Assembly (NCBI RefSeq): GCF_039654945.1
Contig: NW_027361804.1
Location: 4,154,001-4,218,000, forward strand
Origin: Dendrobates tinctorius
Taxonomy: Eukaryota
DNA length: 64,000 bases
Direction of reading: 5' to 3'
The notes beneath the pieces are model-generated. The model searched no databases and was not told where the DNA came from. It saw only the letters and a program-made list of their open reading frames with translations. A program made the position numbers and the translations under genes. Below, in pieces: positions 1 through 64,000 of the stretch (position 1 is the stretch's first letter; the number at the start of each line of letters is the position of its first letter).

Positions 1-691
1 ATGTAGTATATATGTGTTATGTATGTAGCATGTAGCATGCATGTAGCATGCATGTAGTATATATGTAGTATATATGTGGTATGTATGTAGCATGCAGTAT
101 GTATGTAGTATGTATGTAGTATATATGTAGTATGTATGTTGCATGTAGTATTTATGTAGTATGAATGTAGCATGTATGTAGTATGTAGTATGAATGTAGC
201 ATGTATGTAGTATGCATGTTGTATGTATGTAGCATGTAATTTTTTTTTTTTTTTTTTTTACATTTAACACATTAGCCGGATGATGGGACTACTACTGTCC
301 CATCATTGGCTAATGTGTCAATCACTGTCATGGTAGCAGGCATCGCCCGATGGGACTTGTAGTCCCATCGGACGATGCCTGCACAGACCACCGGCAGGCC
401 GGCACAGCCCCCCGGCAGGCCGGCACAGCCCCCCGGCAGGCCGGCACAGACCACCGGCAGGCCGGCACAGACCCCCTGGCAGGCCGGCACAGCCCCCCGA
501 AAGGCCCGTACAGACCCCAGAGAGGCTGTACAAGGGCAGGAAAGGGTTTTTCTTATTCCGATACCGGAAGTCCCATAGACTTGAATGGGACTTCCGGTAT
601 CGGAATCGGCGATACCGATACTTTTTTTAAAGATCGCCCGATACCATCCGATACGATACTTTGAAGTATCGGACGGTATCGCTCAACTCTA
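1..691. mobile_element. End of a probable non-autonomous DNA transposon with internal simple and 23-24 bp repeats
   Basis: Internal hairpins (cattagcc-atgatgggac...gtcccatcat-ggctaatg; ccgatgggac...gtcccatcgg; ccggaagtcccat...atgggacttccgg). Ends CGCTCAACTCTA, a terminus type I associate with frog elements. The left end is outside the window. Confidence 0.4.
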
Positions 692-1121
692 CTGATAAGT
701 AATTATTAATTCCGATAATCTGCACATTGCGGAGGCAGAAGACTCTGGATGATCAGGACAAGCTCACATTCCTCGTGTTAGGTCACAGTCATCGCTTCTG
801 TCTCTATTCTCATTAACAGAAGCTAAAAACCTAAACTTTTCCCATTACCCCTCACCCCCAATATTGTATAAAAACACGATATGAAATCAGTTTTTGTAAA
901 AATAATTAAAAAAAAAAAACCCTCGGTATTGGCTATGACTCTGCCCCATGAAGAGCAGCGCCCCCAATATGGCCGCCACGTCCACGCTATCATCGGTTAT
1001 CACTCATCGTCCCCAAGTTGAATCCCTTCGATCCCGATGACTTCACTTCCACAATTGTCCGTTTTGGTCGGTTCCCGCATCGTCAGGTGCTGGGGGTCTT
1101 CGAACCCTCATGGCCCCCCAA

Positions 1122-1263
1122 TTACTGGAGAAACCCGAGGACGTATTCTCCGATGCCGATGAAATACACAACTTGGGCAATTCCAAAGAGAGGAGCGATG
1201 ACCAGCGCCCGGCACCAGGCCCCCTTCATGAATGCCGTCGGACCCTCATTCCGCCATATCTTC
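1122..1263 (-). CDS. slc25a18: slc25a18 coding exon 9 (stop)
   Basis: [46 protein letters not shown]; TAA at 1124-1122. Confidence 0.94.
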
Positions 1264-4200
1264 CTGTTTGAAGAAGCAAAAAGAAAAGCGCAGGGTCAGC
1301 GCAGGGTCCTGTCTCCGGTATTGGGGTCTCCGGTCAGCGCGGCCCACCTGGCGCAGTCCACGATCCCGCTGTACGTGTCTTCCCCGTGCCCCTTCTTCAG
1401 GGTCTGGATCCGCGTCTTCAGCACTAAATGAGACGCAGAGTTAAGGGTCCAGGACAGAGACACCGACAGGACCGGTCACCAGCCAGGCCGGGACAATCCC
1501 TCTAAGACGAGGAAGCTGCTTTACACCCCGCAAGTAGAGAAGACTCACCGTCCAGAGGCGTCACCGCGACGGCCGCCACCGAGCCAGCAACGCACCCGGC
1601 CATGAAGGAATGGTAAAATGGCGCCTTCTCCCACGGAGACGTCTGTCCGAGTTTGTTAATGTTGGCGAAGAGGGGAAAATAGATGATGGAGAAAGGAACG
1701 TCCCTGCGGACGAGACAAGATCCCGCTGTGACGCAGGCAGTCCATGCTGATGGCAGTGTGCCGGATTATTGGACAACCCCCTGCTAATCCGGAAGGTTAC
1801 TACATTGGGATTAGCTTTACCTCCTTACCTCAGCAGCGTGGCCCCCAGACCCTTATAGACCCCCGATACTCCCTGAGTCCGGAGCAGATCTCTCGCGATC
1901 AGCAGGGCGGAGGGTCTCTGAGGAGCGGCGGCTGCTGCGTCTCCGGCTGCAACCTTCTGTTTTGCTAAAGACAAAAAAAGAATAAAACCCAAAATCATTT
2001 CATGATCCAATTCATGTAGCAGCTGCAAAGGCCTGCAAGAGAGCGGTGTCCACAAAACGGCACGGGAGCAAGGCTACGTAATGTGGACTGTGGCAGCATT
2101 TCTATAGTGTAGAAAAGAGGGTCAAAAAGATTAAAAATGAATACTGGGGAAGGATTCTTTACAGTATAAGGAGTGAAGGTAAAATCCATGCAAAGGCAAT
2201 ATCCCAACTGACCACCAGGGGGCGAGAGACAAAACCCAGCGCTGCCACCTAGTGGCCTTGTGTGCAGGTGCATTCGAAAGAGTTATAACTACGGAGTACC
2301 CAGGCGGCCGGCATCCTGCAGCTGGATCTTCAGCATCTCCATAGGCGACGTGACCACCACCTGGCAGGTCCCAGCACCGCAGCCGGCCATCATCTCCCGC
2401 ACCAACGTCAGCTCCTTCCTGCAACCAAAAGAGGAAATGTCAGCGAACGACCAGAGCGTCTCTTCCGCATCAAAGTCTGTGACCCCTCTCTCCCCTCTTC
2501 CTGCCATTACTCATTTCCACAGGTCGCCCACTCACCCGATTGTCACCCCATTGATCGAAAACGGCAGATTCCACATGAAATTCCCATTCAATATCATCTG
2601 CTAATCCGAAAGGTTCACAAACTTTTACCACTTACAGCGTGCGATATAGAAAATGCTACAGGAAAATATCTACAGAAGGGCCCAGAATAAAGAAGGACGA
2701 CAACATCTAAAGAAAGACGCACCCCTCCTGGGACAGAACATTCCGGAAAAAGTCATTGGCTGCTAGTTTTATAGCCTTCTCTGGAGTCACCAGGGTGAGA
2801 TTCACAGCAGCCCCTGTACAGGAGGAGAAAGACATAATTATACCGCCCCCTATGTACAAGAATATAACTACTATACTACTGCTCCTATGTACAAGAATAT
2901 AATTACTATAATACTGCCCCCTATGTACAAGAATATAACTACTATAATACTGCCCCCTATGTACAAGAATATAACTACTATACTACTGCCCCCTATGTAC
3001 AAGAATATAACTACTATAATACTGCTCCTATGTACAAGAATATAACTACTATAATACTGCTCCTATGTACAAGAATATAACTACTATAATACTGCCCCCT
3101 ATGTACAAGAATATAACTACTATACTACTGCCCCCTATGTACAAGAATATAACTACTATAATACTGCTCCTATGTACAAGAATATAATTACTATAATACT
3201 GCCCCCTATGTACAAGAATATAACTACTATACTACTGCCCCCTATGTACAAGAATATAACTACTATACTACTGCCCCCTACGTACAAGAATATAACTACT
3301 ATAATACTGCCCCTATGTACAAGAATATAACTACTATAATACTGCTCCTATGTACAAGAATATAACTACTATAATACTGCCCCCTATGTACAAGAATATA
3401 ACTACTATAATACTGCCCCTTATGTACAAGAATATAACTACTATAATACTGCTCCCTATGTACAAGAATATAACTACTATAATACTGCCCCCTATGTACA
3501 AGAATATATCTACTATAATACTGCCCCCTATGTACAAGAATATAACTACTATAATACTGCCCCCTCTGTACAAGAATATAACTACTATAATACTGCTCCT
3601 ATGTACAAGAATATAACTACCATAATACTGCCCCCTATGTACAAGAATATAACTACTATAATACTGCCCCTATGTACAAGAATATAACTACTATAATACT
3701 GCTCCTATGTACAAGAATATAACTACTATAATACTGCCCCCTATGTACAAGAATATAACTACTATAATACTGCTTCCTATGTACAAGAATATAACTACTA
3801 TAATACTGCCCCCTATGTACAAGAATATAACTACTATAATACTGCCCCCTATGTACAAGAATATAACTACTATAATACTGCCCCTATGTACAAGAATATA
3901 ACTACTATAATACTGCTCCCTATGTACAAGAATATAACTACTATAATACTGCCCCCTATGTACAAGAATATAACTACTATAATACTGCCCCCTATGTACA
4001 AGAATATAACTACTATAATACTGCCCCTATGTACAAGAATATAACTACTATAATACTGCTCCCTATGTACAGAATATAACTACTATAATACTGCCCCCTA
4101 TGTACAAGAATATAACTACTATAATACTGCTCCTATGTACAAGAATATAACTACTATAATACTGCCCCTATGTACAAGAATATAACTACTATAATACTGC

Positions 4201-6113
4201 TCCCCATGTACAAGAATATAACTACTATAATACTGCCCCCTATGTACAAGAATATAACTACTATAATACTGCCCCTATGTACAAGAATATAACTACTATA
4301 ATACTGCTCCCTATGTACAGAATATAACTACTATAATACTGCCCCCTATGTACAAGAATATAGCTACTATAATACTGCCCCTATGTACAAGAATATAACT
4401 ACTATAATACTGCCCCCTATGTACAAGAATATAACTACTATAATACTGCCCCCTATGTACAAGAATATAACTACTATAATACTGCCCCCTATGTACAAGA
4501 ATATAACTACTATAATACTGCCCCCTATGTACAAGAATATAACTACTATAATACTGCCCCCTATGTACAAGAATATAACTACTATAATACTGCCCCTATG
4601 TACAAGAATATAACTACTATAATACTGCTCCCTATGTACAGAATATAACTACTATAATACTGCCCCCTATGTACAAGAATATAACTACTATAATACTGCT
4701 CCTATGTACAAGAATATAACTACTATAATACTGCCCCTATATACAAGAATATAACTACTATAATACTGCTCCTATGTACAAGAATATAACTACTATAATA
4801 CTGCCCCCTATGTACAAGAATATAACTACTATAATACTGCCCCCTATGTACAAGAATATAACTACTATAATACTGCTCCTATGTACAAGAATATAACTAC
4901 TATAATACTGCTCCTATGTACAAGAATATAACTACTATAATACTGCCCCCTATGTACAAGAATATAACTACTATAATACTGCCCCTAGGAATGTTCCTCC
5001 TCATTTCTCACCTCTGTACATTCCAAAAAATCCTTCTGATCGCACCGTCTTTATCAGGCAATCAAACCTGCGGGTGATTACATAGCAGTGTTAGATTAGT
5101 GCACAATCCTGCGTGTTCCTTGAGGCGTTAAATATCTGGGGTCACATTTCACCTACTGAATCTGTTCATCCTGATCTTCCAGGCTCACATGCAGAGAGTC
5201 TGGTGCAGTATAATAACGCAGGACGATGGCGGTATTTATAACGGCGGCTCCCGTGATCTCGCATTTTTCTCATATCTGACGTTTTGCCTTGTGGACAAGG
5301 ATGAACCCTGTGACATTACCCACTTCTAGCGTCGTGTCTGTAGGTGACAGGTGCACTGTATACACCCGTACATGGGACGTCTAAGTGTCCGGCGTCTGCC
5401 CCGCCTGGTATCCCGGCTGCAGCCGCATCATTACCCATGCAAACCTCCATTGTGGCGCAGACTTTTCCTGCGCTGCACCTTTCCTCTGGATTGCTCTTCC
5501 CCTAGATGTCAGGGATATAATGTATCAGCAGGGACACGACTGCTGTACATAGCACTCAGTGACAGTTCGCGGAGCGCGCTGTCGGGGTGCGGTCAATAAT
5601 AACAGATTTTGTAACATTTTGGATGTGGCAGAGCGTGAGTCATCCTCGGGGAGGAAGGGCAGATGCCATTGAAGGAAATGATGTTTGTGTGCCAGTCTGA
5701 GAGTCAGGACCTGAAGCCGACAACGTGAAGATCAACTTTTTACGGCACAACGCTTTTGATCGCAGGACCACGCGGGCAGATCCCGCTTCTTAAAGGGGCA
5801 GTAGTAAAACCTGGAGATTTAGGGCACTTAAAGGGAATGTGTTGTCACCATGTGCACGGCCGTCCCCAGGGTGGCGGCACTTACATGCCTCTGTAGATGC
5901 CCTGACCCTGCTGGTTCTGTAGTCGCGTCTTGGCGAGGTCGATGGGAAAGACACAGGTGACGCCCACAAGTCCGGCGATTCCGCCATTGATCAGTTTTGC
6001 AGGTAAGCTGTAATATAGAGGTTCCAATGTCAGCAGATACAGGGCTCCCCTCCCCCACATAAGGCTTAGTATCGGACGTGTCGCCTGCGCGCTCACCTGA
6101 TCTTCTCAGCCAT
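1122..6113 (-). CDS. slc25a18: Mitochondrial glutamate carrier 2 (SLC25A18); 9 coding exons, 915 nt, 304 aa
   Basis: Exons 6097-6113, 5885-6007, 5012-5067, 2723-2813, 2300-2418, 1829-1964, 1549-1703, 1348-1423 and 1122-1263 join in frame with GT-AG introns. Three carrier signatures are present ([30 protein letters not shown]). Assigned to A18 rather than paralog A22 by its position directly downstream of cecr2 on the same strand, as in human. Confidence 0.93.
1348..1423 (-). CDS. slc25a18: slc25a18 coding exon 8
   Basis: [24 protein letters not shown]. Confidence 0.94.
1549..1703 (-). CDS. slc25a18: slc25a18 coding exon 7
   Basis: [19 protein letters not shown]...AAVAVTPLD; donor gtgagt. 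Confidence 0.94.
1829..1964 (-). CDS. slc25a18: slc25a18 coding exon 6
   Basis: [30 protein letters not shown]; donor gtaagg. Confidence 0.92.
2300..2418 (-). CDS. slc25a18: slc25a18 coding exon 5
   Basis: [32 protein letters not shown]. Confidence 0.95.
2723..2813 (-). CDS. slc25a18: slc25a18 coding exon 4
   Basis: [23 protein letters not shown]; ag/gtgcgt boundaries. Confidence 0.94.
2838..4986 (+). repeat. 35-36 bp minisatellite (family A) filling an slc25a18 intron
   Basis: TATGTACAAGAATATAACTACTATAATACTGCCCCC, ~60 copies. Confidence 0.97.
5012..5067 (-). CDS. slc25a18: slc25a18 coding exon 3
   Basis: [18 protein letters not shown]; ag/gtgag boundaries. Confidence 0.93.
5885..6007 (-). 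CDS. slc25a18: slc25a18 coding exon 2
   Basis: [32 protein letters not shown]; ag/gtaagt boundaries. Confidence 0.95.
6097..6113 (-). CDS. slc25a18: slc25a18 coding exon 1 (MAEKIS)
   Basis: ATG at 6113-6111, donor gtgagc. An acceptor at 6164-6165 implies a further upstream UTR exon. Confidence 0.85.
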
Positions 6114-6604
6114 ATTTCCCTTCTGTGGTTGTCACGTTGTGAGCAGCAGTCCCGGTCCTTGGCCTATAGGGGGAGACAGTGAGCCGGAGAGAAATCCATC
6201 ATTTCTTGGTGACTCCCCGTTTTCCTCAGGTGCAGTACTCCACCACTGCTGCAGGTGGCGCCATTTACACATTTCACAACACTGACACCTGCTGTTCGTT
6301 AGGGGTACTACACCAACTTGCAACTCAAAACTCTGGAGCTGTTGTGAAACTACAACTGCCAGCACGGAAAGCAACTGGAACTTTCCCAATGTTTACCCAG
6401 GAGTCGCCACATGTGACCTCCGCACACAGCGCTGTGCACACACTGCGGCCCCTCATCCCTGCGCACGAGGCGGCGACTACAGAGGAGCGGAGGCGCACCT
6501 AACTACCACCCGCTGACCCCACAGGTGACCTCTGACCCCATCACCTGTACCCAGCAGGTCAGCTGACCACCCTACAGGTGAAGGTGCATCCACACACAGT
6601 GTAC

Positions 6605-7459
6605 CACACAGGAGAGGATTAGATACACGGCTCAGCAGTCAGTATCACACAGGAGAGGATTAGATACACGGCTCAGCAGACAGTATCACACAGGAGAGGA
6701 TTAGATACACGGCTCAGCAGACAGTATCACACAGGAGAGGATTAGATACACGGCTCAGCAGACAGTATCACACAGGAGAGGATTAGATACACGGCTCAGC
6801 AGTCAGTATCACACGGGAGAGGATTAGATACACGGCTCAGCAGTCAGTATCACACGGGATAGGATTAGATACACGGCTCAGCAGTCAGTATCACACGGGA
6901 GAGGATTAGATACACGGCTCAGCAGTCAGTATCACACGGGAGAGGATTAGATACACGGCTCAGCAGTCAGTATCACACGGGAGAGGATTAGATACACGGC
7001 TCAGCAGTCAGTATCACACGGGATGGGATTAGATACACGGCTCAGCAGTCAGTGTCACACGGGAGGGGATTAGATACACGGCTCAGCAGTCAGTATCACA
7101 CGGGAGGGGATTAGATACACGGCTCAGCAGTCAGTATCACACAGGAGGGGATTAGATACACGGCTCAGCAGTCAGTATCACACAGGATAGGATTAGATAC
7201 ACGGCTCAGCAGACAGTATCACACAGGATAGGATTAGATACACGGCTCAGCAGACAGTATCACACAGGATAGGATTAGATACACGGCTCAGCAGTCAGTA
7301 TCACACAGGAGAGGATTAAATACACGGCTCAGCAGTCAGTATCACACAGGAGAGGATTAGATACACGGCTCAGCAGTCAGTATCACACAGGAGAGGATTA
7401 GATACACGGCTCAGCAGACAGTATCACACAGGAGAGGATTAGATACACGGCTCAGCAGA
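6605..7459 (+). repeat. 41-bp minisatellite
   Basis: CACACAGGAGAGGATTAGATACACGGCTCAGCAGTCAGTAT, ~21 copies. Confidence 0.97.
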
Positions 7460-8094
7460 TGATATAACAGATTCTAGGTGGAAGTAAATTAAAAGAAAAA
7501 GTTGTAATAAAGTTTATTACAGACTCCCAGAACTTTCCGTTCTATAATTTCTCTTTGCGCCGCAGTTCCTACATGAAGGGGTTAATCTTCCGTGCCCCTC
7601 ACTACTGTGGCCCCCATTAGATGCTCCTGGTGTAGAATAATTTCCGCTACCATGGCGACCTTTGATGCGCTGCCCATCGCCATGGAGACAATTTGGCGGC
7701 AGCGTGAAGCTAAATCTAGGCCAGGCCTGAGGCCTTTGTGACTAATGAGTCAGTAGCAGCTGAGACCTGAAAACAGTTTAACCCCTTCATGGCGATGTGA
7801 CAGAGACCTCCAGGAGGTGACGGCCCCCCATGTCCGGGGGCAGATGATGGCGGTGATCTGCCGGTCATCTCCTCGTTGCTCAATGTTGCGGTTCAGGTCA
7901 TTGTCGTCTCCGCTGGCAACGACCCCCTCATATTAATGATTACACAGCCGCTTCTTCCTGACCGAGACCACGAGTGAGCGCCACGTAATTCTGCTATAAT
8001 ACGGCCACCTGGACAATAAGGGCCAGTAGCACCGCCATATTGGGAGCTGTGGTGTCAGTAGGGTCACACTACGCAGAGCGGAGAAATGGTGCAG

Positions 8095-8256
8095 GCCCAA
8101 AGCCTGAGGCTGCACTACTGAGACTGACAGCTCGCTCTGTCCTCGTCTGTCATGATCCCCCAGTTGGCGCCCACCTCAGTGCTGACCCCAACCATTGATG
8201 CAGATGCTTTTTAGATCTAGGTCTCGTCTCAGTAGTGCAGCCTCAGGGTTGGGCCC
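8095..8256. repeat. Inverted repeat / MITE-like remnant
   Basis: ggcccaaagcctgaggctgcactactgagac (~8095-8125) is nearly the reverse complement of gtctcagtagtgcagcctcagggttgggcc (~8226-8255). Confidence 0.6.
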
Positions 8257-8636
8257 GGCAGACATTACTGCATCCTAAGGGGCACATTGACAAACTAGAA
8301 AGAAATTTGGAGATTCTTCATTGAGGCCGACCATCACGGGTCCGTCCTAGTATTGGCCTCATCATATGGGGCCCCTGCAAGGTACCAGGGTCCAGGTGCA
8401 CCTCCTACACCCACTATAGTTATGCCCCCATGGAAGCGTTTTTGTGAGAGGTGGGCAAACAGGACGACTCCGTCCCCGCAGTCCATCCCATGAGGCTCCA
8501 TTCCATCATGGAGGTCCACATGGCGCCGTGCAAAGATCAGGTATCTCCCCGCCCGCCAAAGCTCACAGATCCCAAAACGTTACAGATCAGGAGCCATTTT
8601 TATTTGCTTTTTTCTTTAAGGTCCCCCCCCCCCCCC

Positions 8637-8669
<33 letters not shown>

Positions 8670-9324
8670 AAAACAGGGCCGACAATGGACCGCACCACAG
8701 CGGTGAACATCGTCCGTCCTTACGTCAAGATTCACCACAATTGAAAACAAATGTCTAAGAAAAATTCCAAAAATTCCACTACAAAAAGCGACCGATCGTC
8801 GCTGCCAGATCCGTAGTTGGAGAAGTACTTACAAAGTTCTGACTTTCTTACCCTTGTCAGTGCCGCGGTGGTCTCCACGCAAACACAAAACCACGGTTTC
8901 CTCAAAATTTTCTAAAAAAGAAAAAAAAAAAAAAGTTAAAAAGGAAACGAAAACTTTGTGTAGGGGCAGAACACCCGGCGTGTGCGCTGCGACCTGGGGG
9001 TGGTAGGAGATGTAGCAGAGCTGGATGCAGATCGGTATCAGGACACTCACCAGGTACTGCACCTCACACTGCTCACCCCGCTATCTGCTCCTCTGCTGGG
9101 ACTCCCAAGAGCAAGATCCTGGGCTTGGTCTCTGGGAGGGACAGGAAGAGCAAGAGGAGGAGAGACCGGCACCAGGGCTCCAAAGTGCAAGTCAGAAACT
9201 ACAAGCCGGGTCTGGAGCTGGAGGCTCAATCCAGTGATGAGAGAACGTCCCAAATACTTCACACGAATGTCAAATAACGCCGAATACACAGAGCAACGTC
9301 AGAGGAAATACTGCAGCAAAGAAG

Positions 9325-10811
9325 TATAAAACTGCTATAATACTGCCCCTATGTACAAGAATATAACTACTATAATACTGCTCCTGTGTACAAGAATATA
9401 TCGACTATAATACTGCTCCTATGTACAAGAATATAACTACTATAATACTGCCCCTATGTACAAGAATATAACTACTATAATACTGCTCCTGTGTACAAGA
9501 ATATATCGACTATAATACTGCTCCTATGTACAAGAATATAACTACTATAATACTGCCCCTATGTACAAGAATATAACTACTATAATACTGCCCCTATGTA
9601 CAAGAATATAACTACTATAATACTGCTCCTGTGTACAAGAATATATCGACTATAATACTGCTCCTATGTACAAGAATATAACTACTATAATACTGCTCCT
9701 ATATACAAGAATATAACTACCATAATACTGCCCCTATGTACAAGAATATAACTACTATAATACTGCTCCTATGTACAAGAATATAACTACTATAATACTG
9801 CTCCTATATACAAGAATATAACTACCATAATACTGCCCCCTATGTACAAGAATATAACTACTATAATACTGCTCCCTATGTACAAGAATATAACTACCAT
9901 AATACTGCCCCTATGTACAAGAATATAATTACTATAATACTGCCCCTATGTACAAGAATATAACTACTATCATACTGCTCCCTATGTACAAGAATATAAC
10001 TACCATAATACTGCCCCCTATGTACAAGAATATAACTACTATAATACTGCCCCCTGTACAAGAATATAACTACCATAATACTGCCCCCTATGTACAAGAA
10101 TATAACTACTATAATACTGCTCCTATGTAGAAGAATAACTACTATAATACTGCCCCTATGTGCAAGAATATAACTACTATAATACTGCCCCTATGTACAA
10201 GAATTTAACTACTATAATACTGCCCCTATGTACAAGAATATAACTACTATAATACTGCCCCTATGTACAAGAATATAACTACTATAATACTGCCCCTATG
10301 TACAAGAATATAACTACTATAATACTGCCCCTATGTACAAGAATATAACTACTATAATACTGCCCCTATGTACAAGAATATAACTACTATAATACTGCCC
10401 CCTATGTACAAGAATATAACTACTATAATACTGCTCCTATGTAGAAGAATAACTACTATAATACTGCTCCTATGTACAAGAATATAACTACTATAATACT
10501 GCCCCTATGTACAAGAATATAACTACTATAATACTGCCCCCTATGTACAAGAATATAACTACTATAATACTGCTCCTATGTAGAAGAATAACTACTATAA
10601 TACTGCCCCTATGTACAAGAATATAACTACTATAATACTGCCCCTATGTACAAGAATATAACTACTATAATACTGCCCCTATGTACAAGAATATAACTAC
10701 TATAATACTGCCCCCTATGTACAAGAATATAACTACTATAATACTGCTCCTATGTAGAAGAATAACTACTATAATACTGCCCCTATGTACAAGAATTTAA
10801 CTACTATAATA
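9325..10811 (+). repeat. 35-36 bp minisatellite (family A)
   Basis: Same unit as 2838-4986, ~42 copies. Confidence 0.97.
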
Positions 10812-11172
10812 CGGTCTTCTCAAATATCTAAAGGATCCGTACCACCTGCAAAAAACCAAGCCTGTGTCTCCTTTAGCAACACAGTATAAGGGGTTAATAT
10901 TTCCGGATGAGTTGCACTAGATATAATTGAGCGGCCGCCAAGCATAAGGTAAACATCACTGAGCGTCTGGGGAGGCGTTACTTACTTCCAAAATGACGGC
11001 ATAGGAGGTGTGGGGTGTCATCACATCCAAATCAGAAACCTCACACTCCAGTAATATAATTCTCAAGAGTTTCATGTACAGGGGGGGGCAAGAAAGGAAA
11101 TATGTGCATGGAAATAAAGTATGTGAACCCCAAGTATTCCTTACACTCCATAAACCTCTGAAAAGATACATA

Positions 11173-12602
<1,430 letters not shown>

Positions 12603-12798
12603 TAGACTGTCTTTACATGGGACTGTCGGTCCGAGCGTCGTGTTCCCCGTGATCATCACTGGCGTTTTTGCGCCATTCCTCCGTTTTTCTTCTTGGACAT
12701 GAGCCAGTGAGTGACCGCCGCGGCCATTATGGGGGCGACAGTCACTGACCGGACGGGTAAAGAAGAGACCAGAGAGCAGACTGAAGCCACCTAACGTG

Positions 12799-12804
12799 TT
12801 TATT
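12799..12804 (-). terminator. Probable cecr2 polyadenylation signal (AATAAA)
   Basis: tttatt on + at 12799-12804, with a second at 12868-12873, ending an AU-rich ~1.4 kb 3' UTR. Confidence 0.55.
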
Positions 12805-13118
12805 CTAATACCGGGCTTGTACAGTGCAGCGGCGCGGACCCCCGATCTCCGGCACTCGGCCTTCCCTTTTATTATAGAATAAAATTAGAATTAAAAAAAA
12901 AAAAAATTCATCTTAAATCAGGAACGCTGGACTCGACCGATGCGACTTCTCCCGCTCAGGGCGGCCGATGAGGTAATTGGAGGTTGTGTGACGCAAAGCA
13001 CCAAAATAATTCATACAAATATATACAGACAATAAAATAGTACAAAAAATAAATACAATTCACATTCTGTGGGAGAATACTTGTAGACAAGGGGGCGGGG
13101 CTAAACACCTGAAGTATC

Positions 13119-13565
13119 AGGGCATGCTGGTCCTTGTAGTTTTGCAACAGCTAATGCAAAACTATAACTCCCAGCAAGCCCTGACAGTCCAGCTAATGCA
13201 AGACTACACGTACCAGCAAGCCCTGACAGTCCAGCTAATGCAAGACTACAAGTACCAGCAAGCCCTGATACTGCTAGTGTTGTAAATCCTACAATCTTAC
13301 AGCATTCCCCAGCCTCAGCTGTTGCAAAACTACAACTCCCAGCATGCTCTGACGGGACAGCTTAAGCCAGAGTATGCTGGAAGATGTAGGTTTTTAACAT
13401 TTGAAATATCAAGGCATGCTGGTACTTGTAGTCTTGCATTAGCTATACCGTCAGCACATGCTGGTACTTGTAGTCTTGCATTAGCTATACCGTCAGCACA
13501 TGCTGGTACTTGTAGTCATGCATTAGCTGGACCATGCTGGGCATTCTGGAGGTTGTAGCTTTGCA
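13119..13565. repeat. Nested palindromic (MITE-derived) repeats in the cecr2 3' UTR
   Basis: agctaatgcaagactacaagtaccagca copies (~13149-13260) face their reverse complements tgctggtacttgtagtcttgcattagct (~13416-13528). Confidence 0.8.
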
Positions 13566-14177
13566 AAAGCCAGGAATTAAAAGGTTAAATATAGTTGATC
13601 TGTGCAATTTTAGAAAAACAATGCAAGGATAATTTAAAGGGACAGCGATTCTGCGGAGCCGGGACTGTGCCGCACCCACTGCATTCACTCCAATTCATGT
13701 GTAAATCCATCAGTCTGTTGTAGGGCTCCACCTGGTGGACAGCAGCGTTACTGCAGATATCACATCCCCCTTTACCAGATGCGTTCGTTGTTGCACAAAA
13801 CTTCCAGCAACACACTTTGCTCTTGTCGTTTTTTACAATCCGCCTCACGCTGCATTTCACCGTTCTTCATCATTTTCTTCTGCCATCAGCCCCTCCAACG
13901 TGACACCCAGAAAATAACACCGAAAATTTTTTTTTTCAAAAGTTCAGTCCCCAAAAATAATAAGTGTTGAAGGCAGCAATGAGTGGAGTGGACACAGGGC
14001 GCCGCGGGCACCGAGTACGGGGATTCCTGAGAACATTGACTCCATGAACCTCACCAGGAGGGGGCGCCGCATAATCCGACCGGTCTCTGCTGGACACTCG
14101 GCATAGGGGGGCCGGGAGAGGAGCCCCCAGAAGGCACGGACCACGGTGCTGAGACGGAGTCCCGAATTTCACCAGCG

Positions 14178-14183
14178 CTATGT
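14178..14183 (-). CDS. cecr2: cecr2 terminal exon, coding part (T*)
   Basis: Acceptor ctccttcatttttccggcag followed by ACA TAG. Confidence 0.7.
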   Translation of the reverse strand, partial: T

Positions 14184-17100
14184 CTGCCGGAAAAATGAAG
14201 GAGATTAGACATGGAGGAGATAAAGCTTCACCTTTAATTATACGTAGTTTGTCCAGTTTTAGAGTTGGGGGTCTTGGACCTGCACTCGTCTGTATCACGC
14301 GAATCGTCGTCAATGTACAGACCCTCCAGTGTAACCTGGACGTGAAATTACCAATATGGAAAGTGATCTGAGCCAACTCCGATCTCTGCTGTCCGAGGCC
14401 GGCACACGCTAACGACACAGGCAAGATGTGAAGTCCCAATCGTCGCAGTAGAGAATGAGCCCCCCGCACTCACGTCACATTGCCGAGATAGGGGTGGTCT
14501 CGCCTCAGTTGGAGGGTGGCAAAAAAACAATGTGGTGGTCAATAAGGGGTTAACCAATGGGCCCTGACTTACCTGATCCAGCGGTAACATGGGGGGTCTC
14601 TCCATCATCTCCCCCTGCCGCGGACCTCTGCCTTTGGGAAAAGATGGCAACTGCATCTGTGGAGGCAGCCTACAATGTGTAAACGACAAAAAAAGGGAAT
14701 CAGCAAAGAAGGCAGGTGCCCGAGGGGGTCTATAAAGGGATACGTGGCTAGGACTCCCCACTGATCACCAGAAAACACCAATGGAGCAGCAACGTCCCCA
14801 GAATAGAGGATTGGGGTCCCTGCTCCAGCGATCAGTGGGCATCCAGGCGAGTGTGACTGGGCGAGCTGCCATCTAGTGGTGCCTCCTGGTCATTGCATTT
14901 TTCCCAACAGCCATGAAATCTAGCGACGGGCCTGAACACACCTTTGTGGCCGGTACAGGTCAGTAAATGGCTGCTCCATCACAGTAGCATGGAAGTGCCC
15001 CCAACTGTCCAGCGGGGGGAAACCGGAGCCCATCTGGGGGTGTCCGTTGGTCTGTCCAGGCACAGGGTGGCGTTGCTGGTGTACAGGCGGGTGCAGGTAC
15101 CCTCGGAGTTGGTACTGCTGATGGGCAGGGTAGTGCGACTGAGCCATCATACGGGATGGGGGTCGGTAGTTGGGACTGGCCCAGCCAGGTGCCTGTCCGT
15201 AGCCGTAGGGGTCACTCTGCCTCTTGTGACTGTCCAGATCCAGAAACTGTTTAGGGCTCTCAGGACGGCCGGAGGGGTCGTCGTCCTTCTTTGTTTTCTC
15301 CTCCGGGCCCTCCGCGCTGTCGCCTGGCACTGCTCGGGGCTGTCCCTCCAGCAGAGGGGACATGAGGAGGCGCCGCAGCTCCTCCATGTTTTGTGCACTC
15401 CTGTCGGGTCGGATGAAACCCCCAGAGCGCTGGGGGGTCAGCTGTCCGTTGTGTTGCCAACGCTGGTACTCCTCAGGGTAAAAGGGAGGCCGCTGGTAAG
15501 GCTGCGCGTGTGGGGGCCGCTGATAAGAGTAGACATCATCCTGAGGATGGTACCGGGGGAACGGCCCAATATGAGGCGGTGGGGATCTGTTTCCCAATGG
15601 CTGAAGGGGTTGAGGTGGTCCTGGCGGCTGACACGTAACGGCTTGGGTACCGGGTGCTGGAACCACAGGTGCAAAGTCATTTCTTTGTTCTCGTCCTGTC
15701 ATATCTACAGGGGCCAACGGGCGAGGAACGTCCTGGAGAATTACGACCACAGGTTCTGACGGCTCAGAGAGTGCTGCATCCAATCCATTCTGAGGGCTTA
15801 CAAGAGACCCCGAGGCCTGAGGGGTCTCATCATCTGGGACATGGCAGGGAACCAGATTACTCCGACCGTCCGAGCTCAGCACAGCAGGGGGAACGGAAAT
15901 AGGGTCTGTGATCGAGGGCAAGACAGGAGGAGGGCGATCCAGCGATGGCACCGGAGAGGCAGAAACACCTAAAAAAGACAAAATATTACAGGAATGAGAC
16001 AATAAGTAGAAAACCCTCTAGAATCTGCAATACATAGCGTGTGTCAACCTCCAGAGCTGAGCTCACTATTCTGCTGGTGCAGTCACTGTGTACATACATT
16101 ACATTACTGATCCTGAGTTACATCCTGTATTATACTCCAGAGCTGCACTCACTATTCTGCTGGTGCAGTCACTGTATACATACATTGCATTACTGATCCT
16201 GAGTTACATCCTGTATTATACTCCAGAGCTGCACTCACTATTCTGCTGGTGCAGTCATTGTGTACATACATTACTGATCCCAAGTTACATCCTGTATTAT
16301 ACCCCAGAGCTGCACTCACTATTCTGCTGGTGCAGTCAATGTGTACATATATTACATTACTGATCCTGAGTTACATCCTGTATTATACTCCAGAGCTGCA
16401 CTCACTATTCTGCTGGTACAGTCACTGTGTGCATACATTACCGATCCTGAGTTACCTCCTGTATTATACTCCAGAGCTGCACTCACTATTCTGCTGGTGC
16501 AGTCACTGTGTACCTATATTACTGATCCTGAGTTACCTCCAGTATTATACTCCAGAGCTGCACTCGCTATTCTGCTGGTGCAGTCACTGTGTACATACAT
16601 TACATTACTGATCCTGAGTTACATCCTGTATTATACCCCAGAGCTGCACTCACTATTCTGCTGGTGCAGTCACTGTGTACATACATTACTGATCCTGAGT
16701 TACATCCTGTATTATACTCCAGAGCTGCAGTCACTATTCTGCTGGTGCAGTCACTGTGTACATACATTACTGATCCTGAGGTACCTCCTGTATTATACCC
16801 CAGAGCTGCACTCACTATTCCGCTGGTGCAGTCACTGTACATACATTACTGATCCTGAGTTACATCCTGTATTATACTCCAGAGCTGCACTCACTATTCT
16901 GCTGGTGCAGTCACTGTGTACATACATTACATTACTCATCCTGAGTTACCTCCTGTATTATACCCTAGAGCTGCACTCACTATTCTGCTGGTGTTGTCAC
17001 TGTGTACATACATTACTGATCCTGAGTTACATCCTGTATTATACCCCAGAGCTGCACTCACTATTCTGCTGGTGCAGTCACTGTGTACATACATTACTGA

Positions 17101-20100
17101 TCCTGAGTTACATCCTGTATTATACTCCAGAGCTGCAGTCACTATTCTGCTGGTGCAGTCACTGTGTACATACATTACTGATCCTGAGGTACCTCCTGTA
17201 TTATACCCCAGAGCTGCACTCACTATTCCGCTGGTGCAGTCACTGTACATACATTACTGATCCTGAGTTACATCCTGTATTATACTCCAGAGCTGCACTC
17301 ACTATTCTGCTGGTGCAGTCACTGTGTACATACATTACATTACTCATCCTGAGTTACCTCCTGTATTATACCCTAGAGCTGCACTCACTATTCTGCTGGT
17401 GTTGTCACTGTGTACATACATTACTGATCCTGAGTTACATCCTGTATTATACCCCAGAGCTGCACTCACTATTCTGCTGGTGCAGTCACTGTGTACATAC
17501 ATTACTGATCCTGAGTTACATACCGTATTATACCCCAGAGCTGCACTCACTATTCTGCTGGAGCAGTCACTATGTACATACATTACATTACTGATCCTGA
17601 GTTACATCCTGTATTATACTCCAGAGCTGCACTCACTATTCTGCTGGTGCAGTCACTGTGTACATACATTACTGATCCTGAGTTACATCCTGTATTATAC
17701 CTCAGAGCTGCACTCACTATTCTGCTGGTGCAGTCACTGTGTACATACATTACTGACCCTGAGTTACATCCTGTATTATACCCCAGAGCTGCACTCACTA
17801 TTCTGCTGGTGCAGTCACTGTGTACATACATTACTGATCCTGAGTGACATCCTGTATTATACCCCAGAGCTGCACTCACTATTCTGCTGGTGCAGTCACT
17901 GTGTACATACATTACATTACCGATCCTGAGTGACATCCTGTATTATACCCCAGAGCTGCACTCACTATTCTGCTGGTGCAGTCACTGTGTACATACATGA
18001 TTACCTCTTACGTGTGTGGCTCCGTCCGTCGGTTGTTCAGGGCTGGGTGAAGGGTCTGGTCTATCGTTCCCAGTGTGGACATCACTGGGCTGGACTGCTA
18101 TGGTTGATGGCTGACACTGGTCAGGGGTGAAGGACGCCTGCGACGGGTAAGAGGTGGTTAACGGGGGCGTCTGTGATGTGTAGGGGGTTGAGGACGCCCG
18201 AGTTGCGGAGCGCTCCGTTGCTGCACAGACAAAGGACGTCAATCTCTGCATCGCAATCATCTCAGGACTGTCCATCATGGGATTTCCAGAGGAACCAAAT
18301 GCATGTCTGACCCCGAGGTTGGGTCCTGGAGAACTAAATCGAGGATCTAATGGATGGGAGTAGGGTGGAGGGTCTGATCTCGGACCAGGGTCATTTCCAT
18401 TCCACATGGCTGGCTGAAGTCCATATCTGTAGGTGGGATTAGTGGCGCCAGAGAGGGGCATTTTTCCGTCAGGTGCAGGGAGTCTCATTGGTGCTATATA
18501 TCCAGAAGGACACTTAGGCTGTGGATGTCGGCTCCATTCTTGGACAGACGTCCTCCCGGGATCAGACGCCTCAGACGTTCGCGGAGCTCCGAAATCCGGA
18601 CATTTATCATCAGCCTGCAAGAAAGACGCGGGTTACATGGTGGACAACGTAGAGTATAACACCCAATGTACACAACACCACACACCTGAGCGCCGAAACT
18701 CTGATCCCCAAGAATAGGATCACCCGGGAGCGGTTCTGGGAATCTCAGGGGCCCAAAGCCAAGACCAGTGTCCGAAACCTGAAGAGGCGCAAGCTTCAAC
18801 GGTGCGGCCGGCTGAAGAAAGGGAAAACGAGCAAAATAGCCAGTACAGAGGGGCAGTATTATAGTAGTTATATTCTTGTACATAGGAGAGCAGTATTATA
18901 GTAGTTATATTCTTGTACATAGGGGCAGTATTATAGTAGTTATATTCTTGTACATAGGAGAGCAGTATTATAGTAGTTATATTCTTGTACAGAGGAGCAG
19001 TATTATAGTAGTTATATTCTTGTACATAGGAGAGCAGTATTATAGTAGTTATATTCTTGTACATAGGGGGCAGTATTATAGTAGTTATATTCTTGTACAG
19101 AGGGGCAGTATTATAGTAGTTATATTCTTGTACATAGGGGGCAGTATTATAGTAGTTATATTCTTGTACATAGGGGGCAGTATTATAGTAGTTATATTCT
19201 TGTACATAGTGGGCAGTATTATAGTAGTTATATTCTTGTACAGAGGAGCAGTATTATAGTAGTTATATTCTTGTACATAGGGGCAGTATTATAGTAGTTA
19301 TATTCTTGTACATAGGAGAGCAGTATTATAGTAGTTATATTCTTGTACATAGGGGGCAGTATTATACTAGTTATATTCTTGTACAGAGGAGCAGTATTAT
19401 AGTAGTTATATTCTTGTACATAGGGGGCAGTATTATACTAGTTATATTCTTGTACAGAGGAGCAGTATTATAGCAGTTATATTCTTGTACATAGGGGGCA
19501 GTATTATACTAGTTATATTCTTGTACAGAGGAGCAGTATTATACTAGTTATATTCTTGTACATAGGAGAGCAGTATTATAGTAGTTATATTCTTGTACAT
19601 AGGAGAGCAGTATTATAGTAGTTATATTCTTGTACATAGGGGCAGTATTATAGCAGTTATATTCTTGTACATAGGGGGCAGTATTATAGTAGTTATATTC
19701 TTGTACAGAGGAGCAGTATTATAGTAGTTATATTCTTGTACATAGGGGGCAGTATTATACTAGTTATATTCTTGTACAGAGGAGCAGTATTATAGCAGTT
19801 ATATTCTTGTACATAGGGGGCAGTATTATACTAGTTATATTCTTGTACATAGGGGACAGTATTATAGTAGTTATATTCTTGTACATAGGAGCAGTATTAT
19901 AGTAGTTATATTCTTGTACATAGGGGACAGTATTATAGTAGTTATATTCTTGTACATAGGGGACAGTATTATAGTAGTTATATTCTTGTACATAGGGGAC
20001 AGTATTATAGTAGTTATATTCTTGTACATAGGGGGCAGTATTATAGTAGTTATATTCTTGTACAGAGGAGGAGTATTATAGTAGTTATATTCTTGTACAT

Positions 20101-23100
20101 AGGAGAGCAGTATTATAGTAGTTATATTCTTGTACATAGGAGAGCAGTATTATAGTAGTTATATTCTTGTACATAGGAGAGCAGTATTATAGTAGTTATA
20201 TTCTTGTACATAGGGGCAGTATTATAGCAGTTATATTCTTGTACATAGGAGCAGTATTATAGTAGTTATATTCTTGTACATAGGAGCAGTATTATAGTAG
20301 TTAAAGTCTTGTACATAGGGGCAGTATTATAGTAGTTATATTCTTGTACATAGCGGCAGTATTATAGTAGTTATATTCTTGTACATAGGAGCAGTATTAT
20401 AGTAGTTATATTCTTGTACATAGGAGCAGTATTATAGTAGTTATATTCTTGTATATAGGGGACAGTATTATAGTAGTTATATTCTTGTATATAGGGGGCA
20501 GTATTATAGTAGTTATATACTTGTACATAGGGGCAGTATTATAGTAGTTATATTCTTGTACATAGGGGCAGTATTATAGTAGTTATATTCTTGTATATAG
20601 GGGGCAGTATTATAGTAGTTATATTCTTGTATATAGGAGCAGTATTATAGTAGTTATATTCTTGTACATAGGAGCAGTATTATAGCAGTTATATTCTTGT
20701 ACATAGGAGCAGTATTATAGCAGTTATATTCTTGTACATAGGAGCAGTATTATAGTAGTTATATTCTTGTACATAGGAGCAGTATTATAGTAGTTATATT
20801 CTTGTATATAGGGGGCAGTATTATAGTAGTTATATTCTAGAAAATAGGGGGCAGTATTATAGTAGTTATATTCTTGTATATAGGGGACAGTATTATAGTA
20901 GTTATATTCTTGTATATAGGGGGCAGTATTATAGTAGTTATATTCTTGTATATAGGGGGCAGTATTATAGTAGTTATATTCTTGTATATAGGGGACAGTA
21001 TTATAGTAGTTATATTCTTGTATATAGGGGGCAGTATTATAGTAGTCATATTCTTGTATATAGGGGACAGTATTATAGTAGTTATATTCTTGTATATAGG
21101 GGGCAGTATTATAGTAGTTATATACTTGTACATAGGAGCAGTATTATAGTAGTTATATTCTTGTACATAGCAGTATTATAGTAGTTATATTCTTGTACAT
21201 AGGGGCAGTATTATAGTAGTTATATTCTTGTACATAGGGGCAGTATTATAGTAGTTATATTCTTGTACATAGGGGGCAGTATTATAGTAGTTATATTCTT
21301 GTACTAATAATGTACAGTAATGGATAGCTTAATATTTACCGTGTCCCTGGGGTGGAAGGAGCTCCGGTTTGTGACTCCACACTGCAGGGGGTGTGGGTAC
21401 GCTGGTCCTTTGGCAGTTCTGCTCACCGCCGGCTGCAGTCGCTCATCTCCATCTTCGCTGGGAGATGACTGGTGGATCATGCTGCTCTCTGAACTCTGCC
21501 GCTTTCTGCCCCCTTCCTCCTTAGTCTTCCTCCAGCCTCCAGCCCTGGAGCGTCTCCTTTGGCTCCGCCTCTTCGAGGGTTTCTCCTTTTCGTCATAGCG
21601 GATCCAGGTGTCTCCATCAGACTCTGCATCATCATCCGGGAGGTGCTTGAGCAAAGCCTTCTTAAAGCAGCGCTCCAGACTGTCGGCCATCTCTGTGTAT
21701 TCTGTAAGGAGCCGTGTCGGTGATGATTATGAGGAGACGTCAGTGATAATAGTACAATAATATAATGCCGTAAGATGAACTCACCGCTATCAGGCCCATT
21801 GTACTTGACGCAGTTTTTAAAAATGGTTCTCATATCCTTGACAAACTGATCCTTAGTAAAGTAATATCCGGAGCCGAGCCGCTGCTCCACCTTGGAGATG
21901 TCCATAGGGCACTGGGGAGTAAAGCAGCGATCATGTGCTTTATATGGGGAGAGGAGACGGGCAGCCGCCGGAGGCGAGAGGAGACGGGCAGCCGCCGGAG
22001 GCGAGAGGAGACGGGCAGCCGCCGGAGGCGAGAGGAGACGGGCAGCCGCCGGAGGCGAGAGGAGACGGGCAGCCGCCGGAGGCGAGAGGAGACGGGCAGC
22101 CGCCGGAGGCGAGAGGAGACGGGCAGCCGCCGGAGGCGAGAGGAGACGGGCAGCCGCCGGAGGCGAGAGGAGACGGGCAGCCGCCGGAGGCGAGAGGAGA
22201 CGGGCAGCCGCCGGAGGCGAGAGGAGACGGGCAGCCGCCGGAGGCGAGAGGAGACGGGCAGCCGCCGGAGGCGAGGATGGCCGTTCACCTCCCAGGGGAA
22301 TAGAGGATCGGTGACCTACCGTGATTATATCGTAATAATTTGGGGCGTAAGACTCGTCTACCGGCTCCAGAAACGGCCATGAGTCCTTGTGAGCCTTCAC
22401 TGCATCGAGAACTGGAAGAGAAGATGTTACCGAAATTACATGTGACCCAATGTCGGCCCTGAATGGTGGCGGGAACCATAGTTAAAAGGGATATTTCAAT
22501 TCTTTAAGGCAAATCCATAGGAGCTGAGAATAAGGAGGTGTCCGCACGTGCATCGCAGGCTCCATCACTTCTACGGGAGTCTCAGAGGTCGTCGGGACGC
22601 ACTCACCCTTATACATGGCCGTGTACTGATCGTCCAGGTCAATCCCCAGCCTGTGAGGTAAAAGTCACATTATGTGAATGCCGTATACCGCTATATACCG
22701 TACACCCCATATGCAGATACACTCACAGATCCGACACTCGGTAGTCACCCTGGATGGGTGAGGTGGGTTCTAGGTGGCATAATTCCGGGGGTAACTGTTT
22801 GCCCTGTGACAGCAGCCAGGAGCGCTCCTCCCTCAGCTTCCTCCTCCGGGCCCGATCTGTCATTGATGGAGCACAGGGGACGGTTGTGATATAGGAGAAT
22901 GCAGGCGCATCACACACAGACGGCCACACGTATTGCACAGCGGTGCACGTACCGCACAGCGTCTGTCGCACAGGCACCCCCGCACCTGTCACACAGCAAC
23001 ACACATACTGCACAGCGGAACCCACACCAGTTGCACATACTGTACAGCTACTCCCGCACAGGACGCACAGCAACGCACATACTGCAGAGAGACGCTGGCA

Positions 23101-26100
23101 CGTGCCGCACAGCGAAACCCACACCACTTGCACATACTGCACAACGACCACACTTGTCGCACAGCAGTACACATACTGTACTGCGACCCCCGCACGTGCC
23201 GCACAGCAAAACCCACACCAGTCGCACATACTGCACAACTACGCCTGCACCTGATGCACAACGACCACACCTGTCGCACAGCAATGCACATACTGTACTG
23301 CGACCCCCGCACATGCCGCAGAGCAAAACCCACACCAGTCGCACACACTGCACAGCGAAGCCCGCTCCTGACGCACAGCAACGCACATACTGCACAGCGA
23401 AGCCCGCTCCTGACGCACAGCAACGCACATACTGCACAGCGACGCACATACTGCAGAGACACGCCGGCACGTGCCGCACAGCGAAACCCACACCAGTCGC
23501 ACATACTGCACAACTACGCCCGCACCTGATGCACAACGACCACACCTGTCGCAAATCAACGCACATACTGCACAGCGAAGCCCGCTCCTGACGCACAGCA
23601 ACGCACATACTGCACAGCGAAGCCTGCACCTGACACACAACGACAGCACAGCAGTGCACATACTGCAAAGCTACATCCGCACCTGACGCACAGCAGCGCA
23701 CATACTGCAGAGACGCCCGCACGTGCCGCACAGCAAAACCCACACCAGTCACACATACTGCACAGCTACGCCCGCACCTGATGCACAACGACCACACCTG
23801 TCGCACAGCAACGCACATACTGCACAGCAACGCACATACTGCACAGCGAAGCCTGCACTTGACGCACAACGACAGCACAGCAGTGCACATACTGCACAGC
23901 TACACCCGCACCTGACGCACAGCAACGCACATACTGCAGATAGAAGCCCGCACGTGCAGCAAAACCCACACCAGTTGCACATACTGCACAACGACGCCTG
24001 CACCTGACGCACATAATGCACAGCGACGCCCGCTGCAGCATCCTGCAGATCTCTACATTACCTTCCACCGATCGGACTTTCTCGGCCATCGCTCGCTTCC
24101 TCTCCTCCTTCTGCAGGAGCTCATGTTCCTTCCTCTGCATCATCATCAGCAGCTGCCGTTCCTCCTCCTGAGCTCCAGGGTCCTGCAGAACACAGGGTCG
24201 GCATATCAGCAGTGCCAAAACTTAGAGAGGACGTCTAATGGAGCGTGATACATGCAGTCAACACATTTTAAAAGTTGGTGTCGCCATTAATAGACTGGAT
24301 AAAGTGGCTGCCAATTTGCTGTGCTATGCAGTTTTCTACTTCTACCAGCAGAGGGCGCCTGAAAACCAGCAAAAACTTCATCCGTTACCTCAAAGAACAA
24401 ATATGGAGGCGATCACATGGGAGGTGCAAGTCTGGGCCAGCTCTAACTCACCTTCTACGCTATGGTCCCGATGTCAAGATGAAGAGTAAAATGGCAGAAT
24501 TAATGAGCGCTGCTGGTGACGGGATCCACTGGATAAACGCTATATGCAATCCCCATGTGCAATATGAAGTGATATCACATACGTTACACTGGGAGGCGCT
24601 AATTAGCATTTTTTTTAATTAATTTTTTTGCACAATTTTTTTTTTTTCCTTTAAACACCTTTTTTTTTTTTGGCTCACCTCCTGCCGGAAAGATCTGAAC
24701 CCAGAGTGGTTGGACGGTCTCTTGGATGTGAAACGCGTCTGTTCATTCTGAATTTTGGTTTCCTGACGATAACAATAAATAAGATAAGAAGCGTGGCAGC
24801 TCATCCCTGATGAGAATAAAGGATCGGACATGCTGAAATCCGACATGCCCGATCCGTCTCCAACGTCTGCCATAGAAGCAGATTGCTGGCTCTGGCTGAC
24901 CCCTATCTCCTGGGCACGGACCCCCTGCTGCGCCCCGCACCCACCTTCTGGGAGATCATATTGCAGATTTCCGGTAGGAACTCGTCGCTCAGGATCTTAT
25001 AAAGATGGCGGTCCTTGTGAGATGTCTTGTCCCGGAAGCTCTCCGTCACCTCTCGCCATTCCTGCTCCGTCTGGCACAGGAGACACCAAGATCCCTCCCC
25101 GGGAGAACTGGCTGAGAAAATAAGGGCTCCGCTCGTGACTCCAGCACCACATTCACTGTCCTAATAAAGGAGCACTGGTTCTTTAAGAGTTAAAGAGGAG
25201 CTCCACCAAAAAAGCGCATACGATCTCCAGTACCCCGTCACTCCAGCTCAGCATGTCCTCAGCTCAGAGTCCAATACTCCGCAGCAATGTCAGGACAAGG
25301 GGAAGACAAAGCAAACCCTCAGCTGTGACAAGTATCAGACCTGTGACACGCGCAGAATAACGGAAGCTTCACCACGTAATGGCGGCATTATATCTCGTAC
25401 CGTACTTGTTCTTCAGTTCCTCGATCACTGATGGCGTCAGCTCCAATCTCTCACTGTGGAAAAAAATAAATATAAAAACACACAAGGGATTAAAAAGGAG
25501 TCTGCGCTGATTAATACGGGTGCAGCGGTGCTGGGATATCCTGCCCCCGGGGACAGTCGCGCACCTGACGACCGGCTCCTCCGGGAATTTCTTCTTCTTG
25601 GGAGGCCGTCCTCTCTTCCTTACGGGCTTCTCCAGCGCGGCGGCTGCAGCTCTGAGGTCACAAGGAAAATGGGAAAAAGGAGGAGAGCACATTAATCAGA
25701 GATCCGATGCACCAGAGCTGCAATCACAATTCAGCTGCACATCATAGAAAACGGTCAGCAGCAGAATAGTGAGTGCAGCTCTGGGGTATAATACAGGAGG
25801 TAACTCAGGATCAGTAATGTAATGTATGTACACAGTGACTGCACCAGCAGAATAGTGAGTGCAGCTCTGGGGTATAATACAGGGTGTAACTCAGGATCAG
25901 TAATGTAATGTATGTACACAGTGACTGCACCAGCAGAATAGTGAGTGCAGCTCTGGAGTATAATACAGGGTGTAACTCAGGATCAGTAATGTAATGTATG
26001 TACACAGTGACTGCACCAGCAGAATAGTGAGTGCAGCTCTGGAGTATAATACAGGATGTAACTCAGGATCAGTAATGTAATGTATGTACACAGTGACTGC

Positions 26101-29100
26101 ACCAGCAGAATAGTGAGTGCAGCTCTGGAATATAATACAGGGTGTAACTCAGGATCAGTAATGTAATGTATGTACACAGTGACTGCACCAGCAGAATAGT
26201 GAGTGCAGCTCTGGAGTATAATACAGGATGTAACTCAGGATCAGTAATGTAATGTATGTACACAGTGACTGCACCAGCAGAATAGTGAGTGCAGCTCTGG
26301 AGTATAATACAGGATGTAACTCAGGATCAGTAATGTAATGTATGTACACAGTGACTGCACCAGCAGAATAGTGAGTGCAGCTCTGGAGTATAATACAGGA
26401 TGTAACTCAGGATCAGTAATGTAATGTATGTACACAGTGACTGCACCAGCAGAATAGTGAGTGCAGCTCTGGCGTATAATACAGGATGTAACTCAGGATC
26501 AGTAATGTAATGTATGTACACAGTGACTGCACCAGCAGAATAGTGAGTGCAGCTCTGGGGTATAATAAAGGATATGTATGGACACAGTATAATTATACGG
26601 GGGTCTTGGCAGTAGATATAATCCGTACTCTTCCAGTGCCCGCTGTCTCTTCTCCCAGGACGGTTCTTCCTTGTAGAGTCTGGTCCCATAGAAATACCAG
26701 TACAAGTTGGCCTCGGAGTCCTCTCCCAGAGGCTCCACGCGCAGACTGTCCCCGTCCAGACCCTAATGATAGAATACATTAATAATTCTACTTTTTTGCC
26801 CTTAACCCTCAGCAGTTTTTAGGGATGGACAGGAGGGGGACGAACCTTAAGGAGTTCGAAGACGTCGTCAGCGTCCAGCCGGTAGTCGCACAGCCGATGC
26901 AGGATCTCCAGGCGGCTGCGCAGCGGCAGCTGGTGGTACGTTGCCCCCTTTAGCGGGTTGGGTTTCCCTTCTTCCAGTTCCCAGCGGTAACTAATGATGT
27001 CCTCCAGGTATATGTGGAAGGTCTGAGGCCTGAGAGCGACAGAGACCGTGAGGAGTTATATGGACAGAGTTGAACTACCTCCGACCTTAAAGGGGTCCTG
27101 CACTTACGTGATGTCGTGCCGCTGATAGCAGCCCTGCAGCAGACAGGCCAGGAGCTCGCCCAGGAACTCCATATCGTCGCGGTACAAGGCATCCTCCAAC
27201 TCCTGGTGCAAAAGCAAGGAAAGGAACATTAGCGGACCGAGGGCGAAACAGCAGCTCACGACATTCTATTGTCCTCAGTTATCAGCCACCAATGTCACCC
27301 TGTAGCAGAGAGATGCAGAATGAAAATTTCACAAAAAATAATGTCCCATAAAAGGCTGGAGATGAGTTCAGGCCCGGGCAGCATCTAAGGGGTTAAAAGT
27401 CCCAGCTGTCAGTGCAGGCGCAGATTTCGCTTACTTCTGCTGTCCTGACTTTAGACAGACAAGGTGGCAGCAGGGGAGGGGCGGCCGGGGGTGGGGGACC
27501 CCCTTACGCATTATGCACGCACATGCAGAAGCCCCTCACACAGCAGAATTAAACAAACAGGGAATGAAAGGAAAGAGTTGATAAAAGAAAAAGCCTTTAA
27601 GAGCGGCCCAGGGCCCTGCGGAGCGCCGGAGACGTACAGAGTCTTCCCGGGGTGAGGAAGACAATGGGCGAGAGACAGAAGAAGGGGGGATCACGCCCCA
27701 TCGCCAACGTCAGGACGCGGACACAACAGGTCATTAGTGACATCGCTCAAGACTGGCAGCCCCCTAAATCAGAGCGATCTGCAGCATCCAGGCACAAGGG
27801 TCTGCCCATCTGTCACCAAATCCTGGCGGAATGGGGGGGCGCTACCACCGCGGCTAAAGCCGCCCACGATCCAACATCAGAACACCATGGTGGAAAAAGC
27901 ATTAATCCGTGTAGTTTTATAAACCTGCGTCCGTAAAGGTATCAACGGCGGCTTCAAAGAGGTTTTCATGAGGCAGCGATGGTGCACAGTTCCATACAGC
28001 GCCAAGTCCTGCTCCACAACTGTCCTAAACCAGAAAAAGGCACAAAACACTCAACTAAGGAAAGAGAAACCAGGATCCATCATTACTGTAAGACATGAAG
28101 ATAGGGAAAATTACTAGAACCTTGAAGGTATCCTCAAGTGCAGTCATGAAACCGGCTCAACAGGAAAGGAAGACCAAGAATGACCTCTGCTGCAGAGGAT
28201 AAGTTCATCAGAGTCATCCGATAAGAAAACGGAAAATCGACAGCACCTCAGATAACATTGTAAATGATGAACCCATATCAAGGAGCAGAAATAGCCTTTA
28301 TGGTCAAAGTGCTGAGAAGAAGCCACCGCTGAGGACCACAAATGATAAGAGACTTGTTTGAGCTAAACAACACAAGGACCGGACTTTAAATCAGTTGAGT
28401 CTATACTGGGGTCCGAAGAGACCAAATTTTTAGTTTTTTTGGTTTCAACCGACACAAAAAAGAGAGAAGTGAATGGTTTCTACATGTGTCGTGCCCACTG
28501 TAAAGTCTGGAGGGGTAGGTGTGATGTTTGTTGGTTAAATCCCCCAGTCACAGGTCTCTCATTCAGTCCTATTAGACGTCTTGCTTTGTACTGATGAGGG
28601 GCAAACATAAGTCTGCAAAAAGAAGTGACGACACGAAAAACTCGGCGGGCTCTCCTGAGTATAAGAGGTCTTGTGTGCACAAGGCCTTACCAAGGGTGGC
28701 CACCGCAGCTTTCTGCAGTAGCCACCATCCCATCTGGTCTCCACTTAGTGTGGATGATAATGCCAGACCCCTCGGGCGCTGTGGCCGAGAAGGAGATCGT
28801 GTTTCCCGTTATATTCCTCCATTCCTGGTTTTGCCGCCTTCAGTCTGAATCTGCACATGCACAATCTAGTATGAACAGGAGAGTCTGGACTTCTCATCAG
28901 TACTGTGGCAGATCTACCCTCCTAGAGCGCAAGGCCTGCGTCAAGATAAGAACCTCTTACAGATGGGTGGTGGGCTTTGGGCTTTTTATGGGTCTTTCCT
29001 CACACAGGTCATCAGAGCAGAGTACGGTCGGGTTCAGACGCCTGCGTTTTCGTTCCGTCTGAGCCCGCTGAGTCTCCTAGCCCTTTCCTCCAGCTCAGAC

Positions 29101-32100
29101 AGATCATGATTGCAGCCACCACTGATTGGCTGCAGCGGTCACCTGATGCCTCCACTGAAAAAGGAAGCCAAGAAGACCATCAGGGAACCCCAGTAGCAGT
29201 ATGGAGGCGCAGCGGGGGTTCGATAGATGGGGATATTAGGAAATTATGCATAAAGGCTAATGCATTTTTTTTTCAGGGGGCTAAACGCATGGATTTTGCA
29301 AAAACTGCAGAAAAAAAATGCCCAATGTGAGTTAAGTGCATGAGTCAGACGACAATGGGGGCAGCTCTGGTGACTGGTGCTTGACCACTGTTTCTGTCCT
29401 CCATAGGAAGGGGGTGGAGGAGGTTTAGGCTGCGGACCCTCCTGTATGGGAATCTACATCACATCCCCCTCTGATGTCCTGCTGAACTTTTAACCTGGCC
29501 GAAACCAGATTCCCACAATCCTTTGCCCTTGGGGGCCATACACAAACTCTAGGATTCAGATATTTTAGGGGCTCTTAGAAGGGACGTACACAGCAAAGTA
29601 TCTGTCACCACGGCATCCACTGTCCCATAGGAAAGTTTTAAAACTTTTTGTTTGCTCTTTTAAAAAGTTTTGAAAACAAAAGTTTTTTTTCTTGGTCCGT
29701 TCTCACTGTGGAAGCAAAGCGGATCACTATGAGGACGGTGGAAATGGTGCTGGCACCTAGCGCCCAATCACCCCCTTAGACGGATCCCGGTCGGCGCCTA
29801 TCCAGACTCCGGAACGCTCCATATACCCCACGATCCTGCAGTTTTGATCACAGGAGGAATGAGCAGGTTAAACCGGACATAGGCTCCAATGAACAACCTA
29901 TTTGACATATGAAAAGCAAATGGCCTGGGGGGGCTGGGGTGTTTACAACCCTGCACAACCATCCCCTGCAGGGCGTCCTCCCCCATAATAGGGCCTGGGA
30001 CAGGGAGATCTGGGGTCCTGCAGCTAAGCGGCCCACTAAACTGCTTATACCAGAATCACAGGGAGCTAAGAAAGTATGTGAACCCCCATGACGGGCCATA
30101 TCTGTGGTCCACCAGGCACATGAGCCCATAGTAGCAATTCCAGATGAATGACACATTGGAGGGGTCTGACAGCAGATCAGGATGGGGCATATGGATTTCA
30201 ACATGCCCAGTCCTCATCTAGCGTCCAGCATCAAAGATTGCCCAAAATCAATGCTAGAATCTGATTGGTCGAGACCAGCATACTACATCCAACCACAAAG
30301 TTTTCTCAATTAGCTTGATAACGTGCTTATCCGGGCATGCTGGGAGTTGTAGTGAAGAGACCCCTGTAAAAACACCCGCTGGTTGTGAGGAGTTAAGGCA
30401 GGGGTGACAGCGGTTGTTTTCTCGCTCGCCTCCTCCAGGACCCGTGTGACAGGACTGCTGATGAGAGAATTCAGAGGGTCTGGGGCCGCTTTACAGGTCC
30501 CATCTCGCCCCTATAATCAGTGATGCAGCTGCCGCACTGCACCTGGGATCTCCCAGTTGGCCGCCTGGTAACGAGCGCAGAGAGGGGAGATTACACAGGC
30601 GGGCGGCATGCCAGATGATGGAATACGCCAGCAATACCCCGGGTGGGCACAGACTAACAGCACACGCGCGATCCGTCAGGGCTTGTATCTGCGCCGCAGC
30701 ATAGGGTGGTGCTATATAAAGAATAATGACTCCTGTGGCAACAGAACAGCTCCCCTAGTGGACAGTGAAAAAACAATAGCAAACTGTCCCTTTAAGAATA
30801 ATTTAAAAGGATCCCAACAATAAGCTGGTCTTTATAAATAAGTGCTCAATGCCCCCACAGTGCCACCGCAGGTGAAAGACGGTATTACACTGCTCACAAT
30901 GATACCAAGAATGCGCTTTCCCTACCAGCTTGGTAAATGAGGGTCCTAACTAGACGATCACCCCCCACCCCATAACGCCTTCCTAACAAAGTACTAATAT
31001 GGCATTTTCTCATTTTGGCCACCTACTAGGAAAATTAAGTACACCTCAGCCGACAGCTCGACCTCCCTATATGCCTGCATCCTTGCCCCAGCCAAGAGGT
31101 CACGTACTCCTGATGGGGAGAGGGGAATGAGCGGCTACCAGAATCCTCAGGTGGCAGCTAACGTGCTTAGATAAGGAAGGACTGGGCATGTTGGCAGTGG
31201 AGAGGTCCGATCTTTCTTCCATACACATTATATGGTGGGGGCTCGGCTCATTCCATGTCACAGGCAGCAGGGGGGACGCTGAAGGTGGTCTATAGTGAAG
31301 TCCAGCAAGTAGCCCCCCATATCTCAGCTCACAAAGTAGGGTCACCCCCTAATACCAGATGCACATGCGGAGGGGGCAGCGACAGCAGGGGGCGAGGACG
31401 GCCGATGGGCGTCTCTGATCCACAAGAAAGAGCCAGAGTCGTCCCCTCATCTCCACCATAACACAAAGCCACGTGTGTGATGCATCAGCGGAGGCCGGGG
31501 AGCTGAACAAGGGGACACAATCCCCCAAAACTGGCCATACACACCCCACAGCATGGGGGGGGACTCGATTACAAGCTCTTGAGACTACTTAAAGGGCCGG
31601 TAATGTAAGGTCTGCGGCGTTAAAAGGTCCAACCGTTATAAAATCCCGTGTGCCCTGAAGTCACGCAACAGTTGCATTCGTGGATGTCAAGTCTGTGGCA
31701 CCAGCTGACAGCAAGTTTGGCGCAACAATGGCCCCGGACCAGCTGCACTACAACAAAGGCGACCATGGCCCCCGGCGGTCATGTGACCTGCCCCATTCAC
31801 TTCTAAAAGAGGGGGGGGGGGGGGGACAAAAAAAAGTGACTTATGCAAAATCTGCAGGGTCACATGACCGAGGCTGTGCAAAAAGTTCCAGCAAGTGATG
31901 GGTTAGTTCTCCCCCACCCCCCCATAGGTGAGTCACTTATCAGACCCCAAACTTCATTTACACTACAAACAGCTTCACATTGTCCTGCAAAGTGACAGGA
32001 GGGGGGCAAAGACAAAAGGAGGGGAGGAGGACAGACCCTCACAGGCTGCAGGGTCAATTAACCAATTCAGGAACAAAAGAGAGGCAACAACACTGGGTGA

Positions 32101-35100
32101 TGGGGGGACAAGTCCTAGATCCCTCCCTGGGAAAGCTGGGTGATACCCCAATGGGGACAGACCGAGAGCAAGAGCAATGCAGACGTGAAGGAGTTAACAG
32201 ATGCGGCAGCGCAGCCCCTGCGCCCCTCCCTCAGGGTATTGTCCCCTCTGGAAGCCATGCTGCCCCTGGAAGCCCCAGAACAAAACAGAGGGGTTTCCCC
32301 GGAGCGAGAACCCCCCCCCACATCCAGAACAAAACCCCTCCATTATATACAGCAGACTGCATCCAAAAAGGCATGGGAGAGAGAAGCAGCTCCCTCCCCA
32401 GCCACAGCTGAAGCCTCCAGACAGCACTGCAAGGGTTAAGTCAACACTAGAGTGTCAGCTCCTGGGACCAAAGAGAAGTGGGAGGCCAGGCATCCTGGCA
32501 CGTAACGGGTTAATCTCAGGAGCCAATGAGCAAACTAAGAAAAGTTTACACCCACAACAGCAGCACATGCTGGGGAGGGGCGTCTCCTCGGGTGACCCCA
32601 AAGACAGTGGGGGTCACACTGATCCCCCCACAGTCCACATTCTCACCCCAAAACACTGCCCTCTCCATGACCCCAAAATTTATGCTGCCGCCACAGGGCG
32701 CCCCCTCCCATTGTCACTGTGACTTCTGGACTTTGATCACCCAAACACTGACAGCAGCACAGACCCCCACACACGCCCCAGGACCCCCAGCATGAAACAT
32801 TTTCTGAACCTGTCTCTCACCCCGGGAGGAGTTGGCTGCAAACTGCAAATACAGTCCTGACCCCATAACAGCATCACCTGCCAAAAATATACAGGACCCC
32901 ATAATACCAATAAGCCCTCACCCCCCAATACTCAGGACCCATAATACCAATAAGCCCCCACCGCCCAATACTCAGGACCCCATAATACTAATAAGCCCTC
33001 ACCCCCCAATACTCAGGACCCATAACACCAATAAGCCTCCACCGCCCAATACTCAGGACCCCATAATACCAATAAGCCCTCACCCCCCAATACTCAGGAC
33101 CCCATAATACCAATAAGCCTCCACCCCCCAATACTCAGGACCCCATAATACCAATAAGCCCCCACCCCCCAATACTCAGGACCCCATAATACCAATAAGC
33201 CCCCACCCCCCAATACTCAGGACCCCATAATACCAATAAGCCCCCACCCCCCAATACTCAGGACCCCATAATACCAATAAGCCCCCACCCCCCAATACTC
33301 AGGACCCCATAATACCAATAAGCCCCCACCCCCCAATACTCAGGACCCCATAATACCAATAAGCCCTCACCCCCCAATACTCAGGACCCCATAATACCAA
33401 TAAGCCTCCACCCCCCAATACTCAGGACCCATAATACCAATAAGCCTCCACCCCCCAATACTCAGGACCCCATAATACCAATAAGCCCCCCACCCCCCAA
33501 TACTCAGGACCCCATAATACCAATAAGCCCCCCACCCCCCAATACTCAGGACCCCATAATACCAATAAGCCCCCACCCCCCAATATTCAGAACCCCATAA
33601 TACCAATAAGCCCCCAATACTCAGGACCCCATAATACCAATAAGCCTCCACCCCCCAATACTCAGGACCCCATAATACCAATAAGCCCCCCACCCCCCAA
33701 TACTCAGGACCCCATAATACCAATAAGCCCCCACCCCCCAATATTCAGAACCCCATAATACCAATAAGCCCCCAATACTCAGGACCCCATAATACCAATA
33801 AGCCCCCAATACTCAGGACCCCATAATACCAATAAGCCCCCACCCCCCAATACTCAGCACCCCATAATACCAATAAGCCCTCACCCCCCCAATACTCAGG
33901 ACCCCATAATACCAATAAGCCCTCACCCCCCAATACTCAGGACCCCATAATACCAATAAGCCCTCACCCCCCAATACTCAGGACCCCATAATACCAATAA
34001 GCCCTCACCCCCCCAATACTCAGGACCCCATAATACCGATAAGCACCCAATACTCAGGACCCCATAATACCGATAAGCACCCAATACTCAGGACCCCATA
34101 ATACCAATAAGCCCCCACCCCCCAATACTCAGGACCCCATAATACCAATAAGCCCCCAATACTCAGGACCCCATAATACCAATAAGCCCCCAATACTCAG
34201 GACCCCATAATACTAATAAGCCCCCACCCCCCAATACTCAGGACCCCATAATACCAATAAGCCCCCACCTCCCAATATTCAGAACCCCATAATACCAATA
34301 AGCCCCCAATACTCAGGACCCCATAATACCGATAAGCACCCAATACTCAGGACCCCATAATACCAATAAGCCCCCACCCCCCAATACTCAGGACCCCATA
34401 ATACCAATAAGCCCCCAATACTCAGGACCCCATAATACCAATAAGCCCCCACCCCCCAATACTCAGGACCCCATAATATCAATAAGCCCCCAATACTCAG
34501 AACCCCATAATACCAATAAGCTCCCAATACTCAGGACCCCATAATACCAATAAGCCCCCACCGCCCAATACTCAGGACCCCATAATACCAATAAGCCCCC
34601 ACCCCCCAATACTCAGGACCCCATAATATCAATAAGCCCCCACCCCCCAATACTCAGGACCCCATAATATCAATAAGCCCCCAATACTCAGAACCCCATA
34701 ATACCAATAAGCTCCCAATACTCAGGACCCCATAATACCAATAAGCTCCCAATAACTCAGAACCCCATAATACCAATAAGCTCCCAATACTCAGGACCCC
34801 ATAATACCAATAAGCCCCCAATACTCAGGACCCCATAATACCAATAAGCTCCCAATACTCAGAACCCCATAATACCAATAAGCTCCCAATACTCAGGACC
34901 CCATAATACCAATAAGCCCCCAATACTCAGAACCCCATAATACCAATAAGCCCCCACCCCCCAATACTCAGGACCCCATAATACCAATAAGCTCCCAATA
35001 CTCAGGACCCCATAATACCAATAAGCCCCCAATACTCAGAACCCCATAATACCAATAAGCCCCCAATACTCAGAACCCCATAATACCAATAAGCCCCCAA

Positions 35101-38100
35101 TACTCAGAACCCCATAATATCAATAAGCTCCCACCCCCCAATATTCAGGACCCCATAATACCAATAAGCCCCCAATACTCAGGACCCCATAATGGAGATT
35201 GAGAGGTCACTCCTCAGAGATGCAGTGGCCCCTTCTCCTAGGTGCTACTGGCAGCCGAGTATTGTGGGGGGAGATGTGAATAATAAAGGCTAAGGCTATG
35301 TGCACACGCTGCGGATTCACTCCGCGGATCCGCAGGTAAAACCGCAGGTAAAGTGACCTGCGGATTGGCCTGCGGTTTTCCCCTGCGGTTTGACACCAGG
35401 ACAATGGAATAGGTGGCAAATCGCAGCGGAATCTGCAGAAAGAATTGACATGTCTATACTTTCTGCGGATTCAAAACCGCAGCTTTTCCACAGTTGAAAA
35501 ACCGCAGCGTGTGCACATAGCCTTAGTCTGGGGTCACATGATTGCATTAAAAAATAAATAAAATAATCAGTCCCACCAGGACAGCGGACGAGGTTTTCTC
35601 ACTTGTCCTTCCTGTACAGTCCGTTTCCTCCTCAGCTATTAATCAGTTTCCTGCTCCAAGACTGAGACGTATCGGTGACGATCGGGATCTTACACCGAGG
35701 CCCCGCGTGACGTATCGGTGACGATCGGGATCTTACACCGAGGCCCCGCGTGACGTATCGGTGACGATCGGGATCTTACACCGAGGCCCCGCGTGACGTA
35801 TCGGTGACGATCGGGATCTTACACCGAGGCCCCGCGTGACGTTTCGGTGACGATCGGGATCTTACACCGAGGCCCCGCGTGACGTTTCGGTGACGATCGG
35901 GATCTTACACCGAGGCCCCGCGTGACGTTTCGGTGACGATCGGGATCTTACACCGAGGCCCCGCGTGACGTTTCGGTGACGATCGGGATCTTACACCGAG
36001 GCCCCGCGTGACGTTTCGGTGACGATCGGGATCTTACACCGAGGCCCCGCGTGACGTTTCGGTGACGATCGGGATCTTACACCGAGGCCCCGCGTGACGT
36101 AGCGGAGACGATCGGGATCTTACACCGAGGCCCCGCGTGACGTAGCGGAGACGATCGGGATCTTACACCGAGGCCCCGCGTGACGTTTCGGTGACGATCG
36201 GGATCTTACACCGAGGCCCCGCGTGACGTAGCGGAGACGATCGGGATCTTACACCGAGGCCCCGCGTGACGTATCGGTGACGATCGGGATCTTACACCGA
36301 GGCCCCGCGTGACGTATCGGTGACGATCGGGATCTTACACCGAGGCCCCGCGTGACGTATCGGTGACGATCGGGATCTTACACCGAGGCCCCGCGTGACG
36401 TATCGGTGACGATCGGGATCTTACACCTAGGCCCCGCGTGACGTAGCGGAGACGATCGGGATCTTACACCTAGGCCCCGCGTGACGTAGCGGAGACGATC
36501 GGGATCTTACACCTAGGCCCCGCGTGACGTAGCGGAGACGATCGGGATCTTACACCGAGGCCCCGCGTGACGTAGCGGTGACGATCGGGATCTTACACCG
36601 AGGCCCCGCGTGACGTAGCGGTGACGATCGGGATCTTACACCGAGGCCCCGCGTGACGTAGCGGTGACGATCGGGATCTTACACCGAGGCCCCGCGTGAC
36701 GTAGCGGTGACGATCGGGATCTTACACCGAGGCCCCGCGTGACGTAGCGGTGACGATCGGGATCTTACACCGAGGCCCCGCGTGACGTAGCGGTGACGAT
36801 CGGGATCTTACAACGAGGCCCCGCGTGACGTATCGGAGACGATCGGGATCTTACACCGAGGCCCCGCGTGACGTAGCGGTGACGATCGGGATCTTACACC
36901 GAGGCCCCGCGTGACGTAGCGGTGACGATCGGGATCTTACACCGAGGCCCCGCGTGACGTAGCGGTGACGATCGGGATCTTACACCGAGGCCCCGCGTGA
37001 CGTAGCGGTGACGATCGGGATCTTACACCGAGGCCCCGCGTGACGTAGCGGTGACGATCGGGATCTTACACCGAGGCCCCGCGTGACGTAGCGGTGACGA
37101 TCGGGATCTTACACCGAGGCCCCGCGTGACGTAGCGGTGACGATCGGGATCTTACACCGAGGCCCCGCGTGACGTAGCGGTGACGATCGGGATCTTACAC
37201 CGAGGCCCCGCGTGACGTAGCGGTGACGATCGGGATCTTACACCGAGGCCCCGCGTGACGTAGCGGTGACGATCGGGATCTTACACCGAGGCCCCGCGTG
37301 ACGTAGCGGTGACGATCGGGATCTTACACCGAGGCCCCGCGTGACGTTGCGGTGACTATCGGGATCTTACACCGAGGCCCCGCGTGACGTAGCGGTGACG
37401 ATCGGGATCTTACACCGAGGCCCCGCGTGACGTATCGGAGACGATCGGGATCTTACACCGAGGCCCCGCGTGACGTATCGGAGATGATCGGGATCTTACA
37501 CCGAGGCCCAGCGTGACGTATCGGTGATGATCGGGATCTTACACCGAGGCCCCGCGTGACGTATCAGTGATGATCAGGATCTTACACCGAGGCCCCGCGT
37601 GACGTATCAGTGATGATCGGGATCTTACACCGAGGCCCCGCGTGACATATCGGTGATGATCGGGATCTTACACCAAGGCTACGGACCACATAGAACTCAT
37701 GGAATAATCAGACTGAGTGCATCTTCCAATTCATAGCCAAGTGTGAGCGAGGCTTTAAGCTCAGTATTATGGTGACAGAGTATAACGGGGTCTCAATCTT
37801 ACAGGGGGGCTGATACTGCTCAGTAGGGGGGCTGAGTAATATGGAGGACTAGTCTTACAGGGGTTGTTGCTGCTCAGTATTGGGGGCAGAGTATAACAGG
37901 GAATCACTATTACAGGGGGCTAATGCTACTCAGTATTGTGGGAGCAGAGTCTCAGTACAGGGGGGCTGATACTGCTTACTACAGGGGGAGGGGGGGCGGG
38001 GGGTTGAGGTTGGGGGCTCAGTATTAGGGGGCTTATACTGCTCAGTACAGGGGTGGGGTGCTCATCATTGGGGCAGACTTTCAATACAGGGGTGGGGGGA

Positions 38101-40541
38101 TCAGCATTGGGGCCTGATGCTGCCCAGTATGGGGCGGAGAGCTCGGTATTGGGGAAAGATTTTACATACAGAGGTGAATGGCTTAGTATTAGGGGGGCGG
38201 ATGCTGCTCTCAGTAGGGGGGGGGGGGGGGGGGGGAGGAGGCTCAGCACTAGGGTGATGAGCTCAGTATTAGGGGGGCTGGCACTGCTCAGTATGGGGGG
38301 CTCAGTATTAGGGGGCCTGATACTGCTCAGTACAGGGGGGGCTCAGTATTAGGGGGGCTGGCACTGGTCAGTACGGGGGGGCTCAGTATTAGGGGGGCTG
38401 GCACTGGTCAGTACGGGGGGGCTCAGTATTAGGGGGGCTGGCACTGGTCAGTACGGGGGGCTCAGTATTAGGGGGGCTGGCACTGGTCAGTATTAGGGGG
38501 GCTGATACTGCTCAGTATTAGGGGGGCTGAGTATTAGGGGGCTGATACTGCTCAGTATGGGGGGCTCAGTATTAGGGGTGCTGATACTGCTCAGTACGGG
38601 GGGGGATCAGTATTAGGGGGGCTGATACTGCTCAGTATTAGGGGGGCTCAGTATTAGGGGGCTGGCACTGGTCAATACGGGGGGCTCAGTATTAGGGGTG
38701 CTGATACTGCTCAGTACGGGGGGGCTCAGTATTAGGGGGGCTGGCACTGGTCAGTACGGGGGGATCAGTATTAGGGGGGCTGATACTGCTCAGTACGGGG
38801 GGGATCAGTATTAGGGGGGCTGATACTGCTCAGTATTAGGGGGGCTCAGTATTAGGGGGGCTGGCACTGGTCAGTATGGGGGGCTCAGTATTAGGGGTGC
38901 TGATACTGCTCAGTACGGGGGGGCTCAGTATTAGGGGGGCTCAGTATTAGGGCGGCTGATACTGCTCAGTATGGGGGGCTCAGTATTAGGGGGGCTTGCA
39001 CTGCTCAGTATGGGGGGCTCAGTATGGGAGTGGAGGGCTCAGTATTAGGGGGGCTGATACTGCTCAGTATGGGGGGCTCAGTATTGGGGGGCTGATACTG
39101 CTCACTATGGGGGGCTCAGTATTAGGGGGGCTCAGTATTAGGGGGGCTGATACTGCTCAGTATTAGGGGGGCTCCGTATTAGGGGGGCTGACACTGCTCA
39201 GTATTAGGGGGGCTCAGTATTAGGGGGGCTGATACTGCTCAGTATGTGGGGGCTCCGTATTAGGGGGCTGATACTGCTCAGTAGGGGGGGCTCCGTATTA
39301 GGGGGGCTGACACTGCTCAGTATTAGGGGGGCTCAGTATTAGGGGGGCTGATACTGCTCAGTACGGGGGGCTCAGCATTAGGGGGGCTGATACTGCTCAG
39401 TACGGGGGGGCTCAGTATTAGGGGTGCAGATACTGCTCAGTACGGGGGGGCTCAGTATTAGGGGGGATGGCACTGGTCAGTATTAGGGGGGCTGATACTG
39501 CTCAGTATTAGGGGGGCTCAGTATTAGGGGGGCTGATACTGCTCAGTATTAGGGGGGCTGATACTGCTCAGTACGGGAGGCTCAGCATTAGGGGGGCTGA
39601 TACTGCTCAGTACGGGGGGGGCTCAGTATTAGGGGTGCAGATACTGCTCAGTACGGGGGGGCTCAGTATTAGGGGGCTGGCACTGGTCAGTACGGGGGGC
39701 TCAGTATTAGGGGGGGCTGGCACTGCTCAGTACGGGGGGCTCAGTATTAGGGGGGCTGGCACTGCTCAGTACGGAGGGCTCAGTATTAGGGGGGGCTGGC
39801 ACTGGTCAGTACGGGGGGCTCAGTATTAGGGGGGCTGACACTGCTCAGTACGGGGGGCTCAGTATTAGGGGGGCTGACACTGCTCAGTACGGGGGGCTCA
39901 GTATTAGGGGGGCTGACACTGCTCAGTACGGGGGGCTCAGTATTAGGGGGGCTGACACTGCTCAGTACGGGGGGCTCAGTATTAGGGGGGCTGACACTGC
40001 TCAGTACGGGGAGCTCAGTATTAGGGGGGCTGGCACTGCTCAGTACGGAGGGCTCAGTATTAGGGGGGGCTGGCACTGCTCAGTACGGGGGGGGCTCAGT
40101 ATTAGGGGGGCTCAGTATTAGGGGGGCTGGCACCGCTCAGTATTAGGGGGGCTCCGTATTAGGGGGCTGATACTGCTCAGTAGGGGGGGCTCAGTATTAG
40201 GGGGGCTGGCACCGCTCAGTATTAGGGGGGCTCAGTATTAGGGGGGCTGGCACCGCTCAGTATTAGGGGGGCTCAGTATTAGGGGGGCTGGCACTGCTCA
40301 GCATCAGTAGCTCCCATCATCCTCGGAGCATTCGCTCGCTCCGGAGAACTTTCCCCATTGGCCGCCTTTCTGCCCGGACGCCGCCGTCCCCCGGACCCCG
40401 CGCTCAGGCTGCTGTCCCCGGACTCACCTCAATCTCGAAGTCGGGCAACTGGAAGGCGGTGCGGAAAAGGGAGCAGAAGTGCGCGATGGCCGGAACCCGC
40501 CAGCAGGAGCGGAGCTCAGCCAGAGCAGCGTCCGGGGGCAT
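14178..40541 (-). CDS. cecr2: Chromatin remodeling regulator CECR2; 19 coding exons, 3660 nt, 1219 aa
   Basis: Exons 40428-40541, 27108-27202, 26846-27029, 26629-26762, 25565-25651, 25401-25453, 24945-25111, 24679-24762, 24062-24182, 22727-22856, 22607-22650, 22320-22411, 21785-21911, 21340-21701, 18686-18811, 18005-18614, 14942-15968, 14573-14669 and 14178-14183; all GT-AG with matching phases. N-terminus [32 protein letters not shown]-hook KRGRPPKK, bromodomain WPF..APNYY..PMD..NCVKYN, C-terminus LPLDQT*. Confidence 0.94.
14573..14669 (-). CDS. cecr2: cecr2 exon 18
   Basis: [12 protein letters not shown]...PPMLPLDQ; donor gtaagt. Confidence 0.85.
14942..15968 (-). CDS. cecr2: cecr2 exon 17 (large P/Q-rich exon)
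   Basis: Includes [18 protein letters not shown]; ag/gtgtgt boundaries. Confidence 0.87.
16051..17997 (+). repeat. 81/86-bp minisatellite (family B) filling cecr2 intron 16
   Basis: CCAGAGCTGCACTCACTATTCTGCTGGTGCAGTCACTGTGTACATACATTAC(ATTAC)TGATCCTGAGTTACATCCTGTATTATAC, ~23 copies. Confidence 0.97.
18005..18614 (-). CDS. cecr2: cecr2 exon 16
   Basis: Includes QPAMWNGN and [13 protein letters not shown]. Confidence 0.87.
18686..18811 (-). CDS. cecr2: cecr2 exon 15
   Basis: PAAPLKL...[10 protein letters not shown]...FGAQ; strong polypyrimidine acceptor. Confidence 0.8.
18843..21304 (-). repeat. 35-36 bp minisatellite (family A, reverse orientation) filling cecr2 intron 14
   Basis: Reverse complement of the 2838-4986 unit, ~69 copies. 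Confidence 0.97.
21340..21701 (-). CDS. cecr2: cecr2 exon 14
   Basis: [21 protein letters not shown]...HPRDT. Confidence 0.9.
21785..21911 (-). CDS. cecr2: cecr2 exon 13 (bromodomain)
   Basis: [12 protein letters not shown]...[12 protein letters not shown]. Confidence 0.95.
21949..22275 (+). repeat. 27-bp GC-rich minisatellite in cecr2 intron 12
   Basis: GAGAGGAGACGGGCAGCCGCCGGAGGC x12, identical copies. Confidence 0.97.
22320..22411 (-). CDS. cecr2: cecr2 exon 12 (bromodomain)
   Basis: [30 protein letters not shown]. Confidence 0.95.
22607..22650 (-). CDS. cecr2: cecr2 exon 11
   Basis: [14 protein letters not shown]; donor gtgagt. Confidence 0.88.
22727..22856 (-). CDS. cecr2: cecr2 exon 10
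   Basis: [28 protein letters not shown]. Confidence 0.92.
22915..24040 (+). repeat. Degenerate modular repeat in cecr2 intron 9
   Basis: Recurrent GCACATACTGCACA core with shuffled linker modules. Confidence 0.85.
24062..24182 (-). CDS. cecr2: cecr2 exon 9
   Basis: [25 protein letters not shown] (coiled-coil-like). Confidence 0.9.
24679..24762 (-). CDS. cecr2: cecr2 exon 8
   Basis: [16 protein letters not shown]...RQE; symmetric phase-0 exon, donor gtgagc. Confidence 0.72.
24945..25111 (-). CDS. cecr2: cecr2 exon 7
   Basis: [21 protein letters not shown]...[12 protein letters not shown]. Confidence 0.9.
25401..25453 (-). CDS. cecr2: cecr2 exon 6
   Basis: [17 protein letters not shown]; restores the phase between exons 5 and 7. 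Confidence 0.78.
25565..25651 (-). CDS. cecr2: cecr2 exon 5 (AT-hook)
   Basis: [14 protein letters not shown]; phases match neighbours. Confidence 0.88.
25757..26567 (-). repeat. 86-bp minisatellite (family B, reverse orientation) filling cecr2 intron 4
   Basis: Reverse complement of the 16051-17997 unit, ~9.5 copies. Confidence 0.97.
26629..26762 (-). CDS. cecr2: cecr2 exon 4
   Basis: [33 protein letters not shown]. Confidence 0.9.
26846..27029 (-). CDS. cecr2: cecr2 exon 3
   Basis: [26 protein letters not shown]...[12 protein letters not shown]. Confidence 0.93.
27108..27202 (-). CDS. cecr2: cecr2 exon 2
   Basis: [32 protein letters not shown]. Confidence 0.93.
28040..28530 (+). mobile_element. 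Old Tc1-like transposase fragment
   Basis: [15 protein letters not shown]-like motif at ~28168-28212 and degenerate Tc1-like coding remnants; no TIRs seen. Confidence 0.6.
32890..35192 (+). repeat. C-rich 34/41-bp minisatellite in cecr2 intron 1
   Basis: ACTCAGGACCCCATAATACCAATAAGCCCCC(ACCCCCC)AAT. Confidence 0.96.
35293..35523. mobile_element. Palindromic MITE (T2/Kolobok-like AGG...CCT termini)
   Basis: AGGCTATGTGCACACGCTGCGG ... CCGCAGCGTGTGCACATAGCCT, perfect 22-bp TIR. Confidence 0.85.
35665..37680 (+). repeat. 43-bp CpG-dense minisatellite in cecr2 intron 1
   Basis: GACGTATCGGTGACGATCGGGATCTTACACCGAGGCCCCGCGT, ~47 copies, 7 CpG per unit. Confidence 0.97.
37760..40300 (+). repeat. G-run-rich ~39-bp minisatellite in cecr2 intron 1
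   Basis: CTCAGTATTAGGGGGGCTGACACTGCTCAGTACGGGGGG, degenerate at its left edge. Confidence 0.94.
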
Positions 40542-40705
40542 CCCGAGGGCAGCACCCCGAGCCCGGACACAGCGTGCAGGAGAGCGGCCACAATGTGAGC
40601 CCCGGCCGGGGAGGAACAGATGGGCTGTGGGCGGGACCGAGGCAGGACACCGCCCACTGCACGAGGAACACCACGCCCCCAGCCCGAGCACAGAGGGAAC
40701 AGAGC
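40320..40705 (-). promoter_or_regulatory. CpG island / cecr2 promoter-exon 1 region
   Basis: GC- and CpG-rich segment around the first coding exon, with GGGCGG-type boxes. Confidence 0.65.
40428..40541 (-). CDS. cecr2: cecr2 coding exon 1 (DDT start)
   Basis: [38 protein letters not shown]; donor gtgagt. Confidence 0.92.
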
Positions 40706-42820
40706 AACAAGAGTAATAGTGACGTCATCACTGACAGGAACAAGAGTAATAGTGACGTCATCACTGAGAGTAACAAGAGCAATAGTGACGTCATCACTGA
40801 CAGGAACAAGAGTAATAGTGACATCATCACTGAGAGTAACAAGAGCAATAGTGACGTCATCACTGACAGGATCAAGAGTAATAGTGACGTCATCACTGAG
40901 AGTAACAAGAGTAATAGTGACGTCATCACTGACAGTAACAAGAACAATAGTGACATCATCACTGAGAGTAACAAGAGTAATAAGTGACATCATCACTGAG
41001 AGTAACAAGAGTAATAGTGACATCATCACTGAGAGTAACAAGAGTAATAGTGACATCATCACTGAGAGTAACAAGAGCAAAAGTGACATCATCACTGAGA
41101 GTAACAAGAGTAATAGTGACGTCATCACTGACAGGATCAAGAGTAATAGTGACGTCATCACTGAGAGTAACAAGAGTAATAGTGACATCATCACTGAGAG
41201 TAACAAGAGTAATAGTGACATCATCACTGAGAGTAACAAGAGTAATAGTGACATCATCACTGAGAGTAACAAGAGTAATAGTGACATCATCACTGAGAGT
41301 AACAAGAGTAATAGTGACGTCATCACTGAGAGTAACAAGAGTAATAGTGACATCATCACTGAGAGTAACAAGAGTAATAGTGACATCATCACTGAGAGTA
41401 ACAAGAGTAATAGTGACATCATCACTGACAGGATCAAGAGTAATAGTGACATCATCACTGAGAGTAACAAGAGTAATAGTGACATCATCACTGACAGGAT
41501 CAAGAGTAATAGTGACGTCATCACTGAGAGTAACAAGAGCAATAGTGACATCATCACTGAGAGTAACAAGAGTAATAGTGACATCATCACTGAGAGTAAC
41601 AAGAGTAATAGTGACGTCATCACTGAGAGTAACAAGAGCAATAGTGACATCATCACTGAGAGTAACAAGAGTAATAGTGACGTCATCACTGACAGGATCA
41701 AGAGTAATAGTGACGTCATCACTGAGAGTAACAAGAGTAATAGTGACGTCATCACTGAGAGTAACAAGAGTAATAGTGACGTCATCACTGAGAGTAACAA
41801 GAGTAATAGTGACATCATCACTGACAGGATCAAGAGTAATAGTGACGTCATCACTGAGAGTAACAAGAGTAATAGTGACGTCATCACTGACAGTAACAAG
41901 AGCAATAGTGACATCATCACTGAGAGTAACAAGAGTAATAGTGACGTCATCACTGACAGTAACAAGAGTAATAGTGACGTCATCACTGACAGTAACAAGA
42001 GCAATAGTGACGTCATCACTGACAGTAACAAGAGCAATAGTGACGTCATCACTGACAGGATCAAGAGTAATAGTGACATCATCACTGACAGGAACAAGAG
42101 CAATAGTGACATCATCACTGACAGTAACAAGAGCAATAGTGACGTCATCACTGACAGGATCAAGAGTAATAGTGACATCATCACTGACAGGAACAAGAGC
42201 AATAGTGACATCATCACTGACAGGATCAAGAGTAATAGTGACGTCATCACTGAGAGTAACAAGAGTAATAGTGACGTCATCACTGAGAGTTACAAGAGTA
42301 ATAGTGACATCATCACTGACAGGATCAAGAGTAATAGTGACATCATCACTGACAGGAACAAGAGCAATAGTGACATCATCACTGAGAGTAACAAGAGTAA
42401 TAGTGACGTCATCACTGAGAGTAACAAGAGTAATAGTGACGTCATCACTGAGAGTAACAAGAGTAATAGTGACATCATCACTGACAGGATCAAGAGTAAT
42501 AGTGACGTCATCACTGAGAGTAACAAGAGTAATAGTGACGTCATCACTGAGAGTAACAAGAGTAATAGTGACGTCATCACTGACAGGATCAAGAGTAATA
42601 GTGACGTCATCACTGAGAGTAACAAGAGTAATAGTGACGTCATCACTGACAGTAACAAGAGCAATAGTGACGTCATCACTGACAGTAACAAGAGCAATAG
42701 TGACGTCATCACTGACAGGATCAAGAGTAATAGTGACATCATCACTGACAGGAACAAGAGCAATAGTGACATCATCACTGACAGGATCAAGAGTAATAGT
42801 GACGTCATCACTGAGAGTAA
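40705..42820 (+). repeat. 33-bp minisatellite containing the CRE palindrome, immediately upstream of cecr2
   Basis: AACAAGAGTAATAGTGAC(G/A)TCATCACTGAGAGT; 64 units counted from the translated track. Confidence 0.97.
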
Positions 42821-43545
42821 TATCTCTGATGTTAATATTAACAGCACTAAAATCATTATCAATTATATTAATATAATAATTTATGTTATCAGTACTACAA
42901 GACTAAAGAGAAATATCATTAATACTAAGTAATAGAATAGTAATAATCAAAGTCCTATAATAATACATTAATAATCTTATTACCATTATCAGTAATACTA
43001 GAGTTTTAGTTAAAATAATAATACTAATCACATCTCTTGTACCACAGTAATAATTACAATAATTATATTTTTGCAATCAATAGTACAGGAATAATAAAGT
43101 TACAATATCATCACTAATACTATAGCTGTCATAATAATCACAGTAACAGTATGAATTGTAACAAATAATACTAATATAATAATTAGTAATAATGATATAA
43201 CTAATTGTAAACAATGACAGAGGTAATAACAATTATAATAATACCATCACTAATGCTGTAAAAATGACAGCAATAATACTGATAACTAAAAATACAATAA
43301 TATGAGTTATAGTATTAGTTATAGTATTAGTAGTAGCAGTAAAAGTAACAATACAATTCAGTTTATCATCATTAATATTATTTCCACAAAAATACTCATA
43401 ACACCAAAGCTAATATGAGAATAATTATATTAATAATATGTTGATAAATACCAGTGTAATAATCACAGTAATTAACAAACTAAAAAAACAATAATAGCAG
43501 TATGAATACTCCCATCAATAATTCCAGAGCAGCTATCATACTTAT

Positions 43546-44207
43546 TGTCATGGTTTGAACAGGGTTCTTGCCCTGCACTCACAGGGTTAAGTATTTGTGG
43601 CCCCTTCTGGATCTGGGAGGGGTATTTATACTCGCTCTTTACCAGGGTTCCCTGTTAGCTATACTGTTGTTCTGGTGTGTCTGACCCCTGGTGTGCGTGT
43701 ATTCTGCATTGCTTGTTTGATTCCCGTGTATGACCCGGTCCGTTCCCTCACTCTGTTCTCCGTCTCTTGCTTTGGTATTATTGTCTTCTCCGGTTCTGAC
43801 CTCCTGGCTTGGCTATCGTTACTCCGTCACAGTTTGTCCCTATTGTACTGTCCATTGCCCGTTCTGGTTTTCTGATCTATTGCTACGTCCTGACTATTTG
43901 CTCTGTCTAACCCTTTGGTACTGTCCTGCTATCTCGTGCTTTGACCCCGGCTTGATCTGGTTTCTGTCTTTGTCTATGCCCCTTGGTAACATTGTCCTGT
44001 AGTTACCTTTCTAGGAGATTTCCTTCAGCTCCTCGCTCTGTGGCGCTGAGGCCACTCCCCCAGCAGTCACGTGATTCAGGTCCTGTGAGCTTGGAGCATG
44101 CACTGTCACCACTGAGACCCCGCTCCGCAGGTATCTTTGAGCACTGTCTTTGTACTCAGGACACCCGCACTGGCTCAGTGAGCAAGTGCAGTGCGGTGTT
44201 CCTGACA
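43546..44207 (+). repeat. 5' LTR
   Basis: Direct repeat of 48806-49470; TATA-like TATTTATA at 43623-43630. Confidence 0.96.
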
Positions 44208-44269
44208 TTATAGCTAACCGTTTCAGGTTTTTTTTTCCTCTGAAGGAAAAAAAAAAGTGTGTTATCCTC

Positions 44270-45524
44270 ATGGATCCCATACAAGCTTTGGCTGATCAGG
44301 TCAAGCACCTGACCCAAATGTTCCACAGACTTAATGTGGAACAGCGCACGATGGCCCAGACCCAGCACCAGTTGGTGGTTACTGTGCAGGGGGCTGTCGC
44401 TGCAGGGGCTTCTAGTGCTGGGGATAGTGATGTGTCATTGGCATCCCCCGAATCTCCGGTCAAATTGCCAGACCCTTTCTCAGGGGATAAAAGTGAGTTC
44501 AGGTCGTTCAGAGAAGGATGCAAGTTTTTTTTTTCTCTGAGGCCCCGCTCCTCCGGGGATGAGTTCCAGAGGGTGGGGGTTGTCATTTCCCTACTTCGGG
44601 GGGCTCCACAGGCATGGGCTTTCTCTCTCTCTTCCTCTGCTCCTGAACGTATGTCTGTGAATTTGTTCTTTGAGGCTCTGGGGCACATTTATGATGAGCC
44701 TGATAGAGTGCGTCTGGCAGAGGATATGGTGATGAGTGTGACACAGGGGAGGCACTCTGCTGAATGGTTCTGCTCTGAGTTCAGACGCTGGGCAGCGGAG
44801 GTCTCCTGGGATGATGCTGCCCTCCGGGGTTTGTTCTGTAGAGGCCTGTCTGAACGTTTGAAAGATGCCCTAGCCCTTCATCCTCCACCGGATTCTTTGG
44901 AGGACGCTATGATCCAGGCTGTCCGCATGGACCGTAGGCTGCAGGCAAGAGGGGTCATGCTGCAGGAGACCCCTTTATTCTCCAATCTGAGAGACTCTGC
45001 ATCTAGTCCTGAGCCCATGGAGGTTGGTGCCACGTCATTGGAGGAAAAAGAGAGGAGACACCGAAGAAACAACCAATTGTGCTCATACTGTGGATCCGCT
45101 GGACATTGGAGAAGGAACTGTCCTTCTTGCCCTTCTTCAGTGAAGCCGTCAGGAAAACGACTGAGTCTGGGTAACAATCGAGGAGGTTGCCCAGACTCCC
45201 AGGTACCCTTTTCCTCACTTACTAAAATTCTGCTTCCGGTGGAACTAGAACTTACAGGCGGTCCGGTTGGGACTACCGCCTTTGTTGACTGTGGTTCTTC
45301 TATTAATCTGATCGATGCCAAAGTTGTGACTTTTCATAAGATAGGGACAGTCAGGTTAAAAGATCCTGTTAAAATTGTGGCAATTGATTCTTCTCCTATC
45401 ACCCAGGAGGGAATTTGTTTCATGACTGATACCTTTTCTCTGAAAGTGGGTCCCACTCGCGTGGAAAAATTAAGGTGTTTTGTTCTAAATTATCTGCCGG
45501 CTGGACTGGTACTGGGTATGCCTT
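44270..45524 (+). pseudogene. gag-protease portion of the polyprotein (cut by a SINE)
   Basis: MDPIQALADQV..., retrotransposon gag motif LPDPFSGD, CCHC knuckle CSYCGSAGHWRRNC, protease AFVDCGS. Confidence 0.92.
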
Positions 45525-45662
45525 AATAATCTTATAATAATAATCTTTTTTTTTATATAGCGCTAACATATTCCGCAGCGCTTTACAGTTTGCACACATT
45601 ATCATCACTGTCCCCGATGGGGCTCACAATCTAAATTCCCTATCAGTATGTCTTTGGAGTGT

Positions 45663-45693
<31 letters not shown>

Positions 45694-45811
45694 ACGCAAA
45701 CACGGGGAGAACATACAAACTCCTTGCAGATGTTGTCCTTGGTGGGATTCGAACCCAGGACCCCAGCGCTGCACTTGCAGCGCTAACCACTGAGCCACCA
45801 TGCTGCCCATG
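45525..45811 (-). mobile_element. tRNA-derived V-SINE with L2-type tail
   Basis: A box TGGCTCAGTGG, B box GGTTCGAATCC, V-domain-like GTTCTCCCCGTGTTTGCGTGGGTTTCCTCCGGG; 7-bp TSD ATGCCTT at 45518-24 and 45812-18. Removing it restores LGMPWLQRHNP. Confidence 0.93.
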
Positions 45812-45818
45812 ATGCCTT

Positions 45819-48794
45819 GGCTTCAACGTCACAATCCTACTATTGACTGGGTCACGGGGGAGATCATTCAGTGGGGTTGTATGACTAACGGTCTAGGTTG
45901 TAACTTGACAACTCTTGTCACCCCAGTAAAATCTGTGTCAGTGTCGTCTGTCGATCTGGAAGGTATTCCGGAGTACCTGAAAGATTTTGAAGACGTATTT
46001 TCTGGTGCCAAGGTGAGGATGAGGCGCTACCACCACATAGACCCTTTGACCTTTGATTGTGCCATTAATCTAGTCCCTGGAGCCAAGTTACCCAAGGCTC
46101 GCCTGTTCAATTTGTCCGGGCCCGAACGTCTAGCCATGAAGGAGTACATTACCGAGAGTCTCCGCAAAGGGCATATTAGGCCTTCTCTTTCACCTGTGGT
46201 GGCGGGCTTCCTTTTTTGTTAAGAAAAAAGATGGTGGTTTGCGGCCGTGCCTCGACTTTCGGGAATTAAAATTACTATGAAAAATACATACCCTCTCACC
46301 CTAATTCCTGACCTATGTAACCAACTCACCGGGGCCAAGTAGTTCTCTAAACTGGATTTACGTGGGGCATATAACCTTATAAGAGTCCGGGAAGGGGACG
46401 AATGGAAAACAGCATTCCTGACGACTGAAGGGCTGTTCGAAAACTTGGTTATGCCCTTTGGTCTCACCAACACTCCTGCTGATTTTCAGAATTTTATTAA
46501 TGTAATTTTCTCTGATTTAATTGGTCGTTTTGTGGTCATCTATTTGGATGACATTCTGGTGTACTCGGTGGACAGTCAATCTCACTTGCACCATTTGCGG
46601 ATGGTTCTCATGAGACTGAGGGAGAATCATTTGTATGCCAAGTTGGAAAAATGCTCATTTTTCATGCAAGAAGTATCCTTTCTGGGGTTGATTATGTCAG
46701 GGGAGGGGTTCCGCATGGATCCTAAGGAGGTCCAGGCTGTTACAGATTGGGTGCAGCCTCATGACTTGAAAGGGTTGCAGCGATTTTTAGGCTTTGCTAA
46801 CTGTTATAGGAAATTTATTAAGGGCTTCACGCAGGTGGTAAAGCCTCTAACGGACCTCACTCTCAAGGGAGCTGATGTAAAAAATTGGTCTGTAGCTGCA
46901 AAAAATTCTTTCATGACATTAAAAAAGTGCTTTTCTTCAGCCCCTGTATTGGTACAACCCGACCCGTCAAGACCTTTTATCGTGGAGGTTGACGCCTCGG
47001 AAGTAGGGGTGGGGGCAGTTTTGTCTCAGGGTCCGCCTACCCTTACTAATCTGAGGCCTTGCGCCTTCATCTCTAAAAAATGTTCCTCTGCCGAGAGAAA
47101 TTACGATGTCGGCAATAGAGAGTTGTTGGCGGTAAAGTTGGCTTTTGAAGAATGGAGGCATTTCCTGGAGGGGGCTATTCATCCCATTACAGTCATCACT
47201 GATCACAAAAATTTGGCCTATATCGAGTCTGCCAAGAGATTGACCCCCAGACAGGCTCGGTGGGCGCTTTTTTTTTTCTCGATTTCAGTTTACCATCACA
47301 TTCCGCCGGGTTCTAAAAACATCAAGGCTCATGCCTTATCCCGAAGCTTTGATTCGGTGTCCCCTCCAGAACCTCCCTCCTTCTTTCTTCAGCCAGGAGT
47401 AGTGGTGGCCGAAATCTCTTCGGAGTTACAGAGAGAAATTTTGGTGGCCCAGGCTCGGGCTCCTGGTGGTAAACCCCCGGGTAAATTGTTTGTACCGAAA
47501 CGTTTCCATCTCGGACTTATGCAGGAATTTCACGATTCTATGTTGAGTGCTCACCCTGGGATTGCAGCTACCCGGGGGGGCAAGTGCGAGGGGTTTCTGG
47601 TGGCCCTCTATGGTAACAGATATTAAAAAGTTTGTGACTGCATGTGGGGTGTGCGCTCTTTCTAAAAGTTCTCAGGTCCGTCCGTCCGAGGAGTTGGTGC
47701 CTTTGCCAATTCCGGATAGACCATGGACACATTTGTCCATGGATTTTATCACAAATCTTCCTCCTTCCAGGGGCAACTCGGTGATATGGGTGGTGGTGGA
47801 TAGGTTTTCAAAACAAGCCCACTTTGTACCTCTCCCCACGTTACCATCTGCTGAAACCCTGGCCCGCTTATTTATGCAGCATATAATTCGGTTGCATGGA
47901 GTGCCTATGAATGTGGTGTCAGACAGAGGGGTACAGTTTGTAGCCAGGTTCTGGAGGGCTTTTTGCAAAAAGCTGGGGATTTCGTTGTCCTTCTCCTCTG
48001 CCTACCACCCAGAGTCTATAGGACAGACGGAGCGCATAAACCAATCGTTGGAGCAGATTATGAGATGCTTGGCCTCTTCCAGGCAGGAGGACTGGTGTGA
48101 GGTATTGCCCATGGCAGAGATTGCATTCAACGGTCGTGTGAGTCAATCTACTGGGAAGTCTCCCTTTCAGATCAACTATGGGTTTAACCCACATTTTGGA
48201 GAGTTTTCCCGCATGGATTCAGGTTGTCCTGGAGCTGAGGGTGCGACACAACGTCTTAGAATTCTTTGAAGGGAGGTTCAGAGGAATATTTCCAAGGCCC
48301 AGGAAAACTATAAGCGGTTTGCTGACAGGAGGAGGGGGCCAGGTCCAGCATTTGCAGTAGGGGAGAAGGTGTGGCTATCCACCCGCAATATCAAGCTTAA
48401 GATACCATCTAGCAAGCTGGGCCCCAAGTTTACTGGCCCATACAAAGTTGTGGAGGTTGTTAACCCAGTAGCCTACCGACTGCAGCTGCCCACCTCCTTT
48501 AAAATTTCTGATGTCTTCCACAGGTCCCTGTTAAAGCCTGTGGAGACGGTGGTAGAGGATCCCTCATCAAATGCTCCGCCAGTGCTGGTAAAGGGGCAGC
48601 TGGAGTATGAAGTAGGGCGCATTGTTGACTCCCGGAGGGTGTGCTGGAGACTCCAGTATCTGATACACTGGAAGGGGTACTCTCTGGAGGATCGGTCATG
48701 GGTTCCGGCCAGTTCGGTGCATGCCGATCGTCTGGTGCGGGCTTTCCACGCCAGATACCCAGACAAGCCTGGGGGTCCAGTGGCCCCCTGTTAA
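45819..48794 (+). pseudogene. pol remnant: RT, RNase H, integrase, chromodomain; several frameshifts and stops
   Basis: MPFGL, YLDD (46541), VDASEVGVGAVL, TDHKNL, H..HPG..C..C, SMDF/SDRG/QTER, GPY, YEVGRIVDSR..YLIHWKGY..RSW. Confidence 0.93.
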
Positions 48795-48805
48795 GAGGGG
48801 GGTAC

Positions 48806-49470
48806 TGTCATGGTTTGAACAGGGTTCTTGCCCTGCACTCACAGGGTTAAGTGTTCGTGGCCTCTTTCTGGATCTGGGAGGGGTATTTATACTCACTCTT
48901 TACCAGGGTTCTCTGTCAGCTATACTGTTGTTCTGGCTGTGTGTCTGACCCCTGGTGTGCATGTATTCTGCATTGCTTGTTTGCTTCCCGTGTACGACCC
49001 GGTCCGTTCCCTCACTCTGTACTCTGTTTCTCATTTCGGCACTATTGTCTTTTCCGGTTCTGACCTCCTTGCTTGGCTATCGTTACTCCGTTACAGTTTG
49101 TCCCTATTGTACCGTCTATTGCCCGTTCTGGTTTTCTGATCTATTGCTACGTCCTGACTATCCATTCTCTCTGACCCTTTGGTACTGTATTGCTATCTCG
49201 TGCTTTGACCCGGCTTGATCTGGTTTCTGTCTCTGTCTATGCCCCTTGGTTACACTGTCCAGTAGTTACCTTTCTAGGAATTTCCCTGCAGCTCCTCGCT
49301 CTGTGGCACTGAGGCAACACCCCCAGCAGTCACGTGCTTCAGGTCCTGTGAGTTTGGAGCATGCATTGTCACCACTGAGACCCCGCTCCGCAGGTATCTT
49401 TGTGCACAGTTTTTGTACTCAGGACACGCGCACTGGCTCAGTGAGCAAATGCAGTGCGGTGTTCCTGACA
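48806..49470 (+). repeat. 3' LTR
   Basis: Follows the PPT; about 92% identical to the 5' LTR by hand count. Confidence 0.96.
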
Positions 49471-49499
49471 CTTATAATAGAAGTAATAAAATATTAAAA

Positions 49500-51862
49500 A
49501 CTATACTACTGCTCATAATAACCCCAATACTAATAATACTGATAATAACCCCCAATACTAATAATAATACTGATAATCCCCAATACTAATAATACTACTG
49601 ATAATAACCCCAATACTAATAATAGTACTGATAATAACCCCCAATACTAATAATACTACTGATAATAACCCCCAATACTAATAATACTACCGGTAATAAC
49701 CCCCAATATTAATAATACTACTGATAATAACCCCCAATACTAATAATACTACTGATAATAACCCCAATACTAATAATACTACTGATAACCCCCAATACTA
49801 ATAATACTTCTGATAATAACCCCAATACTAATAATACTACTGATAACCCCCAATACTAATAATACTTCTGATAATAACCCCAATACTAATAATACTACTG
49901 GTAATAACCCCCAATACTAATAATACTTCTGATAATAACCCCCCCAATACTAATAATACTACTGATAACACCCCAATACTAATAATGCGACTGATAGGCC
50001 CCAATACTAATAATACTACTGATAATAACCCCAAATACTAATAATACTACTGGTAATAACCCCCAATACTAATAATACTACTGGTAATTACCTCCAATAC
50101 TAATAATACTACTGGTTATTACCTCCAATACTAATAATACTACTGATAATAACCCCCAATACTAATAATACTACCGGTAATAACCCCCAATATTAATAAT
50201 ACTACTGATAATAACCCCCAATACTAATAATACTACTGATAATAACCCCAAATACTAATAATACTACTGGTAATAACCCCCAATACTAATAATACTACTG
50301 ATAATAACCCCGATACTAATAATACTACTGGTAATAACCCCAATACTAATAATACTACTGATAATAACCCTCAATACTAATAATACTACTGATAACACCC
50401 CAATACTAATAATACTACTGATAATAACCCCCAATACTACTGATAACACTCCAATACTAATAATACTACTGATAATAACCCCCAATACTAATAATACTAC
50501 TGATAATAACCCCAATACTAATAATAATACTGATAACCCCCAATACTAATAATACTACTGGTAATAACCCCCAATACTAATAATACTACTGATAATACCC
50601 CCAATACTAATAATACTACTGATAATAACCCCAATACTAATAATACTACTGATAATAACCCTCAATACTAATAATACTACTGATAACACCCCAATACTAA
50701 TAATACTACTGGTAATAACCCCCAATACTAATCATACTATTGGTAATAACCCCCAATACTAATAATACTTCTGATAATAACCCCAATACTAATAATACTA
50801 CTGGTAATAACCCCCAATACTAATAATACTTCTGATAATAACCCTCAATACTAATAATACTACTGATAACACCCCAATACTAATAATGCGACTGATAAGC
50901 CCCAATACTAAATACTACTGATAATAACCCAAAATACTAATAATACTACTGGTAATAACCCCCAATACTAATAATACTACTGGTAATTACCTCCAATACT
51001 AATAATACTACTGGTAATTACCTCCAATACTAATAATACTTCTGATAATAACCCCCAATACTAATAATACTACTGATAATAACCCCCAATACTAATAATA
51101 CTACCGGTAATAACCCCCAATATTAATAATACTACTGATAATAACCCCCAATACTAATAATACTACTGATAATAACCCCAAATACTAATAATACTACTGA
51201 TAATAACCCCCAATACTAATAATACTACTGGTAATAACCCCCAATACTAATAATACTACTGATAATAACCCCAAATACTAATAATACTACTGATAATAAC
51301 CCCAAATACTAATAATACTACTGGTAATAACCCCCAATACTAATAATACTACTGATAATAACCCCCGATACTAATAATACTACTGGTAACCCCCAATACT
51401 AATAATACTACTGATAATAACCCCCAATACTACTGATAACACCCCAATACTAATAATACTACTGATAATAACCCCCAATACTAATAATACTACTGATAAT
51501 AACCCCAAATAATAATAATACTACTGGTAATAACCCCCAATACTAATAATATTACTGGTAACCCCAATACTAATAATACTACTGATAATAACCCCCGATA
51601 CTAATGATACTACTGGTAATAACCCCCAATACTAATAATACTACTGGTAACCCCAATACTAATAATACTACTGATAATAACCCCCAATACTAATAATACT
51701 ACTGGTAACCCCAATACTAATAATACTACTGATAATTACCCCCAATACTAATAATACTACTGGTAACCCCAATACTAATAATACTACTGGTAATAACCAC
51801 CAATACTAATATTACTATTGATAACCTCCAATACTAATAATACTACTGATAATAACCTCCAA
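49500..51862 (+). repeat. AT-rich ~30-bp satellite, left part
   Basis: AATAACCCCCAATACTAATAATACTACTGAT. Confidence 0.96.
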
Positions 51863-52699
51863 TGTTGTGAGTTCATTTTTCTCTGTTATGATGAGTCACC
51901 AAAGGAGGAAAAAACAAAATACCAGCGTCCAGAAAAACCAGAGAGGTTGGCAGCTATCGGATTGCAGACCCCTGAACCTATCCACAACAACTAGCAGTAG
52001 CCGTGGGGGGTTCCTACGGTGCCCTAGACCCCTCGATCACAGCCGGAGAACTACATAGCCTAAAGACAGAAAGGGGAAAAACTAAACTTCCCCAGAGCAG
52101 ATCCCAAAGCAATAGGCAGCCCCAGCATATAATGACGGTGAAGCAAGATGAAAACACTAACACAGATAGAAAGATAGGTTGAGCAAATGATGGGGCCCAA
52201 GCTAACTACATAGGACAGGATAGGAAAGCTGCTGTTTGCCATCCGCAAAAACCCTATCAAAATGAGCCAACCGACTGATAGGAAAAACAGGCCCTGAAGT
52301 CGCTAGGCTTCAAAAGACTATATCAGCACTCAGGTATATTCTGAAGACAAAGCAAAAGATCAACAGATCAGAGACAAAAATGGAATTCAGCTCACCCCCG
52401 GCCGGGGATGGCAGAACTCCCAAAAAACAAGGCAAAACAAAAACAAAACTGAAGAGTACAAAGCAGAGCAGAAAAACTTAGCTTTGAGATGCAGGAATCA
52501 GACTGGTCTCCAAGAATCCAGCAGGAAAATCACCAGCCAGGAAGAAGGGCGTCGGCGGCCTTATATCCAGTCCTCAATTCCAGCCATCCAGTCATCATCT
52601 AGCTGCCCAGGTGTTTGGTAATCAGCCTCACCACCTTCCTTCACCAGAGGAGGGAGTTCATCAGACCTCAATGGTGAAGGGAAAAATGAACTCACAACA

Positions 52700-53532
52700 G
52701 TACCTCCCCCTTGAGGAGGGGTCACCGAACCCTCATCCATGCCACCAGGGCGATCCGGGTGAGCCCGATGAAAGGCACGCACCAATCTTTCGGAATGAAT
52801 ATCAGAGGCAGAGACCCAGGAATTATCCTCCTGACCATAACCCTTCCACTTAACCAAATACTGGAGTCTCCGTCTAGCCAGACGGGAATCCAGTATCTTC
52901 TCTACCTCATATTCCATGTTACCTTCAACCAATATAGGGTCAGGAGGTGCCACCACAGGAACTACTGGTTCAACAAACCTCTTCAACAAGGACTTATGAA
53001 ACACATTATGAATTTTAAATGTGACAGGAAGAGCCAACCGAAAAGAGACCGGATTAATAATCTCCAAAATCTTGTAAGGTCCAATAAATCTAGGCTTAAA
53101 CTTAGGAGAAGCCACCTTCATAGCGATATTTTTTTATGACAACCAAACCATATCACCCACCTTAAACTGGGGACCAACGGTCCTACGCCGGTTGGAAAAC
53201 CGCTGGGCCTTTTCCTGGGAGAGAGACAACTTATCCACTACTTGGTCCCAGATCTGGTGCATTCTCTCCAACACAGTGTCAACACCTGGACAGGCAGAAG
53301 GCTCCACCTGCCCTGAAGAAAATCGAGGGTGAAAACCAAAGTTACAAAATAAAGGTGACATCAAAGTGGCAGAACTAGCTCTATTATTTAAAGCAAATTC
53401 GGCCAAGGGCAAAAATGAAACCCAATCATCCTGATCGGCAGAAATAAAACATCTCAAATACGACTCCAAAATCTGGTTTGTTCTCTCCGTCTGCCCATTG
53501 GTCTGAGGGTGGAACGCAGAGGAGAAGGACAG
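52700..53532 (-). pseudogene. Integrase C-terminus plus chromodomain (inverted fragment)
   Basis: SSAFHPQTNGQTER, FIGPYKI, YEVEKILDSR..YLVKWKGYGQEDNSW; one frameshift near 53130. Confidence 0.9.
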
Positions 53533-53684
53533 CAGAATCACCAGCCATACCGCAGATCCTAGGGTACTCAATAGCAGCAGAGAATTGTAAAAAGAAAAAA
53601 AAAAAAAGTGTCAGAATTTTTTTTTTTTTGTGTGCATATTTTTTCCTCTATATCTCTGAGGCCGTAGGGGGAATTTTTCTCTCA

Positions 53685-54608
53685 ATGGAGATGAAGCAAT
53701 TGTCTGATCGTGTGGAGCAGCTCGCTGCTGAAGTGCGGGGAATTTCCGCCTACCTTGCTCATTCACATGCTGCTGAACCAAAGATTCCTGCTCCTGATGT
53801 GTTTTTTGGGGATCGGTCTAAATTCTTGAATTTCAAGAATAATTGTAAATTATTTTTTGCCTTGAAGCCTAACTCGTCGGGGAACTCTGCGCAGCAGGTT
53901 AAAATTGTCATCTCTTTGCTGCGCGGCGATCCCCAGGATTGGGCGTTTTCTTTAAAACCAGATGATCCTATTCTGAATAATGTGAACGCATTTTTTCAAG
54001 CCTTGGGGTTGTTGTATGACGAACCTAATGCTATTGATCAGGCTGAAAAGACCCTGTTGGCATTGAGCCAGGGTCGGGATTCGGCAGAGTTGTACTGTCA
54101 AAAATTCTGAAAGTGGGCGGTCCTTACTACCTGGAATGATGGTGCCTTGGCAGCCCTCTTTCGGAAGGGTTTGTCAGAAACTGTAAAAGATACTATGGTG
54201 GGATTTCCTGTTCCCTCTGGTCTTGACGATCCTATGTCATTAGCCATTCAGGTGGATCGGCGTTTACGTGAACGCAAAACTACACGAGAGATGTTGCCAC
54301 CTGTTGAACAAATGTCTGAACCTATGCAATGTGATAGAGTTTTGTCTAGGGCGCAACGTCAGGAGTTCAGAAGGCGTAATAAGCTGTGTTTTTTTTGTGG
54401 AGATGCCTCGCATATTATTTCTGTCAGCCCTAAACGAGAGAAACGTTGTGCACACACGTTTTCTGTGGGTGGTGTTCAACCTAAGTTTCTTCTGGCAATT
54501 ACTCTGATCTGCTCCCTGTCCACATTTTCCGCCAAGGCTTTTGTGGATTCAGGAGCAGCTCTTAACCTGATGGACTTGGATATTGCTAAACGTTGTGGAT
54601 TTCCTATG
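53685..54608 (+). pseudogene. gag plus start of protease, second chromovirus
   Basis: EPKIPAPDVFFGDRSKF; in-frame TGA at 54108-54110; degenerate knuckle CFFCGDASH; AFVDSGA. Confidence 0.88.
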
Positions 54609-54678
54609 CCAACCTCTCTGGTTTTTCTGGACTTAGCTGGTATTTTGTTTTTTCCTCCTTTGGTGACTCATCATAACA

Positions 54679-56999
54679 CTCCAAGACTAATAATACTACT
54701 GATATCCCCCAATACTAATAATACTACTGGTAATAACCCCCCAATACTAATAATACTACTGATAATAACCCCCAATACTAATAATACTACTGATAATAAC
54801 ACCCCAATACTAATAATACTACTGGTATTAACCCCCAATACTAATAATACTACTGATAATAACACCCCAATACTAATAATACTACTGGTAATAACCCCCA
54901 ATACTAATAATACTACTGGTAACCCCCAATACTAATAATACTACTGGTAATAACCACCAATACTAATAATACTACTGATAACCCCCAATACTAATAATAC
55001 TACTGGTAATAACCCCCAATACTAATAATACTACTGATAACCCCCAATACTAATAATACTACTGATATCCCCCAATACTAATAAAACTACTGGTAATAAC
55101 CCCCCAATACTAATAATACTACTGATAATAACCCCCAATACTAATAATACTACTGGTAATAACCCCCAATACTAATAATACTACTGATAATAACACCCCA
55201 ATACTAATAATACTACTGGTAATAACCCCCAATACTAATACTACTACTGATAATAACACCCCAATACTAATAATACTACTGGTATTAACCCCCAATACTA
55301 ATACTACTACTGATAATAACCCCCCAATACTAATAATACTACTGGTATTAACCCCCAATACTAATACTACTACTGATAATAACACCCCAATACTAATAAT
55401 ACTACTGGTAATAACCCCCAATACTAATAATACTACTGGTAACCCCCAATACTAATAATACTACTGATAATAACACCCCAATACTAATAATACTACTGGT
55501 ATTAACCCCAATACTAATAATACTACTGATAATAACACCCCAATACTAATAATACTACTGGTAATAACCCCCAATACTAATAATACTAGTAGTAACAACC
55601 CCCAATACTAATAATACTACTGGTAATAACCCCCAATACTAATAATACTACTGATAATAACACCCCAATACTAATAATACTTCTGGTAATAACCCCCAAT
55701 ACTAATAATACTAGTAGTAACAACCCCCAATACTAATAATACTACTGGTAATAACCCCCAATACTAATAATACTACTGATAACACCCCAATACTAATAAT
55801 ACTTATGGTATTAACCACCAATACTAATAATACTACTGATAATAACACCCCAATACTAATACTACTACTGATAATAGCCCCCAATACTAATAATACTACT
55901 GATAACCCCCAATACTAATAATACTACTGGTAATAACCCCCAATACTAATAATACTACTGGTAATAACCCCCAATACTAATAATACTACTGGTAATAACC
56001 CCCAATACTGATAGTACTACTGGTAATAACCCCCAATACTAATAATACTACTGATAATAACCCCCCAATACTAATGATACTACTGGTAATAACCCCCAAT
56101 ACTAATAATACTTCTGGTAATAACCCCCAATACTAATAATACTACTGTTAATAACCCCCCAATACTAATGATACTACTGGTAATAACCCCCAATACTAAT
56201 AATACTACTGATAATAACCCCCAATACTAATAATACTACTGGTAATAACCACCAATACTAATAATACTACTGGTAATAACCCCCCAATACTAATGATACT
56301 ACTGGTAATAACCCCCAATACTAATAATACTACTGATAATAACACCCCAATACTAATAATACTACTGTTAATAACCCCCAATACTAATAATACTACTGGT
56401 AATAACCCCCAATACTAATAATACTTCTGGTAATAACCCCCAATACTAATAATACTACTGATAATAACCCCCCAATACTAATAATACTTCTGGTAATAAC
56501 CACCAATACTAATAATACTACTGGTAATAACCCCCCAATACTAATGATACTACTGGTAATAACCCCCAATACTAATACTACTGTTAATAACCCCCAATAC
56601 TAATAATACTACTGGTAATAACCCCCAATACTAATAATACTTCTGGTAATAACCCCCAATACTAATAATACTACTGTTAATAACCACCAATACTAATAAT
56701 ACTACTGGTAATAACCCCCAAATACTAATAATACTACTGGTAATAACCCCCAATACTAATAATACTACTGATAATAACCCCCCAATACTAATGATACTAC
56801 TGGTAATAACCCCCAATACTAATAATACTACTGATAATAACCCCCCAATACTAATAATACTACTGGTAATAACCCCCAAATACTAATAATACTACTGGTA
56901 ATAACCCCCCCAATACTAATAATACTACTGGTAATAACCCCCAATACTAATAATACTACTGGTATTAACCCCCAATACTAATAATACTACTGATAACCC
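54679..56999 (+). repeat. AT-rich ~30-bp satellite, right part
   Basis: Same unit as 49500-51862. Confidence 0.96.
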
Positions 57000-57570
57000 A
57001 CTTTCTATATGTAGAGAATAAGAGCAGATAACCAGACGCCGTGAGCCTTTGTCCCTGGATGATGGTGGACGACCAGCAGTCCTGATTGGCCTTGGACTGT
57101 GGTATGGTGTCACTAGTAATATTCTCGCCTTTTATTCGTGGGTCGTGACACGGATTGGTGGCAGCGTGTTCCCAATGCGCCGGGTGTGTATAGTGACCCC
57201 TAGTGAATGCCTGGGCAGCTGCAGGCCGCCATCACCCCGAGATCTCCTTATTGTTAACCGCTCTGGGTGATGCCAGCTGCATGGTCGGGGGGACGCAGCT
57301 GCTGGAGCTGTTACTTTGTGACACTGACCCACTTTACTCAGGAAACAATGTCCCCAACTTGTAACAGTCACATTAACCCTTTCATCACACTTCTGTGCTG
57401 CCGTCTCCTTTTTGTAAGAATAAAGAGGTAGAGTTATTAATTATCAAGCGAGTTTTCTGCAAGAAGGGTTAAAGGATTATTGATTAAAAACTTCTGCAAC
57501 TTTATAATATTCTTTGCTGTAATTCTTCTGAGAATGTGAGAGCTCTTCTTTCTGTCAGTGAATGGAAACA

Positions 57571-58341
57571 TTAATATAATAATAATAAATTTTATTTCTA
57601 TAGCGCCGACATATTCCGCAGCACTTTACATTTCAGAGGGGATTTGTACAGACAATAGACATTACAGCATAACAATAATCACATAGACCATAACAGATAC
57701 CAAGAGGAATGAGGGCCCTGCTCGCAAGCTTACAGTCTATGAGGAAAGAGGGAGACACGAGAGGTGGGTGGTAACAGTTGCCCTGATTGTATGGACCAGC
57801 CATAATGTTAAGTGTGTAACAGTACAGACGCAGAGGGCTAATGGATGCATAAAGCATGTGGGAACATGAGGCTGGGAACCTGGTTATGGTAAAACTTTTG
57901 GCTGTGCCACACAGGGATAGATTAGGTTAATGTGTTGAGGCGGTAGGCCAGTCTGAATAAATGTGTTTTCAGGGCACGCTTAAAATTGTAGGGATTGGGG
58001 ACTAATCGTATTGACCTGGGAAGCGCATTCCAAAGAATTGGCGCAGCACGTGTAAAGTCTTGGAGACGGGAGTGGGAGGTTCCGATTACTGAGGATGCTA
58101 ACCTCAGGTCATCAGCAGAACGGAGGGCGCGGGTAGGGTGGTATACTGAAACAAGGAAGGAGATGTAGGGTGGTGCTGAGCAATGTAGGGCTTTGTGGGT
58201 GAGGGTAATAAGTTTGTACTGAATTCTGGAGTGGATGGGTAGCCAGTGTAATGACTGGCACAAGGTAGAGGCATCGGTGTAACGATTGGTGAGGAATATG
58301 ATCCTGGCTGCAGCATTCAAGACAGATTGGAGAGGGGAGAG
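57571..58341 (-). mobile_element. 5'-truncated L2-clade LINE (ORF2 C-terminus, 3' UTR, short repeat tail)
   Basis: NAAARIIF...SLHWLPIHSRIQYK...APILWNALP..IR...FKRALKTHLF; stop at 57924-57922; (TTA)n-like tail. Confidence 0.9.
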
Positions 58342-59086
58342 TTTTTATCTTACATTCATCTGAACCTGAGACTTTTCTTTTTTACTGCTGAAGGACTTGC
58401 TACAATGTATCAGTGTTTGTAAGAGATATAATCTCTGCGTCCAGAACAGAGGTTTATTCTGCAGATGTGTTTCGCTCACAGAGGATTGTCCAGATGTTGT
58501 TTTTCAAACCCACGACCAATCTGTTGATCATTGCAAAACGGATGTCAGGCACCGATCTGCTTTTGCTCTTCATTTTTCTTTGGATTTCACTTCCAGCACA
58601 ATGCTGCCCCCCTAGTGTCTTATCTAACCCACCAGTAACCAGAGAGCTGCAGCCAAAATAAAATCCTGAGTGACCAATCACCTCCAGAAGTCACATAATT
58701 AGTACATCGCGCCCAGCTGGGTGCGATCTCTTCTCAGTATAACTACAGCTGTTCTGTGAAAAACTCAGAGGTTTGTGTGAGGGGCCAAACAGCATCATGA
58801 AAACCAAGGAGCCCACCAGACAGGTCAGGGATAAAGTTTTGGAGAAAAGTAGAGCAGGGATAGGCTATAAACATAGCTCAATCTCTGAACATCTCATGGA
58901 GCACTTATCAATCCATCATCCAAATGGGAGGAGTATGGCACAACTGCAAACCTACCAAGACATGGGCGTCCACCTAACCTGACAACCCAAGCAAGCAGGG
59001 CACTGATTGGAGAAGCAGCCAAGAGGATGATGGTCACTGGAGAAGCTGCAGAGATCCACAGCTCAGGTGGGAAAATCTGTCCACAG

Positions 59087-59229
59087 CAGGGGTGTAATGA
59101 CAGTGGCTACAGAAGGTGCTCCCCTCCAGATCTGTGCTGGAGGGGAGCCGCCGACACCAGCGCCTATTTTAGCTGGATGTGAGTGTGAGGGGACTAAGTT
59201 TAAATTTTGCACTGGGGCCCACTGGACTG
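59087..59229. mobile_element. Short hAT-like non-autonomous insertion
   Basis: CAG...CTG termini; 8-bp TSD GTCCACAG/GTCCAAAG (1 mismatch). Confidence 0.6.
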
Positions 59230-59247
59230 GTCCAAAGGACAACTTTT

Positions 59248-59461
59248 AGGCCGAGGTCACACTTGCGAGTACAATGCGAGAAACTCGCGCAAGTCTCTCG
59301 CATCAATACCCGGCACTGCCGCCGGCACTCGGACTGGAGTCGGGGGTTGCATGTACTTCTATGCAGCCACACACTCCGATCCCGAGTGCCGGTGGCAGTG
59401 CCGGGTATTGATGCGAGAGACTTGCGCAAGTTTCTCGCATTGTACTCGCAGGTCTGACCTT
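59248..59461. mobile_element. Palindromic MITE (T2/Kolobok-like)
   Basis: Long inverted arms tgcgagtacaatgcgagaaact...agtttctcgcattgtactcgca; TTAG on both flanks. Confidence 0.85.
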
Positions 59462-60590
59462 AGTCGTATACTTCCAAAATCTTGTCTTTATGGAAGAGTG
59501 GCAAGAAGACAGTTGTAAAAGCCACAAGAAGTCCCATTTACAGTTTGGGACACAGCAAGTATGTGGAAGTAGGGGCTCTGCTCAGATGAGACAAAAGGTG
59601 AACTTTTTGGGATAAATGCAAAATGCTGTGTGTGTTGGAAAATCAGCATTGCACATCACCCTGAAAATATCATCCCCACCATCACACATGGTGGTGACAG
59701 CATCATGCTGTGAGACAGTTTTTCTTCAGCAGGGTCAGGGTAACTGGTCAGAGTTGATGGGAAGATGGATGTATATAAATACAGAGAAATCCTAGAGGAA
59801 AACCTGTTAGAGGCTGCAAAAGACTTGAGAGTGAGGCATAGGTTTACCTTCCTGCATGACAACGACTCTAAACCTCCTGCCTACAATTAGATCAGAGCAT
59901 ATTCATGTGTGTGAAGGGCACAGTCCAGACCCAAATCCCAGAGAATCTGTGACAAGACTTGAAAATTACTGATCAGAAACGTCTCCATCCAACGTCACTG
60001 AGCGAGAGGGAAAAGAAGAAGGGGTAAATGTCAACTCTAGATGAACAAGGCTGGAGACACAGACCCCAAAAGACTGCAGCAGTGACTGCAGGGAAAGGAG
60101 GTCCCACAAAGTACTGACCCAGGGGATGAAGACAATTTTCAGATATATATTCTTATATTAATTGGGAAACCGCGTATCATTTCCTTTACACGTCACAAAT
60201 GCTCATTATTTTGCATTGGTATCACAGAGAATCCCTGTAAAGTTCACGGGGTATGAAGACTTATTCAAGGCAATGTGTATAGTAAAATGTATACTATACA
60301 GTGTGAAAGCAAAGCAGGATAACACCCATCACCATGGGAAGTGCAGTGGGCGGGGCCTGATCACTGGCCATTGGTAATGCTGTCAGAGTTGTGACACTGC
60401 AAGGGGGGAGGGGATGGATGGTTGTTGTGATTGAGCTCAGTCTGGGACTTCTTCCATAAAGATCAGGAAGGATCAGACACCAAACATCACAAAGGTCTGT
60501 GACTGCTCCTGTGTGCAGAACCCTAATATGTCCCCTCCCAATACTAACCACCGAACTATCACCCCACATCCTGTGCCCTGAGTGTCCGTC

Positions 60591-63500
60591 CATATACACT
60601 GCACAGTACCACTCCTCCTGTATATATACACTGCACAGTACCACTCCTCCTGTATATATACACTGCACAGTACTGCTCCTCCTGTATATATACACTGCAC
60701 AGTACCACTCCTCCTGTATATATACACTGCACAGTACCGCTCCTCCTGTATATATACACTGCACAGTACCGCTCCTCCTGTATATATACACTGCACAGTA
60801 CCACTCCTCCTGTATATATACACTGCACAGTACCGCTCCTCCTGTATATATACTGCACAGTACCACTCCTCCTGTATATATACACTGCACAGCACCGCCC
60901 CTCCTGTATATATACACTGCACAGTACTGCTCCTCCTGTATATATACACTGCACAGTACCGCTCCTCCTGTATATATACTGCACAGTACCACTCCTCCTG
61001 TATATATACACTGCACAGTACCACTCCTCCTGTATATATACACTGCACAGTGCCACTCCTCCTGTATATATATACTGCACAGTACCGCTCCTCCTGTATA
61101 TATACACTGCACAGTACCACTCCTCCTGTATATATACACTGCACAGTACCGCTCCTCCTGTATATATACTGCACAGTACCACTCCTCCTGTATATATACA
61201 CTGCACAGTACCACTCCTCCTGTATATATATACTGCACAGTACCGCTCCTCCTGTATATATACACTGCACAGTACCACTCCTCCTGTATATATACACTGC
61301 ACAGTACCGCTCCTCCTGTATATATACTGCACAGTACCACTCCTCCTGTATATATACACTGCACAGTACCACTCCTCCTGTATATATATACTGCACAGTA
61401 CCGCTCCTCCTGTATATATACACTGCACAGTACCACTCCTCCTGTATATATACACTGCACAGTACCACTCCTCCAGTATATATACACTGCACAGTACCAC
61501 TCCTCCTGTATATACACTGCACAGTACCGCTCCTCCTTTATATATACACTGCACAGTACCGCTCCTCCTGTATATATACACTGCACAGTACCACTCCTCC
61601 TGTATATATACCGCACAGTACCACTCCTCCTGTATATATACACTGCACAGTACCGCCCCTCCTGTATATATACACTGCACAGTACCACTCCTCCTGTATA
61701 TATATACTGCACAGTACCACTCCTCCTGTATATATACACTGCACAGTACCACTCCTCCTGTATATATATACACTGCACAGTACCACTCCTCCTGTATATA
61801 TACACTGCACAGTACCACTCCTCCTGTATATATACACTGCACAGTACCACTCCTGTATATATACACTGCACAGTACCACTCCTCCTGTATATATACACTG
61901 CACAGTACCACTCCTCCAGTATATATACACTGCACAGTACCACTCCTCCTGTATATACACTGCACAGTACCACTCCTCCTGTATATATACACTGCACAGT
62001 ACCGCTCCTCCTGTATATATACACTGCACAGTACCACTCCTCCTGTATATATATACTGCACAGTACCACTCCTCCTGTATATATACACTGCACAGTACCA
62101 CTCCTCCTGTATATATACACTGCACAGTACCGCCCCTCCTGTATATATACACTGCACAGTACCACTCCTCCTGTATATATATACTGCACAGTACCACTCC
62201 TCCTGTATATATACACTGCACAGTACCACTCCTCCTGTATATATACACTGCACAGTACCACTCCTCCTGTATATATACACTGTACAGTACCACTCCTCCT
62301 GTATATATACACTGCACAGTACCACTCCTCCTGTATATATACACTGCACAGTACCGCTCCTCCTGTATATATACACTGCACAGTACCACTCCTCCTGTAT
62401 ATATACACTGCACAGTACCACTCCTCCTGTATATATACACTGCACAGGACCACTCCTCCTGTATATATACACTGCACAGTACCGCTCCTCCTGTATATAT
62501 ACACTGCACAGTACCGCTCCTCCTGTATATATACACTGCACGGTACCGCTCCTCCTGTATATATACACTGCACGGTACCGCTCCTCCTGTATATATACAC
62601 TGCACGGTACCGCTCCTCCTGTATATATACACTGCACGGTACCGCTCCTCCTGTATATATACACTGCACGGTACCGCTCCTCCTGTATATATACACTGCA
62701 CGGTACCGCTCCTCCTGTATATATATACTGCACGGTACCACTCCTCCTGTATATATACACTGCACGGTACCACTCCTCCTGTATATATACACTGCACGGT
62801 ACCACTCCTCCTGTATATATACACTGCACGGTACCACTCCTCCTGTATATATACACTGCACAGTACCACTCCTCCTGTATATATACACTGCACAGTACCA
62901 CTCCTCCTGTATATATACACTGCACAGTACCACTCCTCCTGTATATATACTGCACAGTACCGCTCCTCCTGTATATATACACTGCACAGTACCACTCCTC
63001 CTGTATATATACTGCACAGTACCACTCCTCCTGTATATATACTGCACAGAACCATTCCTCCTGTATATATATACTGCACAGTACCACTCCTCCTGTATAT
63101 ATACACTGCACAGTACCACTCCTCCTGTATATATATACTGCACAGTACCACTCCTCCTGTATATATATACTGCACAGTACCACTCCTCCTGTATATATAT
63201 ACTGCACAGTACCATTCCTCCTGTATATATATACTGCACAGTACCACTCCTCCTGTATATATACACTGCACGGTACCACTCCTCCTGTATATATACACTG
63301 CACGGTACCACTCCTCCTGTATATATACACTGCACAGTACCACTCCTCCTGTATATATACACTGCACAGTACCACTCCTCCTGTATATATACTGCACAGT
63401 ACCGCTCCTCCTGTATATATACACTGCACAGTACCACTCCTCCTGTATATATACTGCACAGTACCACTCCTCCTGTATATATACTGCACAGTACCATTCC

Positions 63501-64000
63501 TCCTGTATATATATACTGCACAGTACCACTCCTCCTGTATATATACACTGCACAGTACCACTCCTCCTGTATATATATACTGCACAGTACCATTCCTCCT
63601 GTATATATATACTGCACAGTACCACTCCTCCTGTATATATATACTGCACAGTACCATTCCTCCTGTATATATATACTGCACAGTACCACTCCTCCTGTAT
63701 ATATACACTGCACAGTACCACTCCTCCTGTATATATACACTGCACAGTACCACTCCTCCTGTATATATACACTGCACAGTACCACTCCTCCTGTATATAT
63801 ACACTGCACAGTACCACTCCTCCTGTATATATACACTGCACAGTACCACTCCTACTGTATATATACACTGCACAGTACCACTCCTCCTGTATATATACAC
63901 TGCACAGTACCGCTCCTCCTGTATATATATACTGCACAGTACCGCTCCTCCTGTATATATACACTGCACAGTACCGCTCCTCCTGTATATATATACTGCA
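60591..64000 (+). repeat. 32-bp minisatellite running off the window
   Basis: TATATATACACTGCACAGTACCACTCCTCCTG, >100 copies. Confidence 0.97.

What the first reader, a model, noticed from the sequence alone, without database searches (positions are those of the whole stretch)
40705..42820. A 2.1-kb array of CRE palindromes sits at the cecr2 promoter
Seen: a 33-bp unit repeated 64 times starts about 165 bp upstream of the cecr2 ATG, abutting the CpG island. By my count 34 units carry the perfect palindrome TGACGTCA and 30 carry TGACATCA. Established: TGACGTCA is the full CREB/ATF site, CpG methylation blocks CREB binding, and CG>CA is the product of methyl-C deamination on the opposite strand. 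Inference: this looks like a natural multimerised CRE enhancer whose strength could be tuned by copy number, intact/mutant ratio and methylation, upstream of a chromatin remodeller needed for neural tube closure in mouse. It may have grown from one ancestral promoter CRE, or it may be a methylated, inert satellite.
Basis: partly seen in the sequence, partly recalled or inferred. Interest (0 to 1): 0.75.

Follow-up and report, generated by a model that had tools for sequence, protein, structure and literature searches.

The report
Poison-frog cecr2 promoter CRE minisatellite
A 64-copy DNA repeat carrying a cAMP-response motif sits just upstream of the poison-frog cecr2 gene and is shared by related poison frogs, but its size and motif content differ so much between species that most of it looks like an ordinary fast-evolving repeat, not a tuned enhancer.

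Summary
The window is Dendrobates tinctorius. A spliced RNA contig puts the transcript 5' end about 96 bp from the array.

The same array lies between the same flanks in three other dendrobatids:
- Ranitomeya imitator: 147 units, 98 intact.
- R. variabilis: 125 units, 86 intact.
- Phyllobates terribilis: at least 296 units, with only the promoter-nearest unit intact.

Five non-dendrobatid frogs have no CRE or half-CRE at this promoter. So the array did not grow from an old promoter CRE, and the bulk CREs are dispensable. The variant always sits on the same strand in all species, which points to one old mutation spread by array turnover rather than 30 separate deaminations. TGACATCA is itself a documented ATF2 site. 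Tandem arrays make up 43% of the window.

Best reading: a locus-specific minisatellite evolving in concert, in which at most the few units nearest the promoter act as CREs.

New here: eight of nine frogs, including Xenopus and Discoglossus, carry some minisatellite ending 160-330 bp upstream of this conserved promoter.

No methylation, binding or reporter data were available. The scan has noted other CRE-bearing minisatellites elsewhere in this genome.

The parts
40701..42820 (-). 33-bp minisatellite, 64 units. In gene orientation the unit is CAGTGATGACGTCACTATTACTCTTGTTACTCT. 34 units carry TGACGTCA and 30 carry TGATGTCA (TGACATCA on the + strand).
   Evidence: orthologous arrays in L003, L004, L007 and L008
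40720..40727 (.). Promoter-nearest intact CRE, 186 bp upstream of the ATG and about 118 bp upstream of the observed transcript 5' end. It is kept at -184 to -191 in all four dendrobatids, and in Phyllobates it is the only intact CRE.
40606..40700 (-). GC-rich, TATA-less proximal promoter with GC boxes. The block GCAGTGGGCGGTGTC is conserved in hyloid frogs. No RNA contig depth was seen here.
40542..40605 (-). Observed 5' UTR (at least 64 nt). It includes CTCACATTGT (40590-40599), which is invariant across the eight frogs aligned in A1.
   Evidence: spliced contig of run X10; alignment A1
40428..40541 (-). cecr2 exon 1 coding part (38 aa), with the GT donor at 40427-40426.
27108..27202 (-). cecr2 exon 2.
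   Evidence: (the loose end of the RNA contig equals the start of exon 2)
26846..27029 (-). cecr2 exon 3.
42821..43560 (.). AT-rich spacer, nearly free of CpG, distal to the array. Its array-side part is orthologous to the distal flank of the R. variabilis array.
43675..49470 (+). LTR retroelement: LTR-like repeats at 43675-44207 and 48939-49470, and gag/protease/RT/RNase H/integrase ORFs at 44150-48269. It lies between the spacer and the 31-bp array. Ranitomeya has only 1-2.5 kb between the 33-bp and 31-bp arrays, too little to hold it.
49495..51863 (-). 31-bp minisatellite, C-poor on the gene's sense strand. It is homologous to the array that abuts the cecr2 promoter in Rhinoderma darwinii.
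   Evidence: (z 11.6)
38180..40330 (-). Intron-1 minisatellite of 39-41-bp units that starts about 100 bp downstream of exon 1. It is syntenic in Ranitomeya and Phyllobates.

Best explanation
The array is a locus-specific minisatellite that evolves in concert. It arose in the dendrobatid lineage inside a repeat-prone zone that lies just upstream of the deeply conserved, TATA-less cecr2 core promoter in frogs.

Its 33-bp unit happens to contain a full CRE. Units are gained, lost and homogenised by unequal exchange and gene conversion. As a result, copy number (64 to at least 296) and the share of intact CREs (53%, about 67%, about 69%, about 0.3%) drift apart between species.

The bulk of the array is not maintained as a CRE enhancer. 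At most, the few units nearest the promoter (four intact CREs and one TGACATCA lie within 250 bp of the observed transcript 5' end) give cecr2 a lineage-specific CREB/ATF input.

Shown: the anatomy, orthology across species, turnover, the single-strand variant, absence of the CRE in outgroups, and the transcript 5' end near the array. Inferred: neutrality of the bulk, and any activity of the proximal units.
For: 1. The same unit occurs between the same promoter-side flank in D. tinctorius, R. imitator, R. variabilis and P. terribilis. The distal flank is also shared by D. tinctorius and R. variabilis. Contigs of a relative about 5% diverged bridge the promoter and the first unit.
2. Species-specific unit variants are nearly fixed within each array, for example CCTG in R. 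variabilis and ACTCT versus ACTAT. That is concerted evolution. Blocks of several units are duplicated inside the array.
3. Intact CREs number 34/64, 98/147, 86/125 and 1 of at least 296. In Phyllobates only the edge unit keeps TGACGTCA.
4. The variant is always TGATGTCA in gene orientation (0 of 30 on the other strand in D. tinctorius, and the same strand in all species) and sits on all unit backgrounds.
5. High-frequency variant positions are as common in the 8-bp CRE slot as in the rest of the unit. CG and TG units show no gradient along the array.
6. Five non-dendrobatid frogs lack any CRE or half-CRE at the promoter.
7. Tandem arrays cover 43% of the window and 40-71% of the dendrobatid loci.
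8. A spliced exon1-exon2 RNA contig ends at 40605, with no depth from 40606 to 40700. In gene orientation each unit carries an ATG, so a start site upstream of the array would put 64 upstream ATGs in the 5' UTR.
Against: - The intact CpG-containing palindrome is still the majority unit in three of four species. If the array is methylated in the germline, that needs either low methylation, GC-biased gene conversion or selection.
- The promoter-nearest CRE is kept in all four species, including Phyllobates, where its flanks have diverged. That hints at constraint on that unit, but I estimate a chance of about 0.1-0.3 under neutrality, so the hint is weak.
- TGATGTCA/TGACATCA can still bind ATF2/c-Jun-type dimers, so Phyllobates may not have lost all bZIP binding.
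- No methylation, chromatin, binding or reporter data were available.
Confidence: 0.55

Rival explanations
1. One reading: the whole array is a natural multimerised CRE enhancer of cecr2, and its strength is set by copy number, intact/variant ratio and methylation.
For: There are 34 perfect CREs, the first about 118 bp from the transcript 5' end. The array has been kept at this promoter in four dendrobatids. The intact CRE is the majority unit in three species. Tandem repeats with tens of homotypic TF motifs can be strong enhancers (PMC13373173).
Against: Phyllobates keeps 1 intact CRE out of at least 296 units, and R. variabilis has 24% GGACGTCA units. The CRE slot is not less variable than the rest of the unit. 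Outgroup frogs have no CRE at this promoter. The array is AT-rich with low CpG density and lies next to a CpG-depleted spacer. From general knowledge, CREs far from the start site are rarely occupied.
Confidence: 0.12
2. The array is a silenced homotypic bZIP-motif cluster. It is methylated or held closed, as MORC3/DAXX-restricted tandem repeats are in mammals. It would then act as a latent enhancer, a local heterochromatin block or a factor sink rather than a constitutive activator.
For: MORC3 restricts tandem repeats carrying up to 61 homotypic motifs, including AP-1 clusters (PMC13373173). CpG methylation of the CRE blocks CREB binding (PMC7532970). The array has low GC and borders a spacer with CpG o/e of 0-0.15. 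Its RNA signal is negligible: a collapsed-unit contig has depth 4.6 for 64 units, against 4.4 for exon 1.
Against: The CpG has survived in most units of three species, which argues against long-term heavy germline methylation unless gene conversion restores it. Nothing here measures chromatin state. MORC3-type restriction has not been shown in amphibians.
Confidence: 0.13
3. What matters is the presence of a tandem array at this position, not its sequence. The array zone would be kept as a spacer or boundary, or would be a by-product of a stable promoter recombination hotspot, and the CRE would be incidental.
For: An array of at least 500 bp ends 160-327 bp upstream of the ATG in 8 of 9 frog species, with unrelated or unrecognisably diverged units. 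The local background chance of that is 0.3-4.7% per lineage. Outside the 33-bp unit, these arrays share a sense strand poor in C. PRDM9 was not found in amphibians, and recombination then targets promoter-like features with stable hotspots (PMC5519329).
Against: Bufo gargarizans has no such array. The background density was taken from whole loci and may understate the density of arrays next to promoters in general; other promoter-side arrays are noted in this genome. Homology between the arrays is shown only for the dendrobatid 31-bp array and the Rhinoderma array.
Confidence: 0.12
4. The array is a copy of a dispersed satellite or a repeat carried by a transposable element, or an assembly artefact, with no specific tie to cecr2.
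For: The genome is packed with minisatellite families that recur within the window. An LTR retroelement lies 0.8 kb away.
Against: The unit occurs only at this site in the window and in four dendrobatid loci of 46-80 kb. Both flanks are orthologous between genera. Summed word depth over the units is about 170-600 times the single-copy flank in three other samples, not 10^4 or more (the tool warns that depth is not a copy number). Independent assemblies of four species show it.
Confidence: 0.03

Closest known systems
Promoter-proximal VNTRs/minisatellites that modulate transcription (e.g. insulin VNTR, MAOA-uVNTR; genome-wide human VNTR-expression associations, PMC8096271)
   Same: Head-to-tail units of tens of bp next to a promoter, with variable copy number and interspersed unit variants. 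An effect on expression through copy number is plausible.
   Different: Each unit here carries a perfect 8-bp palindromic CRE. Variation is documented between species only, not within a population, and no expression association is known.
Tandem-repeat enhancers with homotypic transcription-factor motif clusters restricted by MORC3 (PMC13373173)
   Same: Tens of copies of one TF motif supplied by a tandem repeat. AP-1-type bZIP clusters are among the reported classes.
   Different: Those are mammalian, lie distal to the gene and are shown to be repressed and then activated. Here the cluster abuts the core promoter in a frog, and its chromatin state is unknown.
Canonical promoter CREs (somatostatin-type TGACGTCA) and synthetic multimerised CRE reporters
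   Same: The exact full-site palindrome. The first four intact sites lie within 250 bp of the observed transcript 5' end.
   Different: Natural CRE promoters have one to a few sites. Here there are 64 slots spread over 2.1 kb, mostly beyond the distance at which CREs usually work. The CRE is absent from the same promoter in other frog families.
ATF2/c-Jun variant CRE TGACATCA (E-selectin PDII site TGACATCATTG, PMC4973847)
   Same: On the + strand the 30 variant units read TGACATCATCA, the same 9-mer core as the E-selectin site.
   Different: Binding has not been tested. In this array the variant arose by a CpG transition inside a CRE.

Membership tests
Minisatellite / VNTR | Head-to-tail tandem units of about 10-100 bp | tested here: met
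   Period 33, 64.2 copies, 93% matches
Minisatellite / VNTR | Copy number varies at an orthologous locus | tested here: met
   64, 147, 125 and at least 296 units in four species between orthologous flanks. Within-species variation was not tested.
Minisatellite / VNTR | Interspersed unit variants and concerted evolution | tested here: met
   17 unit types, block duplications, and species-specific variants that are nearly fixed
cAMP response element (functional CRE) | Full palindrome TGACGTCA or half-site TGACG/CGTCA | tested here: met
   34 full sites
cAMP response element (functional CRE) | Position close to the start site (roughly within 250 bp; general knowledge of CREB target promoters) | tested here: inconclusive
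   Four intact sites and one variant lie within 250 bp of the RNA contig end at 40605. The other 59 slots lie further away, and the true start site is not mapped.
cAMP response element (functional CRE) | Unmethylated central CpG, CREB/ATF occupancy and cAMP inducibility | not testable with these tools
   No methylation, ChIP or reporter data. All served runs were contigs.
cAMP response element (functional CRE) | Evolutionary conservation of the site | tested here: inconclusive
   The proximal site is kept in four dendrobatids. It is absent in five other frogs, and the bulk sites are lost in Phyllobates.
Genome-wide satellite / TE-borne repeat | The same unit at many unrelated loci | tested here: not met
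   Found only at this site in the window and in four loci. The depth ratio is about 170-600 (rough). No whole-genome search was possible.
CpG island | GC above 0.5 and CpG o/e above 0.6 over more than 200 bp | tested here: not met
   The array has GC 0.38-0.41 and o/e 0.17-0.57. Only the adjoining 40250-40749 qualifies, with GC 0.65 and o/e 0.73.
Homotypic-motif tandem-repeat enhancer (MORC3-restricted type) | Tens of copies of one TF motif in a tandem repeat | tested here: met
   64 bZIP-type sites
Homotypic-motif tandem-repeat enhancer (MORC3-restricted type) | Restricted accessibility with latent enhancer activity | not testable with these tools
   No chromatin data

The most novel reading that the evidence does not exclude
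A minisatellite has adjoined the conserved cecr2 core promoter since early anuran history, with position kept and sequence replaced, because an array at that spot does something or marks a stable promoter recombination hotspot. In poison frogs the array was rebuilt from a unit carrying a CRE. Living species now form a natural series of a promoter-side bZIP-site cluster, from about 0.3% to about 70% intact CREs and from 64 to about 300 units, that measurably changes cecr2 regulation.
Probability: 0.15. Interest if true: 0.75.

Novelty: new member of a known kind. Interest (0 to 1): 0.42.

Why it matters
Promoter-side VNTRs and tandem repeats that multiply one transcription-factor motif are known regulators, so the kind is not new. 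What this locus offers is a clean comparative system. One orthologous array at the promoter of a neurulation gene now has four sequenced states: 64, 125, 147 and about 300 units, with 53%, 69%, 67% and 0.3% intact CREs. Five outgroup frogs lack the motif. That makes it directly testable whether motif number in a repeat matters.

Two further points follow. A minisatellite ending 160-330 bp upstream of the same conserved promoter in eight of nine frogs across Anura is an unexplained regularity, and it bears on how repeats arise at promoters in PRDM9-less vertebrates. And in a genome where 43% of a window is minisatellite, a striking motif inside a repeat unit is weak evidence of function on its own.

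Tried and rejected
- Pfam on the exon-1, exon-2 and exon-3 peptides gave nothing above cut-off. The ESM Atlas gave only a weak DDT lead for exon 1 and nothing for exon 3. A PDB sequence search gave nothing. Gene identity was settled instead by the exhaustive HMMER search and named orthologues.
- Long ORFs run through the array on both strands (770 aa and 619 aa). I rejected them as coding: 33 bp is 11 codons, the frames are simply free of stops, and the minus-strand one is not in the cecr2 frame.
- Deep homology of the 33-bp unit was not shown. The Discoglossus unit shares a 12-mer with it (z 4.9; nhmmer best E 0.03), but unrelated control pairs reach z 4.6-4.9. The AT-rich spacer and the 31-bp array gave no significant match. 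The origin of the unit is unresolved.
- A gradient of intact CREs towards the CpG island (protection from methylation) was not seen in D. tinctorius.
- Rfam found no family in 38000-44500.
- The sequence look-up in earlier findings was blank.
- Three encoding-contig look-ups (Anomaloglossus, Dendropsophus, Engystomops) found no record.
- Literature searches found no paper on a CRE minisatellite, on CECR2 regulation by CREB, or on tandem repeats of the D. tinctorius genome.
- Because read laying turns away long repeats, I gave it only 40331-40766 (promoter plus two units). Depth over the full array was therefore not measured.

Full report
**The observation.** Tandem Repeats Finder reports a single array at 40701-42820 with period 33, 64.2 copies and 93% matches. 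Counting the CRE slot gives 64 sites, 62 spaced 33 bp apart and one spaced 34. Of these, 34 are TGACGTCA and 30 are TGACATCA. None is TGATGTCA on the + strand, and every TGACGTCA in the 64-kb window lies in the array.

**The gene and its start.** The minus strand holds an ATG at 40541, followed by 38 codons and a GT donor. Exons 2 (27108-27202) and 3 (26846-27029) follow.
- Pfam did not recognise the short exon peptides.
- An exhaustive HMMER search with exon 3 hit proteins named CECR2. Their full-length forms carry the bromodomain.
- The spliced 131-aa N-terminus is 131/131 identical to CECR2 of Dendrobates tinctorius, 130/131 to Ranitomeya and 128/131 to Phyllobates terribilis.
- The D. tinctorius assembly locus (L008) carries the identical array, so the window is that genome.
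- In run X10, a 360-nt contig covers 40427-40605 and then continues into the exon 2 sequence. This is a spliced transcript whose 5' end lies 96 bp from the array edge, with no depth over 40606-40700.
- That end sits 5 nt upstream of CTCACATTGT, a 10-mer invariant in the eight frogs aligned.
- In gene orientation every unit contains an ATG. A start site beyond the array would therefore load the 5' UTR with 64 upstream ATGs.

The array is promoter-proximal. Four intact CREs and one variant lie within 250 bp of the observed 5' end. Because read laying turns away long repeats, I gave it only the promoter and two units.

**Context.** The window holds 15 tandem arrays that together cover 43% of it. 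One begins about 100 bp downstream of exon 1. Distal to the 33-bp array comes a 740-bp AT-rich spacer that is nearly free of CpG, then an LTR retroelement, then a 31-bp array. Earlier notes of this scan list other CRE-bearing minisatellites in this genome (LRRC36, DUSP16, P3H3, SYT11) and other promoter-side arrays. A 33-bp unit has roughly a 5 in 10,000 chance of holding a given 8-mer. With arrays this dense, a CRE-bearing array somewhere in the genome is expected.

**Comparative evidence.** I fetched the cecr2 locus, with 10 kb upstream, from nine frog species. The same 33-bp unit forms an array ending 159-177 bp upstream of the ATG in the four dendrobatids:

| Species | Units | TGACGTCA | Other forms (gene orientation) |
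|---|---|---|---|
| D. tinctorius | 64 | 34 | 30 TGATGTCA |
| R. imitator | 147 | 98 | 22-23 TGATGTCA |
| R. variabilis | 125 | 86 | 30 GGACGTCA, 7 TGATGTCA |
| P. terribilis | at least 296 (runs off the locus) | 1 | 236-269 TGATGTCA |

- The promoter-side junction aligns across all four species.
- The distal flank aligns between D. tinctorius and R. variabilis.
- Contigs from two other samples, about 5% diverged, bridge the promoter into the first unit.
- The one intact CRE of Phyllobates is the promoter-nearest edge unit at -191. The equivalent site is at -186, -185 and -184 in the other three species.
- In Bufo gargarizans, Rhinoderma darwinii, Mantella aurantiaca, Discoglossus pictus and Xenopus laevis there is no TGACGTCA in 10 kb upstream and no half-CRE in 1 kb upstream.

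The CRE therefore came with the dendrobatid repeat unit, not from an older promoter site.

**How the array evolves.**
- In gene orientation the variant is always TGATGTCA. Independent deamination of a palindromic CpG should hit both strands about equally.
- In D. tinctorius the variant occurs on every unit background, and it is on the same strand in all four species.
- The simplest account is one old transition spread by unequal exchange and conversion. It is fixed in Phyllobates and polymorphic in the others.
- Species-specific unit variants are nearly fixed within arrays, and blocks of several units are duplicated. That is concerted evolution.
- High-frequency variant positions are no rarer in the 8-bp CRE slot (4 of 32 position-by-species cells, 3 of them at the CpG) than in the other 25 positions (about 10 of 100).
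- In D. tinctorius intact units do not cluster towards the promoter.

I see no sign of selection keeping the bulk CREs. Survival of the edge CRE in Phyllobates hints at constraint or at an unmethylated island shore, but by my estimate it could happen by chance 10-30% of the time.

**What the sites could bind.** TGACGTCA is the full CRE, and methylation of its CpG blocks CREB (PMC7532970). The variant is not null: TGACATCATTG is the ATF2 site of the E-selectin promoter (PMC4973847). Tandem repeats carrying up to 61 homotypic motifs, including AP-1 clusters, are known in mammals as MORC3-repressed latent enhancers (PMC13373173). A large bZIP cluster could therefore be silenced rather than active. 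None of this could be tested here.

**Is the unit dispersed?** It occurs only at this site in the window and in the four dendrobatid loci. Summed word depth over the units is roughly 170-600 times that of the single-copy flank in three samples. That fits one array of a few hundred units, although the tool warns that depth is not a copy number.

**An unexpected regularity.** An array of at least 500 bp ends 160-327 bp upstream of the cecr2 ATG in eight of nine species, including Xenopus (26-bp unit), Discoglossus (61-bp), Mantella (86-bp) and Rhinoderma (63-bp). Only Bufo lacks one.
- From the array density of each locus, the chance of an array end falling in such a 200-bp window is 0.3-4.7% per lineage.
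- The Rhinoderma array is homologous to the dendrobatid 31-bp array (z 11.6). Other unit pairs are not demonstrably related.
- The non-dendrobatid arrays and the 31-bp array share a sense strand poor in C (C 4-13%). The 33-bp unit does not.
- PRDM9 was not found in amphibians, and without it recombination targets promoter-like features at stable hotspots (PMC5519329). That could explain why arrays persist beside a conserved promoter. This is inference.

**Verdict.** The most likely account (0.55) is a locus-specific, concertedly evolving minisatellite whose unit happens to hold a CRE, in which at most the promoter-nearest units act as CREs. The tunable whole-array enhancer (0.12), a silenced motif cluster (0.13) and a sequence-independent role of the array zone (0.12) remain open. 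A dispersed repeat or an artefact is unlikely (0.03).

Noticed in passing
window 35666-37679: The intron-1 minisatellite of 43-bp units (47 copies, 98% matches) is CpG-rich (GC 0.64, CpG o/e about 1.55) and carries TGACG half-sites. The orthologous 41-bp array in both Ranitomeya species has TpG/CpA where D. tinctorius has CpG. So an orthologous array is CpG-island-like in one genus and decayed in the other.
   Followed up: partly
window 43675-49470: An LTR retroelement (LTR-like repeats 91-93% identical, gag/protease/RT/RNase H/integrase ORFs) sits between the AT-rich spacer and the 31-bp array. Ranitomeya has only 1-2.5 kb between the two arrays, so this looks like a Dendrobates-lineage insertion. 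A second gag-like ORF lies at 53478-54935, next to another 31-bp array.
   Followed up: partly
window 40590-40599 (minus strand CTCACATTGT): This 10-mer is invariant in the eight frog species aligned, from Discoglossus to dendrobatids, and the X. laevis promoter has TCACATTGT at the same place. It lies in a conserved core promoter block (CCCATCTG...CTCACATTGT...CGCACGCTGTGT...CTCGGGATG). The RNA contig's 5' end is 5 nt upstream of it.
   Followed up: partly
window 60592-64000 and L005 5345-6852: The 32-bp array at the end of the window is clearly related (reverse complement, z 15) to part of the 77-bp array 3.1-4.6 kb upstream of cecr2 in Bufo gargarizans. This could be a shared minisatellite family or a syntenic remnant.
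   Followed up: no
L001-L010, 160-330 bp upstream of the cecr2 ATG: Eight of nine frog species have a tandem array of at least 500 bp ending just upstream of the conserved cecr2 promoter, with different units. Bufo gargarizans has none. In several species the locus lies within a few percent of a chromosome end (R. imitator, R. variabilis, X. laevis, Rhinoderma), but it is internal in Bufo and Mantella, where the array is absent or small.
   Followed up: partly
window 2840-4985, 9322-10812, 18843-21304; 16051-17998, 25759-26573: Two minisatellite families recur within and beside the cecr2 gene body in opposite orientations: 35-36-bp units, and 81-86-bp units.
   Followed up: no
window about 6100 downwards (L008 44429-46364): A mitochondrial-carrier (Mito_carr) gene follows cecr2 on the same strand. 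From memory, this matches the CECR2-SLC25A18 neighbourhood of mammals.
   Followed up: no
window 40701-40766, run X10: An RNA run holds a 63-nt contig made purely of array units, at depth 4.6. Spread over 64 or more units this is about 1-2% of the exon-1 level, which fits background or nascent RNA rather than a transcribed array.
   Followed up: partly
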